Assembly: GCA_963701075.1 (NCBI GenBank)
Contig: OY969559.1
Span: 704,001 to 768,000 of the forward strand
Direction: 5' to 3'
DNA: 64,000 nucleotides
Source: an uncultured Nitrososphaerota archaeon
Lineage (GTDB): Archaea > Thermoproteota > Nitrososphaeria > Nitrososphaerales > Nitrosopumilaceae
Shown here piece after piece: positions 1 through 64,000 of the stretch (its first letter is position 1; every line of letters starts with the position of its first letter). The notes under the pieces are model-generated. The model ran no database searches, had not been told where the DNA came from, and saw nothing but the letters and a program-made list of their open reading frames with translations. The position numbers were made by a program, and so were the translations under genes.

Positions 1-366
1 AAATTGTTGAGTGTAATCAGTGCCATCGTTGGCATCCACCTCTACAGTACCGGTATAGTTTCCTGCTGACTGGTATGTGTATGTCCCGTTCATGACATTA
101 GTTACTGCTGGATTCCCATCTCCAAAATTCCATGTAGAAGCTTTCATTGTACTATTGCCGGAAAACGATGCCTTGTAGGAAATTTGCAATGGCGAACCGC
201 CGGTAGTCGGGGTTATAACGACATTTAGCGTATCTCCACCTTCCACACATCCCGTTACAGGACAATTGCCAGTATTAGCATGTGCGGGAGTCAAGATAAA
301 GGAAGATAATCCAAAAATCGATATAATTACAACTAGTGTTGCACACAAGGCGCTTGATGTTCTCAT
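1..366 (-). CDS. Secreted PKD-domain protein (partial, runs off window start)
   Basis: Read by hand: MRTSSALCATLVVIISIFGLSSFILTPAHA signal peptide, then PKD motif WNFGDG...YTYQSAGNYTGTVEV. Confidence 0.75.
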   Translation of the reverse strand, partial: MRTSSALCATLVVIISIFGLSSFILTPAHANTGNCPVTGCVEGGDTLNVVITPTTGGSPLQISYKASFSGNSTMKASTWNFGDGNPAVTNVMNGTYTYQSAGNYTGTVEVDANDGTDYTQQF

Positions 367-432
367 TTGCTAGCCAATACTCAAGGATCATGAGTATTTA
401 TGTATTGATAAAAGAAAATTTGACTTTTAGTT

Positions 433-1290
433 CTAGTATTTTGGCATCAATCTTAGTCCAGTCTTTGCAGATACTACAATTATTGATGTGATCGCAATTG
501 CAAGTACTAGAGCTGCGATCGGACCAAACTCTGGAATTATCTGTGTGCCGATTATCTCTACGTCTTGATCTCCTTGCAAGAATGGTATTGTCAATGTTCT
601 ATAGTCTCCATTTGCTGATTCGCTTTGTGGTTTGACCTCAGCACCATCTATCAAGATTATGAACGAGTCGTCTTGACCAGAACTAGTTTTTGCGTCCACT
701 AGTGTTCGTGGTATTTGGAGTGTAATAGAACCCTCACTTGTTGAGTTGATAGAGACAATGAGTGATATGCTTTGTGTGTCGATTGTCATGCTGTTTACAC
801 TTCCGCCAGTTATGGTATAGTTGACACTAAAGGTTTGCTGGCTGTTGGGATCTTTTACTTGGAAAATATTACTTATAGGGGCAACTGAGCTTTGAAAAGT
901 AAATGTGGTCTGAGTAGTTACATTTGGAAGGCCATATTGAACTTTAACTGTATAGACCCCATTTGATTTCCATAATGGGCCTGACGCCAGGAATGATTTT
1001 GTAAATTTCCCATCTGAAGAAACATCAATCTGGGCTATTTGGATCAAATTGGTATTAGAATCTAATATCTGCACAGTGAGTGGTGTTCCAGGTACCACTG
1101 CTTGAACTTGGCCTGAGATGACTACTGTGTCTCCTGCCAGATAGGAGCTCTTATCGGTGCTAACTGTGATTGCAGGTGCAGTAGGCGCGGTAGGTGTAAG
1201 AGTGGGAGTTGTCGGTGTTTGGGCAAATGCATTGAAAGACATCCCGGATAATATTACAAAAGAAATTGCTAATAATGCTATTGAGCGCAT
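433..1290 (-). CDS. PEFG-CTERM sorting-domain surface protein
   Basis: Signal peptide, TDKSSY Ig-like domain, C-terminal IPEFGPIAALVLAIA transmembrane tail. Confidence 0.9.
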   Translation of the reverse strand: MRSIALLAISFVILSGMSFNAFAQTPTTPTLTPTAPTAPAITVSTDKSSYLAGDTVVISGQVQAVVPGTPLTVQILDSNTNLIQIAQIDVSSDGKFTKSFLASGPLWKSNGVYTVKVQYGLPNVTTQTTFTFQSSVAPISNIFQVKDPNSQQTFSVNYTITGGSVNSMTIDTQSISLIVSINSTSEGSITLQIPRTLVDAKTSSGQDDSFIILIDGAEVKPQSESANGDYRTLTIPFLQGDQDVEIIGTQIIPEFGPIAALVLAIAITSIIVVSAKTGLRLMPKY

Positions 1291-1360
1291 ATTCGATTTG
1301 TCTTTATGTCGTATATTTCCTTTACTATAGTTTAATAAAAAAATGAAAAAGTAGAGTGTT

Positions 1361-2281
1361 CTAGTATTTTGGCATCAATCTTAGTCCAGTCTTTGCAGAT
1401 ACTGCAATTATTGATGTGATCGCAATTGCAAGTACTAGAGCTGCTATTGGGCCAAACTCTGGAACTACCTGTGTACCAATGATCTGTACCTGCTCTGCCC
1501 CTATGCTGAATGGTATTGTCAATGTTCTAGTATCAGCACTTGGCGTATCTGTGAAACTATCCTTTTCTTCTCCATCTACTAGGACAAAGAAGCTGCCATC
1601 ATTGACACCAGATTTTGCATCTAATACTGATCTTGGTATCTGGAGAGTTATCTGACCATCACTGGTTGCTTGTAAATTTACAGTGAGAGTTTTAGATGAC
1701 ATACTAAGAGTTGCTCCTGTAGCTGTCCCTCCACTGATGCTGTAATTGATACAGTACATCTCGTTATTTACTGTAGCTGAGAGTTGATCTGGTTGGCAAC
1801 TTGATGCTCCACCTCCACCGATACTAAATTGTGTCTGTGCTGTACGCATACCTTGCTGTTCTCCATACTGACCATAAATGGTGTACGTTCCACCACTTGT
1901 CCACAGCGGACTTGATGTATTTATTGTGGTGTTAAAATTTCCGCTGTTGTCGACAGTTAGCTGATTAACTTCTACGACATTACCTAATGAATCTGAAACT
2001 CGTAATGTGACTGGCACTCCAGGTATTATGTTCTGGACATGTCCTGTGACAAGTATTGTCGATTGTCGATCATATGTTGTCTTGTCTGTTGTCAGACTGA
2101 ATGGTAATGTGACAGGTATTATGATTGGCTGAACAGTTGTTGTATTGCTACCTGACATGCCTTGCATACTGTTTCCAGGTGAAGACATTCCTGACATGCT
2201 ATCTCCAAATGCAGGACCAACACCTACAATGGCTGCCGTTGCAAGAATAGCGATCAACGCGTATTCTTTATGAGTACTCAT
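1361..2281 (-). CDS. PEFG-CTERM sorting-domain surface protein
   Basis: Same architecture as 433..1290; VPEFG tail. Confidence 0.9.
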   Translation of the reverse strand: MSTHKEYALIAILATAAIVGVGPAFGDSMSGMSSPGNSMQGMSGSNTTTVQPIIIPVTLPFSLTTDKTTYDRQSTILVTGHVQNIIPGVPVTLRVSDSLGNVVEVNQLTVDNSGNFNTTINTSSPLWTSGGTYTIYGQYGEQQGMRTAQTQFSIGGGGASSCQPDQLSATVNNEMYCINYSISGGTATGATLSMSSKTLTVNLQATSDGQITLQIPRSVLDAKSGVNDGSFFVLVDGEEKDSFTDTPSADTRTLTIPFSIGAEQVQIIGTQVVPEFGPIAALVLAIAITSIIAVSAKTGLRLMPKY

Positions 2282-2992
2282 CGTCTGCGATTAAGTAGAA
2301 TGGGTATTTATGTATATTCAAAAAATGAAAAAATGGATGTTAGTATTTTGGCATCAATCTTAGTCCAGTCTTTGCAGATACTGCAATTATTGATGTGATC
2401 GCAATTGCAAGTACTAGAGCTGCTATTGGGCCAAACTCTGGAATACTTGGTATTGATGTTGGTGTTGTTGGCATTTGTCCAGTAAGTTGGAACTGAACCT
2501 GATTAGTTCTTGCTTGCTCATTGCCTTGCTGTGCATACAAGGTGTACTGCCCATTTTCTGCCATGAGTGAACTATCTGTATTTATCGTGGTGTTAAAGTC
2601 TCCTTTGCTGTCTAGTGCTAACTGAGATACAAACACGATGTTTCCTTCTGGACTAGTTAACTTCATAGCCACATCCTGACCTGGATATGGGTTTATCACA
2701 TGACCGCTCACCATTATGACTGAGGCATGATCATATGTTGTCTTGTCTGTTGTCAGCGTAAGTGGTATTATGTTCGCTGGCTGTTGAACTGCTGAAAGAC
2801 TAGAGGCATTACCTGTCATCATTGCGTTACTGTATTGGGCGGCTGGTTCACATGTTGGTGGACAGAATCCAAATGCAGGACCAACACCTACAATGGCTGC
2901 CGTTGCAAGAATAGCGATCAACGCGTATTCTTTATGAGTACTCATCGTCTGCGATTAAGTAGAATGGGTATTTATGTATATTCAAAAAATGA
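2204..2992. repeat. 125-bp identical direct repeat (2204-2328 and 2868-2992) covering promoter plus signal peptide of two PEFG genes
   Basis: Direct comparison, tccaaatgcaggacc...tattcaaaaaatga, offset 664. Confidence 0.9.
2340..2945 (-). CDS. PEFG-CTERM sorting-domain surface protein (short, one domain)
   Basis: Signal peptide identical to that of 1361..2281; IPEFG tail. Confidence 0.9.
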   Translation of the reverse strand: MSTHKEYALIAILATAAIVGVGPAFGFCPPTCEPAAQYSNAMMTGNASSLSAVQQPANIIPLTLTTDKTTYDHASVIMVSGHVINPYPGQDVAMKLTSPEGNIVFVSQLALDSKGDFNTTINTDSSLMAENGQYTLYAQQGNEQARTNQVQFQLTGQMPTTPTSIPSIPEFGPIAALVLAIAITSIIAVSAKTGLRLMPKY

Positions 2993-3453
2993 GAAAGTGG
3001 TATTTTTCTTATTATCATTTAGCACAAAAACTGACATCTTGATCGTTTATCTTGTAGTCAATTTATGCTCTAGGAGTAATTGTTTGCATGTCACATCAAA
3101 TAGCCTGCATTGTATAACAAAGGGATTGGGACTATACATCAGCCTTGATGTACCAACATCTTTCATTTCCTATTGTATTTATTGTGAATGATGATCCTGG
3201 GATCGGGCAAACTAGATCTATTTGAATACAAAGCTTTGTCAATCCATAATCAAATTACAAATAAATCCAAGTCTTCAAAACAAGTGTTAGTCGAGTCAGC
3301 GATAGCTTTTTACTATTTAAAGTTGAAAAAACTAGATAAAATATAGCGCTTTTGAAATGCCATGGATTAGATATATATTAACCTCTCGGTGGAAGCAACG
3401 TAGTTTGTGGATTAATTATCTATTACAGCTAATGTTCAAAGGGGATTTTTAAC

Positions 3454-3705
3454 GTGATAAGTAAGAAAGAGAAAATACTGATTCCAGATCATATCTATGT
3501 TCCAAAACATGCGATAATGACTAAAGAAGAAGCTGAAAAGGTGTTAGAAAAATATCACACAAAGCCTACTGAGATGCCATTGATATATGTCAGTGATCCT
3601 GCGATCAGAGGCCTGGGAGTAAAACCAGGTGATATGATAAAGATAGCAAGAAAAAGTCCTACAGCTGGTGAAAGCATCTACTACAGATACGTGGTGGAAG
3701 AATAA
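3454..3705 (+). CDS. rpoH: RNA polymerase subunit H (Rpo5)
   Basis: HIYVPKH...DPAIRGLGVKPGDMIKIARKSPTAG...YYRYVV. Confidence 0.97.
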   Translation: MISKKEKILIPDHIYVPKHAIMTKEEAEKVLEKYHTKPTEMPLIYVSDPAIRGLGVKPGDMIKIARKSPTAGESIYYRYVVEE

Positions 3706-6700
3706 TGACACACATTTCACATAAACGATGGCCAATAGTTCAGGACATTCTAAAAAGAGAAGGAATAGCAAGGCAACACCTGAATTCTTATGATGAGTTT
3801 CTTGAAAGAGGACTTCAAAGTATTATTGATGAAGTTGGGCAGATAGAGATAGAGAGTGCAGAGTATCCATATAAAATTCAACTTGGAAAAGTAAAACTTC
3901 AACAACCTCGCATGATGGAATTAGATGGTTCAATCACACACATTGCTCCGATGGAAGCTCGATTAAGAAATGTAACTTATGCATCTCCTATAATGCTTGA
4001 AGCAAGTGTAGTAGAAGATGGAAAAATTCTAGAATCAAGATATGTTCACATAGGTGACATGCCAGTAATGGTTAGATCTAATGCTTGTATTTTGCATAAC
4101 CTCTCTGAACAAAAACTCATAGAATATGGTGAGGATCCAAATGATCCAGGCGGTTATTTTATCATCAATGGCTCTGAGCGTGTCATTGTTGGATTAGAAG
4201 ATCTTTCTTACAATAAAATTATAGTTGATAAGGAAACTGTCGGAGGCAATACAGTTTTCAAAGCCAAAGTATATTCATCCATTGTAGGTTATCGCGCAAA
4301 ACTTGAACTTGTGATGAAAAATGATGGCCTGATAGTAGCAAAGATTCCAGGTTCTCCTGTGGATATTCCTGTAGTTACTCTAATGCGTGCATTAGGACTT
4401 GAATCTGATCGAGAAATTGCAGCAGCAGTTTCTCTAGTTGACGAGATTCAAGATGAATTAGAAGCTTCATTTGAAAAATCAGGTGATGTACCAACAGCAA
4501 AAGACGCTATAGTGTATATCAGCAAAAGGATTGCGCCAGGTATGCTAGAAGAATTCCAGATAAAAAGAGCAGAGACTTTGCTTGACTGGGGTCTCCTACC
4601 GCACTTGGGAAAACACCCTGATAATAGAAAGGAAAAATCTCTATTTCTAGGTGAAGCAACCTGCAAATTAATTGAACTGAAGTTAGGATGGATCACTCCT
4701 GATGACAAAGATCATTATGGAAATAAAGTCATAAAATTTGCAGGTCAAATGCTTGCTGACCTTTTCCGAACAGCCTTCCGAAATCTGGTGAGAGACATGA
4801 AATATCAGCTTGAGAGATCAGGACAAAAAAGAGGAATAAACGCAGTTGCGGCAGCAGTTAGGCCCGGTATAGTTACGGATAAACTAAACAATGCAATAGC
4901 AACAGGAAACTGGGGAAGAGGCCGTGTTGGTGTTACACAACTTTTGGACAGAACCAACTATCTGTCTACAATAAGTCATCTTAGAAGAATACAATCGCCA
5001 CTTAGTAGAAGTCAACCTAACTTCGAGGCAAGAGACTTGCATGCTACTCATTTTGGAAGAATATGTCCAAGCGAGACTCCTGAGGGATCTAATTGTGGGT
5101 TGGTAAAGAATTTGGCACTGTCTGCTATAATATCAGTAAATGTAGCATCTGAAGATATAGTTGAAAAGCTTTACGATCTAGGCGCTACTTATGTTTCTGA
5201 CGCAAAAGATGATCTGAAAAAAGAGGGAACTAGAGTTTTCGTAGATGGGAGATTAATAGGATATTACAAAGATGGACAGAAACTTGTTGATTCGTTGAGA
5301 GAACTTCGAAGGAACTATAAGATTCATCCACACGTTGGCATTTTCTTGTATCAGTCTAGTGTGGAAGGTTCAACTAAGAGACTTTATGTCAACTGTAATG
5401 CGGGTAGAGTTCTACGACCCTTGATTGTAATTAAGGACAATAAATTGCTGTTAACACAAGAGCTGAATAGACAAAGTTAGCAAAAAATTTTCGTCATGGA
5501 CAGATCTCTTGCATATGGGTGTAATTGAGCTAGTTGACGCAAATGAAGAAGAAAACTGTTACATCGCAATAGATGAAACAGACATGAAAAAACATACCCA
5601 CATGGAAATATTCCCATCTGCAATTCTCGGAGCCGGTGCATCCATCATACCATACCCCGAGCACAATCAATCTCCAAGAAATACATATGAATCAGCCATG
5701 GCAAAGCAAAGTCTTGGTTTCTCAACCCCGCTGATGAATGCAAGCACATACGTTAGGCAACATCTTATGCTGTATCCACAAACTCCAATTGTTACAACAA
5801 AGGCAATGGGTCTGTTAGGACTAGAAGATAGACCGGCAGGACAAAACTGTGTTGTTGCAGTATTACCTTTTGACGGTTACAATATTGAAGATGCGATAGT
5901 ATTGAGTAAATCATCTGTCGATAGAGGATTGGGTAGGACCTTCTTCTATAGGATCTACGAGGCAGAAGCCAAACAATATCCTGGAGGAATGAGAGATAAT
6001 TTTGAAATTCCAACTGCAGATGGAAACATTCGCGGATTTCGTGGCGACAAAGCATATAGATTATTAGAAGAAGACGGAGTTATCGCAACCGAGTCCACCG
6101 TTCAGGGTGGAGACATACTCATTGGAAAAACAAGTCCTCCTAGATTTATGGAAGAATATAGAGAGTTTGAAGTAAAGGGACCATATAGAAGAGATACATC
6201 AATAGGTGTAAGACCATCCGAAAACGGTGTTGTCGATACCGTTGTTATGACACAATCTCATGATGGTGGCAGAATGTACAAAATTAGAGTAAGAGATGTG
6301 AGAATTCCTGAGATTGGAGACAAATTTGCATCACGACATGGACAAAAAGGAGTTGTGGGGTTACTTGTAAACCATGAGGACTTGCCTTATACTGCTGATG
6401 GCGTTGTACCTGATGTTATGATAAATCCTCATGCTTTCCCGTCTAGAATGACAGTAGGGATGTTTCTTGAATCCGTAACAGGAAAAGCTGCCGCCTTGCG
6501 TGGTTCAAAGATGGATGGTTCTGCATTTGTTGGTGAAAAATTAGAGGACATTAAGGGGGTTTTGGAGACTGCAGGATTCAAGTATTCAGGTAAGGAAATG
6601 ATGTATGACGGGAGGACAGGTAAGGCCTTTTCAGTTGATGTTTTCGTCGGTGTTGTATACTATCAAAAATTACACCACATGGTTGCAGATAAGATACATG

Positions 6701-7053
6701 CAAGGGCAAGAGGCCAAGTACAAATGTTGACAAAGCAGCCAACCGAGGGTCGTGCAAGAGGCGGTGGTCTACGATTTGGTGAAATGGAAAGAGACTGTCT
6801 TATTGCATATGGCGCATCTATGATGTTAAAGGATAGACTTCTTGAAGAATCTGACAAGGCTGAAATCTATATCTGTGAAAGATGTGGACTTGTGTCATAT
6901 TATGATATAAAACAAAGACGATTTGTCTGTAGGGTGTGTGGAGATAAAGCAAAGGTAACCTCAATCTCAGTTGCTTATGCCTTTAAACTTCTATTGCAGG
7001 AAATGATGAGCCTTGACGTAGCGCCAAGACTTTTGATAAAGGAGAGAGTCTAA
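3705..7053 (+). CDS. rpoB: RNA polymerase subunit B (Rpo2), one frameshift near 5466
   Basis: ORFs 3705..5480 and 5509..7053 join if one base is removed (…QELIDKVSKKF…); motifs GDKFASRHGQKG and GGLRFGEMERD. Confidence 0.95.
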
Positions 7054-10000
7054 TGGCAGTTGAAACAATCAAAGTAATTGATGGAATCAAGTTTTCTGTA
7101 TGGTCTCCAACCGAAATAAGGAAATATTCTGTTGCAGAGATTACAGCCCCTGAAACTTATGATGAAGATGGAATGTCTGTCCAAGGTGGATTGATGGATG
7201 GTAGACTTGGTACTCTTGAACCAGGTCAAAAATGTCTTACATGCGGAAACACTGCAGCTAGATGTCCTGGGCATTTTGGTCACATTGAGCTTGCAGAGCC
7301 TGTATTGCATATTGCGTTTATTGATAATATCTACAAGCTTTTGTTGACCACCTGTAGGTCATGTGCTAGATTAAAGATACCACAAGAAGAACTTGAAGAA
7401 TATCACAAAATAATCCAAAAAGAGGCTGCGTACAACGTTATCTCAATTAAACACATTCCTGATGAAATAATTGAAAGGGCAAAGAAAGAGAAAACATGTC
7501 CTCATTGTGGAAAATCGCAATACGAGATGATATTTACAAAACCCACAATTTTCATTGAACGAACAGAGCTAGGAGAAAACAGATTACTCCCAATTACCAT
7601 TCGTGAAAGATTTTCTCATATGATAGATGATGACCTGAAATTACTTGGTTATGATCCGACTACTGCTAGACCTGAATGGTTTGTGCTCCAAGTCTTACCT
7701 GTACCGCCTGTCACAGTACGACCCTCAATAATTTTAGAAACTGGAATTAGATCTGAAGATGACTTGACCCACAAACTTGTTGATATCATCAGAGTAAATC
7801 AACGGCTAAAGGAAAGCAAGGAAGCTGGTACCCCCCCACTCATTGTGCAAGATCTAGTCGATTTGTTACAATATCACGTTACAACATATTTTGACAATGA
7901 AGTATCTGGCATCCCACAAGCTCATCATAGATCTGGCAGACCACTCAAGACTTTGACACAAAGACTGAAAGGAAAGGAGGGTAGATTCAGAGGCTCTCTT
8001 TCTGGAAAAAGAGTAGACTTTTCCAGCAGAACTGTAATCTCACCAGATCCAAACTTGGCGATCTCTGAAGTTGGAGTTCCAGAATCTGTTGCAACAAAGC
8101 TCACAATTCCCGAAGTTGTAACGGAATGGAATATTGAGAGACTAAAGAAACTTGTCATCAATGGTCCTACCAAATATCCTGGAGCTAATTACATTGTAAG
8201 ACCAGACGGTGTAAAGATAAGATTAGACTTTGTTGAGGACAGGGAGACAATTGCTAACAATATAGAGATAGGATATCTTGTTGAAAGACATCTATCTGAT
8301 GGAGACATTGTGATGTTCAACAGACAACCATCATTGCATCAAATGTCTATAATGGGTCACTACGTTAGGGTCTTACCAAACAAGACTTTCAGATTACATC
8401 CTTCAGTATGTCCTCCGTACAACGCAGATTTTGATGGTGATGAAATGAATCTTCATGTACCTCAAAGCGAGGAGGCAAGAGCTGAAGCCATTCTCCTAAT
8501 GCGCGTACAGGATCAAATAATATCACCTAGATACGGAGGACCAATAATTGGTGCACTACGTGACTTTATTACAGGAGCATACTTGCTGACAAAAGACGAT
8601 ACCACCCTTACTCCACAAGAATTTGCAAATTTGGCAATGTTAGGTGGATACACAGATACATTCCCAGAACCTCAGATCAAAGGAAAGGGCGGTCCACTGT
8701 ATACCGGTAAACAGCTATTCTCACTATTCTTACCAAAAGATTTCAATTATGTCATTACATCAAAATGGTCTAAAGGAACCAAGGGACCAGCAAAGGATGT
8801 CGTAATTAAAAACGGTCAACTTGTAAGCGGTGTAATAGACAAAGCGTCAATAGGAGCAGAAGAACCTGATAGTGTTCTACATAGAGTAGCTAAAGATTAT
8901 GGTTTCGAGGAAGCAAAGAATTTTCTCAATTCTATTCTAATTGTATTAAAGCAGTTTATCACAGGATATGGATTTAGCTATGGATATGCTGACTTGGAAC
9001 TCTCAGTGAAGACCAAGGATTCCATATTGGGAGATATTCAAGAATCCTATGACAAGGTCTATGATTTCATATCGCAGGCAAAGAAGGGAACCTTGCAGCT
9101 TAGCAGAGGACTCTCCGCTGAAGAAGCTCTTGAAGCTTACATTGTAAACGAACTATCAAAAGCAAGAGATAGAGCAGGCAGTATGGCTGACAAATCATTT
9201 GATGAAACAAACGCAGGTAGAATTATGGCAACAACTGGAGCAAGAGGTTCTTCTCTGAATATTGGTCAGATGGCAGGTGCATTAGGTCAACAGTCAATTC
9301 GAGGTAGAAGAATTCACAAAGGTTACAGTAACAGAGCATTACCACATTTCAAGGAGAATGATACAAATCCTGATTCAAGAGGATTTGTAAAATCAAACTA
9401 TAGGGATGGTCTATCAACACTAGAGTTTTTCTTTCACGCAATGGGTGGAAGAGAGGGTCTTGTAGACACTGCAGTAAGAACTCAGCAAAGTGGATACATG
9501 CAAAGGAGATTGATAAATGCATTAGAGCATCTCAAACTAGAGTATGATCAGACAGTAAGAGACCCACATGGTCATATCATACAATTCCTGTATGGTGAAG
9601 ACGGAATTGATGTTTCAAAAAGTGATCACGGTGAGGCATTTAGAATTTCTAGATTAATTGAATCTGAAAGTATCATTGACTCTGGAAAGAAAGCAACCAA
9701 AGAAGACGTTGAAGACCTTGTAAAAAAATACACCAAAACATTCAATCCACGTTTGTCTCAAACTGTTCACGATGCTCTGGCAGAATCAAAACTCAGCAGA
9801 GATGGAATCGAGAAGGTGCTGAAGAAAGCATTGGAACTTTACGATACCGCCAAGGTTGAACCAGGACAAGCAGTAGGTGTTGTCACAGCACAATCAATAG
9901 GTGAGCCTGGTACCCAGATGACCCTTAGAACTTTCCACTTTGCAGGTATTAGAGAGAGAAACGTCACACTGGGACTTCCAAGACTTATTGAACTTGTAGA

Positions 10001-10847
10001 TGCACGAAAGAAGCCAGTCACTCCAACCATGGACATATACTTGGAGGAACATCACAAAAAATCAAAAGAAAAGGCGATCAAGGTAGCACGAGAAATCTTG
10101 CATACTAAGATAAGCGCATTAATCACAAGTACGGAGACTGACTATTCTACAAAAATAAAACTGAATCTAAATCAAGACAGACTAAAAGAAAGAGCTTGCA
10201 CCGTTGAAGATGTTGTAATGGCATTACAGTCATCAAAGAAGAAATTTGAAATTGAGCCTAGTGGACATTCCATTACACTTACTCTTCCTGAAGAATCTGA
10301 TGCTCAGACAATACTTGGTATGAGAAATAAAGTTCTTTCAGCTACAGTCAAGGGAGTAACCGATGTGGAACGTGTAACAATTGTACAACAAGGAGATGAA
10401 TGGGTTATCCAAACATCAGGATCAAACATTGCTAAGGTGATGGAGGTTGATGGTATTGACAAAAAGAACATTAGAACAAACAATGTCTTTGAAATAGCAA
10501 ACACACTTGGTATAGAAGCTGCTCGTAATTCATTGATAAACGAACTAAACTCAACTCTTGAAGATCAGGGTCTTGAAGTTGATGTTAGATATATCATGTT
10601 GGTGGCAGACTTGATGTGCTCTAGAGGATACCTACAACAAATTGGAAGACATGGAATTGCAGGTACAAAGACTAGCGTGTTGGCAAGAGCCGCATTTGAG
10701 ATTACTGTTCCTACCATTGCAGAAGCTGCATTGGCAGGAGAGGTAGAAGAACTCAAAGGAGTCACAGAAAATGTCATAGTTGGAGCAAACATTCCGATTG
10801 GTACTGGCACTGTAGATCTTTACATGAAGGTAGTAGAAGATGGTTAA
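7053..10847 (+). CDS. rpoA: RNA polymerase subunit A (fused A'/A'', Rpo1)
   Basis: NADFDGD catalytic motif; A'' motif GEPGTQMTLRTFH in the same ORF. Confidence 0.97.
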   Translation: MAVETIKVIDGIKFSVWSPTEIRKYSVAEITAPETYDEDGMSVQGGLMDGRLGTLEPGQKCLTCGNTAARCPGHFGHIELAEPVLHIAFIDNIYKLLLTTCRSCARLKIPQEELEEYHKIIQKEAAYNVISIKHIPDEIIERAKKEKTCPHCGKSQYEMIFTKPTIFIERTELGENRLLPITIRERFSHMIDDDLKLLGYDPTTARPEWFVLQVLPVPPVTVRPSIILETGIRSEDDLTHKLVDIIRVNQRLKESKEAGTPPLIVQDLVDLLQYHVTTYFDNEVSGIPQAHHRSGRPLKTLTQRLKGKEGRFRGSLSGKRVDFSSRTVISPDPNLAISEVGVPESVATKLTIPEVVTEWNIERLKKLVINGPTKYPGANYIVRPDGVKIRLDFVEDRETIANNIEIGYLVERHLSDGDIVMFNRQPSLHQMSIMGHYVRVLPNKTFRLHPSVCPPYNADFDGDEMNLHVPQSEEARAEAILLMRVQDQIISPRYGGPIIGALRDFITGAYLLTKDDTTLTPQEFANLAMLGGYTDTFPEPQIKGKGGPLYTGKQLFSLFLPKDFNYVITSKWSKGTKGPAKDVVIKNGQLVSGVIDKASIGAEEPDSVLHRVAKDYGFEEAKNFLNSILIVLKQFITGYGFSYGYADLELSVKTKDSILGDIQESYDKVYDFISQAKKGTLQLSRGLSAEEALEAYIVNELSKARDRAGSMADKSFDETNAGRIMATTGARGSSLNIGQMAGALGQQSIRGRRIHKGYSNRALPHFKENDTNPDSRGFVKSNYRDGLSTLEFFFHAMGGREGLVDTAVRTQQSGYMQRRLINALEHLKLEYDQTVRDPHGHIIQFLYGEDGIDVSKSDHGEAFRISRLIESESIIDSGKKATKEDVEDLVKKYTKTFNPRLSQTVHDALAESKLSRDGIEKVLKKALELYDTAKVEPGQAVGVVTAQSIGEPGTQMTLRTFHFAGIRERNVTLGLPRLIELVDARKKPVTPTMDIYLEEHHKKSKEKAIKVAREILHTKISALITSTETDYSTKIKLNLNQDRLKERACTVEDVVMALQSSKKKFEIEPSGHSITLTLPEESDAQTILGMRNKVLSATVKGVTDVERVTIVQQGDEWVIQTSGSNIAKVMEVDGIDKKNIRTNNVFEIANTLGIEAARNSLINELNSTLEDQGLEVDVRYIMLVADLMCSRGYLQQIGRHGIAGTKTSVLARAAFEITVPTIAEAALAGEVEELKGVTENVIVGANIPIGTGTVDLYMKVVEDG

Positions 10848-11160
10848 ACTCTTAGAAAAAACCATCAAGGATGCAGTAGATGATGGAAAATGTTTCTTTG
10901 GAACCAAAGAAGCTTTGAGTTCTATTAAAAACTCTAAATTAATTGTACTTTCACGTTCGATTCCGTCATCAATGACGCAAAAGATAGTTGAAGCTGCAAA
11001 GAGTGCCAAAGTGCCAACTCTAAATTATAATGGTTCATCAGTAGAACTAGGTAGACTGTGTGGTACACAGTTTCGAATTTCGGCAGTATCGCTAAAAACT
11101 CTAAGTGATACTAATCTTAAAGCTATTATAAAAGATGCAGAAACAGAGAAGCAAGCATAA
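10840..11160 (+). CDS. rpl30e: Ribosomal protein L30e
   Basis: GSSVELGRLCG motif; synteny after rpoA. Confidence 0.9.
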   Translation: MVKLLEKTIKDAVDDGKCFFGTKEALSSIKNSKLIVLSRSIPSSMTQKIVEAAKSAKVPTLNYNGSSVELGRLCGTQFRISAVSLKTLSDTNLKAIIKDAETEKQA

Positions 11161-11197
11161 ATGTCTTGTTTTTCTCAAACCGTCTATCAAGATTTAA

Positions 11198-11689
11198 ATG
11201 TCCCCCAAAGAGATCGAGTTTAAAAAAGGTATGACAGAGACAATCAAACTAACAACAGATCAAATAAAACTAATGTCACTTTTTCAAAATGTGACTGGTG
11301 CAACAGCAAGAGACTGCATCGAAGATGAAAAGCAAGACAGAGTGATTTTTGTAGTAAATCAAGGCAAGATGGGTCTTGCAATAGGAAAAGGAGGTTCTAC
11401 AATAAGAAACCTACAAAATGTAGTGAAAAGAAATGTCGAACTAGTTGAATATTCTGAAGATCCTGCAGAGTTTCTAAAAAATATGTTAAATCCAAAATTA
11501 ATATCAGAAGTTAAGCTAAACAAAAGATTGGATGGCTCTCTTCAAGCAATTGTTCTTGTTGATGCAAAGAAGAAAGGCATAGTGGTAGGCAGAGAAGGTA
11601 GAAATGCTGAAAAGGCAAGATTGCTTGCAAAAAGATATTTTCAAATCTCAAGTGTATTAATACAAAGTCCTGAAAAAATAATGGAGTAA
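11198..11689 (+). CDS. nusA: NusA-like KH-domain transcription factor (start may be 11231)
   Basis: GLAIGKGG KH motif; synteny. Confidence 0.93.
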   Translation: MSPKEIEFKKGMTETIKLTTDQIKLMSLFQNVTGATARDCIEDEKQDRVIFVVNQGKMGLAIGKGGSTIRNLQNVVKRNVELVEYSEDPAEFLKNMLNPKLISEVKLNKRLDGSLQAIVLVDAKKKGIVVGREGRNAEKARLLAKRYFQISSVLIQSPEKIME

Positions 11690-11695
11690 TGGATA

Positions 11696-12133
11696 ATGGC
11701 AAAATCACCCCTTGGTCTATTTGCAGGAAGAGTTCTTAGAGATAAAAGAAAGAGACAAAGATGGTCTATTGGAACTTACAAGAGAAGACAACTCGGACTG
11801 GATAAAAAGGCAAGCCCTCTTGGAGGAGCGCCTCAAGCCCGCGGCATTGTACTGGAAAAAGTAGGAATTGAAGCTAAACAACCCAACTCTGCTGTGAGAA
11901 AATGTGTACGTGTTCAACTCATAAAGAACGGTAAGACTGTAACTGCATTTCTTCCAAAAGACGGAGCGCTAAATTTTGTTGATGAACACGATGAGGTGCA
12001 CGTAGAAGGAATGGGTGCATCTATGGGTGGAGCAATGGGAGATATTCCTGGAGTAAGATGGAAAGTATTCAAGGTAAACGGCACTTCACTTAAAGAACTA
12101 GTTTACGGTAAGAAAGAAAAACCGAGAAGATAG
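11696..12133 (+). CDS. rps12: Ribosomal protein S12 (uS12)
   Basis: [15 protein letters not shown] and GDIPGVRW motifs. Confidence 0.97.
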
Positions 12134-12135
12134 AA

Positions 12136-12735
12136 ATGACTGAAACACAGAATCTTTTACTTTTTAGAAAATGGGATACCTCCAAAATTGAGATTAAAGA
12201 TCCAGGTCTGAGAAATGTCATCTCGCTAAAAAAAGAGATAATCCCAATATCCTTTGGCCGTTCCGCACTGAAGCGATTTAACAAAGCTGAGGTCAACATA
12301 ACTGAGAGACTTGTAAACAAGTTATCTCATTTTGGAAAAAAATATGCAAAGAACACTGGCAGAATGGGTGGAAAAAAGATTCACGCTATAAATACAGTCA
12401 AGACGGCATTTGAAATCATGCATCTTAAAACAGGAAAGAATCCTGTTGAAGTCTTGATAAGAGCAGTAGAACACTCAGCTCCAAACGAAGATACTACAAG
12501 AATAGTTTACGGTGGAACCGTATATCATGTTTCAGTAGATGTTGCTCCTCTTCGAAGAATTGATCTTGCTCTTAGATTCATAGCAGAAGGGGTAAGGGAT
12601 GCAACATTTTCAAATCCAAAGGCGATAGAGGAAAACCTTGCAGAGCACTTGATACTTGCCGCTGCAAACGACATGAACGCACCTTCTGTTAAAAAGAAGA
12701 ATGAGTGAGAAAGAATTGCAATGGCCTCTAGGTAG
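12136..12735 (+). CDS. rps7: Ribosomal protein S7 (uS7), in-frame TGA at 12706-12708
   Basis: SVDVAPLRRIDLALR; the conserved tail ERIAMASR follows the TGA in the same frame. Confidence 0.93.
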
Positions 12736-12755
12736 AAGAGTTTTAAAAAATAAGA

Positions 12756-12859
12756 TAGCCCGAGGCAGATTCGAACTGCCGTCTCCAGGTGTCCTCTCGT
12801 AAGATCCAGAGCCTGGAATCCCTAGCCCAAAAATTGTTTGGCCACTAGACTATCGGGCT
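12756..12859 (-). tRNA. tRNA-Gln(CTG) with two introns (about 12822-12837 in the D-arm, about 12791-12805 in the anticodon loop)
   Basis: Acceptor AGCCCGA/TCGGGCT, T-arm GGCAG-TTCGAAT-CTGCC, anticodon stem CCAGG/CCTGG with CT-CTG-G; 104 nt minus 31 nt gives 73 nt. Confidence 0.88.
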
Positions 12860-12921
12860 ACCAAAACGAGTGGTATAAGTTGAGAATATAATTATTAGGT
12901 TTTACGGTCTGTCCTACGCCT

Positions 12922-13323
12922 GTAAAGTCAGAAACACCCTGACATTACACCTGACATTATGATTTCAACTGATTTTAAACAGTTTTCATTGAAATAAACT
13001 GTTTAAACTCAGTTCATGATTTTAAACTAAAAATTTGAACTAGTTTAAACGCACGCACGAAATTTGTTGAAATGTACTTTAAACACTTTTTCTACACTTT
13101 CATGAGTAGAAAATTTGTTTAAACTTGTTTTTCTACGAGTAGAAATGGGCAAGAAAGAGTGTATCACCTGTTTTCCAATCTGAACTGACTTTAAACACTG
13201 TTTAGCACTTTAAACTTACGGCTAATACTTTGAACTTGACGTTAATCTGTAAACTGTTCATGAATTTAATTTTAAACTAGCAAGTGTAATTTTTGACGCA
13301 CGAAATTTAGAAAAAACAGGAAA
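12922..13323. repeat. Left non-coding element, inverted homologue of 26352-26730
   Basis: Colinear anchors GACATTA x2, GCACGCACGAA (13051-13061), AACTGTTCATGAA (13252-13264). Confidence 0.85.
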
Positions 13324-13512
13324 CTAGGAAAGTCGTGCGTAAGAAACTAGGAAAAACTAAGAAATTGCTATGTGAGAAGATGATGGTGTTACTAGATAGT
13401 TTCCTAGTTTGGAAATTTCCAAACTTTCCTTGGAAAGTTTCCTTGACAGGAAAAATTCATGCCAACTTGAAATTATGGAAAGGTACAAGTCAAGAAAGTC
13501 CCTAGTTTTCCA
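13315..13512. repeat. Block of short AAACTAGGAAA / TTTCCTAGTTT-type repeats
   Basis: gaaactaggaaa twice, aaactaagaaa, tttcctagtttggaaa, ccctagttttcc. Confidence 0.7.
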
Positions 13513-13939
13513 TCATACAATTATTGATATGGAAGGTATCTAATACCAATCCCAGTCGTGCTGTCAAGTGATAATCATATGTCAGATGGGGCAAGCGAAC
13601 ATTTTTCCCTACTCCAAGACACTCGAAATCTTTGTGTGTTGCTAGGCGTCCCAACAACAAACCTGGCACGTTTGTGTGTGGAAAGCCTCTTAACTTTTCA
13701 TGTTGTGTTTTGTTTAGATCGCCCATGGCAATAGACGCATAGCCTATAACATTCACATTTTTGTAGACAAACACCCATGTTTGAGCAATCATATTCCTTT
13801 GGTCATCACATGCTTCTTTTTTGATATAATCTTCATAGATTTTATTACTACATTTGAAATCCTTGATATCGAATAGATTTTCTTCTAAACGATAAACCTC
13901 AACTTCCGTATCTAAATTAATTGAAGTGACTTTAGACAT
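13502..13939 (-). pseudogene. GNAT acetyltransferase toxin (AtaT/TacT-like), truncated after motif A
   Basis: DFKC…YIKKEA, VIGYASI, PGLLLGRLATHKDFECLGVGK, then unrelated sequence. Confidence 0.75.
13521..13608 (-). pseudogene. 3' remnant of an exported-protein gene paralogous to 25166..26335
   Basis: Reads GKMFACP-TYDYH-DSTTGIGIRYLPYQ* versus GKQFECPMGTYDYHIDSTTGIGVKYMPVK*; 22 bp identical (ttgacagcacgactgggattgg). Confidence 0.85.
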
Positions 13940-13949
13940 GAAAAATTAA

Positions 13950-14093
13950 TTATCTATGTACTTTTAACTTTGATCCGCTTTTCACGGCATCTTGAATTAT
14001 CCTTATTTTTTCTGAGGTTGGTTCTTTCTTAAGCTCCGCTACAAATTCGCTCCATTCTTCATTATCCAATGGTTGGACTTCTCGCAATGCCAT
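13950..14093 (-). CDS. 47-aa putative antitoxin resembling the DUF1778 C-terminus
   Basis: Read by hand: MALREVQPLDNEEWSEFVAELKKEPTSEKIRIIQDAVKSGSKLKVHR, 10 bp upstream of the GNAT gene. Confidence 0.6.
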   Translation of the reverse strand: MALREVQPLDNEEWSEFVAELKKEPTSEKIRIIQDAVKSGSKLKVHR

Positions 14094-14755
14094 GTTACTA
14101 ATATGTATACATATTATTTGATTTTTGTGTAAATAGTATACTGTATACTGTACTTGGATGCATTTTGTATGGCAAACTTACCTATGTGTCTTTTTCGATA
14201 ATCAACCATTTACCTTCTGCTTAATGGTTAGGCAATTGAAAGGTGTTTTACTCTGACTCGTCAAGAGGGCATAGATGAGGGCAATATTTGAAAAATTCTC
14301 TCATTTCCTGATCATAGATGTCTTTTGGTATGGTGGCCATTCCTTTTCCATCTAAAGATGGTTTAAAACGCATGATGTATTCTTGTCATAACGATTACCT
14401 CTGTATTTTTCCAACATTTTTTGAGTGAACATGTTGAGCATATGAGTTTGTTGGTCATGTTCTGCTTGGATTTTACGCATCAAGTCATCAATCATGACTG
14501 TTATTTTGGTTTCGAAATTGATAAGGTTTGTTGCTAATTACAAAATTCGAATTCAAGGGAAATAATGAATCATAGAATAGGATAAAGATCCAATGCGACG
14601 ACGAAGAAAAAATAACGGAATATCTGAAAATGAGGTTGAGGTCGGTGGAGTGATTGAAGTGGATCTTAGACAGTTGACTGCACAGGATGAAAATTAATCC
14701 AATAACTTAACTTAACTGATATAAAATTTAACTAGAGGCGATCCTTACAGAAAAT

Positions 14756-14878
14756 ATGGATGGTGAGTATACATGTGGCTGTTTCGTCTGCGGGAAATTA
14801 TTCTTTGAGGAAGATGATTGCACGGAACATATGCAAACGGAACACGGCGGTAGAAGAAAGGATCAGCCTAACTTTTGA
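14756..14878 (+). CDS. 40-aa C2H2 zinc-finger microprotein
   Basis: Read by hand: MDGEYTCGCFVCGKLFFEEDDCTEHMQTEHGGRRKDQPNF (C-x2-C-x12-H-x4-H). Confidence 0.6.
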   Translation: MDGEYTCGCFVCGKLFFEEDDCTEHMQTEHGGRRKDQPNF

Positions 14879-14879
14879 A

Positions 14880-15167
14880 TCATATGTCAACACCATTATA
14901 TCTTCTACATAGCCAAGTTTTCCTTTCTTGAACGATGTTAGACTTTGATGATTTCGAAGGATCTGGGTATTCTAATTTTAATATTCTATGTTTTGAATCA
15001 AACGCCATTTTTAGTAGTATTAATGCCCCAACTCCCATCAAAAATAATCCAGAAAGAAATAGACTACCAATTGCACCTGTAGTATCATTTTGGTACCTGA
15101 GTACAATCGTTGAAACAATCATACCAAAACCAGTGGCAAGTACAGCAGCTCCAACCGCGGTTTCCAC
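14880..15167 (-). CDS. Small membrane protein or gene fragment with two TM helices
   Basis: Two hydrophobic segments; start uncertain. Confidence 0.4.
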   Translation of the reverse strand: METAVGAAVLATGFGMIVSTIVLRYQNDTTGAIGSLFLSGLFLMGVGALILLKMAFDSKHRILKLEYPDPSKSSKSNIVQERKTWLCRRYNGVDI

Positions 15168-15190
15168 GCCTGAGCGTATTCCTTCAATCG

Positions 15191-15541
15191 TTAAGCGTTT
15201 TTGAATCTAAATATTTTTTCTCCTACATCTTTTGGAAAATTGTCTACCTCGACATTATCTGAAAGAAATCTCATCTTTGGTATAACGCCGGATCTGATTA
15301 TTCCTCGCTTTAGATGTACATTTGCAATGTCTGTATATCTATAATCTTCTAGATTTTTTCGCAAACCTAGGGTAGTAGGTCTTTTCACTATTACTCGTTG
15401 AGAAGTAATAAAGATAGTTTCTGGATTTATCAGCGAGGCAGATCTATCTGTCTCTGCTGAAAGTAGAACTTTCTCATTGAATTGCAATAATCTCTTGACA
15501 TCATCTGGTACTTCGATTTCCTTTCCAGTAAAGAAACTCAT
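15191..15541 (-). CDS. Bacterial PH-domain protein (possibly truncated)
   Basis: LLQFNEKVL…IFITSQRVI…YTDIANVHLKRGI pattern. Confidence 0.65.
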   Translation of the reverse strand: MSFFTGKEIEVPDDVKRLLQFNEKVLLSAETDRSASLINPETIFITSQRVIVKRPTTLGLRKNLEDYRYTDIANVHLKRGIIRSGVIPKMRFLSDNVEVDNFPKDVGEKIFRFKNA

Positions 15542-15611
15542 TTGCTGGCTATCTCAGTGCATAGTAATAGAAAAGGGTTAGGGTAGTATTTTGGCAGTTT
15601 TGATAAATTTT

Positions 15612-16991
15612 TCAACTGCATGTGTAAGATGCTACAAGATTCACATTCTTTGTCGAAATCGTCGAGTAGGCATTGGACAATATCAGATAGTATTGTCCGG
15701 AAGACAGACCAATGTTCAATGTCCCTAAAGCTACCTTGCCGCTATTGTAATACGTATAGGGAGAGCCACCTGACTGGAACTGCCTAAACCCAGTAGAATC
15801 AACCACATATACAATGATGTTATTTCCAAGTGAGGCTTGTGCAGAAAACTCTCCGGTTACAGTTCCAGAACACTGCATGTTAAATGGAATGTAGGTATAG
15901 GTATGGGGACCAACCTGATACACAGAATTTGCTATGAGAAAGCTAGGCACTTGAGAATTGGAAGGATTGGGGTTGATTGCACTGACTGGATTTTTTTGTC
16001 CTGCTAGTTCTAGTTGTTGTGATAGAGATGGGTTTTGGTTTGATGTCAGAGTTGATTGGTATGCATTTACCTGAATTGAAATATCTTCACTTCTTGCGCT
16101 AGAATATCCAGAACCTCCTTGGAATATTGCATAGATGTTGGCAGTGTTGCTAGTTGCAGGCTTTGTTGCAGTCCAAGTCACACTAAACTGGCCATTTGAA
16201 TCAGTATATGACGAACCTAAAATTACATCTGGAGCAAGGGTGATGTCTCTTTGAACATCAACCGTCTGGTTTAGAATGCCGTTACCATTTGAATCGGTTA
16301 ACCGTCCTGAGAATGTCACTGTTTGACCTTGTGAAACAGTATAAGCTGATGACTGTATGTTGATGCTTGTCCCTACTAATGGAGAAGACGGGTTAGAGTT
16401 GTTTGAATATCCTGAATTCTGTGAGCTTCCAAAAATGTGGCTTTTCAATTCATTAACTACATTTACTTGTCTTGTGGATTCAAATGGTACTGGAACAGAA
16501 AGCCCCAAGAAGTTAAAGTATGCAGTACCGCTTACCTTGAAATTTATCACGCCGCCAGATTCTACTATTGAAGCAACAGCGGGTTTTATGCTGCTAAACT
16601 GAATATCCTGGTTGTCCTCAATGCTTTTTGTTTCGCCCGGATTGATTGTTTCGTCTATGTGACTCTGGCCTTGTCCCACCTTTACATCATTTATCAAGAG
16701 ATCATATGATACATCTGGGATGTAGACTGGAAAAAATCCATGGTTACTTAGAGCAAATCCTAGTCCCAGTTTGACTCCAGTTATCAGATCAAGTGCAGCC
16801 CCAAGCCAATTTTGCAATAGAGCATTGATACCTGCTTTAACAAGGGATCCTTGAGTTAGGGAGACGTCAAGACTTTGATATGATATGTTTTCAAGACTGA
16901 TCTGAATCTGAGTATAAGAATATGCAATCAGGCCAAGTATAATTCCAACAATTGCTACAGCTATGATTGCAGCAATAACCCCCGTCTTCAT
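15612..16991 (-). CDS. Membrane-anchored LEA_2/WHy-domain protein with Ig-like and C-terminal beta-sandwich domains
   Basis: N-terminal TM; NHGFFPVYIPDVSYDLLINDVKVG LEA_2 pattern; TDSNGQFS Ig-like motif; start taken at MKTGV. Confidence 0.65.
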   Translation of the reverse strand: MKTGVIAAIIAVAIVGIILGLIAYSYTQIQISLENISYQSLDVSLTQGSLVKAGINALLQNWLGAALDLITGVKLGLGFALSNHGFFPVYIPDVSYDLLINDVKVGQGQSHIDETINPGETKSIEDNQDIQFSSIKPAVASIVESGGVINFKVSGTAYFNFLGLSVPVPFESTRQVNVVNELKSHIFGSSQNSGYSNNSNPSSPLVGTSINIQSSAYTVSQGQTVTFSGRLTDSNGNGILNQTVDVQRDITLAPDVILGSSYTDSNGQFSVTWTATKPATSNTANIYAIFQGGSGYSSARSEDISIQVNAYQSTLTSNQNPSLSQQLELAGQKNPVSAINPNPSNSQVPSFLIANSVYQVGPHTYTYIPFNMQCSGTVTGEFSAQASLGNNIIVYVVDSTGFRQFQSGGSPYTYYNSGKVALGTLNIGLSSGQYYLILSNAYSTISTKNVNLVASYTCS

Positions 16992-17002
16992 GCCTAGTTC
17001 AT

Positions 17003-17054
17003 TCCGGTACAACTAGATAAATAAGATCATAATTCAAATCTAGAGAAAATCTAC
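17003..17054. repeat. 52-bp direct repeat, copy 1
   Basis: tccggtacaactagataaataagatcataattcaaatctagagaaaatctac; one mismatch to 20392-20443. Confidence 0.92.
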
Positions 17055-17091
17055 AGTTTTTCAAAGATTCTTGCTATGAGAAATGTCACAA

Positions 17092-17361
17092 TCACTTTCT
17101 TGAAAATGGAGCAAGTGATTTTTCTCTCAACCCAAAAATTAGAATTGGTATTCCAATTATTACTATACAAAGAGAAATCAAACGGAATAATAGCCAATTT
17201 GAATAATTGCCAGAACATTCGTGAGATGTAAAAGGTTGAGTAGAATCTATCTGACAAGTTGGAATAAACATGTGTAACACCAGCAAATTATTCTGGGGTA
17301 TGGACAAAATCGAGCCAACAACAATCATTGCAATGCCTGCCACAACTTTTAGTTTATTCAT
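17092..17361 (-). CDS. Small membrane protein with two TM helices
   Basis: Two hydrophobic helices flanking a Cys-containing loop. Confidence 0.55.
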   Translation of the reverse strand: MNKLKVVAGIAMIVVGSILSIPQNNLLVLHMFIPTCQIDSTQPFTSHECSGNYSNWLLFRLISLCIVIIGIPILIFGLREKSLAPFSRK

Positions 17362-17489
17362 ACTCTCAACTAGAACAATTTTTGATAATTAGGTTTGTGG
17401 AACAATCTTACAGTGGGAATCTACACCAGTTTTTTAAAGTTTGAAAAGTGGATAATTATATATTTTGAGACCTCCGGGAAGTTATTACG

Positions 17490-17900
17490 ATGAACCCATC
17501 CGAACAAATTGACAAACGGATCGCAGAACTAGCAGATTGGCGTGGCGATGTGCTTGCCAAACTTCGTAAAATCATCCATGATGCTGATCCAAAAGTGATC
17601 GAGGAATGGAAATGGATGGGAACCCCAACCTGGTCGCATGATGGGATATTCGTGATAGTAAATGCGCACAAAGACAAGGTGAAGATGACTTTTTCTCACG
17701 GCGCAAGTCTTCCAGATCCCGAGAAGGTCTTCAACGCGGGACTAGATGGTAACAAATGGCGCGCGATCGATTTCCATGAGGGCGACAAGATTAATGAACG
17801 TGCTTTGAAAAATTTCATCCGCTCGGCTATTGCGCTCAATACTGCTGCCTTGAAAAAGAAAACTTTCAAGACCCGACCTAAAGCAAAGAAAAAATCGTAA
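17490..17900 (+). CDS. DUF1801 (YdhG-like) protein
   Basis: LRKIIHDADPKVIEEWKWMGTPTWS…FSHGASLPDP. Confidence 0.9.
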   Translation: MNPSEQIDKRIAELADWRGDVLAKLRKIIHDADPKVIEEWKWMGTPTWSHDGIFVIVNAHKDKVKMTFSHGASLPDPEKVFNAGLDGNKWRAIDFHEGDKINERALKNFIRSAIALNTAALKKKTFKTRPKAKKKS

Positions 17901-17944
17901 CTAGGGCGGTTAAGCAAAAAGATAATTACTAAATCATAAGGCTT

Positions 17945-17980
17945 ATATTCCTATAAAGGAATATTCCTGTAGAGGAATAT
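17945..17980. promoter_or_regulatory. Tandem palindromic operator, probable ArsR autoregulation site
   Basis: ATATTCC-N6-GGAATAT twice, overlapping, 7 bp upstream of the arsR-family ATG. Confidence 0.75.
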
Positions 17981-17987
17981 TAAATTC

Positions 17988-18347
17988 ATGAAAGCTACCC
18001 TAAGTGCATTAAGTGTACTGGCAGAACCTAATCGTTTACATATTGTTGAACTTTTGCGTGATGGGCCACGACCAGTTGGAGATATTGTCAATAGACTCCG
18101 ATTACACCAACCACAAGTCTCCAAACATCTACACGTGTTAAGTAATGCTGGATTAGTCGAGATGCATCCAGTTGCGCAGCAACGGATCTACAAACTTCGT
18201 CCAGAACCACTCAAAGAGTTAGACACATGGCTGGAATCATATCGTAGCATTTGGAATGAGAAACTTGATCGACTGGATGATTATCTTATCAAACTACAAG
18301 AAAATGAAATGAAACAGAGAGGAAAGAAACATGGCAGAAAAAAATAG
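17988..18347 (+). CDS. ArsR/SmtB family transcriptional regulator
   Basis: LAEPNRLHIVELL…QPQVSKHLHVL…AGLV winged helix. Confidence 0.92.
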   Translation: MKATLSALSVLAEPNRLHIVELLRDGPRPVGDIVNRLRLHQPQVSKHLHVLSNAGLVEMHPVAQQRIYKLRPEPLKELDTWLESYRSIWNEKLDRLDDYLIKLQENEMKQRGKKHGRKK

Positions 18348-18849
18348 TACCAACACAGGAACATCGGATAGAGAACTCACTATCACACGAATATTTGATG
18401 CTCCACGTGAGCTAGTGTTCAAGGCTTGGACTGACCCAAAGATAATTGCAAAATGGTGGGGTCCAAGAGGCGTAACAAATCCTGTTTGTGATCTGGCTGC
18501 GCGACTTGGTGGCTCTATCCACATTGTTATGTTGGCAGGTAAAGACCTTGGCGACCTAGAAGGACAAAAGTGGCCCATGAAAGGAATCTTCAACGAAATC
18601 ATTCCGCCCAAGCGCATTGTTTTCACCTCTTCTGCAATAGAGGATGAAGACGGCAACCCACAACTCGAGAATAAAGTTACAATAATGCTTGAGGATTTTG
18701 GAGGAAAGACGAAAATGATACTACATATAGTCGTGACCAAGGCAGGGCCGGGAACAGAAGGACCGCTTTCTGGAATGGAGATGGGCTGGAATCAGAGCAT
18801 CGATAAGCTCGGGGAAGAGCTGGGAAAACGCGTTATTAGCACAGGTTGA
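18331..18849 (+). CDS. SRPBCC/AHSA1 domain protein
   Basis: ITRIFDAPRELVFKAWTDP…WWGP…GWNQSIDKL. Confidence 0.92.
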   Translation: MAEKNSTNTGTSDRELTITRIFDAPRELVFKAWTDPKIIAKWWGPRGVTNPVCDLAARLGGSIHIVMLAGKDLGDLEGQKWPMKGIFNEIIPPKRIVFTSSAIEDEDGNPQLENKVTIMLEDFGGKTKMILHIVVTKAGPGTEGPLSGMEMGWNQSIDKLGEELGKRVISTG

Positions 18850-19029
18850 AAACTCTACTTAACGTATAAAAATACTAAAGGAGTTTTTCAGCCTTCAAAG
18901 GCATAGGTTTAGGGAGTTTAAGAGAGTTTAAAACAGGCTTAGACTTTTGTCAGAGATAAAAAAAGCAGTTTGGTTGCAAATATCTTTATAATTTAGATTG
19001 TTAATCCGGTACCTAAACAGGAATATGAT

Positions 19030-20328
19030 ATGTCAACTGATCCAATAAAACATGTTATCGTACTCATGCTTGAAAACAATTCCTTTGATCATATTCTTGG
19101 ATCACTAACCAAGATAAAAAAAATTGATGGAGTGCAACCAAATTTACCATCCACTAACAATTATGCTGGGAATACCTACAAGCAAACAGCTGACAACTCT
19201 CCGATAGTTTCTCCAGATCCAATGCATGATCTCAAAGATACTCTAGCCCAGATTGGAACCGACGACAAGGGCAACGAGATGGGTAACTTTGTTGAAAATT
19301 ATTACGAGTCCTTCAAAGACAAGCCCCAGCCTGCACAGCTCGGGCAAGTTATGAATTATTATTCATTTAACAGCCTGCCTGTACTGCATCAACTAGCTAG
19401 TCAATTTACGATATGTGATCATTGGTTCTCTTCCATGCCTGGACCCACATGGCCAAACCGCCTCTTTGCCATGTCAGGCACTTCACTTGGGAGGGCAACA
19501 ATGCCATCAGGTATAATGGATCTCAGTCTTCACTTTTATGATCAAACCACAATATTTGACCGCCTTGACGAGAAGAAATTAACTTGGAAAGTATACTTTG
19601 GGGATATCCCAGTCTCGTTGGTTCTGGCCCATCAGTGGGAGCCACAAAATGCTGTTCGCCATAGGCCATTGCTCGAACTCTACGATGATTTCAAAAAAGA
19701 ATCAGAAGTGCCAAATTTTGTTTGGATAGAGCCAAGCTACATGCCGCCTACAGCAAACGATTACCATCCTCCACACAATGTTTTTCGTGGAGAAAAACTT
19801 GTTGCAGATGTCTACAACGCTTTGCGCGCAAACGAAGAACTTTGGAACTCTACTCTCTTTGTAGTGTTATTTGATGAGCATGGGGGCTTTTACAATCATG
19901 TCACACCCCCGCAAGCAACTCCTCCGGACAATAATAGCAAAGAGTGGACTTTTAATCAACTAGGTGTGCGGGTCCCTGCAATTCTTGTCTCTCCATGGGT
20001 TGGAAATGGTGTAATATCAGACACCTTTGACCACACAAGTCTGCTCAAATATTTGACAGACAAGTGGGGGCTAGGGACACTTGGAGCGCGGACAGCCAAT
20101 GCAAAAAGTTTTGCCAGTGCGATTTCATCTACATGCAGGCCAGATACTCTAAAACAACTAACAGTTCCATCTTTTGATGAAACCCAAACCATTCCAGACG
20201 AGCTAACAGAGCATGAAAAAGCCATGGTCTCTCTTTCTAAGGTACTGGAATCAAAGGCAGGAGAAGATGACAGTGTAATTGCCCAACGCAGCAAGCAGAG
20301 CTCAAAAAGACCTGTCTGGACAGATTGA
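19030..20328 (+). CDS. Phosphoesterase (phospholipase C / acid phosphatase family)
   Basis: IKHVIVLMLENNSFDH, GPTWPNR, DEHGGFYNHV, GVRVP, FDHTS motifs. Confidence 0.9.
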   Translation: MSTDPIKHVIVLMLENNSFDHILGSLTKIKKIDGVQPNLPSTNNYAGNTYKQTADNSPIVSPDPMHDLKDTLAQIGTDDKGNEMGNFVENYYESFKDKPQPAQLGQVMNYYSFNSLPVLHQLASQFTICDHWFSSMPGPTWPNRLFAMSGTSLGRATMPSGIMDLSLHFYDQTTIFDRLDEKKLTWKVYFGDIPVSLVLAHQWEPQNAVRHRPLLELYDDFKKESEVPNFVWIEPSYMPPTANDYHPPHNVFRGEKLVADVYNALRANEELWNSTLFVVLFDEHGGFYNHVTPPQATPPDNNSKEWTFNQLGVRVPAILVSPWVGNGVISDTFDHTSLLKYLTDKWGLGTLGARTANAKSFASAISSTCRPDTLKQLTVPSFDETQTIPDELTEHEKAMVSLSKVLESKAGEDDSVIAQRSKQSSKRPVWTD

Positions 20329-20391
20329 TGCAGCCTTGAGCCGTGTACAAGGTTTTCTTAGCCACCAAGCCTTCAAAATTTAGTGGCTCTA

Positions 20392-20443
20392 TCCGGTACA
20401 ACTAGATAAATAAGATCATAATTCAAATCTAGAGGAAATCTAC
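20392..20443. repeat. 52-bp direct repeat, copy 2
   Basis: Matches 17003-17054 with one mismatch. Confidence 0.92.
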
Positions 20444-20474
20444 GTCACTTTTTTTAAGCATTAATTTTAGAATC

Positions 20475-20918
20475 ATAACAAATGAAACACGCAGACTTGC
20501 AATAACATTCATCATAATAGGTTCTTTTTTTGGTATCGTTTTTGCCTTTACACAACAAGCAAGATATTCGTATCCGGCTCCAGAACCTACAACAATGTGC
20601 AAAACAGTACAAAACATAGAACAGGCATTGGTATCTTTTACTGTTGACAAAGCAAAAGCAATTTCTATTGCAAAAGGCAGCATGGAATTTGAAAAAAATA
20701 CCGCAGGATACAATGTAGAAAATACCGAAGTACAGGTGCCCTTTAGTTTTAACGTATTTAGCTGCTCATTTCCTCGTATAGAAAATGTATTTGTGGGCTT
20801 TCTTCTCAGTAATGGAACACAATCGCATGTCTTGCTTTTGCAAGAAGACCCTTCCCTCGGTGGGGTTGACGCAATAGAACAAGTTCCAGTTGGTCAATAT
20901 GGATTTTTCAAACAATAG
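20475..20918 (+). CDS. Exported/membrane-anchored hypothetical protein, array member 1 (start uncertain)
   Basis: Frame is open upstream of 20595 through the TM LAITFIIIGSFFGIVFAF; start is ATA at 20475 or ATG at 20482 with an indel. Confidence 0.6.
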   Translation: MTNETRRLAITFIIIGSFFGIVFAFTQQARYSYPAPEPTTMCKTVQNIEQALVSFTVDKAKAISIAKGSMEFEKNTAGYNVENTEVQVPFSFNVFSCSFPRIENVFVGFLLSNGTQSHVLLLQEDPSLGGVDAIEQVPVGQYGFFKQ

Positions 20919-20921
20919 GAT

Positions 20922-21542
20922 ATGCCAAAAATGAAGATTCCATATCTTACAATAGTTTCAGTAACTACCTTGGCAATCACCATTTCAGTCTATGTTTTCC
21001 TTCTTATCCAAAACGAGCCAATACAACCACAGCAATGCTCAGAATCTCAATTAACCAATTGCATATCCAGTTTTAGCATGGAGATAGACAACGAGAGCAA
21101 AAATTATCATAAATTTCAAGTCATGGATACAGTAAACAAGCCAGTAGAATTTGACGGCATAAAATTCGTATATGCTGGCACCAGTACGCCTAGCACTGAC
21201 GGCATAAACTGTGATGCCGTATTTCCAAGGGCAATAAACTCAACCTTGGGTCACCACCCTCCAGAAATTGTAAACTATGGCGGATACTTCAAAATAAACG
21301 AGACTCGGCACTTTACTGCTACTTTTCCAAATGGCCAGACAAAATCCCTTACGCTGTGCTGGAATGGTAATGCAAGAGCAAAGGTTACGCAGATGATAGA
21401 TTCTGGCCTGGGAATAGGTCCAATGTTTTGTCCTTCAAGGACAAGTTGGTTTGATGATAACAAGACTGCCGGCATAATTCAAGATGAATACTGTTCTTCT
21501 GACAGTCCATATTATGACAATTACATTGCGGAGGTACGATAA
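20922..21542 (+). CDS. Exported Cys-rich hypothetical protein, array member 2
   Basis: MKIPYLTIV signal/anchor sequence. Confidence 0.75.
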   Translation: MPKMKIPYLTIVSVTTLAITISVYVFLLIQNEPIQPQQCSESQLTNCISSFSMEIDNESKNYHKFQVMDTVNKPVEFDGIKFVYAGTSTPSTDGINCDAVFPRAINSTLGHHPPEIVNYGGYFKINETRHFTATFPNGQTKSLTLCWNGNARAKVTQMIDSGLGIGPMFCPSRTSWFDDNKTAGIIQDEYCSSDSPYYDNYIAEVR

Positions 21543-22781
21543 ATGAAAACTCTACATCTTGCAATAATTCTAGCCAGCACATTTCTACTCCTTACACTTG
21601 GCACTCACAATACATTTGCATCACAGGAATTTATACTGTCATCTCTTCCAATTAATCTCAGTCCAAATCCTCCGGTGATGATAGATCAAGTAGAACTTGA
21701 CAGTGCATTTGCATTATTTCCTGATAATCAAACATGTTATGACAAGCCAGGATTTGCCAACAACTATACTTGTTCTACAAATTTGGTTCCAGGCCACAAG
21801 GTTCAATGCGCATATTTTATTGGCAGTAGCTACTGTGAACCCATACATCGATACACCAGCGGTACAAGACAGACATGCCTTGATCTAAATACCATTCAGA
21901 ATACACCTCAATGGTTTGATATGTACAATACGCAAAACAAGACAGTACAGATACAATTGTTTGCGCTCACAATACATCAAGGAACAAGACCATGGGGACA
22001 GCAAGGGATTCCTCCTGCCGTGATTAGTCTTGGACCATATGAAAAATGCACATACACATTTAATCCCGTAGACGAACCTCTCTCACTTGACCAGACAAAC
22101 ATGTCTACGGTAATATCGTACACATATGGTGCAAAGAACTATACCGTATCAACACCCGAGCTGACTGACATACAAAACGATAGCAGGACATGGCAACTTG
22201 ACGGAAACAAGTGGGTTTTTGCAGAACAAAATACGGTGCAACCTCCAGAGATTCCAATCTTGCCACTACAGCAACTCAAGTCAGGAATACCTATAGAGTA
22301 CATACAGTGCAAACCTCCTCTCGTACTGTTTCTAAAACAGGAAGATAAATCTCCTGCCTGTCTTACCCTTGATACGTCAGACAAGCTGCAAAAGATCAAG
22401 TGGCTTGCCCAGCCTCCATACCGTAACATCATTGTCAACAAGACAAGAGATCTAGTCACTTCAAGTCCAACTTTTGAGACTTTTGGAATCAAAAGCACTC
22501 TTTTTGTAGACAATGACTTTACATGCATCTTGACAGAACCACTGCAATGCACCAGCCAGGCCTTTTTTGATGGGGCTCGCCCCGGTTATGGCAATGGGAC
22601 AAATCCGCTTGTTCCTGTAAATACAATCATCCATCACAATGTGACAATTCTGACAAATAATACAAATCATGTAGAATGTGCAGTAATTGATGGACTCTGG
22701 GATGACCTAAACCAGAAACCACTTGAGAAAAATGATCCGATTTGTGGATATCTGTATGGATTCAAGGGAGGGTTGCCGTAG
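21543..22781 (+). CDS. MKTLHL-type exported protein, array member 3
   Basis: Signal peptide; PLQQLKSGI…C…KQEDKSPAC module. Confidence 0.8.
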   Translation: MKTLHLAIILASTFLLLTLGTHNTFASQEFILSSLPINLSPNPPVMIDQVELDSAFALFPDNQTCYDKPGFANNYTCSTNLVPGHKVQCAYFIGSSYCEPIHRYTSGTRQTCLDLNTIQNTPQWFDMYNTQNKTVQIQLFALTIHQGTRPWGQQGIPPAVISLGPYEKCTYTFNPVDEPLSLDQTNMSTVISYTYGAKNYTVSTPELTDIQNDSRTWQLDGNKWVFAEQNTVQPPEIPILPLQQLKSGIPIEYIQCKPPLVLFLKQEDKSPACLTLDTSDKLQKIKWLAQPPYRNIIVNKTRDLVTSSPTFETFGIKSTLFVDNDFTCILTEPLQCTSQAFFDGARPGYGNGTNPLVPVNTIIHHNVTILTNNTNHVECAVIDGLWDDLNQKPLEKNDPICGYLYGFKGGLP

Positions 22782-22783
22782 AA

Positions 22784-23722
22784 ATGAAAACTCTACATAT
22801 TTCAATAATCATATTGATTACAATCGTAATTGTGGAGATTAATACGAATGCGTATGCAACGTGTGCATTTACAGGTCTGGATAAAAAAGAGATCTGTGTG
22901 AACGGTAATCTACTTGATATTTCAGCACAAGGAGAAAATGATAGATGTGTTGCAGGACCGGGAATGTCGTGCCCAATAGCAAATATTGAATCGCCATTAA
23001 CGCAATTCAAATCAGGTATTGCAGCAAAGAATGTGGCATGTGCCAATGATCTTATGCTAGTTATCAAAGCAGAGGATAATTCTCCGGCATGTGTAAAATC
23101 TGATACTGCCCAGAAATTGATGGAAAAAGGTTGGACAAGAGAGGTTGTCACATCAAACTTGGATGTAGACTCGTCATGTAATGGAACCACAATACTTTCC
23201 CCAAACTATCACGCAATGATGTTTCCAGTTCTTTTGATGCAGCCAAACTCAACCTCATGTGTAAAATTGACTTATACTGTTATCAGACCTTATGGCGTGT
23301 ATGAAGATAGTGTAAGCTGGCCACAAAATGAGACCATTCCACTTCAGATAAGCGATCTAAACTATGAAGGTAATGCTAACGAGTTTGGAATAACTCAAGG
23401 AAAAGACTATACAAATTCATTCAACATTATTGCATTTCCAAAAATAATTGATCATGCAAATTATCCTGTAGGCTCTAACTTTACAGTAACTTATCTAATT
23501 CGACCTCTGCCAAACGCAACTGGCTTTTACGACCAATCAATACCAATGCCTCTCTGTTTTCGGTATCCTCTTGCAGTAGGACATACTGCAGAGCAAGTAA
23601 ACTCGTCTGATTTCTCAAAGGATCTATTCATTATGTTGAATCACTCCTGCATGAGAGGACAAGATGAACTTGTAGGAGTAGAGGTAAAGGGCATGAACTA
23701 CACTGAGATGAAGCTTCCATGA
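22784..23722 (+). CDS. MKTLHL-type exported protein, array member 4
   Basis: Start at MKTLHISII; SPLTQFKSGI…KAEDNSPAC module. Confidence 0.8.
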   Translation: MKTLHISIIILITIVIVEINTNAYATCAFTGLDKKEICVNGNLLDISAQGENDRCVAGPGMSCPIANIESPLTQFKSGIAAKNVACANDLMLVIKAEDNSPACVKSDTAQKLMEKGWTREVVTSNLDVDSSCNGTTILSPNYHAMMFPVLLMQPNSTSCVKLTYTVIRPYGVYEDSVSWPQNETIPLQISDLNYEGNANEFGITQGKDYTNSFNIIAFPKIIDHANYPVGSNFTVTYLIRPLPNATGFYDQSIPMPLCFRYPLAVGHTAEQVNSSDFSKDLFIMLNHSCMRGQDELVGVEVKGMNYTEMKLP

Positions 23723-23750
23723 TCTGCCAAAATTTACTGGATATTGCAAG

Positions 23751-25163
23751 ATGAAATCTCTATCTTTCTTAATAATTGCAATTCTGGTACTTTTCACACT
23801 GCTGTACCTCAAACCGATACAGGCAGACAGCACAGGTAACATCGAAATACAAGACATCAAAACTCTGCCTACTGCAGTTATCATTGGACACACGTTCAAG
23901 ATTAACGCGACCCTTGTCAACAACTCGATAAGCCCGATATCTGTTGAACATGGCCCCTGTGAAGCCCCGTTCTCTGCAACTTTTGATAGTCATGTCCTAG
24001 TCAGGATGAATAACATAACATGTACGACTGACATGGTCTTGCAAAAACTAGACCCCGAAGAAAAAATCACGGCCACCAGTCCATACTTGGATGTCGCCTA
24101 TGTGGCTTCACAACCAGGAACAGTAAACGCAACCGTAACATTCCGATATTCGATATGGGATCAAAATAACCAGTCAAACGTCGAGGAAAAAGTTTCAGCG
24201 CCATTTTCATTTAACATAAATCCTATGACCCAAGTGTCACCACTGGAACCATCTGAAAATAATGATAATTCTTTTGTGCTAAATTTCGAATCTGTAAAAG
24301 AGAGATATCTGACACTAATCAACGCAACAGAACTCAATCTTGTCATAACTAATAGTTCAGAGTTTAAGGAACAGGTACAAGGATACAACTATAGCTTTGC
24401 AGAAGCAATATCTAGACTTGGATATGATAAAAACAACAGCTATACGGTGTGGCCTGTAGATGTCGTATATTCTCTATATCACTCTGACTTGTATGACTAT
24501 GACAAGACACTGGTTGTTACAATGGATTCAAACTTGAATATGCTTGGCACTACAGAATACAATCCTTGGAATGTGCCGCCTGGCTATCCACGTCCTGCAA
24601 TGAGTCCACTCTTCATACATGGAAACTATGCCCCGCCGAAAATTGATATCAACAAACTGGTAAATCTCATACCACCTTCTCCGCCCGAGCAGGTAAAACA
24701 TGGAGTAGCTCCAAACGATGTTAACTGTCTTGCTGGTTTTGGATTGATCTTCAAGCAAGAAGACAGATCACCTGCTTGCGTCAGTGATAATACTGGCAGA
24801 TACCTCGCAGAACGTGGATGGGCAATAAATCAGACTCAAGAATCAATCATTCTGGCAGAGGACCATGGAGAAGATGATATGAACAAGAATGGAACAATAA
24901 CTGGAAAAAATACGATTGACATAAACATAAAAAATTTCCAGATTCTCTCTCCACCTGTTACTGTTGAAATCTTTTATTCAAATGGTACATTGTATGAGAC
25001 TGATGAAATATCCTCAAATAGCATTCAACCAGGCGGCTATTACAAATACACTTTTACAGTCTCATCTACAAATGCAAGTGATGTCTTTGGCAAATACCGG
25101 GTGGATGTAGAGCACAATGGCAACAAGGCAGAGACATTCGTTGAGATTTTAGTACCACCTTAG
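23751..25163 (+). CDS. MKTLHL-type exported protein, array member 5
   Basis: MKSLSFLII signal; SPPEQVKHGV…KQEDRSPAC module. Confidence 0.8.
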   Translation: MKSLSFLIIAILVLFTLLYLKPIQADSTGNIEIQDIKTLPTAVIIGHTFKINATLVNNSISPISVEHGPCEAPFSATFDSHVLVRMNNITCTTDMVLQKLDPEEKITATSPYLDVAYVASQPGTVNATVTFRYSIWDQNNQSNVEEKVSAPFSFNINPMTQVSPLEPSENNDNSFVLNFESVKERYLTLINATELNLVITNSSEFKEQVQGYNYSFAEAISRLGYDKNNSYTVWPVDVVYSLYHSDLYDYDKTLVVTMDSNLNMLGTTEYNPWNVPPGYPRPAMSPLFIHGNYAPPKIDINKLVNLIPPSPPEQVKHGVAPNDVNCLAGFGLIFKQEDRSPACVSDNTGRYLAERGWAINQTQESIILAEDHGEDDMNKNGTITGKNTIDINIKNFQILSPPVTVEIFYSNGTLYETDEISSNSIQPGGYYKYTFTVSSTNASDVFGKYRVDVEHNGNKAETFVEILVPP

Positions 25164-25165
25164 AA

Positions 25166-26335
25166 ATGAAAACGCTACATCTTATCGTAATTACAATTCT
25201 AGGAGTTGCCATTGTTATGGGCAGTAATGTCGTATCTGCACAGGCTGAAACAACGGTTTCTCCGCTAAAACAATTCCAATCAGGAATACCAATTTCGAAC
25301 ATACAGTGTGCGCAAGACCTTTCACTTGTCATCAAGGCAGAAGACAAAACTCCGGCCTGCATCAACCAAGACAGCATTTCAAAGCTCATACTACGTGGTT
25401 GGCTAAGTACAACATCTTCTCTTGGCCAAAATAATACAATTTTTGGCAACTTTTATCAAGGAATAGAAAATGATTCCGGAATTGTATCCATCAAGAACCA
25501 GACTTATTACATGATGACTGTATCAAACACCACTTATCCAATAGTACATGGCATGACAGTAAAATTCCATCAGGTAACTTTCTCATTTCCATATGGCGCA
25601 CAAGCTACGCCGGGAGGCATCATCATTCCTTTTGACATGACATTCCCAGACGGTACCACGGAAACATATGGAAACGTTACAAAGAATCCAGACGGTTCTG
25701 GTTCTATCTCAGGTATATCGCTTGGTCCCGGGCCATCATCAAACAGGACTGTTACGGTTCAAAGCGATCACATGCATCATCAATCTGGTGTAACCCTGAC
25801 AGAAGATCAGGTAAAACTCCTAGTTAGTACAGATACAACGACCATACAAACACAGACACCTGAAAACCATACATTACCTGCCTCGTTTGAGCCATGTGAC
25901 ACACCTTTTCCACAAAATTATACAGGGATACCAATCTTGTACATGCAGCAAAACTCGACAGCGAAAATTTGCGTAAGATACCACAACCTCAATGACTTTG
26001 CAGCCCAGGCAGGAATCAGAGTCTCTGATGCAGGCAACCTGACTGGAGAGGCAACTGCGATCTCAACTTGGAGTGACTCGGAAAACAACCAGATACCTCC
26101 AAATCAAGACCTAACAATTGTATACTGGATCAAGACGGGAGACAAGGCAGGATTTTATGGACTGACAATATTTTGTGCTCCGATGCCTTTGGTTGTGGGA
26201 TATGACAACAATTCTACCATAACTGCAAGTGATTTTCCATGGTTTGGCAAGCAGTTTGAATGCCCAATGGGAACATATGATTATCATATTGACAGCACGA
26301 CTGGGATTGGAGTAAAATACATGCCAGTGAAATAA
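25166..26335 (+). CDS. MKTLHL-type exported protein, array member 6
   Basis: Signal peptide; SPLKQFQSGI…KAEDKTPAC module. Confidence 0.8.
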   Translation: MKTLHLIVITILGVAIVMGSNVVSAQAETTVSPLKQFQSGIPISNIQCAQDLSLVIKAEDKTPACINQDSISKLILRGWLSTTSSLGQNNTIFGNFYQGIENDSGIVSIKNQTYYMMTVSNTTYPIVHGMTVKFHQVTFSFPYGAQATPGGIIIPFDMTFPDGTTETYGNVTKNPDGSGSISGISLGPGPSSNRTVTVQSDHMHHQSGVTLTEDQVKLLVSTDTTTIQTQTPENHTLPASFEPCDTPFPQNYTGIPILYMQQNSTAKICVRYHNLNDFAAQAGIRVSDAGNLTGEATAISTWSDSENNQIPPNQDLTIVYWIKTGDKAGFYGLTIFCAPMPLVVGYDNNSTITASDFPWFGKQFECPMGTYDYHIDSTTGIGVKYMPVK

Positions 26336-26351
26336 TGTAATGAAAAATTAC

Positions 26352-26791
26352 GGTTCCTAATTTTTTGGCAAACTTTATGTGTCCAAATTAACACTCTGGT
26401 TCAAAATCATGTTCATGAACAGTTCACAGGTTAATGGCAGGTTCAAAGTGTGAACCATGTTCAAAATTAAACTCATGTTCACAAGTTGGCAAGCTCTTTT
26501 TTTTTGAACCGTTTTTCATATATGAATTAACACGAGTTAACAAAACATTTTGTGCCTAGTGAGTCTAACTAACATAGAGTTAACAAACTTCGTGCGTGCA
26601 TTTTAACATGTTAAAAATTTGGTTCAAAATATTGTGAGCTAAATCTTAACATGTTAATTCTTGTTCAAACTGGTTAAATCATGTTAAAATTATAATGTCG
26701 CACATAATGTCATCTTGAATCGGACATTATACGAACGAAATCGAGGTAAAAAAGCTTTAATTATTGTGTAGCAATCGGACATTATTGGAAC
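26352..26791. repeat. Right non-coding element, inverted homologue of 12922-13323, plus an outer AATCGGACATTAT direct repeat
   Basis: TTCATGAACAGTT 26412-26424, TTCGTGCGTGC 26589-26599, ATAATGTC 26692 and 26704, GACATTAT 26723 and 26778. Confidence 0.85.
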
Positions 26792-26867
26792 AAAAAATAA
26801 CAGAATACAATTTTATCATGAACAATGTTTACGAATGCATAAATACATTAAAACCAAGTCTACGTAA

Positions 26868-27764
26868 ATGAAAGTCATTTTATTTTTAGGGTTTGTAGCA
26901 ATACTCTTTTTCGCAGGTGCAATGTTTGCAACTCAAGCCAGTGCACAGCAATATCCATCGCAGTCCGGACAACACCAATTCCAAGGAACGCGTACCCCTG
27001 TAAATGGCACAACATATACCAACGCTAACTATGGAGTTCAAGTGGCAATTCCAGATGGATGGAGTGGCTCTGAGATAAAGCGAACTACGGGAGCTACATC
27101 TGTAACTTTAGCACCGGGAGGATTTCAGTCAATGCAAGGAGGACAGCGTCCACCAGTTACTATATCTATATCCGTGATACCAAAAGGCTCTACACCATAT
27201 ACTCCACACTTTATGCCAAGAAATATGCAAGATGGTGAAACGTGTACCAATTCTACATCAACACAGACTTTTAACAGCTTGAACTTTAATGAAGTAATTG
27301 TAGAATGTAACGGAACTGTGGATATGAAGTCCCAGTATGAGATGACCCAGACAGACTCGGCCTATATTACACTTGGACTGAGGGCAAGCCCATCATCTGG
27401 TTTTGATTCTCAAGTTACAACCTTTGATACCATGCTTGGGACATTGCAGATTACAAACGCATCTCAGAATACCGTAACTCCATCTCAAAGCATTGTAATT
27501 CCGTCGTGGGTAAAGAAGAATGCTGGTTACTGGGCAACAGGTCAGCTAGGTGATTCTGATTTTGTTTCAGGTATGCAGTATTTAGTTCAACAAGGAATAA
27601 TGAAAATACCATTATCGACATCAGCATCAAATTCTTCATCTCAACAAATCCCATCTTGGGTAAAAACAAATGCTGGTTGGTGGGCCAATGGACAAATATC
27701 TGATAGCGACTTTGTCAAAGGAATACAATATCTTGTATCAAACGGCATAATGAAAATATCATAA
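26868..27764 (+). CDS. Secreted protein with two thaumarchaeal IPSWVK…AGWW…GIQYL C-terminal repeats
   Basis: Signal peptide; duplicated C-terminal module. Confidence 0.8.
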   Translation: MKVILFLGFVAILFFAGAMFATQASAQQYPSQSGQHQFQGTRTPVNGTTYTNANYGVQVAIPDGWSGSEIKRTTGATSVTLAPGGFQSMQGGQRPPVTISISVIPKGSTPYTPHFMPRNMQDGETCTNSTSTQTFNSLNFNEVIVECNGTVDMKSQYEMTQTDSAYITLGLRASPSSGFDSQVTTFDTMLGTLQITNASQNTVTPSQSIVIPSWVKKNAGYWATGQLGDSDFVSGMQYLVQQGIMKIPLSTSASNSSSQQIPSWVKTNAGWWANGQISDSDFVKGIQYLVSNGIMKIS

Positions 27765-27873
27765 ATCAAATCCCAACAAAACATTATCTCAGTACTTTGA
27801 TTAAATTTTGTTTATATCATGTCAGGAATCTGAAATATGATGTAATATTAAGAGAGTTTGATTACTGTTTAGC

Positions 27874-28887
27874 ATGTCTCAGCATCAAAAAACATTTCAG
27901 CTAACATCCAACTTGAAAATTTGCCGTATTCTAAACGGTATGTGGCAAGTATCAGGAGGTCATGGTCAAGTCAATCCAGAATCTGCTATATCTGATATGT
28001 TCTTGTATCATAATTTCGGTTTTACAACATGGGACATGGCAGACATTTATGGTCCTGCAGAAGAATACATTGGTGAATTTAGAAAAAGACTTGCAAAAAA
28101 TAAAGGAGAGGCAGAACTTGATACCATGCAAGCACTAACAAAATTTGTTCCAAATCCAGGACCAATGACTAGAACCATAGTGGAACACTACATAGACAAG
28201 TCAATTCGTAGAATGAATGTAAAGACAATCGATGTAGTACAATTTCATTGGTGGGACTATAACGATACAAGATATCTTGATGCATTACATCATCTTTCAA
28301 AGATTCGTGATGAGGGAAAAATAAAACATCTCGCGTTGACAAACTTTGATACAGAAAGAATTGAGATCATGATAGAAAATGGATTCAAACTAGTATCAAA
28401 TCAAGTACAATATTCTGTGCTAGATCAGAGACCTGAAGTCAAAATGACTACATTTTGTCAAAAACATGGAATAAAACTATTGACGTATGGAACTCTGCTT
28501 GGTGGACTTTTGTCTGAAAAATATCTAGGTAAACCAGAACCGTCCAGATCTCAGCTTGATACGCCAAGTTTGCAAAAATACAAAAACATGATTGATGCAT
28601 GGGGTAGTTGGAATCTATTTCAGGATCTACTTGTTGTACTTGATGGTATATCCAAGAAACACCATGTTAGTATTGCAAATGTTGCTACAAGATACATCCT
28701 GGATAAACCTGCAGTAGCAGGTGTAATAATTGGAGCAAGATTGGGTATTGCAGAACACAAATCCGATAATGTGAGAGTGTTTGAATTCCAACTAGACAAA
28801 GAGGATAGTGACGCCATAAAATCAATAACATCAAGATCTAACAACCTGTTTGAAAGAATTGGAGACTGTGGCGATGAATATAGATAA
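27874..28887 (+). CDS. Aldo/keto reductase
   Basis: DMADIYG, GKIKHLALTNF, NQVQYS, YGTLLGGLL motifs. Confidence 0.92.
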   Translation: MSQHQKTFQLTSNLKICRILNGMWQVSGGHGQVNPESAISDMFLYHNFGFTTWDMADIYGPAEEYIGEFRKRLAKNKGEAELDTMQALTKFVPNPGPMTRTIVEHYIDKSIRRMNVKTIDVVQFHWWDYNDTRYLDALHHLSKIRDEGKIKHLALTNFDTERIEIMIENGFKLVSNQVQYSVLDQRPEVKMTTFCQKHGIKLLTYGTLLGGLLSEKYLGKPEPSRSQLDTPSLQKYKNMIDAWGSWNLFQDLLVVLDGISKKHHVSIANVATRYILDKPAVAGVIIGARLGIAEHKSDNVRVFEFQLDKEDSDAIKSITSRSNNLFERIGDCGDEYR

Positions 28888-28994
28888 ACCATCAAACAAG
28901 AATCAGAGTGTAGACAAATCTAAGATTATTTTCACATAATTTGTTATGATCGTACCTGAGTCAATAAAATCAAAATTAAGATCTGCGACTAACC

Positions 28995-29315
28995 CTATTT
29001 TGTACTAGCTTCACGAACAGCCATTGCATAATCGCAATCTGCTTTAAGCCTCATGTATGGAATGAGTCTGTAATGAATGGAATACAGATCTTTTTCCTTG
29101 TACAATATTCCCTTTAGCAAAAGTGAGACAAATCCACCAGCTATGCGTGATGATGGAATATTTAGCTCCTTGCATACCTCATCACGTTTTTTCTTGTATT
29201 GCTCTAAAGTAAAACTGATATTATTTATTTCAAGAATTAGGGGCCACATGACTTTTTCCCACACTAATCTTCTGTTTTGTGTTGCAGAAGCATATTTCCC
29301 CTTCTGGCTTAACAT
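28995..29315 (-). CDS. Hypothetical protein (possible winged helix)
   Basis: Compact ORF with plausible composition, divergent from the next gene. Confidence 0.65.
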   Translation of the reverse strand: MLSQKGKYASATQNRRLVWEKVMWPLILEINNISFTLEQYKKKRDEVCKELNIPSSRIAGGFVSLLLKGILYKEKDLYSIHYRLIPYMRLKADCDYAMAVREASTK

Positions 29316-29353
29316 TGATAACGTTCAAAAGTCTATTCTTAATTTATTGGTTG

Positions 29354-30058
29354 ATGCAACCTAAAATCGAAGAAGCTTCAGAGCTGTTATCAAAAGACTG
29401 GAAGATTGAACCTATAATCCGTGACTTTATTTTGGGTAAAAGAGTTGATGTATCAGATTTTCCGATAAAAGTAAATGATGTGATATTTCACATACCATAT
29501 CTGTCCTCAGATAATGGGTATGTACTTTGGAAATGCTACTGGCCTGAATGTCATAATTGTTGTAACAGACAGGGAAGGCTACCCCTTACCTCAAATGACT
29601 TGATAACGATAAGCAAGAACATGAAGTACAGCAAGGTTTCCGATTTTGTAAAAAATGAAACCAATGTAACCACATGGGAGGAACAAAGCCCTACTGGTAA
29701 TTCAATTGTCATGACTATGATTAACCTTAAACGAAAAAATGATGAAACAGAAGCAGAAGATGGTACTCATATCAAGTGCAGATTCCTAGATCAAAAAGGC
29801 TACTGTGGTTTACATCCATCAAGACCAAGTGTATGCTATCTCTATCCGTTTTCATCATGGCTTGAAAATGAAAAAGGCAGAGCAAGAGTGCATGCAACAT
29901 TTCAATTTACTGGAGATTGTCCAGGATTCTACTTTGCAAAATCAATTGATGAAATGAGAGATATTCTTACAGAATATTCCAAGATTATCTATGATTATAC
30001 GATGAGCTCAAACAGAACTACGCGTGAGAATCTTGGTTATGTAAGTATGGGCTTTTAG
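29354..30058 (+). CDS. YkgJ-family cysteine cluster protein
   Basis: CHNCC…CRFLD…CGLHPSRPSVCYLYPF; start taken at MQPK. Confidence 0.85.
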   Translation: MQPKIEEASELLSKDWKIEPIIRDFILGKRVDVSDFPIKVNDVIFHIPYLSSDNGYVLWKCYWPECHNCCNRQGRLPLTSNDLITISKNMKYSKVSDFVKNETNVTTWEEQSPTGNSIVMTMINLKRKNDETEAEDGTHIKCRFLDQKGYCGLHPSRPSVCYLYPFSSWLENEKGRARVHATFQFTGDCPGFYFAKSIDEMRDILTEYSKIIYDYTMSSNRTTRENLGYVSMGF

Positions 30059-31065
30059 GCTCGAGCTACCTTCATCATGTCAGCCATTCGAATCTCCATT
30101 CCAAATCTCCATTCATTTTTCTTCATGTATCTGTAGATTGATATGAGATCTGAAAAATTCTTTAGTATGCCAAATTTGCTATCCATCTTGCTTCTGACAA
30201 AAGACAACACTCTGGAATATATTGCAAATTTTTCTAACACCTTTTGACGATACTTTTCATTATTTCCAATGTTCTCAACAAATATGTCAGCACATGTCAT
30301 ACTGGGTATAATTCCCTCCCCAAGTAGAGGATAAACGGTACCTATCGATTCTCCAACTCCAACTACCTTACCATGATAAAATGGTTCACACATGTCAGGT
30401 GTGGCAAGTCGAATCGGTCTTCCCACCGTCTTTATAACTTTGCCACCATATTTCTTCAAGAAGGCATTAGTTTCCTCAACATGGTTTCTATTTTTATCGC
30501 CAGCGCCTATGTGTGCAATGTTTTTTCCCAATGGAAAGTACCAGAAATAGCCGCTCATTGATGTGAAAGGCTTGAGATAAAAGTCATCGAAAGGAACACC
30601 ATTCTCATACTGAACTTTGTATTGAAAAGTTGGTAAATGGAAATCCTGAGAAAGTCTTGGGAGATAAGATCTGTGAAAGCCTGTGGAATCTATGATTATG
30701 TCAAACTCTGATTCTAAGTCTGCAATTTTTGGTGCATTTCCGTAATGAATCTTACAATCTTTTGACATGTCTTTTATCAAACCAATTTTATTGTATGTGC
30801 ATAATCCCATCAATTTGATGGTAAATCGTTCGGAGTTGTTCATACTAATGTACATCTTTTTTCCATCGTGGATAAGATAATCATTAAAATCAAGATCACA
30901 TTTTTTTGCAAACTCCTCCATTGGGCCTTTTGTAGTGCCCCATGCACATATGGAATCGTGGTTTTCCTCTGTAGATCTTTCAAAACCAACTACCTCGTGT
31001 TGATTCTTCAATCTTGCAAGAAGATAGGCACCAGCGACCCCTATGCCGACAACAGCTATTTTCAA
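30055..31065 (-). CDS. FAD-dependent oxidoreductase (geranylgeranyl reductase-like)
   Basis: GIGVAG Rossmann motif, GYFWYFP, VGESIGTVYPLLGEGI. Confidence 0.85.
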   Translation of the reverse strand: MKIAVVGIGVAGAYLLARLKNQHEVVGFERSTEENHDSICAWGTTKGPMEEFAKKCDLDFNDYLIHDGKKMYISMNNSERFTIKLMGLCTYNKIGLIKDMSKDCKIHYGNAPKIADLESEFDIIIDSTGFHRSYLPRLSQDFHLPTFQYKVQYENGVPFDDFYLKPFTSMSGYFWYFPLGKNIAHIGAGDKNRNHVEETNAFLKKYGGKVIKTVGRPIRLATPDMCEPFYHGKVVGVGESIGTVYPLLGEGIIPSMTCADIFVENIGNNEKYRQKVLEKFAIYSRVLSFVRSKMDSKFGILKNFSDLISIYRYMKKNEWRFGMEIRMADMMKVARA

Positions 31066-31118
31066 ACGAGCTTATACCTAAAATTACCTAATAAAAAGAT
31101 GTGGCTGCACAAAGTCGA

Positions 31119-33989
31119 TTATTCTATTAGTATGGCAGGCTTGTATGGTCTTGCAGTCCTAGACTTGTTTTTAGGATCGTATTTGTTTTGATCAGATTCA
31201 GAAAAAACCTGAAGGCCTATACCGTATTCGCTTTTTATCAACGATTCTAATTCCGATAACACCTTTATTTCATCAACAAGACCGACTTTATTTTTAGAAT
31301 CTCTTTCGTCTTGAGGATTGGATAAAATGTCATTGACTGTCTTTTTGACAAAATCAGGATCTTTTTTTATCTCTTCCGTTTCTTTATCTGATATGAGTAA
31401 TTTTATCAAATCTCCAATGTTGATGTCTCCACCTGTGACTCTTTCTAGAATTTTCTGGTAAGCCTTTGCTTTCCATGGAGCAGCTGTGTACATGGTAATC
31501 TTCTTTGGATTCATTTTTGTTACCTTGATTATGTTTTTAATATCACTCAATGTTGTATTGAGAAGAATTTCAGATTGTACCGAAAGCAAATCAATTTTTG
31601 CTTCATCTGGAGTTGGCCAAGAAGATTTTGATACCAAACCTGAATTTCCAAGTCTGGACCACATTTCTTCTGACATGTATGGAGCAAAGGGTGACATCAT
31701 TGCAACCCTTGCAGAAAATATCTCATGCAGAATTCCTGAATAGTCTGTTCTATTTTTTGCCGCAACCCGTCTGAGATACCATTGCAAATCAGAGTCAAAT
31801 TCATATAAAATATGATGAAGAGCTTCCCTTAATCTCATTTTTTGAATCGAGGAAGTTGCTTTAGAAATTAATTGTTGTAAACGGCTTTGAATCCATCTGT
31901 CTTCTTGTGTCAAGACAGTATACTTTGTAGTCTTGTATTTGGTACATTCTTCAAGTATGCTTTCTAGCTTGTTTTTGATCCCTCGTACTGCTTCTTGGTT
32001 GAAATCTGCATCTTGTAATAATTCTGCAGAAATTAAGATTGCAAGTCTAATAGAGTCTGCACCATGTATTTTGATTGCGTCTCTGAGTGGTATTATATTC
32101 CCCATTGATTTTGACATCTTTTTACCGTCCATTAAGACTGAACCATTAACCACTATTTCTTCCGGCCAATACTTTTTTGGAAATATTGCTATGTGATTAA
32201 AAATGAAAAATGTTAGATGGTTTGGCACAAGATCTCTACCTGAATGTCTTGCATTAACTGGATAGTAGTATTGAAACTCTTTTTTTATACTATCTAATCT
32301 TTCCGGAGTTATTTCTGAATCAGACGCAACTTTTTTCAAATCCCCTTTCTCAAAAAATACATAATCAAAAAATGAATCTGATATGTGTTCTGCGTTTATC
32401 TGGCCAGAATTGACATATTTTGCTATGATGTAGTAAGCCATGTAAATGACAGAATCCGATAAACTTTCTATTATCCAATTTTTATCCCAAGGCAACTTGG
32501 TTCCAAGACCATGTTGTCTGGCGCAAGCTCTTTCTTTGAGCCAATCCACTACGTGATTGAATTCATTTCTGATCTCTTCTGGAAGTATCTTCATCTCATT
32601 TATCCAAGAATGAACTTTTTCTTTCCACTCTGGGTTTGAGTAATTGAGAAACCATTGATTATCCAAAAGCTTGACCACGCATTCAGCGCCACATCTGCAT
32701 CTTACGGGAATTTCATTGAGTTCGTACAAGATGTCTGCGTTGCTACTCTCAAGAATCCATCTCTTGACATCCTCTTTTGCATCAGTAACTGTTTTCTGCG
32801 CAAATTTGCCAGTATTTTGTTTGAGTTTACCGCCGTAGAATTCTTTTGCATACAGTTCCTTTGTAGCATCCTCTAACTTTGGATTATTCTGATTGTCTAT
32901 GCCAAATTTTTCAATTATATCCCTTGCTGGAATATCACCATATCCTTCCGTCTCAATTATGGAAATGGGTTTGATTTCTGAAAGGGAAGGTAAGTTGACA
33001 TATTTTCCTATGTTATTTTTTAGATCTTCTAATGCCTGATAATCAAATGGCGCATGAGCAGGTACTGACATTACAAGACCTGTACCATTATCGCTCTTTA
33101 CAAACGTGGCAGGCAATATGAAGACCTCATCACTTCTTTCTGGAATCTTGACTTTTTTGCCTACCAGTTCAGTTCCTGGTATGTTTCCGGTTTTTGTTAC
33201 CTTCTTATTTAGAAACCCTAATTTTGTCGCACATTCTGAGCTAACTATCCATTCTTCATTATCGACTTTTGCAATTTCATAATTGGTATCTGGGTTTACC
33301 CAAAGATTAGTTACTCCAAATATTGTCTCTGGACGTAGAGTAGCAGCTGGCAAAACATAGTTACCATATCTGAATTTGATAATGGTATACTCGGTAAAGC
33401 TTGGTTCAACATCACCCAAAGTATCATGCTGAGAAACAGGGTTCTGATCTTTTGGACACCACCCTACTGGATGGGTTCCTTGAATCACAAGACCGTATTC
33501 CTTTAATTTTTTAAACTGCCACTCTATGAATTTGTTATAACAGGGATCTATAGTAGTGAATTCGCGTCTCCAGTCTATCGAGTATCCCATCTCTATCATG
33601 CCCTCTTTGATCTCTTGATGGAAATAATCTGCAATTTTTACAGGCTCTGAAAATTCTCTTATTTTTTCGTCAGGAACTTTGTATAATGTTCGGAATGCCT
33701 CGATAAGCTCCTTGTCGTTTTCTTGTACTCTTCTGGACATGCCAAGGATTGGAGTTCCAGTGTAATGGAAACCCATTGGAAATAACACGTTATATCCTGA
33801 CATTCGCATGAATCTTGCATGGACATCAGCCAATGTGTATGTTCTACCATGTCCTATGTGCTGTGGTGAATTAGGATAAGGATATGCTACTGTTACAAAG
33901 AATTTCTTTCTTGCATCAGGATCACTTTCAAATTGTTTTTCTGCATACCATTTTTGTCTCCATTTCTCTTCAATCGATATCCAATCCAT
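31119..33989 (-). CDS. leuS: Leucine--tRNA ligase
   Basis: AYPYPN…HIGH and KMSKS motifs; start at MDWISIE. Confidence 0.96.
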   Translation of the reverse strand: MDWISIEEKWRQKWYAEKQFESDPDARKKFFVTVAYPYPNSPQHIGHGRTYTLADVHARFMRMSGYNVLFPMGFHYTGTPILGMSRRVQENDKELIEAFRTLYKVPDEKIREFSEPVKIADYFHQEIKEGMIEMGYSIDWRREFTTIDPCYNKFIEWQFKKLKEYGLVIQGTHPVGWCPKDQNPVSQHDTLGDVEPSFTEYTIIKFRYGNYVLPAATLRPETIFGVTNLWVNPDTNYEIAKVDNEEWIVSSECATKLGFLNKKVTKTGNIPGTELVGKKVKIPERSDEVFILPATFVKSDNGTGLVMSVPAHAPFDYQALEDLKNNIGKYVNLPSLSEIKPISIIETEGYGDIPARDIIEKFGIDNQNNPKLEDATKELYAKEFYGGKLKQNTGKFAQKTVTDAKEDVKRWILESSNADILYELNEIPVRCRCGAECVVKLLDNQWFLNYSNPEWKEKVHSWINEMKILPEEIRNEFNHVVDWLKERACARQHGLGTKLPWDKNWIIESLSDSVIYMAYYIIAKYVNSGQINAEHISDSFFDYVFFEKGDLKKVASDSEITPERLDSIKKEFQYYYPVNARHSGRDLVPNHLTFFIFNHIAIFPKKYWPEEIVVNGSVLMDGKKMSKSMGNIIPLRDAIKIHGADSIRLAILISAELLQDADFNQEAVRGIKNKLESILEECTKYKTTKYTVLTQEDRWIQSRLQQLISKATSSIQKMRLREALHHILYEFDSDLQWYLRRVAAKNRTDYSGILHEIFSARVAMMSPFAPYMSEEMWSRLGNSGLVSKSSWPTPDEAKIDLLSVQSEILLNTTLSDIKNIIKVTKMNPKKITMYTAAPWKAKAYQKILERVTGGDINIGDLIKLLISDKETEEIKKDPDFVKKTVNDILSNPQDERDSKNKVGLVDEIKVLSELESLIKSEYGIGLQVFSESDQNKYDPKNKSRTARPYKPAILIE

Positions 33990-33996
33990 TGTTTTT

Positions 33997-36702
33997 TCAC
34001 TTTCCAAGAATGGATTGTTCAGCAGCAAGAAGGGCATCTTTTATCTTGAGAATGTCTTTCCCTCCACCCTGACCAAACGTATCTTTTCCTCCGCCTGAAC
34101 CACCTAATACTTTGGCTACATCTTTAACTAAATCACCTGCTTTCTTAGTATTTATAGCATCAGCACCGGAAAATGCAACTATGCGAATTGAGCCATTTTT
34201 TATGATCAGGGCACAATAGATGAGAGATTTATCAAGATTGACTGCTTGTTCACCTACTGCTATGTGATATTCGTCGTCAAGCTCTTCTTCAACTGTGATG
34301 AATAACTTAATTTTTCCAAGGCTTTTTGCTTGAGTAATTGAAGTCTTTGCAGAAGACTCTACTGTTCTTTTTATTATGTGCTTAACCTTCTTTTTTGCAT
34401 CCTCTCCATCTTTGACAACATGTTCAAACGATTCTAGAATTTTTTCCTTGCTTGAACCAAGTGATTTGACAATCTGTGATATTTTCTTGTCCTGATTCTG
34501 TGTATATTTGAGCGCTGCTTCTCCTGCAACAAATTCCAATCTTACCACACCGTCTTGAATCCTTTCTGCTTTTGTAATTTTGATTAGGCCCAACTCACCT
34601 GTTTTATTGACATGGGTTCCACCACACGCTTCAACATCAAGACCTTCAATGTTTACAATTCTAACTAATTTTACCGGCACAACTCCGCCTTGATATATTC
34701 TAAATCCGTATTTTTGTTCTGCTTCTCCACGCTCGAATTCATTGATAAGAATTGGTATGTTTTTTCGAATCGTAAGATTTGCAAGATCTTCTATTTTCAA
34801 TATCTCCTCTTCTGTAAGATTTGAATGGTGAGTGATGTCAAGTCTGGCGTAATCCTGTTCCTTAAATGCTGAATGTTGCCAAATCCAAGAACCCAAAGTG
34901 TTTCTTGCAGATGCGTTAAGAACATGTGTGCTTGTATGATGTCGTGTTATGCCGTAACGTCTGACAAAATCTATCCTACCTTTTACAATTTCTCCCTCTT
35001 GTGGGACTCCACCCTTTGTTTCATGAATTACGATATTTCCATGTTTGCTCACGTCGACAACATCATAATTTCCAATTTTACCGTGATCTGGTTCTTGACC
35101 TCCTCCTCTTGGATAAAATGATGTTTTATCGAGTATGGCATACTTTCCATTTATGACTTTGAGTACTTTAGCTTCAAATTCACGTGGATCCTCTTTGTAA
35201 TATAACAAATCTGTATCTGGAATCTTGTCCAAATTCAATTGTACTACTTTTTCAGTTTTTTCTGATTGATGCAGGTCAGATAATCTTTCGTAAAATGTAG
35301 ATGGAATCTCTGCAATGATTTGTGTTTCTTTTAGAAAATCAGGTGTTATGCCATCAGATTCGTATAGTCGAATCAAGTCATCTACATCTAATTTCTTTTT
35401 TTGTGATTTTAACATGTTTGCAATGTTTGTCATTCTAACTCGCGATTCCTTATAACGATCCTTCTCAATTCTGATGATTGTTTTGACATCCTTTCTAGTT
35501 TCTTCAAGCTCACGGTATGTCGATTTTAGGTAATCTACGTGAAGATCGATTAGATCATCAAGATCGAAATTCCAACCAAATCTGTCTATTGTTGCCAGAG
35601 TACGCCTCAATAGCATTCTCAGATTGTATCCTCCACCGACATTACTTGGCAATGCGCCGTCTGATATTGCAAATACTAGAGTTCTTAGATGGTCTGCAAT
35701 GAGGTAAATTCCCTCTAGTGGAGAGATAATTTTGTCCATCTTTACATTATCGATCCCTGCCGCTGAGGCCGCACTTTTTCTTGCTATTGATATGTCAGTA
35801 GTCTCTGATAATGTCTTGGCAATAGCTCTGAAATATTTCGATATGATATCAGAATCAGCGTCTGTGCCTATCTTTTCTATCATGTATTTTGTTATGGGTC
35901 CAAAACAACAATCATAGGCAGTAGGGGTTCCCATCGTAATCCACGCAAATCGTTCAAGGCCTGCTCCCATGTCTATGATTTTTTGGTCCAACACGGAATA
36001 GTTTTCCAAATCCCCTTGGAATTCGGTAAATACCGCATTACCAAGTTCCAACCCTCGTACAAAATATTCTAATGATGATCCAAAAGAGCCTCCTCCTGCC
36101 CACACATCTTCGACAAAAACTATCTCTTCTTTCTTAATTCCAAATTTATCAGTGAGTAATCTGAAATCAAGTTCAACACATTTGTCCTTCCAATAACCTT
36201 GTGAGTTTGGTATGCTGTGTTGACCAATCATGCAAAAACTTGAAAAATGTCTGCCTGTTACTCCCACATTTTCTATGTCTTTGAATCTAAGACATGTTTG
36301 TGGTACAACCAAAGGATTTGCTGGAAATTCAAAGACTACTTTAGAACCCATTACTCTCTGAAAATCAACTATTGAAGCAATTGTAAAATAAAGATCATCT
36401 CTCCACCTGCATACTACTGGATATCTGCTCACTGACTTGTGTCCATTATTTACAAAAAAAGATTCTACCTCCTTCCAAGCCTGTGTGTAATCAAATCTCT
36501 TCCTAGTGGGAGGATCCCCTATGAAGGAATAACTATTTTCTATATGCTCAGGACAAAGATTCTGTCCGTCATCTAACACCCAGAAATATCGACCGCACTT
36601 GGAACAAGATTTTCTCTTAAATCCTTCTTGTTCAAAAAGAGATACCTTGTAATACCTATTAGGGTCTGATGAAAACTTGGCAAGAATCTGACCCTTGTCC
36701 AT
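33997..36702 (-). CDS. alaS: Alanine--tRNA ligase
   Basis: DMGAGLERF, HHTSTH editing motif, CGGTH, GGSGGG tail. Confidence 0.96.
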   Translation of the reverse strand: MDKGQILAKFSSDPNRYYKVSLFEQEGFKRKSCSKCGRYFWVLDDGQNLCPEHIENSYSFIGDPPTRKRFDYTQAWKEVESFFVNNGHKSVSRYPVVCRWRDDLYFTIASIVDFQRVMGSKVVFEFPANPLVVPQTCLRFKDIENVGVTGRHFSSFCMIGQHSIPNSQGYWKDKCVELDFRLLTDKFGIKKEEIVFVEDVWAGGGSFGSSLEYFVRGLELGNAVFTEFQGDLENYSVLDQKIIDMGAGLERFAWITMGTPTAYDCCFGPITKYMIEKIGTDADSDIISKYFRAIAKTLSETTDISIARKSAASAAGIDNVKMDKIISPLEGIYLIADHLRTLVFAISDGALPSNVGGGYNLRMLLRRTLATIDRFGWNFDLDDLIDLHVDYLKSTYRELEETRKDVKTIIRIEKDRYKESRVRMTNIANMLKSQKKKLDVDDLIRLYESDGITPDFLKETQIIAEIPSTFYERLSDLHQSEKTEKVVQLNLDKIPDTDLLYYKEDPREFEAKVLKVINGKYAILDKTSFYPRGGGQEPDHGKIGNYDVVDVSKHGNIVIHETKGGVPQEGEIVKGRIDFVRRYGITRHHTSTHVLNASARNTLGSWIWQHSAFKEQDYARLDITHHSNLTEEEILKIEDLANLTIRKNIPILINEFERGEAEQKYGFRIYQGGVVPVKLVRIVNIEGLDVEACGGTHVNKTGELGLIKITKAERIQDGVVRLEFVAGEAALKYTQNQDKKISQIVKSLGSSKEKILESFEHVVKDGEDAKKKVKHIIKRTVESSAKTSITQAKSLGKIKLFITVEEELDDEYHIAVGEQAVNLDKSLIYCALIIKNGSIRIVAFSGADAINTKKAGDLVKDVAKVLGGSGGGKDTFGQGGGKDILKIKDALLAAEQSILGK

Positions 36703-36779
36703 TTCACAAGTTTTTGTCCTGATGGATATTAAGCATTCTGAAGCAACACATTAAATATGATCTTTTTTGAGAATTTCTT

Positions 36780-37292
36780 ATGTTCATATTTGAAAAGAAG
36801 GGTTGGAAAGAAGGAGACTATGTTTTTGCTTCCAAGCAAAATGGTGATTATAAAGACATTGTAGTAGGTATCGTAACAGGAATAGAAAATTCCAAAATAG
36901 GGGTAAATGGCATTATGATAAATCCAGTCGGCCTGAAGAACAAGGTTTCTCAAGGAAAGGCAGGTCCGCAATCAGAACAAATATTGAAAGATCCCACATC
37001 GAAAGAGATTATCTTTGCCTTAATTTACAGAGTCGAATACGATAACTTTACGGGAATTTTTGATGTAAGTGCTGACTATGTGGAGAAATTACACAAAAAC
37101 ATTTACAATATCATCACTGGATGGGTCAGAGAATCTGTTCCAGAGTTGATAAACAATGTACTTTCTTTATCTGATGGGCCAGATAAGGATCAGGCAAAAA
37201 GGGTTTTGAAGCAAAGGATGGATACATTATATGATAAAGAACTCAAGAGATACATGTATTCTATTTGCAGAAGTCTTAAGATCCTCAATTAG
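36780..37292 (+). CDS. Hypothetical protein
   Basis: 170-aa ORF with normal composition. Confidence 0.7.
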
Positions 37293-37372
37293 ATAATCAG
37301 TCGCACCGCATGTTTTTTTCAAGCAAGAATCTCCATAGTTTTATATTATGGCTCTTGCAAATTTCGTTTACA

Positions 37373-37672
37373 ATGGAATATGTATACGCTGCATTGCTTT
37401 TGCACAAGGAAAAGAAGGAAATCAATGAGGCAAATATATCTAGTATAATCAAGGCCTCAGGAGCTACTGTAAACGAAGCTCAAGTAAAAGCACTCATAGC
37501 AGCACTCGCTGATGTGAACATTGAAGAGGCAATCAAAGCTGCACCAGTTGCAGTAGCAGCACCAGTCGCAGCACCAGCAAGTGGTGCAAAAGAAGACAAG
37601 AAAGAGGCAGAGGTACCTTCTGCAAAGACTGAAGAGCAGGCAATGGAAGGCCTTTCAGCACTGTTCGGTTAA
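37373..37672 (+). CDS. rpl12: Ribosomal stalk protein P1 (L12p)
   Basis: [11 protein letters not shown]…EGLSALFG. Confidence 0.96.
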
Positions 37673-37743
37673 ATCTGTTATTTCTATTTCCTTTTTTGTA
37701 ATTTTCTAAAGATTATTTACTATCTTATCTAATACATTGTAAT

Positions 37744-38379
37744 TTGACAGATCTTTCATTACCTGTTCAGGCTACCGTTCTTGCCTTGGATCTTTTTGGA
37801 ACAATGGCTTTTGCTGTTACTGGTGCGTTCAAGGCAATTGAACACAAAGCTGACATTGTTGGTATAATTATTCTTGCAACAATAACTGGTGTGGCCGGAG
37901 GAACTATAAGAGATATAATAATGGGACATTTCCCACCGCATTTTATATCTGATCCTTATTACGTGATCATAACAGTAACAACTGGTTTTGTAATATTCTT
38001 TCTACATCCAAAAATGCAAAAACATTGGGATCTGTTTTTAAAATTTGATGCAATAGGACTTGGCGTTTTTACTGCTATTGGTGCAACATTTGCATACGAA
38101 GTCTATGGTATGAATTTCCTTGCTATTGCTATGGCAGGTATGGTTACCGCTGTTGGAGGAGGAATCTTGCGAGATATGTTCGTAAACGAGGTGCCTTTGG
38201 TATTTGTAAAAGAACTCTATGCCTCTGCAAGTTTCTCAGGAGTCTTGGTTTTCTATATCTCACTCAACATTGATTCTAATCTGGAGATTGCAACAATAGC
38301 CTCTATTGTGGTTACAACTGTGCTTAGGCTTGTAGCCATGAAATACAACTGGAATTTACCAAAGGCGCGTGAAAAGTAA
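37744..38379 (+). CDS. Trimeric intracellular cation channel family (UPF0126) protein
   Basis: Duplicated GGTIRD / GGGILRD motifs, DAIGL. Confidence 0.9.
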   Translation: MTDLSLPVQATVLALDLFGTMAFAVTGAFKAIEHKADIVGIIILATITGVAGGTIRDIIMGHFPPHFISDPYYVIITVTTGFVIFFLHPKMQKHWDLFLKFDAIGLGVFTAIGATFAYEVYGMNFLAIAMAGMVTAVGGGILRDMFVNEVPLVFVKELYASASFSGVLVFYISLNIDSNLEIATIASIVVTTVLRLVAMKYNWNLPKAREK

Positions 38380-38388
38380 ATTTCTTAT

Positions 38389-39256
38389 TTACTGTGAGGT
38401 ATAGTTCTTTAACTTGCCTGTCAGTGCAACTGCTTGGGCATGAGCTTTTTGAAGTGTCTGGTTCTTTGTTTCTTCAGTCAGATAACCTGATTCAGTAGCA
38501 AGTGACTTGGCATGCTGTGCAGCCCTTGCAAGAATTGCATTGACATTTTCCTTTGTAACGTAACCTATCTCAATGGATAATGACATTGCTTCCTGGTGTG
38601 CTTTTGCAAATGCTTCCCTGTATTTTTCTACGTCAATTAATAGCTCTTCTTGGCTGTATACTGTATTTTCCTCCATTGCTGCGTTTAGAATTATTCCTGC
38701 CTCGACAGGTTTGACATCAAGCTTGCTAAGGAGGGTTGCAAGTTTTGCAGAAATCACATCACCTTTCTTTGCAGCAGTAGAATCTTTAGTTATCCAGACT
38801 GTTCCTTGATCAATCTTTGTAGTAACACCGGCCTCCTTAAAATCAGTAAGGATTGGACCTGGAGTTATTCCGGTATTGCCTGCCTTTATTACCACATCTA
38901 TGCTTGCTTTGTCTCCACCTCTAGCTGCTAGCATTATCTTGTTTTTTCCAAGCAGAATGTTTAGTTTGTGTGGACTCATGTTTGTGAACATTAAAACACA
39001 TTGACCAACTAGCTTGTCAGCTCAGCTTTTCAATAGAAGGCATCTTCAGCACGGCAAGTGCTTTTTGCGCTACCTTGTCTTTAATACTAATAATCTCAAC
39101 GTCGTTTTTGAATTTCTTTCTTAATGGCAATAACTGGGAAGATCTAACCTTTTCCATTCGTACTAGTGCAATTACTTTGTATTTCTTTGGAAGTTCTTGG
39201 ACCTGTTGATACATCTGTGTTTTCTTTTGAGGATATTTTGTTCTATTTTGGTGCAT
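38389..39256 (-). CDS. rpl10: Ribosomal protein L10 (P0), frameshift near 39020
   Basis: ORFs 39017..39256 and 38389..38991 are consecutive parts; GNTGITPGP motif. Confidence 0.9.
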
Positions 39257-39257
39257 C

Positions 39258-39905
39258 TTACTTTGTTCCCACCTGTGGTTTGATTACTTTACCCATTGTA
39301 GTTTTCACCATCACTTTCTTGATGTTCCTGTCACCGCTTGGAAGTTTTTTCTCAATGGTACTGATTACTGCATTTGCATTAGCAGCTAAATCGTCATCTG
39401 CCATGGATTCATCACCTATCTTACATGCTAATGAAAGAGAATTTCTCAGTCTTACTCTAATTGAAGATCTGAATCTTTCCAATATTGCATCTATGGGTGC
39501 ATTGAATGGAACTGGAGTGGGCATTTTTCCTCTGGGGCCCATGAATTGACCTAATGTCTTACCAACATTAGCCATGAGTTGAGTATCTGCAAGAAAGAAA
39601 TCATAGCCATTAATCAGCTTGCGCGATTCTCTCTTATTCGTACCAATTTGTGTCAGTTGTGTTCCGTCTACAACCTTGTCAGCATTTTTAGCTTTTAGTC
39701 CAAGATCGCCTGAAGCAATCACACATACCGATGATGGCTGGTTTAATTTTTTGGGTAACTGGACTGTCTCATTAATGGCAAATCCCTTCTTAACATCAAT
39801 ATCTTTGAAAACCATGATTAGTTCTAGCGATTGTTTGAATTTTCTCTCCTTCTGGTTCTTTTTAGCTTCAACTATCATCTGTGTTATCTGGGACTCGTTG
39901 ATCAT
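39258..39905 (-). CDS. rpl1: Ribosomal protein L1
   Basis: GPRGKMPTP and KTTMGK motifs. Confidence 0.96.
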   Translation of the reverse strand: MINESQITQMIVEAKKNQKERKFKQSLELIMVFKDIDVKKGFAINETVQLPKKLNQPSSVCVIASGDLGLKAKNADKVVDGTQLTQIGTNKRESRKLINGYDFFLADTQLMANVGKTLGQFMGPRGKMPTPVPFNAPIDAILERFRSSIRVRLRNSLSLACKIGDESMADDDLAANANAVISTIEKKLPSGDRNIKKVMVKTTMGKVIKPQVGTK

Positions 39906-40071
39906 TACGAAAGGGCTTTCTGAATGCCTATTTAAAATCGTTTAGTGACAGAATTCTTCGGGAATGGCCCATGTCTAAAAATTTCATTTTATGGAATTTA
40001 AGTTGTAAGAACATCAGATTTCGACAATAGAACCTACATTTATTAAATAGTAACAAAAAGTAGTCGCAAAC

Positions 40072-40530
40072 TTGCACAAATTTGATGAACTAGACATGAA
40101 AATAATTACCGAACTTGCTAGAGACGGTAATATTTCTGTACCAAACCTTTCAAAAAAATTAGGAATAAACACATCTGTACTGTATAGTAGAATCAAAAGA
40201 CTCATCAAAAAGAAACTGATAAAGAAGTTTACAATAGTAGTAGATGAATCCCTCATAGGGATTGGTGTAAGAGCGACAATGGGAATCAACAGAGATCCAA
40301 AGTTAAAGGATCAGATTCACAAATCACTCATGAAAACACCCGAAGTTATAGAGATATCCGAAGTTACAGGTAGGTTCGATATTCTGATTACTCTAAGGGC
40401 GACAAACTTAGAAGAATTACATACTGTGGCAATTGAAAAAATTGGAAAGATAGAAGGAATACAAAATACCGAAACTTTTGTAGAACTTCAGAGGACGGAC
40501 AAAGATTCTGTATATTCTATGACTGAATAG
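40072..40530 (+). CDS. Lrp/AsnC family regulator
   Basis: DELDMKII HTH; VTGRFDI. Confidence 0.92.
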   Translation: MHKFDELDMKIITELARDGNISVPNLSKKLGINTSVLYSRIKRLIKKKLIKKFTIVVDESLIGIGVRATMGINRDPKLKDQIHKSLMKTPEVIEISEVTGRFDILITLRATNLEELHTVAIEKIGKIEGIQNTETFVELQRTDKDSVYSMTE

Positions 40531-40531
40531 T

Positions 40532-41014
40532 TTACTTGAATTTCTCTTCCCACTTGCCTGCATCAATTTCTGCAGTTACTTCTTTGGGGTTCTTTCCATC
40601 TACCTTTATTCCAAGTGATAAGCATGTTCCTATGACTTCTTTTGCAGCAGCTTTGAAGTCTATAGCATAAGAGGAATCGATTTTTAATTTTGCAACCTTT
40701 ACTGCAGAATCTATGGTAATATCTCCAACCCATGTGGCACCGGATGTTCCTGATCCTTTTTGAAGGCCAGCTTCTTTCAAAATTAGAGCAGATGCAGAAG
40801 GAATTCCTACCTCGACTGACCATTGTTTGCTCTTTTTATCTACAGTGACAGTAACTGGAACCTTCATTCCTTCGAAATCCTTTGTTTTTTCGTTGATTGC
40901 AGTAACTATCTGTAAAATGTTTACACCCAGTGGTCCTAAAGTAGGTCCAAGTGGAGGGCCAGCGCTTGCTTGGCCGCCTGTTACAAGTGCAGAAACAGTT
41001 TGAATATCTGCCAT
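40532..41014 (-). CDS. rpl11: Ribosomal protein L11
   Basis: GGQASAGPPLGPTLGPLG. Confidence 0.96.
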   Translation of the reverse strand: MADIQTVSALVTGGQASAGPPLGPTLGPLGVNILQIVTAINEKTKDFEGMKVPVTVTVDKKSKQWSVEVGIPSASALILKEAGLQKGSGTSGATWVGDITIDSAVKVAKLKIDSSYAIDFKAAAKEVIGTCLSLGIKVDGKNPKEVTAEIDAGKWEEKFK

Positions 41015-41051
41015 GATTTCTTTTCCCTCTTTACTGTAAATTTAATCCTTG

Positions 41052-41507
41052 CTACTGTGATGATGGTTTTAGATAGTTTGCATCTACAGTTACTGGTAGC
41101 TGATAAGGTGCATCAAGCAAAATTACTGTTGCTTCCTCCTTGTCGTGATCAATTCTGGTTACTGTGGCTTTCATACCTTTGAAAGGACCGCCAATTATCT
41201 CAACTATTTGATCAACTGAAAGTTCTGACACTGTAGACTTCTTAACGAGATATCCCTCGATGTCCTTGAATTGTAGTTCTCCTCTAAGCTGACCTCTTAT
41301 GTGCCTCATTCCTTGCAAGGCATCAAACGCAGCGTTTGCATCAATTGCTTCTAGTACAACATATCCCTTTAGGTTCTCTAATAGCAAAACAGATTGTATG
41401 TTTAGCTTCTTTAGTTTGATTCGGTTATCCAAGAGGCCAAGTACTACCTTTTCCTGACCCCCGGTGGTCCTGACTGCAAAAAAGTGAGATTTTATTTCTT
41501 GCGTCAA
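41052..41507 (-). CDS. spt5: Transcription elongation factor Spt5/NusG
   Basis: AVRTTGGQE; KOW motif VEIIGGPFKG. Confidence 0.95.
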   Translation of the reverse strand: MTQEIKSHFFAVRTTGGQEKVVLGLLDNRIKLKKLNIQSVLLLENLKGYVVLEAIDANAAFDALQGMRHIRGQLRGELQFKDIEGYLVKKSTVSELSVDQIVEIIGGPFKGMKATVTRIDHDKEEATVILLDAPYQLPVTVDANYLKPSSQ

Positions 41508-41510
41508 TTC

Positions 41511-41690
41511 TTATCTATGTCCTAAGTTGATTACTGCAAATGTAAACTGTATTACAAAACCAATGCCGCCGATACCAGCTATGCCTAGAAGCACTAATCG
41601 TAAATGTTGCATATAGTCGTCTTTATCTGATTTTCTGGCAAGCTTAATGGTGTTTGCCATGTCCTTCAACATTTGTTTTGCGTTAACCAA
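41511..41690 (-). CDS. secE: Protein translocase SecE (Sec61 gamma)
   Basis: Read by hand: …KLARKSDKDDY…GIAGIGGIGFVIQ; upstream of spt5. Confidence 0.88.
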   Translation of the reverse strand: MVNAKQMLKDMANTIKLARKSDKDDYMQHLRLVLLGIAGIGGIGFVIQFTFAVINLGHR

Positions 41691-41729
41691 TGAAGGAAGT
41701 TAATAAAGTGTCCTTATAATTCTTATTTT

Positions 41730-42506
41730 ATGCAGTTACTCGTAGCATACCAATCCGATCCTGCTGGCTCTAACATGGCATCTTACATAATGCAAGATAT
41801 GCAAAAACAAAGAGACATCTACCGTGGAAAAAATTTTGATCTCGTTGTAATTTCTACACCTGCAATATCTGCTGATTGGATTGAAGAAAAGTATCCATAT
41901 GACAGTTATGTGTTTCTATCAAAGCACGCCTCTGAAAGTGGCACTCTTGCACTTACTTGTCATAGCACTGGAAATTTTTCTGACGCACAATTTGGTGGCT
42001 TTCCTCGGCAAATAGCAATACCTCATCCCCATCTTCAAAAGTCATACATGAAACATTTGTGGACGAAAAGAAACAATTTCTCGAAATTTGAGATTACCAT
42101 TGAGGCCACTCATCACGGACCAACTGCTTTGAATAAACCGACTCTGTTCATTGAAATTGGCACCACGCAAAAGGAGTGGAACGACAAGAAGCTCTGTGAA
42201 AACGTGGCTAAAATAATAGTGGAAGAAGTCTGCAAAGAACCAGAAAAACACAAAGTCGCAATATGTTTTGGTGGTACACATTACCCCAAGAAATTCAACA
42301 AAGAATTGATTGAAGGTGAATTTGCTCTTGGCACTGTTGTGCCAAAACACGCATTAGATAATCTGGATGGTGTCCTTTTTTCTCACATATTGGACCGAAA
42401 TAAAGAAGCCAAGTATGCACTTGTTGATTGGAGAGGCCTTGGCAAAAATAAACAAAAGGTAGTCAATCTTATACAAACCACTGATCTAGAGATGATAAAA
42501 ATTTGA
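41730..42506 (+). CDS. dtdA: D-aminoacyl-tRNA deacylase (DTD2)
   Basis: SKHAS, TCHSTGN, EATHHGPT, FGGTHY motifs. Confidence 0.92.
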   Translation: MQLLVAYQSDPAGSNMASYIMQDMQKQRDIYRGKNFDLVVISTPAISADWIEEKYPYDSYVFLSKHASESGTLALTCHSTGNFSDAQFGGFPRQIAIPHPHLQKSYMKHLWTKRNNFSKFEITIEATHHGPTALNKPTLFIEIGTTQKEWNDKKLCENVAKIIVEEVCKEPEKHKVAICFGGTHYPKKFNKELIEGEFALGTVVPKHALDNLDGVLFSHILDRNKEAKYALVDWRGLGKNKQKVVNLIQTTDLEMIKI

Positions 42507-42799
42507 ATCTGGAGGAAAAAGTCTACAAGAAATTAATGGAAGTTCCAAAAGGTCAAGTTACAACATATGGTGAACTTGCAAAGGCCGTTGGACTAAAAAA
42601 TGGCCAAAGGCTAATTGGAAGAATCATGAACAAGAATCCATATCCTGTGATAGTTCCATGTCATAGGGTTATCATGTCAAGCGGAAAAGTAGGGGGATAT
42701 GCGTGGGGTGAGAAAATTAAGACTAACATGCTTACAAAAGAAGGGATTAAAATCAAGGATGGAAAAATTGATGATCCTAAAATAATTCACAGGTTTTAA
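42503..42799 (+). CDS. ogt: MGMT-family methylated-DNA cysteine methyltransferase
   Basis: NPYPVIVPCHRV active site. Confidence 0.9.
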   Translation: MNLEEKVYKKLMEVPKGQVTTYGELAKAVGLKNGQRLIGRIMNKNPYPVIVPCHRVIMSSGKVGGYAWGEKIKTNMLTKEGIKIKDGKIDDPKIIHRF

Positions 42800-42801
42800 T
42801 C

Positions 42802-43251
42802 TTATTTCTTAGAACGAACTTCTTCTATCAAGCTTCTCAAGTGAGCAAGGTTTCTTACCTGATTTCCATTTACTTGTTTGTATAATTTCCAGTGAGATTC
42901 ATTTGAGATTTCCTTTCTTGCCTTTGATACTTTTAGCTGGTGACGCATTGCTCTGATCCTCTTGACGTATACTTCCTTCTTTCCAACTCTTGCACCCCTG
43001 CTACCTTTTCTTGATCCATGTTTGGTGCCACGCTTCTTTCGTTGAGCTTTTTTAAAGTGAGCCCTTCCTTTAGAAGTACCCTTGATTGGTCTTATCTCTA
43101 TCACATTTGCAGTTATCAAACTTCGTATATTGTCGCGAGTGATGGCATCTGCAACATCATCCAGATAAGTTGGATCAAACTTTACTCTATCAACACCCAC
43201 TCCAAGAATTCTGGAGACTAGCTGTCGCTTTGTTCTAAGATTTACTACCAC
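42802..43251 (-). CDS. rpl19e: Ribosomal protein L19e
   Basis: AITRDNIRSLI…GSRKG…GAR. Confidence 0.95.
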   Translation of the reverse strand: MVVNLRTKRQLVSRILGVGVDRVKFDPTYLDDVADAITRDNIRSLITANVIEIRPIKGTSKGRAHFKKAQRKKRGTKHGSRKGSRGARVGKKEVYVKRIRAMRHQLKVSKARKEISNESHWKLYKQVNGNQVRNLAHLRSLIEEVRSKK

Positions 43252-43636
43252 TTGTTGACACTCTCGCGTTGAAAACCTTGAAGTTCATCTCTTTTGCCTT
43301 GACGATGATCTCAAGTCTCTTCTTTCGTCCTACACCATGGGCAAATCTAACACCGTCAGTTTTAGGATCAAGTTTTTCTAAATCTTTCAAGTTATGAACT
43401 AAATTATCAGTATAGCCGGATGGATGAAGTCCTCTTGCGATCCTAGGTCCACCATAACCTATCTTTACAAGGGATGGCCAGCCTTTCTTTTGTTTTCGTT
43501 GATGATTATCCATTCCCTTTGGCTTTCTCCATGAAACAGCAAGTCTTGCATATCTCCAACTTTCCTGTCTGACAAAGTTAGGCTTGTTCTGCGTTACTTT
43601 TTTCCTAAGTTCTAAAGCTTCTTTATTGATCGGCAT
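43235..43636 (-). CDS. rpl32e: Ribosomal protein L32e
   Basis: WRKPKGMDN…RGLHPSG. Confidence 0.95.
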   Translation of the reverse strand: MPINKEALELRKKVTQNKPNFVRQESWRYARLAVSWRKPKGMDNHQRKQKKGWPSLVKIGYGGPRIARGLHPSGYTDNLVHNLKDLEKLDPKTDGVRFAHGVGRKKRLEIIVKAKEMNFKVFNARVSTSGSKS

Positions 43637-43736
43637 GTAAAGGTCTCTGCCTGAATTTTACAATAAATACGTTTCTTGATGGGACATACGTGATCCGAAG
43701 AGATAATAAGGAAATTCCAACGAACCGGTTTATCCA

Positions 43737-45341
43737 ATGATTGAGGATTTGGAGCCGGCCATTACTCGTCTACTAGTATCTCAGTTGGAACAAATTGGTA
43801 TCAAACCAAGAAAGATACACAGAAACTTACAAGTCAAGAATCTAGTGGATCTTATTGCGGAAAAAAATGAAGGACTTTTGACTGCAAATAGCGCAATATC
43901 TGTTAAAACTGGCAAATATACTGGACGATCTCCCGATGATAGATTTATTGTCGATGACGAACAAACTCACAATACTGTAGACTGGGGAAAGATAAACCAC
44001 CCGTTTCCAGAAGATAAATTTGACAAACTTTTAGAGAAGATGAAAAAACATCTAGAAGACAAGGAGATATTTGTTTTTGATGGATTTGTAGGGGCAGATC
44101 CAGAACACAGATTACCAATTAGAATCATAACCGATCACGCTTGGCAAAACTTGTTTGTAAGGCAGTTATTCATAAGACCATCGGCAGCAGAACTTGAATC
44201 TCATAAACCAGAATATGTCCTTCTCTCAATAAATGACTTCAAATCTATTCCTGAAGTTGATGGTACTAGGACAGACGTCTTCATCATACTCAACTATACA
44301 AAAAAAATCGTGCTCATTGGCGGTACTTCGTATGCAGGAGAGATAAAGAAAGCAATGTTCTCTGTTATGAATTACGCTCTTCCACAAAAAGGAGTCTTTC
44401 CAATGCACTGTTCTGCTAACATAGGAAAGAATGGCGACACTGCCTTATTCTTTGGACTTTCTGGTACTGGAAAGACAACACTGTCTGCCGATTCAAATAG
44501 GATGTTAATAGGAGATGACGAGCATGGTTGGTCTGACAGAGGCGTGTTCAATTTTGAAGGTGGTTGTTATGCCAAGTGCATTAATCTCAATAGGGAAGCT
44601 GAGCCACAAATTTGGGATGCAATAAGATCTGGAACTGTATTGGAAAATGTAGTAATCGACAAGAAAACAATGATGCCCAACTTCAATGATGGCAGCTTGA
44701 CAGAAAACACACGAGCCGCATATCCACTTGACTATATCCCAGGTGCAGTAATTCCAAGCTTAGGTGGGAATCCAAAAGTCATCATCTTTCTTACAGCTGA
44801 TGCATTTGGGGTGATGTCTCCAATTGCAAGATTGACAAAAGAAGGAGCAATGTATCATTTTATGTCAGGTTACACAAGTAAACTTGCTGGCACTGAGAGA
44901 GGAATCACAGAACCCAAAGCCACATTTTCAGAATGTTTTGGTGCACCATTCATGTCACGACATGCATCTGTTTACGCAAAGCTTCTAGGGGAGAAGATCA
45001 CTGAACACAAGACTGTCGTATATCTTGTCAACACAGGATGGTCAGGTGGCCCATATGGTATAGGAAAGAGAATGAACATCAGCCATACAAGAAGAATGGT
45101 TACTGCAGCGTTGACAGGCGAACTTGATGCTGTAAAGTACAGACATGATGATATATTCAACCTAGACATACCTGACGAATGTCCTGGTGTACCGTCAGAG
45201 GTATTGAATCCTCGTAATACTTGGTCCGAGAAGGATGCATATGATATCTCTGCAAAGAAACTAGCTCAAATGTTTGTAGAAAACTTTAGAAAATTTGGGA
45301 ATGTTTCAAAGGAAATAGTGGACGCAGGACCCAGAGTCTAA
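43737..45341 (+). CDS. pckA: Phosphoenolpyruvate carboxykinase (ATP)
   Basis: GLSGTGKTTLS, IGDDEHGW, EGGCYAK. Confidence 0.97.
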   Translation: MIEDLEPAITRLLVSQLEQIGIKPRKIHRNLQVKNLVDLIAEKNEGLLTANSAISVKTGKYTGRSPDDRFIVDDEQTHNTVDWGKINHPFPEDKFDKLLEKMKKHLEDKEIFVFDGFVGADPEHRLPIRIITDHAWQNLFVRQLFIRPSAAELESHKPEYVLLSINDFKSIPEVDGTRTDVFIILNYTKKIVLIGGTSYAGEIKKAMFSVMNYALPQKGVFPMHCSANIGKNGDTALFFGLSGTGKTTLSADSNRMLIGDDEHGWSDRGVFNFEGGCYAKCINLNREAEPQIWDAIRSGTVLENVVIDKKTMMPNFNDGSLTENTRAAYPLDYIPGAVIPSLGGNPKVIIFLTADAFGVMSPIARLTKEGAMYHFMSGYTSKLAGTERGITEPKATFSECFGAPFMSRHASVYAKLLGEKITEHKTVVYLVNTGWSGGPYGIGKRMNISHTRRMVTAALTGELDAVKYRHDDIFNLDIPDECPGVPSEVLNPRNTWSEKDAYDISAKKLAQMFVENFRKFGNVSKEIVDAGPRV

Positions 45342-45343
45342 TT

Positions 45344-47383
45344 TTATCTACGTCTAAAGACCAAACCTATTGTAATGATTATTATTATAATTCCTGAAAT
45401 TATTGCTACTTGCTTTGCAGGAATTCCTATGATATACTGCAGGTCGAAGATGTTCTTTTGTGCAACTTCATTGATAAGTATGGTTTGATATGCCTCATCT
45501 GTTTCATTTGAACTCTTAATCTGGGCCAAGATCCAATATTGACCTTTTTCATACACAGGAAGAGAACTTGTCTCTTGAGGCGTGACCGAAGTGCTGGTGA
45601 TTTCATCTGTACCTGCCTTTATCAAGGAAATTTTTGCATAAGACCATTGGTCAGGATAATCAATTGAAAAGTGTAGAGTTCCATTGCTTTGGTCTACTAG
45701 GAGTGTCCCCTTTGTCATATGAATCACAACAGGAATACGGTAACTTGTCTTGACATCTTTTAGAATGAGAAATCCATCGTAATCTCCTTCACTTTTAACG
45801 GTATCAGAAATTTTGACATTCAAAGTATCATTAGATTGAGAATAATCCGAGCCCAAACTAGTTTCATTGGATGAGAAATTTGCATCCAGATGAGGTATGA
45901 TGGAACCATCAAGGGTTCTCAGATGTAGCATTTTTGTCTGAGATTGATTGTCAAAAGATAGATTGAAAACTAGACTGTGCGGTGATATTATTAAATTCGA
46001 TTCTAGTGCTCTAGTGATGTTCAGTCTTCCACTTCCAACGGCCGAAACGGGAAAAAGCTTACCATATGCATCAGTAACTGGATCCGTTGTCGTAACAAGT
46101 AGTGATGCAACATCTGACGGAGATAACCCGGGATACTTCTGTAAGATAATTGCAGCAGCCCCAGCAACATGAGGGGCGGCAAAGCTTGTACCGCTTGTTA
46201 GATTGTACTTTCCTCCAAGAGTTGTAGAATTCACAAAGACGCCGGGTGCAACAAGATCTGGCTTTATGTAAAAAGGCGATACTGGCCCTTGTGAGCTAAA
46301 AGGAGCAATGAAATCTGGATGATAAAACATATCCAAACTTCCTGTTGTATTCGAAGTCAGCATGGACTTGAGTGCAACTCCATCTTCCTGTGACAGTGAG
46401 ATTACGGGTATTCTTGGTGTATACCCCGCAGTTTTATTTGGTCCTACAAGTTCGCCAAAAAATATTCCAGTCTCATTGTTAAATATAACCAATGCTTTCG
46501 CACCCAAGTCTGCGGCGTTTTTCTCCTTTTCAGAAAAATAGACTTTTTGTCCTTTCACATCGCTTCCTCTTTCTTCAAGAAGTATGGTTCCTTTGATATC
46601 TAAATTTTGAAGATCTTGGAGTCTTCCATATCCACCATAAACTATCTTGCCTACTATGGGGCTTGACATATCCTGGACTCCTACCATTGGAAGAACTTGA
46701 TATTGTTTTTTGCCTACCTCAAAAGTTGCCACTAGACTAGATGTCAAGTTGTTGTATGATGCACCAACTGTAATTGCGTTGATATCTTTACCAGGACTAC
46801 CAATGGTATCTTCTTGTGGACCGTTATTTCCTGCAGCCACAACTATGACAATTCCTTTCTTTACGGCCTCATCAATTGCGTCATCGATTTGGTCATTTGT
46901 TCTATTGATTCCCAAACTGATGTTTACGACATTGACCCCATCTTGTATCGCCTGTTGAATAGCTTCGACTATGTAGTCTGATGACACTGCTTCGCCAGTT
47001 GACGAGACTTTGTATGAAAATAATTTTGACTTGGGCACGATTCCGGTAAAATTACCATCGGCTGCAATAATGCCTGCTACCTCTGTTCCATGACCGTTAG
47101 TATCTATGGGGCTCTGGCTTGGGTCGACATAATCGTACCCTCCAATCACCTTTCCAGATGAGCCATAACCTAAAAGATCAGGATGATTGTAGTCTATTCC
47201 TGTATCTATAATTCCAATCTTGATTCCTTGGCCCTCAAGACCGTCTAACCTAGCTGCTTTGACACCGACAAGCTCTATGCTTTTTTGTAAATTGTTTGAA
47301 ATTTCCTGTTCGTTTGATTCTGATAAAAACAGAAACATACAGAAAATTAAAAGGACTGAAAAAATCAGTAATCGGTTAATCAC
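45344..47383 (-). CDS. Membrane-anchored S8 subtilase with PA domain
   Basis: IDTG, HGTEVAG, SGTSFAAPHVAG catalytic motifs; C-terminal TM. Confidence 0.92.
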   Translation of the reverse strand: MINRLLIFSVLLIFCMFLFLSESNEQEISNNLQKSIELVGVKAARLDGLEGQGIKIGIIDTGIDYNHPDLLGYGSSGKVIGGYDYVDPSQSPIDTNGHGTEVAGIIAADGNFTGIVPKSKLFSYKVSSTGEAVSSDYIVEAIQQAIQDGVNVVNISLGINRTNDQIDDAIDEAVKKGIVIVVAAGNNGPQEDTIGSPGKDINAITVGASYNNLTSSLVATFEVGKKQYQVLPMVGVQDMSSPIVGKIVYGGYGRLQDLQNLDIKGTILLEERGSDVKGQKVYFSEKEKNAADLGAKALVIFNNETGIFFGELVGPNKTAGYTPRIPVISLSQEDGVALKSMLTSNTTGSLDMFYHPDFIAPFSSQGPVSPFYIKPDLVAPGVFVNSTTLGGKYNLTSGTSFAAPHVAGAAAIILQKYPGLSPSDVASLLVTTTDPVTDAYGKLFPVSAVGSGRLNITRALESNLIISPHSLVFNLSFDNQSQTKMLHLRTLDGSIIPHLDANFSSNETSLGSDYSQSNDTLNVKISDTVKSEGDYDGFLILKDVKTSYRIPVVIHMTKGTLLVDQSNGTLHFSIDYPDQWSYAKISLIKAGTDEITSTSVTPQETSSLPVYEKGQYWILAQIKSSNETDEAYQTILINEVAQKNIFDLQYIIGIPAKQVAIISGIIIIIITIGLVFRRR

Positions 47384-47459
47384 AAATTATCTGAAATTTG
47401 ACTAGATAAAATGCATTTGCAACCAAAGCCATAAATGGCAAGAACTAGGTGGGGTTATC

Positions 47460-48083
47460 ATGGCAAAATACGAACTTCCAAAGTTACCATACGCGTACGA
47501 TGCATTAGAGCCACACATTGATGCCAAGACAATGGAAATTCATCATTCAAAACATCATCAAGCATATACTGACGGCTTGAACAAAGCTTTGGAGACTCTA
47601 AGTTCTGAACTACAAAACATGGAGTTATCCAATTTACTTGCAAGCTTGGACAAAGTTCCAGAAAGCACAAGGAGCGCCGTGAATTTTCATGGAGGAGGAT
47701 ATGAGAATCACTCATTGTTCTGGAACCATATGAAATCAAACGGTGGCGGAAAACCAGGTGGAAGCTTGGGTGACGCAATTAACGCAGCATTTGGCAGCTT
47801 TGATAACTTCAAAGAGAAATTCACAAAAGACACAATCGCCATTCAAGGAAGCGGTTGGGGCTGGTTAGCATACAACACACAAAATAAAAAAGTTGAATTC
47901 ACTACAATGCCAAATCAGACTAGTCCTAGAACCAAGGGTTTGATTCCATTATTGGGATTGGATGTTTGGGAACATGCGTACTACCTAAAATACCAAAATC
48001 GCAGGGCCGATTACGTTGGTGCATGGTGGAACGTCGTAAACTGGGATGAAGTAGACAAGAGACTATCAAAGGCAAAAGCATAA
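47460..48083 (+). CDS. sod: Fe/Mn superoxide dismutase
   Basis: HHSKHH and DVWEHAYY. Confidence 0.97.
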   Translation: MAKYELPKLPYAYDALEPHIDAKTMEIHHSKHHQAYTDGLNKALETLSSELQNMELSNLLASLDKVPESTRSAVNFHGGGYENHSLFWNHMKSNGGGKPGGSLGDAINAAFGSFDNFKEKFTKDTIAIQGSGWGWLAYNTQNKKVEFTTMPNQTSPRTKGLIPLLGLDVWEHAYYLKYQNRRADYVGAWWNVVNWDEVDKRLSKAKA

Positions 48084-48209
48084 CTCCTTCTTCTTTTTGT
48101 TTCTATTGCATTATTTTTCAATCTCTGTCAAGTTGTTAAGGACATATCAAGAATTTTTCTGTCAAAGTTTCAGAATGCATTTATAGGTGGATAAGAGAAT
48201 TTTTTGTAA

Positions 48210-48632
48210 ATGAGTGAAGAGCAAGCTCAGACTCTGTTGCAACAATTACAAGCGCTTGAAGGATACTTGGCAGATTTGATGCAGAAAGAAGAATCTGTAA
48301 TGAGACTTTTACAAGAAGCAGTAAGCGCTATAGAATCAATGAAAACAATAGGTGCTGATACATCTCATGAAGCCCTTGTGCCTGTAGGTATGGGGGCTTT
48401 TGTAAAAGCGACAATAGAACCGAACCAAAAAATAATTGTCAATATAGGAGCAGGAGCTTCAATTGAACAAGACAAGGATTCAGCAATTAACTATATGGAA
48501 TCTAGGATTAAAGAATTGGAAATTGTACTTCAACAATTGGCAGCTCAGAGACAAGAAGTATCCTTTAGACTTGAACAAGGTCAACAGGAAATGAACAAAC
48601 TTATACAATCAAGTCGCGGTTCTACGCAGTAA
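48210..48632 (+). CDS. pfdA: Prefoldin alpha subunit
   Basis: LVPVGMGAFV…NIGAG hairpins between coiled coils; upstream of ftsY. Confidence 0.93.
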   Translation: MSEEQAQTLLQQLQALEGYLADLMQKEESVMRLLQEAVSAIESMKTIGADTSHEALVPVGMGAFVKATIEPNQKIIVNIGAGASIEQDKDSAINYMESRIKELEIVLQQLAAQRQEVSFRLEQGQQEMNKLIQSSRGSTQ

Positions 48633-48643
48633 GGAAATCTATC

Positions 48644-50169
48644 ATGTTTGATAAACTACGAAACGCGTTTTCTTCAGCAGTCAAAAGCTTTGGAGAAAAA
48701 GAACTAAAGGAAAAAGATGTCGATGAGGTTCTGTTTGAACTTGAGATAGACTTTGTTAGAATCTGATGTGGCAACAGAAGTAATAGATTTACTAAAATCT
48801 GATTTGAAAAAACGAGCTAATTGGCACTACAGTACAAAAAGATACAATAGCAGAATTTGTGAAACAAAATCTGAGGCAAAGTATTTCAAACATGTTTGAC
48901 GCAGCGGGAAAAATTGACATCTTATCTAATATACAAATGAAGAAGGAAAAGGGAGAACCATACATTATTTCATTCATGGGAATCAATGGAACGGGAAAAA
49001 CTACTACTATAGCGAAATTTGCTAATCTTTTACGCGAAAATAAATTGTCATCTGTAATTGCAGCAGCAGATACATACAGAGCAGGAGCAATTGAACAGAT
49101 AAGCGAACATGGTAAGCGATTAAACATAAAGGTCATCGCACAGAATTATGGCTCTGATCCTGCCGCAGTTTCGCGTGACGCTGTACTATATGCCAAATCT
49201 CACAAGGTAGATTGCGTATTAATCGATACTGCAGGAAGGATGCAGACAAGCAAGAACCTTATGGATCAAATATCAAAAATCAACAAAGTAGTAAACCCAG
49301 ATCTGAAATTATTCGTTGGTGATTCATTGGCAGGAAATGATACAGTCAGCCAAGCAAGAGAATTTCATAATTATACCAAATTTGACGGAGCGATTCTTAC
49401 CAAAAGCGATGCAGATGCACGTGGAGGTGCAGCTATATCTATAGTAAAAATAACATCAAGCCCAATTCTCTACTTGGGAGTCGGTCAAGAATACAAAGAC
49501 TTGAAACCATTTAACAAGGATTCATTTTTAGAATCCTTGTTTGGACCTCAAGAATCGTTGCCTATGATGCAAACCCTGCAGAAAGAGAAACCTCAACAAC
49601 AAACAGAACAAAAAGAAATTATTGTTGAAGAAAAGGTAAATGTGGTAAACAAACAACAAGAACCCAAAGTTGAGATTAAAGCGATAAAACCAGAAATTGT
49701 ACAAACAAAATCAGCGCCATCTGTGGAAAAAATTCAAATCAGCGCTGAAAAAGAAATTACACCTGAACAAGAATCATCCAAAAAATCGTTCAAATTCTTT
49801 GGAGACCAAAAACCTGAACCAAAAGTGGAATCAAAACCTGAACCAGAGATCAAACAAGAAATAAAGAAAGAGGTAGAGATGAAACCAACAGAAGAAATTT
49901 CAAATGAAGACGAAGATCCTTTTACGGGGGTAACAACAAAGGATATTGAAAAATATTCTGCATTATTTGATGTTCCTCCACCTGAAAGTGATGACGAGGC
50001 AAGAAAACTTGCCTCTAAAATACGAAAATGGATTTCTGACGGTAGACCAAAACCCACAAAAGATAAAGATGTTATTGAAGAGAAAACCAGTGAAAAAGAA
50101 GATGCTGAGATATCTAAAGATGAAAAGTCAAAGAAGAAACGTTCCATGTTTGGATGGATGAAGAAATGA
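48644..50169 (+). CDS. ftsY: SRP receptor FtsY, frameshifts in 48740-48830, long C-terminal extension
   Basis: MFDKLRNAFS start at 48644; GINGTGKTT, DTAGR, TKSDADARGG. Confidence 0.92.
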
Positions 50170-51080
50170 AATTAAAAACAAAAGACCTGTTAACATTAAA
50201 TGAACTTGGCAAAGCCGAACTTGTTGAAATCATTGATAATGCAATAAAGATGAAGAAGGATTTGAAAAAGGGAATTTCTAAACCTCTTCTCCAAAATAAA
50301 ACACTTGCAATGATCTTTCAAAAACCGTCTACAAGGACACGAGTAAGCTTTGAAACTGGAATGTTTCAACTAGGAGGACACGCATTAAATCTCTCTGCAG
50401 ATGATTTACAACTAAAAAGGGGAGAAACCATAGAAGATACAGCAAAAACGCTTTCGAGATATGTAGATCTGATAATGGCAAGAGTTTATTCTCATGATGA
50501 ATTAGAACTACTTGCAAAGAATTCTTCCATTCCTGTAATGAATGGCCTTTCTGATTCTTTTCATCCATGTCAAACACTTGCAGATCTTATGACAATCAAA
50601 GAAAAGAAGAAAAAATTGGCTGGCCTTAAGCTGGCATGGATAGGTGACGGCAATAACGTATGTAATTCAATGATATATGGTTGTGCAAAGACTGGTATTG
50701 AAATTAGTATAGCAACTCCAAAAGGATATGAACCTAATCTGAATGTCGTAAAAGAATCTAGCAAACTAATTGATGTGAAATTATCAAACCATCCAGAGAC
50801 TGCTGTGCGGGGTGCAGATGTTGTAGTGACAGACACCTTTGTCTCGATACATCATCAAACTACCGATAGGACGAATGATTTTCTTCCACGTTTCCAAGTA
50901 AATTCAGCTTTGATGAAAAAAGCCAGCCCGTCTGCAATTTTCATGCATTGTTTGCCTGCTAAACGAGGTCAGGAAGTTACAAGTGAAGTGATCGATGGAC
51001 ACCAGTCAGTAATATGGGATGAAGCTGAAAATAGACTTCATGCTCAAAAGGCGCTTATGGTAGCCCTGTTGCGAGTCTAA
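50166..51080 (+). CDS. argF: Ornithine carbamoyltransferase
   Basis: STRT, HPCQ, HCLP motifs. Confidence 0.96.
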
Positions 51081-51126
51081 CGTTTATAAGAGCTTCACCA
51101 AAATTTTTTGTAAATAGGTAGTATAG

Positions 51127-51615
51127 ATGAGATATTCACAAATATTACGTAGGTCTCGTGAAGAGAAAACCAACTATGGAAGAAGAAGAAATCTTCTCAT
51201 GGGTAGGAGAGACTTTATCACAGTTCAGATATCAAATCAGAATACACTTGTACAGATTCACAAGCCGGAACTATTAGGAGATAAAGTTCTGTCATCAGCT
51301 CATTCTAGATCCCTTTTGAAAAAAGGCTGGAAGGGTTCAAGAAAAAGTATACCGGCCGCATATTTGACAGGTTATCTTGCAGGTAAAAAAGCACTGGCTC
51401 ACGGTGTCAACAGTGCAGTTCTTTATGTCGGTACTAGACGATACACTCAGAGAATATCAGCAGCATTGAAAGGAATAATAGATGCTGGACTTGAGGTACC
51501 TGCAGATGAGGAAACTTTTCCTTCTGCAGATAGGATTACTGGAAAATATCTCAAAGTTGCAAATGAGATTGATAAGGTAAAATCCGCAATAGATAATGAG
51601 GTAAAGACCAAATGA
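51127..51615 (+). CDS. rpl18: Ribosomal protein L18
   Basis: KTNYGRR…PAAYLTGYLAG. Confidence 0.95.
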   Translation: MRYSQILRRSREEKTNYGRRRNLLMGRRDFITVQISNQNTLVQIHKPELLGDKVLSSAHSRSLLKKGWKGSRKSIPAAYLTGYLAGKKALAHGVNSAVLYVGTRRYTQRISAALKGIIDAGLEVPADEETFPSADRITGKYLKVANEIDKVKSAIDNEVKTK

Positions 51616-52241
51616 GCAGATCAGAGACAAGACAAAGATCTAGAGAACCCGAAGTGGAATGGGTACCAAGAACTACATTGGGAAAGCTAGTTGCTACTAA
51701 CAAGATTACTTCCATGAAAGAAATCTATGAAAATGGTTATAGAATTCAAGAATCAGGAATTATCAAGAAATTATTGCCCGGTATCAAAACGGAGGTCATA
51801 GACGTAGGCATAGTCCAAAAACAGACCACTAACGGAGAATATACAAGATTCAAGGCACTCGTAGCAGCAGGTGATGAAAACGGATGGCTTGGTATAGGAC
51901 AAGGAAAATCAAAACAAATGAGAATTGCTATTGAGAAAGCCACCAGTCAAGCTTTTCTTAACGTTAGTCCGGTGAAACTGGGCTGTGGAAGTTGGGAGTG
52001 CAGATGTGATCAGAAACATTCTGTACCTTTCAAAGTCAGAGGTAGAGGCGGAAGTGTGACGGTTGAAATTATTCCAGGACCTAGAGGACTTGGGTTAGTA
52101 GCAGGTGGCAATATTAAAAATCTGTTAAAACTTGCAGGTCTGAAAGATGCGTGGACAAAAAGCAAAGGATCCACAAATACAATGACCTCTACATCACGGG
52201 CAGTTTTGAATTGCTTGAGACAAACATTTAGTCAAGGTTGA
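51612..52241 (+). CDS. rps5: Ribosomal protein S5
   Basis: WVPRTTLG, GCGSWEC, PRGLGLV. Confidence 0.96.
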   Translation: MSRSETRQRSREPEVEWVPRTTLGKLVATNKITSMKEIYENGYRIQESGIIKKLLPGIKTEVIDVGIVQKQTTNGEYTRFKALVAAGDENGWLGIGQGKSKQMRIAIEKATSQAFLNVSPVKLGCGSWECRCDQKHSVPFKVRGRGGSVTVEIIPGPRGLGLVAGGNIKNLLKLAGLKDAWTKSKGSTNTMTSTSRAVLNCLRQTFSQG

Positions 52242-52247
52242 GTATAG

Positions 52248-52715
52248 ATGGGAAAAGCTTTCTTAGTAATCAGAATGAAAGGAACAATTAATGTTCCACA
52301 CTGGGCAAACACTACTCTAGATCTACTTCACTTAGACAAGAGATTTAGAGCCACAATAGTTCCAGAACGAGATAATACAAAGGGAATGTTGGACAAGATT
52401 AAGCACTATGTATCTTGGCAAGTAATCGATATTACCACCGCAAAGGAACTTTTAGAAAAAAGAGCCAGAAAAGAAGGCTACAGAAAACTTACCTCTGAAG
52501 ATATAGAAAAACTTGGATTCAAAAACACCGACGAGCTGGCAAAATCGTTGGTAGACGGTGCTGTTGCATTATCAAAATTAAAACCGCTTAAACCATGGTT
52601 TGCTCTGTCTCCTCCAAGACATGGATTCAAGAGAAGCACCAAGAAGATGTATGGCGAAGGAGGAATATTGGGAAATCATAAGGAACTTCTTACACAAGTA
52701 AAGATGATGATTTAA
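52248..52715 (+). CDS. rpl30: Ribosomal protein L30
   Basis: LSPPRHGF motif; synteny. Confidence 0.93.
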   Translation: MGKAFLVIRMKGTINVPHWANTTLDLLHLDKRFRATIVPERDNTKGMLDKIKHYVSWQVIDITTAKELLEKRARKEGYRKLTSEDIEKLGFKNTDELAKSLVDGAVALSKLKPLKPWFALSPPRHGFKRSTKKMYGEGGILGNHKELLTQVKMMI

Positions 52716-52716
52716 G

Positions 52717-53139
52717 ATGGCAACAAGACTACGAAAGACAAGAAAATTCCGAGGAGGACGAAATCATGGATGGGGACAAATAGGACAACACAGAGCCAGC
52801 GGTCACAAGGGAGGCCTTGGACAATCTGGTATGCACAAACATCACTTTATCAGGATGCTTTTAACAGATCCAAAACATTTTGGTCATGATTCTACTCACC
52901 CGCCACATCCAAACCTAGTAAGGAAATGGGCAAGTGTAAGAGATCTAGATGATATCTACGCAAAACATGGAAAACAAGAAGGCGGAAAGAAGGTAATAGA
53001 TCTCTTAGAACTTGGCTATGACAAGTTGTTAGGAGGAGGACAAACAAAGAACGCTTACGTCATAAAAGTAGGACGATTCTCTGCTACTGCAGAAGAAAAA
53101 ATCAAAAAGTCTGGTGGTGAGGTGCTTGCTGCAGCATGA
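52717..53139 (+). CDS. rpl15: Ribosomal protein L15
   Basis: RGGRNHGWG…GG.G.SG. Confidence 0.95.
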   Translation: MATRLRKTRKFRGGRNHGWGQIGQHRASGHKGGLGQSGMHKHHFIRMLLTDPKHFGHDSTHPPHPNLVRKWASVRDLDDIYAKHGKQEGGKKVIDLLELGYDKLLGGGQTKNAYVIKVGRFSATAEEKIKKSGGEVLAAA

Positions 53140-54569
53140 GCGAAGAAGAGGCACCAAAAGGTTTTCTTAGAACAATAATTTCAAAAGCCGAGACCTACAT
53201 TCCGCAGGTACCAAAACCCAAGAAAAAAATTCCTTTACATGTCCGTTTGATATGGTGTGGAATAGCTCTATTCATTTACATGATTATGGGGCAGACTCCA
53301 CTGTACGGAGCATCAACCCCTGCATTTGACTTTCTTGCCTTTGCAAGAGTAATTTTTGCATCCCAACAAGGAACCTTAGTAGAACTGGGAATTGGGCCTA
53401 TAGTAACAGCGGGACTTTTGATGCAGCTCTTAAAGGGTTCTGAAATATTTCATTTGGATTTCAAAAAGCCAGAGGATAGAGAGCTCTATCAAACAGCAAC
53501 AAAAATTGTAACGTATATTGTAATCATTGCAGAGTCTTCACTATATGGAATGGCTGTATATGGGCCAAGGCTTCCTAATCATGAGGTTGCCTTTATTTTA
53601 ATTGGACAACTCATCGGCGCATCAGTAATAATCATGCTATTGGATGAATTGGTTCAGAAAGGTTGGGGAATAGGAAGCGGAATTAGCTTATTCATTGCAG
53701 CAGGTGTCACTCAACAGATAATTTGGTCACTCATAAGTCCAATCCCTGCAGGTGACGGAGGGCCAGTAGGAGTCTTTGCAAATATCATTTATGCGGTTAT
53801 ACATAGCAACTTTAGTAACCTGCTATTCAGAGTAAACCAGCTGCCTAGCATTTTTAGTCTCTTCATTACGGCTGGAGTGTTACTAATTCTTGTATATACA
53901 CAAGGAATCAAGGTGGAAATTCCTATTGTATCGACCAAATACAGAGGATTTTCCGCTGTATATCCAATCAAGTTGATGTATGTTTCAAACATTCCTGTCA
54001 TCTTGGCATCTGCGCTCACTGCTAATGCTGTATTTATTGGCCAAATACTTTGGGCTAACTTTAATCCGAGAAATGCAAATCCGGTTCTGAATTTCTTAGG
54101 GATGTTCGATCCCACCTCTCCATCTACTCCAACAGGAGGTATACTTTACTATGTAACAGCTCCTCTTGGTCTTGATACTGTTGCACTGGATCCTACGCGA
54201 GTCTGTTCTGTACATCTTATTCATGGTGGGCATAGTTGTTCTCTTTGGAAGACTTTGGATTGAACTTGGAGGACTGTCTGCTAAGAGTGCTGCAAAGAAC
54301 TTGTTAGATGCAGATGTGCAAATACCGGGTTTTAGACGTTCTAATCAACCCGTAGAGGACTTGCTACAGAAATACATCCCATCTGTTACAATAATAGGTT
54401 CTATTATTCTTGGACTATTACTGGTATCTCAAATGTATTAGGAACCTTTGGCTCAGGGACAGGAATGCTACTTACAGTTGACATCTTGATTAACTATTAC
54501 AATCTACTGGTAAGAGAAAGAGTAGAAGAAGTAATGCCTGCCTTGGGTGCGTTGCTTGGTAGAAAGTAA
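53136..54569 (+). CDS. secY: Preprotein translocase SecY, frameshifts near 54200 and 54420
   Basis: ELGIGPIVTAG, GIGSGISLFI, QIPGFR and GSGTGMLL spread over three frames. Confidence 0.93.
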
Positions 54570-55149
54570 AAGAGTAATAATTGTCGGAATTCCCGGGGTT
54601 GGAAAGACTACCATCGTTTCCAAGGTTGTTGATATCTTAAAAGAGAAAAAGATCAGTGTTAGTGTCTTTATATTTGGCACTGTGATGTTTGACGAAGCAA
54701 AAAAGACCAAAGGAATTCAAAGCAGAGATGATCTTCGTAAACTTTCGGTACGAGAACAAAAAGATCTTCAATCTATGGCTGCAAAAAAAATAGCTTCGAT
54801 AACAGACGAGGCTGTAATTGTAGATACCCATGCATTTATCTCAACAAAAGAGGGGTTCTATCCAGGCTTACCTCACAATGTTTTAGAAATTCTGATGCCT
54901 GATAGCTTTATCATGATTACTGCCAGACCCGAGGAGATCTACAATAGGCGAATGAAAGATAACACGAGAAACCGTGATATTGTATCAATTGATGCAATAA
55001 AGAAAGAACTTGATGTTACAAGTGCGATGCTTTCGACTTGCTCTATACTATGTGGCTCGCCAATAAAGATGGTTCTCAACACTGAAGGCAAGATTGACGA
55101 GGCCGCAAAAGGGATCGTAAGTGCAATGGGATTTAACAATGGAACATAG
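54556..55149 (+). CDS. adkA: Archaeal adenylate kinase
   Basis: GIPGVGKTT, VDTH, GFYPGLP. Confidence 0.95.
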   Translation: MVESKRVIIVGIPGVGKTTIVSKVVDILKEKKISVSVFIFGTVMFDEAKKTKGIQSRDDLRKLSVREQKDLQSMAAKKIASITDEAVIVDTHAFISTKEGFYPGLPHNVLEILMPDSFIMITARPEEIYNRRMKDNTRNRDIVSIDAIKKELDVTSAMLSTCSILCGSPIKMVLNTEGKIDEAAKGIVSAMGFNNGT

Positions 55150-55756
55150 CATAATCTTTGATTTCTTAAATGTGGTGTCATTGCAGATTCCAAGTCTTTC
55201 GCGAGGGCCCATGGGAAGCATCAATCCGATAGTAAAGGGAATGATTCCATCTGTTATCGGCATTATGCTAATTGCGATTGGACTCAATCTTTTCAATGCA
55301 ATGATAAAACGTAAGATGGTAGATCAAAATAAGATGAAGAAATTGCTCAAAGACACTAGAACTTGGCAAAAAGAACGTATTGCCGCCTTTAAATCAAAAG
55401 ACCAAGAAAAGATAGATGAATTAAACAAGAAATCTGCTTACATGAACAAGATGAATATGGAATTAATGCAATTGAACATGAGGCCAATGATGATTACCTT
55501 CTTGCCTCTTATTCTGGTATTTTATTTTGTATTACCTCCACTTTTTTCGTATACAGTTGCGGTATCACCAATATCGCTAAATTTCATTCCTGGTAATTTT
55601 TTCCAACTTACATGCACAGCAGAGAAGGTTGCATCTACACCTAGTATATGTAAACACGTAAACGATCTATATTTCTGGGCATGGTACTTCTTGTCATCTG
55701 CTTCCTTTAGCGGCATAATCATGCGACTTACCAAGACTACCATGGACACAAGTTGA
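55139..55756 (+). CDS. DUF106 / EMC3-TMCO1 family membrane protein
   Basis: TM-coiled coil-TM layout, WYFLSS; located between adk and cmk. Confidence 0.88.
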   Translation: MEHSIIFDFLNVVSLQIPSLSRGPMGSINPIVKGMIPSVIGIMLIAIGLNLFNAMIKRKMVDQNKMKKLLKDTRTWQKERIAAFKSKDQEKIDELNKKSAYMNKMNMELMQLNMRPMMITFLPLILVFYFVLPPLFSYTVAVSPISLNFIPGNFFQLTCTAEKVASTPSICKHVNDLYFWAWYFLSSASFSGIIMRLTKTTMDTS

Positions 55757-55757
55757 A

Positions 55758-56342
55758 TTGCTTAGATCAGTAATAATATCAGGTTCTCCAGCCATTGGAA
55801 AGACTACAATAGCAAAGGGTCTTGCAAAGGAATTTGACCTGAAATACATTAGTGGAGGCGACGTACTCAAAGAGATGGCAAAAGAAGAAGGATTTCAGAC
55901 TGAAAAGGATGATTTCTGGGATACTGAAGCAGGGATGAAATTTTTGAACATGAGAAAAGGTAACTCAGAATTTGACAAAATAGTTGATGAGAAACTGAAG
56001 AAAATGTTTCTAACAGAGGACGTAGTCATAACTAGCTATACTCTTCCTTGGCTGGTTAAGGCTGGGATTAAAATCTGGCTTGACGGTTCACAAGAAATTA
56101 GTGCAAAAAGGATGACAACAAGAGATCATATATCATACGAACATGCACTTGGAATTGTGAAAAAAAGATATGAAGAAAATAAAATGATATACAAGAAACT
56201 ATATGACTTTAATTTTGGAGATGATCTATCTGTGTTTGACGAAATAATAAATACAGACGGTCTGGGTCCAGTCCAAGTGCTTGAACTTGCAAAGAAGGCA
56301 GTGAAAAATCATTATGACACTCAAACAAATAGAAAATCTTAG
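55758..56342 (+). CDS. cmk: Cytidylate kinase
   Basis: SGSPAIGKTT P-loop; synteny. Confidence 0.88.
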   Translation: MLRSVIISGSPAIGKTTIAKGLAKEFDLKYISGGDVLKEMAKEEGFQTEKDDFWDTEAGMKFLNMRKGNSEFDKIVDEKLKKMFLTEDVVITSYTLPWLVKAGIKIWLDGSQEISAKRMTTRDHISYEHALGIVKKRYEENKMIYKKLYDFNFGDDLSVFDEIINTDGLGPVQVLELAKKAVKNHYDTQTNRKS

Positions 56343-57313
56343 AGTCATAGATCAGGACATAACAAATGACTCGTATGGTACTTACTATGATAAAAGATCG
56401 ATAGAACAACTTCTCAATTACGGTTTCATATTGCTGGATAAACCAAATGGTCCCACAAGCCATGAGACTGTTTCATGGGTAAAGAAAATATTGAATGTGC
56501 CAAAGGCTGGGCATAGCGGCACTTTGGATCCACAAGTATCAGGACTTTTGCCAATTGGTTTTGGTGAAGCGACCAAAGCACTGATAGTTCTTTTGCTTGG
56601 ACCTAAGGAATATCATGCTTTAGGTAGACTTCACTCGCTGCCTTCTAAAGAAAAATTGAATCAAGTGCTGAAATTATTAACAGGAAAGATTTACCAAAAA
56701 CCTCCACAACGATCAGCAGTATCAAGGCAAACTAGAATAAGAAATGTATATGAAATCGAAGTTGTAGAAGAAAAGGAACGGCTCTTACTTTTGCGTATAT
56801 TATGCGAAGCAGGAACATACATCCGAAAAATTTTCTATGATATGGGAGAAATTCTGGGACCTGGAGCTGACAATGATAGAGCTAAGGAGAACGCGGGTGG
56901 GACAATTTAATGAAGACTCAAACCTTGTGAAAATGCATGACCTTGTAGATGCATATGCATTATGGAAAGAAAAGAATGACGAATCAAAGATAAGAAGAAT
57001 ACTCATGCCAATTGAATATTGTCTAAGTGAGATAAAATCAGTGGTAATAAGAGACTCTGCAGTAGACGCGTTGTGTCACGGTGCTCAATTAGCAATACCT
57101 GGAATCCTTGAAATCTCAAATGGACTCAAAAAAGGAGACTTGGTTGGTGTCTATACACAAAAAGGCGAGATTGTGGCTCTTGCCGAGGCCATAATGCCGG
57201 AAGACGAAATAGTTGAAAATACCAAAGGGTTTGCATTTCAGATAAAAAGAATCATCATGGCTCCTAACACTTATCCCAAAAGCTGGCGCTCAAGGGCAGT
57301 AGTTAACAATTAA
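56314..57313 (+). CDS. cbf5: H/ACA pseudouridine synthase Cbf5, frameshift near 56860
   Basis: DKPNGPTSH, GHSGTLDP, ELRRTRVG, PUA domain. Confidence 0.93.
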
Positions 57314-57340
57314 AAAGGAATCAAAATCACCTTTTGAAAG

Positions 57341-57790
57341 TTGATCCCAAAAGGAGCTACGATTTGTTTTGTTGTAGGGGCCATAGGAGCGGGAGTAATT
57401 GGTGCCTACTTGTTTCAAATCTCCAACCAGACTCCTTCTCTAGTTTATCAAAATGGACCATCACTTTCCATAATCCCAGAAAAAATAAACTATCATCTAG
57501 ATGAGCCAGTTCACATAAGGATAATTAATTCAGGCACAGTGCCTTTGACGTTTTCTGATTCTTCGTTTGGATTGAAGATTAGGGGCTTGGATGGTACTAT
57601 CATATACTCACCGGTATCCGCACAAATGACTTCTACATTGAACCCTCGTGAAGAGAAAATGTTTGTCTGGAATCAAACAAAAACCGATGGAAGTAAAGTT
57701 ATTGAAGGTAGGTATGAAATCGAGTCCAACACATCGCCAGACGCAGACAATGCATTGAAAAAATCAGTTACAATAAACATCTTTCAGTGA
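57341..57790 (+). CDS. Membrane-anchored hypothetical protein with Ig-like fold
   Basis: N-terminal TM; WNQ…GRY pattern. Confidence 0.7.
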   Translation: MIPKGATICFVVGAIGAGVIGAYLFQISNQTPSLVYQNGPSLSIIPEKINYHLDEPVHIRIINSGTVPLTFSDSSFGLKIRGLDGTIIYSPVSAQMTSTLNPREEKMFVWNQTKTDGSKVIEGRYEIESNTSPDADNALKKSVTINIFQ

Positions 57791-57869
57791 TACTGTTGAA
57801 CTTGTATTATGTATCAATTAACGTAATATATGGTCGATTTTTACAACGAAGTTGACTTGGCGAATTAAT

Positions 57870-57966
57870 GCCGGGGTCGCCTAGCCTGGTAGGGCGCGCG
57901 CCTGGAAATGAAAACCATAAAGCGCGTACTCGCAAGGGTCCGAGAGTTCAAATCTCTCTCCCGGCG
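57870..57966 (+). tRNA. tRNA-Ser(GGA) with a ~13-nt canonical intron
   Basis: GCCGGGG/TCCCGGC acceptor, CGCGC-CT-GGA-A…GCGCG anticodon arm, long variable arm, GAGAG-TTCAAAT-CTCTC. Confidence 0.9.
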
Positions 57967-58053
57967 CCTTAATTTTTCTATTTAGCTTCTGAATCTGATT
58001 TTAGAATTTAAAAAAATTCAAACTGACAACAAAAAATCCTTGATTTTGCTAAA

Positions 58054-60255
<2,202 letters not shown>

Positions 60256-60586
60256 TTAGATTAGTTGCCTGCGGCATTATACCTTTGTTATTTGCTTTAT
60301 TGACAAGATTTTCCATAAATCTGGTGCTCAAAATGATGACATTCAAGTGCTTAACCTGAAAAAAATCTAAACTATAGTGTTAAACTCTTTGCAATCGCAT
60401 TTTTTTCCATCAGAATTTACATGGATGCAATACCCATGAGGAAAATGATCATGTCTAGGATGACTACAGTCTACCCTGTTACATACTTCGTAAAGACTCA
60501 TACTTGGTGTAGTTTTGGTAGGATAAAGAGAATGCGGTTACACATATTCAACCAAACTTAATATTATTAAATAATACAACAAAATT

Positions 60587-60847
60587 GTGTTTCCAGAACA
60601 TTGCTCTATTAGGGAAAATGGACAAGATTGTCCAATGCCACCAGAGTTTGTTATCTCAGTAAAATCTAAAGATGGCGAATACATGGTTGGAGTCACATGT
60701 GACAACCACAAGAAGATGTTTGTTGATAAACTGGGTTCTTTACAGAAAGAAGGTAAAATTCCACAAGGATCGATTCACTTTGCAGATCTAAAGCCCGTGG
60801 GAACCAGTTGTATTAAAATCGACCCAAATGACCTGATTCAACTTTAA
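60587..60847 (+). CDS. Small Cys-containing hypothetical protein
   Basis: 86-aa ORF with an upstream TATA-like element. Confidence 0.7.
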   Translation: MFPEHCSIRENGQDCPMPPEFVISVKSKDGEYMVGVTCDNHKKMFVDKLGSLQKEGKIPQGSIHFADLKPVGTSCIKIDPNDLIQL

Positions 60848-61799
60848 CTTGGTAGATTGGTTTTTTCCTAGCAAGTGAGAGAACCAAGTTTTTCACTGTT
60901 ATTTCTGCCATCTCTCTTCTAGTTTTTATGGTAGCACTTCCAATATGTGGGGTCATCAACACATTCTTTAATCCTGTTAAAGGATTTGAAGCGCCTATGG
61001 GTTCATTTTGAAATACATCCAAGGCAGCACCTGCGATAATCTTTTTCTTTAGTGCAACAACAAGATCCTTCTCATTTATTATCTTGCCTCGTGCTGTGTT
61101 TACTAGAAAAGAGGTTTTCTTCATACTTTTGAGTAATTTTAGATTCACTATCTCATGCGTCTCTGGTGTATATGGAGCATGGATGCTTATCACATCGCTT
61201 CTTCTGAACAATTCATCAAGTGAAACATATCTTGCATTCAATCTTTTTTCTTCTTGAGAAGAAAGTCGTTTTCTGTTGTGGTATAACAATTTCATCTCAA
61301 AACCAATTGCTCTTTTCGCAACTGCTTTGCCTATTCTTCCCATTCCAAATATCCCTAAGGTTTTTCCGTACAGATCTGTACCGAGGAATTCATATGGTCC
61401 AAATATGGTTCTCCATTCATTTTTACGAATCAGCGTGTCTCCCTCACTGACTCTCCGAAATAGAGATAGCATGAGTGTCACGGCAAGATCTGCTGTAGCC
61501 CTTGTAAGTACCTCGGGGGTATAACTTACAATAATTCCTCTTTCTAACGCAGTATTGACATCAATGTGATTGTAACCTACACTAAAAGTAGATATTGCCT
61601 TGAGTTTGGTTCCTGCATTTATTACGTCTGAGTCAATTTTGTCATATGGATAGCAAATTAAACCGTCCTTGTCCTTTATTTTAGAGATGAGTAGATCCTT
61701 CGATATTGGAATCTTACCCGTATAGATCTCAACTTGGTATCTCTTCTTTAGCTCTTTTACTGCAAAATCATGCAGACGTCGAGTAAGCAAAATTTTCAT
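60813..61799 (-). CDS. D-2-hydroxyacid dehydrogenase (glyoxylate reductase-like)
   Basis: GMGRIG, NTARG, LDVF..EP, PHIGSAT. Confidence 0.92.
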   Translation of the reverse strand: MKILLTRRLHDFAVKELKKRYQVEIYTGKIPISKDLLISKIKDKDGLICYPYDKIDSDVINAGTKLKAISTFSVGYNHIDVNTALERGIIVSYTPEVLTRATADLAVTLMLSLFRRVSEGDTLIRKNEWRTIFGPYEFLGTDLYGKTLGIFGMGRIGKAVAKRAIGFEMKLLYHNRKRLSSQEEKRLNARYVSLDELFRRSDVISIHAPYTPETHEIVNLKLLKSMKKTSFLVNTARGKIINEKDLVVALKKKIIAGAALDVFQNEPIGASNPLTGLKNVLMTPHIGSATIKTRREMAEITVKNLVLSLARKKPIYQVKVESGHLGRF

Positions 61800-61865
61800 T
61801 GAAAAAAGCACTCAAAAGGTCATTATAAAAACTCATTTATAACAAGTCTGTATAATAATATTGAA

Positions 61866-62000
61866 TTGAAACACAAAGAAGAGTTTGCAGTTTGTGTTCA
61901 ATGTAGTAACCCGATTGAAAAATGTGTTTGTGTTTGTCCATTTTGCGGCGAACGTGATAAATGCGAATGTGCCTTGTTTGATGCTGCTACTGGCGGTTAG
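61866..62000 (+). CDS. 44-aa Cys-rich microprotein ending in GG
   Basis: Read by hand: MKHKEEFAVCVQCSNPIEKCVCVCPFCGERDKCECALFDAATGG (TTG start). Confidence 0.7.
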   Translation: MKHKEEFAVCVQCSNPIEKCVCVCPFCGERDKCECALFDAATGG

Positions 62001-62053
62001 CTCAAAAAATAGAACATAGCATTATTAATATTTGATGACCGTTTAGATCCGAC

Positions 62054-63965
62054 ATGACTTTAGATTTAACATGGGTTATAGGCGGCCCACAAGGAGGCGG
62101 TGTTGAATCTGCAGCTGAATATCTTTGCCGGGGCTTGTGCAGGGTGTGGTCTGAAAATTTTTGGAAAAAGAGAATATTATTCTAATATCAAAGGAGAACA
62201 CAGCTATTTTGGGGTTAGAGTCTCTGACAAAGAGGTCCGTTCTAATATCACTGGAATTACAATGCTTGCTGCATTTGACGCGGAAACTCTGTTTAGACAT
62301 GCAGATGATGTACATGACGACGGTGCAATTGTATACGAGTCTGATCTTGAGCAGGTTAAGATCGATGAAGTACCAACCCTTGACAAACCATTCAAAGAAA
62401 GATTAGAGAAATACCTTTCATCAAAGAATAAGCCGCTTACTGTACAGGGAGTGCTAGAAGCAGCAAAAGAAAGGGGGGTAACTCTGTATCCTGTATCCTT
62501 TAAGACAATACTTTCTACTCTGGCAGAAGAGATGAATAATCCTACTATTCGAGGAATGTTTCGAATGCTAAATGTTCTATCCGTATCTGTATCCATTGGC
62601 TTGTTGGGTTTGCCGCCTGACACTCTGTTACGATCTGTGGAAAAGATCTTTTCAAGCAAGCCAAAGATTGCGGAGATGAATAAACATGCCGCAAACTATG
62701 CATATAATTATGCAACCGCCAAATATCAGAAATTCAAATATCAGCTATCTCCAGTTCAAAGCAATTCAGATGTTCTTCTAGTACAAGGTTTCCAATCCAC
62801 AGGTCTTGGAAAGCTAGCAGCAGGATGCAGGTTTCAATCATACTATCCAATTACACCGGCATCCGATGAGAGCGTATTTTTGGAGTCAAATGAAACATTT
62901 GATGTTGAAAATAATAGGCCTGGTTCTACCATAATAGTACAGACAGAAGATGAGATTTCAGCAATAGGTATGCTAATTGGAGCTGCGCTGACAGGCGCAA
63001 GGGCTGCAACTAGTACATCGGGTCCTGGATTTTCTCTCATGGCAGAAGCACTTGGTTGGGCTGGAATAAACGAAGTACCAATTGTAGTTACACTATACCA
63101 AAGAAGTGGCCCCTCTACAGGGCTTCCTACAAGACATGGACAAGACGATCTACTCTTTGCAATATATGCCGGTCATGGTGATTTTCCTAGGATTGTTTAT
63201 GCATCAGGTGATATTGAAGAGGGATTTTATGATGCCGCAGAATGTTTCAATTTTGCAGAAACATTTCAAATGCCTGTAATTCACATGATGGATAAATTCA
63301 TTGCAAGTACTGTAGCAACTGTAAAAAGATTTGATCCGACCAAGATCACTATTAAACGAGGCAAGCTCTTGGAAAAAATTAACGATGATAATTACAGGCG
63401 TTTTGCCCCATCTGAAGATGGAATATCACCACGATCTAAACTAGGACTTGAAAATGGTATATTTTGGAATACAGGAGACGAAAGTGATGAACAAGGCCAC
63501 ATCTCAGAAGATCCAGTGAATAGAATGTATAAGATGGACAAGAGAGCAAAGAAGATTGAGGTTGCTTTGGAAACAATTCCAAAGGAAGTTCAAGTGGTAA
63601 ATCATGGAATCTCTGACTTTTGTCTTGTAAGCTGGGGATCTACCAAAGGGCCAATCCTTGATGCAATTGAAATGCTGAAAAAAGACAACTATAACGTTGG
63701 GTTTGTGCAAGTAAAGCTACTACATCCGTTCCCACAAGATTATGTCAAATCGTTGCTAAAAGATGTCAAAACCATAATAGATGTAGAAGCAAATTATTCT
63801 GCTCAACTAGGAACACTACTAAATGAAAACTTGGACCGTAAAGTTGATTATTATATCCTCAAGTATACTGGAAGAGCAATGACATGTACAGAGTTGTATG
63901 AGTCAATTAAAAAAATAATAGACGGAAAGGCTGAGAAAAGACAGGTGTTATCATATGGCGTCTAA
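62054..63965 (+). CDS. korA: 2-oxoacid:ferredoxin oxidoreductase alpha subunit, frameshift near 62116
   Basis: IGGPQGGGV start, YYPITPAS, TSGPGFSLM, RSGPSTGLPT. Confidence 0.93.
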
Positions 63966-64000
63966 TTTATCAGATTACAAAACAGAGGTGCACAATGACT
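63955..64000 (+). CDS. korB: 2-oxoacid:ferredoxin oxidoreductase beta subunit (partial)
   Basis: MASNLSDYKTEVHND(W), overlapping the korA stop. Confidence 0.75.
   Translation, partial: MASNLSDYKTEVHND

Follow-up and report, generated by a model that had tools for sequence, protein, structure and literature searches.

Inverted arms of an integrase-less archaeal island are probably the attachment ends of a tyrosine-recombinase element family

The window analyzed here is a stretch of 64,000 nucleotides located at 704-768 kb in the 1.92-Mb genome of an uncultured archaeon (G000 in the genome comparisons). It contains a 13.9-kb island (12897-26764) enclosed by two inverted non-coding arms, which an earlier note on this DNA had regarded as a candidate new platform for recombination or mobility. 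The question raised by this locus is what these arms are and how an island without an integrase came to lie between them. We consider it probable (about 0.75) that they are att arms, of the long type that bears an array, from a family of tyrosine-recombinase elements that is restricted to one genus and belongs to the class of the cryptic integrated elements (CIE), the island being an integrase-less copy. The genus would be Nitrosotalea, judging from the source name of one homologue.

The Two Arms Are Homologous, Inverted, and Non-coding

The left arm (12897-13330, plus strand) is homologous to the reverse complement of the right arm (26340-26756, minus strand), as found by local alignment, by blastn, and by a MAFFT alignment of 12850-13400 with the reverse complement of 26280-26800. 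The local score of 74 is far above that of dinucleotide shuffles (13.9 ± 1.9, maximum 21, n = 300), and the arms aligned in the wrong orientation score only 13. In the global alignment, 279 of the 386 aligned pairs are identical (72%). When each arm was compared by blastn with the whole genome, its sole match was its counterpart (63.5% over 400 columns, E 3e-24), i.e., there are only two copies. A second homologous block was detected by blastn between 13500-13600 and 26254-26353 (76%, E 1e-11). On the outer side, the homology reaches the island boundaries (12897 and 26756), and on the inner side it enters the flanking ORFs at their 3' ends; the colinear inverted pair reported earlier is thus real, and longer than had been noticed. 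It is also true that neither arm has a credible ORF, since none of at least 60 aa was found within 12709-13501 or 26336-26867, and 13335-13543 holds only frames of 43-56 aa.

The left arm begins with a terminus that we call End2 (12897-12972, plus strand), which has two GACATTA motifs and scores 81 bits with the terminus model R1 (E 9e-23, over 12887-12972 including the core described below), and continues with TTTAAAC/TTGAAC motifs and CACGCACGAAA blocks arranged in an array. The End2 of the right arm (26680-26756, minus strand) scores 65.3 bits (E 8e-18, over 26680-26765 including the core). The right arm directly adjoins the stop codon of a gene encoding a 389-aa exported protein (25166-26335). 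On the left side, an alignment gap and direct reading delimit an additional stretch of about 180-190 nt (13331-13512), rich in GGAAA/TTTCC repeats and restricted to this arm.

That the arms encode a structured non-coding RNA appears highly improbable. The fold z-scores are mildly negative on the two strands of the left arm (-2.40 and -2.45) and on one strand of the right arm (-2.35), but those of the left arm are equal on both strands and the other strand of the right arm gives -0.81, and therefore the values are as from palindromic DNA motifs. In the Rfam search only a tRNA was above threshold, whereas the miRNA-like matches reached 24 bits against thresholds of 63 bits, and the identity of the motifs varies between elements, their layout being constant.

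The Island Lies at an Occupied Hotspot Upstream of a tRNA Gene

The statement that there is no tRNA att duplication proved misleading, because the island lies 38 nt upstream of an intron-bearing tRNA gene (12756-12859, minus strand; Rfam RF00005, 43.8 bits, E 7.7e-8), whose 5' end faces the left boundary. This gene has two insertions (20 and 18 nt) with respect to the Rfam model and was missed by ARAGORN; its anticodon, read by eye, would be CUG (Gln). Junction alignments with relatives locate the left core copy at 12888-12896, ATAATTATT, i.e., the 8-bp palindrome ATAATTAT plus a T, and the right core copy, TAATTATT, at 26757-26764. An 8-bp direct repeat, TAATTATT, which overlaps the palindrome, is therefore found at both junctions (12889-12896 and 26757-26764), and both junctions fall exactly at the core. 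The core is located 29-37 nt upstream of the tRNA 5' end, and thus we presume from its position that it is the TATA box of this gene. Since the palindromic 8-mer falls where the target gene has its TATA-box position, the host promoter would be rebuilt after insertion.

The comparison with relatives, several of which are fragmentary assemblies, revealed empty sites. The region 12897-26757 is absent from the four closest relatives (G064, G019, G070, and G068; flank identity 95-97%), and in G019, G008, and G001, the equivalent of about 11390-12896/12900 is joined straight to 26758-26796. In 11 more loci of the genus, which we call virgin, the tRNA promoter is joined straight to position 28996. 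This promoter site is in fact a hotspot: of the 30 genus loci examined, 17 are occupied. An older layer, common to relatives, follows the island: 26765-26796 (plus strand) aligns with them as a relic of the short integrase-side end, or End1 (GTGTAGCAATCGGACATTATTGGAAC...), and it is the only motif of this type in the genome. In G008 and G069, an integrase gene lies about 100 nt past End1 at the same tRNA site. The inserted sequence behind the relic (26797-28995, plus strand) contains a gene for an exported protein of 298 aa and an ORF of 337 aa that, by eye, reads as a putative aldo-keto reductase; comparison with relatives showed this inserted sequence present in G064 and G068 and partial in G019, G070, and G061, and the 11 virgin loci lack it.

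The Same Termini End Integrase-Bearing Elements

In seven other genomes of the genus, elements end in this terminus of about 85 nt with a 400-700-nt array of phased short motifs behind it, and thus the arms are conserved cis elements, as had been suspected, namely element ends. R1 matches with E < 1e-10 were obtained in 8 of the 63 genus genomes: G000 (twice), G018, G075, G072, G011, G071, G078, and G069. An order-level draw of 151 genomes (149 of them outside the genus) yielded two matches only, both weak (E 3e-6 and 1e-3). End2 adjoins the core ATAATTATT, or a sequence very close to it, in G018, G072, G075, G071, G078, and the metagenome contig L195, and a core of this type is found next to End2 at no fewer than three distinct loci; the terminus of G011 has no such core, and G002 contains an array without a recognizable terminus.

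All seven other genomes with End2 encode a tyrosine integrase of 400-430 aa, linked to End2 on one contig in six cases, one of them on a metagenome contig. The 427-aa protein of G072 matches Pfam Phage_integrase above the cut-off (2e-9). Given that the same termini end elements with such an ordinary tyrosine recombinase, the idea of a new platform does not hold, and the island is no new class of mobility machinery. The integrase family was found in 9 of the 63 genus genomes, including the seven other carriers of End2. In G000, it had no match (best tblastn E 0.68; a separate genome search also gave 0 matches), so that the cognate family is missing not only from the island, which has no integrase, but from the entire genome, and any mobility would need, as proposed, a recombinase supplied in trans. 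The four PF00589 genes of this genome, at 565, 980, 1238, and 1773 kb, are unrelated to the element integrase (BLASTP, E > 2). They all lie outside the window, like the only Cas1 gene (position 1,913,408, about 1.2 Mb from the island), in agreement with the earlier report that the window has neither recombinase nor Cas1. A Pfam scan of seven island ORFs revealed no Cas1 or transposase.

Casposons, of which there are thaumarchaeal examples, combine terminal inverted repeats with a short flanking repeat. The island resembles them in both features, and its genome has a Cas1 gene, so that a casposon-like element or another DNA transposon, with terminal inverted repeats of about 430 bp and an 8-bp target-site duplication, might be invoked. 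This reading retains almost no probability and is contradicted by the distance of Cas1, the constancy of the core, and the nature of the relatives. The island itself lacks Cas1 and PolB, and its complete relatives are asymmetric, with End1 different from End2, and encode a tyrosine integrase. Moreover, the same flanking 8-9-mer is found at unrelated sites, which would be expected for an att core and not for a target-site duplication. The earlier note, which did not recognize a casposon end here, was correct, and the arms have no Rfam match.

Complete Elements Have Asymmetric Ends and a Palindromic Core

Three elements of the tyrosine-recombinase family, of 13.6-16.9 kb, could be seen end to end (G072, 258,052-271,690; G071; and G075), and in all of them the integrase is placed at the end opposite the array terminus: End1, i.e., a short end with RTGT..AAYCNGACATTATKGGAAC, precedes the integrase gene at one extreme, and the array and End2 form the other. 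A second layout, with the order core, End2, array, and integrase, was found in G078 and L195. The elements would recombine at the 8-9-bp core ATAATTATT, and in the excised circle the arrays would lie upstream of the integrase gene. At one locus, the same element is found in opposite orientations in G072 and G075, and thus the palindromic core seems to allow either orientation, which raises a testable question about the directionality of the tyrosine recombinase. Across the integrase-bearing elements compared, no protein other than the integrase is shared by all. The divergence of its N-terminus does not follow the array type, and the winged-helix matches of this region are all below the Pfam cut-offs.

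The motifs GTGAAC, GTTAAC, TGAACT, and CACGCA occur in the arrays at 10-16 times their genome frequency, and the same-strand spacing of the array motifs peaks at 11 and 19 nt (18 pairs each). Other motifs are element-specific, such as AGCTA in G011 and L195, TTGGCA in G069, and CATAAC in G078. Most likely, the arrays are putative binding sites for the integrase or for accessory proteins. This phasing and the element-specific motifs could also suit an episomal form, in which the arrays would be replication origins (iterons) or partition sites, and the backbone of about 10 genes common to the G078/L195 subfamily could include replication functions. Such a role is nevertheless quite improbable: in 9 of the 10 arrays examined, no more than about 90 nt separate the array from the crossover core (the exception is G002), a replication-protein family was undetected in the island ORFs and the seven G078 ORFs scanned, and the content common to G072 and G075 is limited to the integrase and overlapping frames at its locus.

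Altogether, these elements define a testable integrative-element family in ammonia-oxidizing archaea of acid soils, with an 8-9-bp palindromic core, one short end on the side of the integrase, and one long end with the motif array; by their position, the core sites would be promoter TATA boxes.

Relation to Known Integrative Elements

The thaumarchaeal CIE have a median size of 17 kb and att repeats as short as 8 bp, and, according to the main text of their description, all but one of the tRNA-targeting elements are found within the 3' portion of the tRNA gene (Krupovic et al., 2019; PMC6563490). Judged against that main-text description, the elements studied here resemble CIE in size (13.6-16.9 kb), in having the integrase as the sole conserved gene, in the very short att repeat, and in the tRNA-associated or intergenic target, tandem element arrays also being known. 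They differ from the CIE so described in their target, a palindromic core that lies at the TATA-box position, before the 5' end of the tRNA gene, and in having a 400-700-nt motif array at one end, and the island of the window differs further in having two array ends and no integrase.

In bacteria, cis-mobilizable elements (CIMEs) are flanked by attL and attR, have lost the recombination module, and take part in accretion at one site. The island is likewise att-flanked, lacks a recombination module, and lies beside the remnants of other elements at one hotspot, but it is archaeal, its ends are one arm present twice in inverted orientation instead of attL plus attR, and its mobilization is putative. 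In lambda-type attP, a tyrosine recombinase acts on a short core with inverted core-type motifs, and a long arm with protein-binding motifs lies by the integrase gene. The family shares with it the recombinase, the short core flanked by inverted core-type motifs, and a repeat-motif arm next to the integrase gene in the predicted circular form; in contrast, its arm has two to four times the length, its core is perfectly palindromic, elements occur in both orientations at one locus, and integrase binding is putative.

Cargo, Rearrangement Scar, and Probable History of the Island

The cargo (13594-26259; Pfam and NCBIfam) includes a bPH_3 protein, an Ig-like/LEA_2 membrane protein, DUF1801, an ArsR regulator, AHSA1, a phosphoesterase, and exported-protein genes, and its homologues are scattered gene by gene through the genus. 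It had been stated that each arm lies just downstream of an exported-protein gene. This is correct for the right arm, next to the 389-aa gene, but not for the left arm, next to which lies a chimeric ORF (13502-13939, minus strand). Comparison with homologues showed that its GNAT acetyltransferase homology covers residues 1 to about 112 of a family of about 175 aa and then stops; the clear GNAT homologues have 171-180 aa in 16 of 17 cases and 151 aa in the other. The last 27 codons or so match the 3' end of the 389-aa gene and derive from an 81-nt relic of a gene of this type (13513-13593, minus strand; 76% identity to about 26260-26343), which is frameshifted and has stop codons in the original frame. 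In G063, the sequence matching the relic is a native gene end. The fusion of the truncated GNAT gene to the relic, with its seam at about 13593-13600, is a rearrangement scar.

The island has two End2 arms that face outward, and no integrase. We infer that it probably arose from two sister elements belonging to one sub-lineage, both with an exported-protein gene beside the array, which would have been placed tail-outward at the tRNA promoter core; one internal deletion would then have taken both integrase ends, leaving the relic fused to the truncated GNAT gene. A sister origin is favored by the comparison of 10 arrays, in which each arm of the island matches the other best (74; next best 45 and 59), and by the exported-protein homologues in the G071 element described below. 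Neither an undeleted tail-outward pair nor an integrase element with two End2 arms was found, and thus this history is a reconstruction. The arms, 63-72% identical, diverged before the island arrived, because relatives with flanks of 94-97% identity lack it. The precise landing at the core could be explained by an integrase that was present transiently, or by homologous recombination that brought in the whole locus.

An unlikely alternative history is that the island entered as one unit and is a working satellite with two arms, which together with the palindromic core would form a symmetric attachment site, so that the tyrosine integrase of a helper could insert, excise, or flip it. Its termini do score like those of integrase-bearing elements in R1 (81 and 65 vs. 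47-84 bits), the junctions are exact, the arms diverged long before the recent arrival, and the core seems to permit either orientation, as in G072 and G075. However, this island is the only one of its kind among the genus genomes and the order draw, the inner edge of its left arm is a scar that destroyed two genes, and the cognate integrase is absent from the genome. The contigs of four metagenome runs (X1, X3, X4, and X5) show the integrated form only, with neither inversion nor excision seen, although contigs drop rare variants. If the satellite existed, archaeal accessory cassettes, here exported WING-49 proteins, would travel without a recombinase of their own. Under the two-element history, the island now appears to be a non-autonomous att-flanked remnant, movable only with a cognate integrase in trans, and accessory genes, including exported-protein arrays, would become fixed in the genome after integrase loss.

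The five paralogous exported-protein genes of the island lie at 20922-26335, and three of them were scanned with NCBIfam, all three having a WING-49 domain. The proposed tie between the arms and secreted-protein arrays stands only in part: the orthologue of the 389-aa gene in G063 has no array behind it, and the cargo of other elements is unrelated, but the integrase-bearing element of G071 does contain homologues of the exported-protein genes of the island (47% identity, E 2e-45).

Inverted arms and boundaries of the island

The island is flanked by two inverted copies of a non-coding arm, the left one at positions 12897-13330 and the right one at 26340-26756. The inverted homology claimed in the earlier note is real and longer than noted. 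Region 12850-13400 was aligned by MAFFT with 26280-26800 in reverse complement, and a second homologous block (13500-13600 versus 26254-26353) shows 76% identity. When each arm was compared by blastn with the whole single-contig genome (G000; 1,915,938 bp), the sole match was the other arm (63.5% over 400 columns; E 3e-24), and in a global alignment 279 of the 386 aligned pairs are identical. The local alignment score of 74 is far from the 13.9 ± 1.9 (maximum 21) of 300 dinucleotide shuffles and from the score of 13 for the non-complemented orientation. As had been stated, neither arm contains an ORF of at least 60 aa. The suggestion that the arms might encode an ncRNA did not hold, since they have no Rfam match and their fold z-scores do not differ between the two strands; a structured RNA was thus set aside.

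In three relatives (G019, G008, and G001), the sequence of window ~11390-12896 is joined straight to that of 26758-26796. The junction (slash) reads ...GAGAATATAATTATT/GTGTAG... in these relatives, ...TATAATTATT/AGGTTTTACGG... at the left side of the island and ...GCTTTAATTATT/GTGTAGC... at its right side. This comparison sets the bounds of the island at 12897-26764 (~13.9 kb), with an 8-bp repeat, TAATTATT, at both sides. An empty site exists in the four closest relatives, G064, G019, G070, and G068 (tRNA flanks 95-97% identical), from which 12897-26757 is missing, and G064 is colinear with the window from 26798 to 58024. The identity between the arms (63-72%) is far lower than that between this genome and the relatives without the island, indicating that the arms diverged elsewhere. 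The island could have arrived through a transient integrase or by import of the whole locus through homologous recombination.

The tRNA flank is an insertion hotspot

The claim that there is no tRNA att duplication had overlooked a tRNA gene at 12756-12859 (- strand; Rfam 43.8 bits), which carries two insertions and is absent from the ARAGORN output. The left copy of the repeat contains a perfect palindrome, ATAATTAT, which lies upstream of the tRNA gene, 29-36 nt from its 5' end, and is presumably the TATA box. ARAGORN also missed a 97-nt tRNA at 57870-57966 (+ strand; Rfam 39.6 bits), probably intron-bearing, and thus ARAGORN alone under-counts the tRNAs of this genome.

The tRNA flank was found in 58 of the 63 genus genomes. 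Among the matches listed, 30 tRNA-flank loci could be counted, 13 being virgin sites (GAGAATATATTATTTTGTAC...) and 17 showing ATAATTATT followed by foreign DNA. Eleven of the 13 virgin loci, those with enough flank, run straight into window 28996-30497, and in 10 of the 17 occupied loci, again among the matches listed, the foreign DNA opens with End1 (RTGT..AAYCNGACATTATTGGAAC), a short conserved end found on the integrase side of related elements. Window 26765-28995, which comprises an End1 relic, a gene of 298 aa, and a gene of 337 aa (by eye, a putative aldo-keto reductase), forms a layer that was inserted earlier. The core, i.e., the 8-9-bp crossover site, appears to be a point at which elements accrete. 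In G069 (contig C108, 10,476-10,630), a single TAATTATT core bears two different element ends back to back. An end of the type 'AGCATT...' also stands next to the core at the tRNA site of G064 and of G011, and a third end variant probably exists.

The ends belong to an integrase-borne element family

A pattern search found the left arm's outermost ~45 nt in 5 of the 63 genus genomes, once in each. With R1, a model built from sequence alone for the ~85-nt terminus of the array-bearing end (End2), matches at E<1e-10 were obtained in 8 of the 63, i.e., G000 (twice, at 81 and 65 bits), G018, G075, G072, G011, G071, G078, and G069; outside the genus, an order-level draw of 151 genomes gave only two weak matches. 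A degenerate 20-mer had at least 119 matches in metagenome contigs, and of the 80 loci listed one, on contig L195, is a true terminus by R1, the others being chance or partial matches. Three contigs from unrelated samples (L175, L137, and L163) each match the GACATTAC-CCTGACAT part of R1 partially at several spaced positions; these may be unrelated repeat arrays.

G072 harbors a complete element. Its flank, ...GTATAATTATT, leads into End1 and a 427-aa protein matching Pfam Phage_integrase above cut-off (2e-9), the array and terminus lying 13.6 kb beyond the integrase end, at 271,690. The G071 element has the same layout and spans 16.9 kb. In G078 and L195, the order is core, End2, array, and integrase, and at the very tRNA site of the island G008 and G069 encode the integrase ~100 nt after End1. 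This integrase family is present in 9 of the 63 genus genomes, among them each of the seven other genomes that have a strong End2 match, and has no match in G000. The absence of a recombinase from the window was confirmed, the four PF00589 genes of this genome lying elsewhere and being unrelated to the integrase family by BLASTP. Genomes G011, G019, G069, G070, and G012 are flagged as unpublished, and some claims rest partly on them: the G011 terminus and integrase and, for G069, both the integrase at the tRNA site and the back-to-back ends; the G019 and G070 junctions are matched by the same result in G064, G068, G001, and G008.

G075 carries the element family of G072 at the same locus, with orthologous flanks on both sides and in opposite orientation, which suggests that the palindromic core permits insertion or inversion in either direction. 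The two elements (G072 contig C7, 258,043-271,700; G075 contig C9, 6,290-21,110) have integrases 94% identical and no cargo ORF in common at E 1e-4. No second arm was found in either, and the two flanks of the second hotspot are not adjacent in G000, so that it offers no empty site for comparison. About 2.7 kb within the G072 element (~263,330-266,060) consist of long homopolymer runs of all four nucleotides, which swamped a self-BLAST and probably arose artificially during assembly or masking.

The island is a non-autonomous variant of a tyrosine-recombinase integrative element, and the new recombination or mobility platform proposed earlier gives way to a known class, described for Thaumarchaeota in PMC6563490. 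A full-text literature search found no other papers on such elements in the genus; the supplementary tables of PMC6563490 may list family members. A casposon or transposon was set aside, Cas1 being distant and the relatives being asymmetric and integrase-bearing. Contigs cross the left junction in sequencing runs X1, X3, X4, and X5 and the right one in X1, X3, and X4; in the metagenome contigs of two studies, which miss rare forms, only the integrated form was seen, with no excision or inversion joint.

Motif arrays

The motifs GTGAAC, GTTAAC, TGAACT, and CACGCA reach 10-16 times their genome frequency in nine arrays, distances between motifs on one strand are most often 11 nt or 19 nt, and seven arrays have in common a colinear central block, TTGAAC..GTTCA..CACGCACGAAA..GTT. 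Other motifs differ, such as AGCTA in G011 and L195, TTGGCA in G069, and CATAAC in G078. The array lies beside the core (within ~90 nt) in nine of the ten arrays examined, and in an excised circle it would stand upstream of the integrase gene; it was therefore read as a putative arm-type protein-binding region. The winged-helix Pfam matches of the integrase N-terminus are all below cut-offs, and no covariation between this N-terminus and array motif type was apparent, the N-terminal identity (35-89%) tracking that of the catalytic domain (41-95%).

Cargo

The integrase is the sole protein common to all integrase-bearing elements compared. G078 (contig C23, 8,500-15,500) and L195 (2,800-9,500) have in common a syntenic backbone of ~10 genes, including a phage-type Dam methyltransferase (PF05869, 3.8e-22). 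Nothing in the genus matches the interior of the island as a whole, homologues being found only gene by gene, and those of its exported-protein genes are present in the G071 element. The view of the arms as a conserved cis element held, in the form of element ends, but a fixed tie of the arrays to exported-protein genes was set aside, because G063 has an orthologue of the 389-aa exported-protein gene without any array.

The island also contains a 52-bp direct repeat (17003-17054 and 20392-20443; 51/52 identical) with two copies only in the genome and no homology beyond it. It encloses a 3.4-kb block encoding an 89-aa membrane ORF, DUF1801, ArsR, AHSA1, and a phosphoesterase, and resembles an att scar left by another, nested insertion that also lacks a recombinase.

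Origin of the left arm

Each arm had been placed 3' of the same exported-protein gene family. This is true of the right arm, which abuts a 389-aa gene, but the left one adjoins a 145-aa GNAT chimera. Leaving out the near-identical 145-aa protein P0001 and the short, weak P0019, this ORF has 17 clear homologues, 16 of 171-180 aa and one of 151 aa, one of them named at source as a 'Nitrosotalea sp.' GNAT acetyltransferase. Homology ends at about residue 112, and the ~27 codons after it repeat, in a shifted frame, the final ~80 nt of the exported-protein gene of 389 aa, whose end is native and array-less in G063. The left-arm module thus consists of gene relic, array, and terminus, and the rearrangement that fused it to the remainder of the island destroyed two genes.

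Among the ten arrays, the best match of each arm is the other arm. The simplest history would be that two sister elements lay tail-outward at the core and that a single deletion took out the integrase end of each; alternatively, the array end may have undergone an inverted duplication. A 47-aa ORF (13950-14093, - strand) immediately precedes the truncated GNAT gene, and the two could be a toxin-antitoxin remnant.
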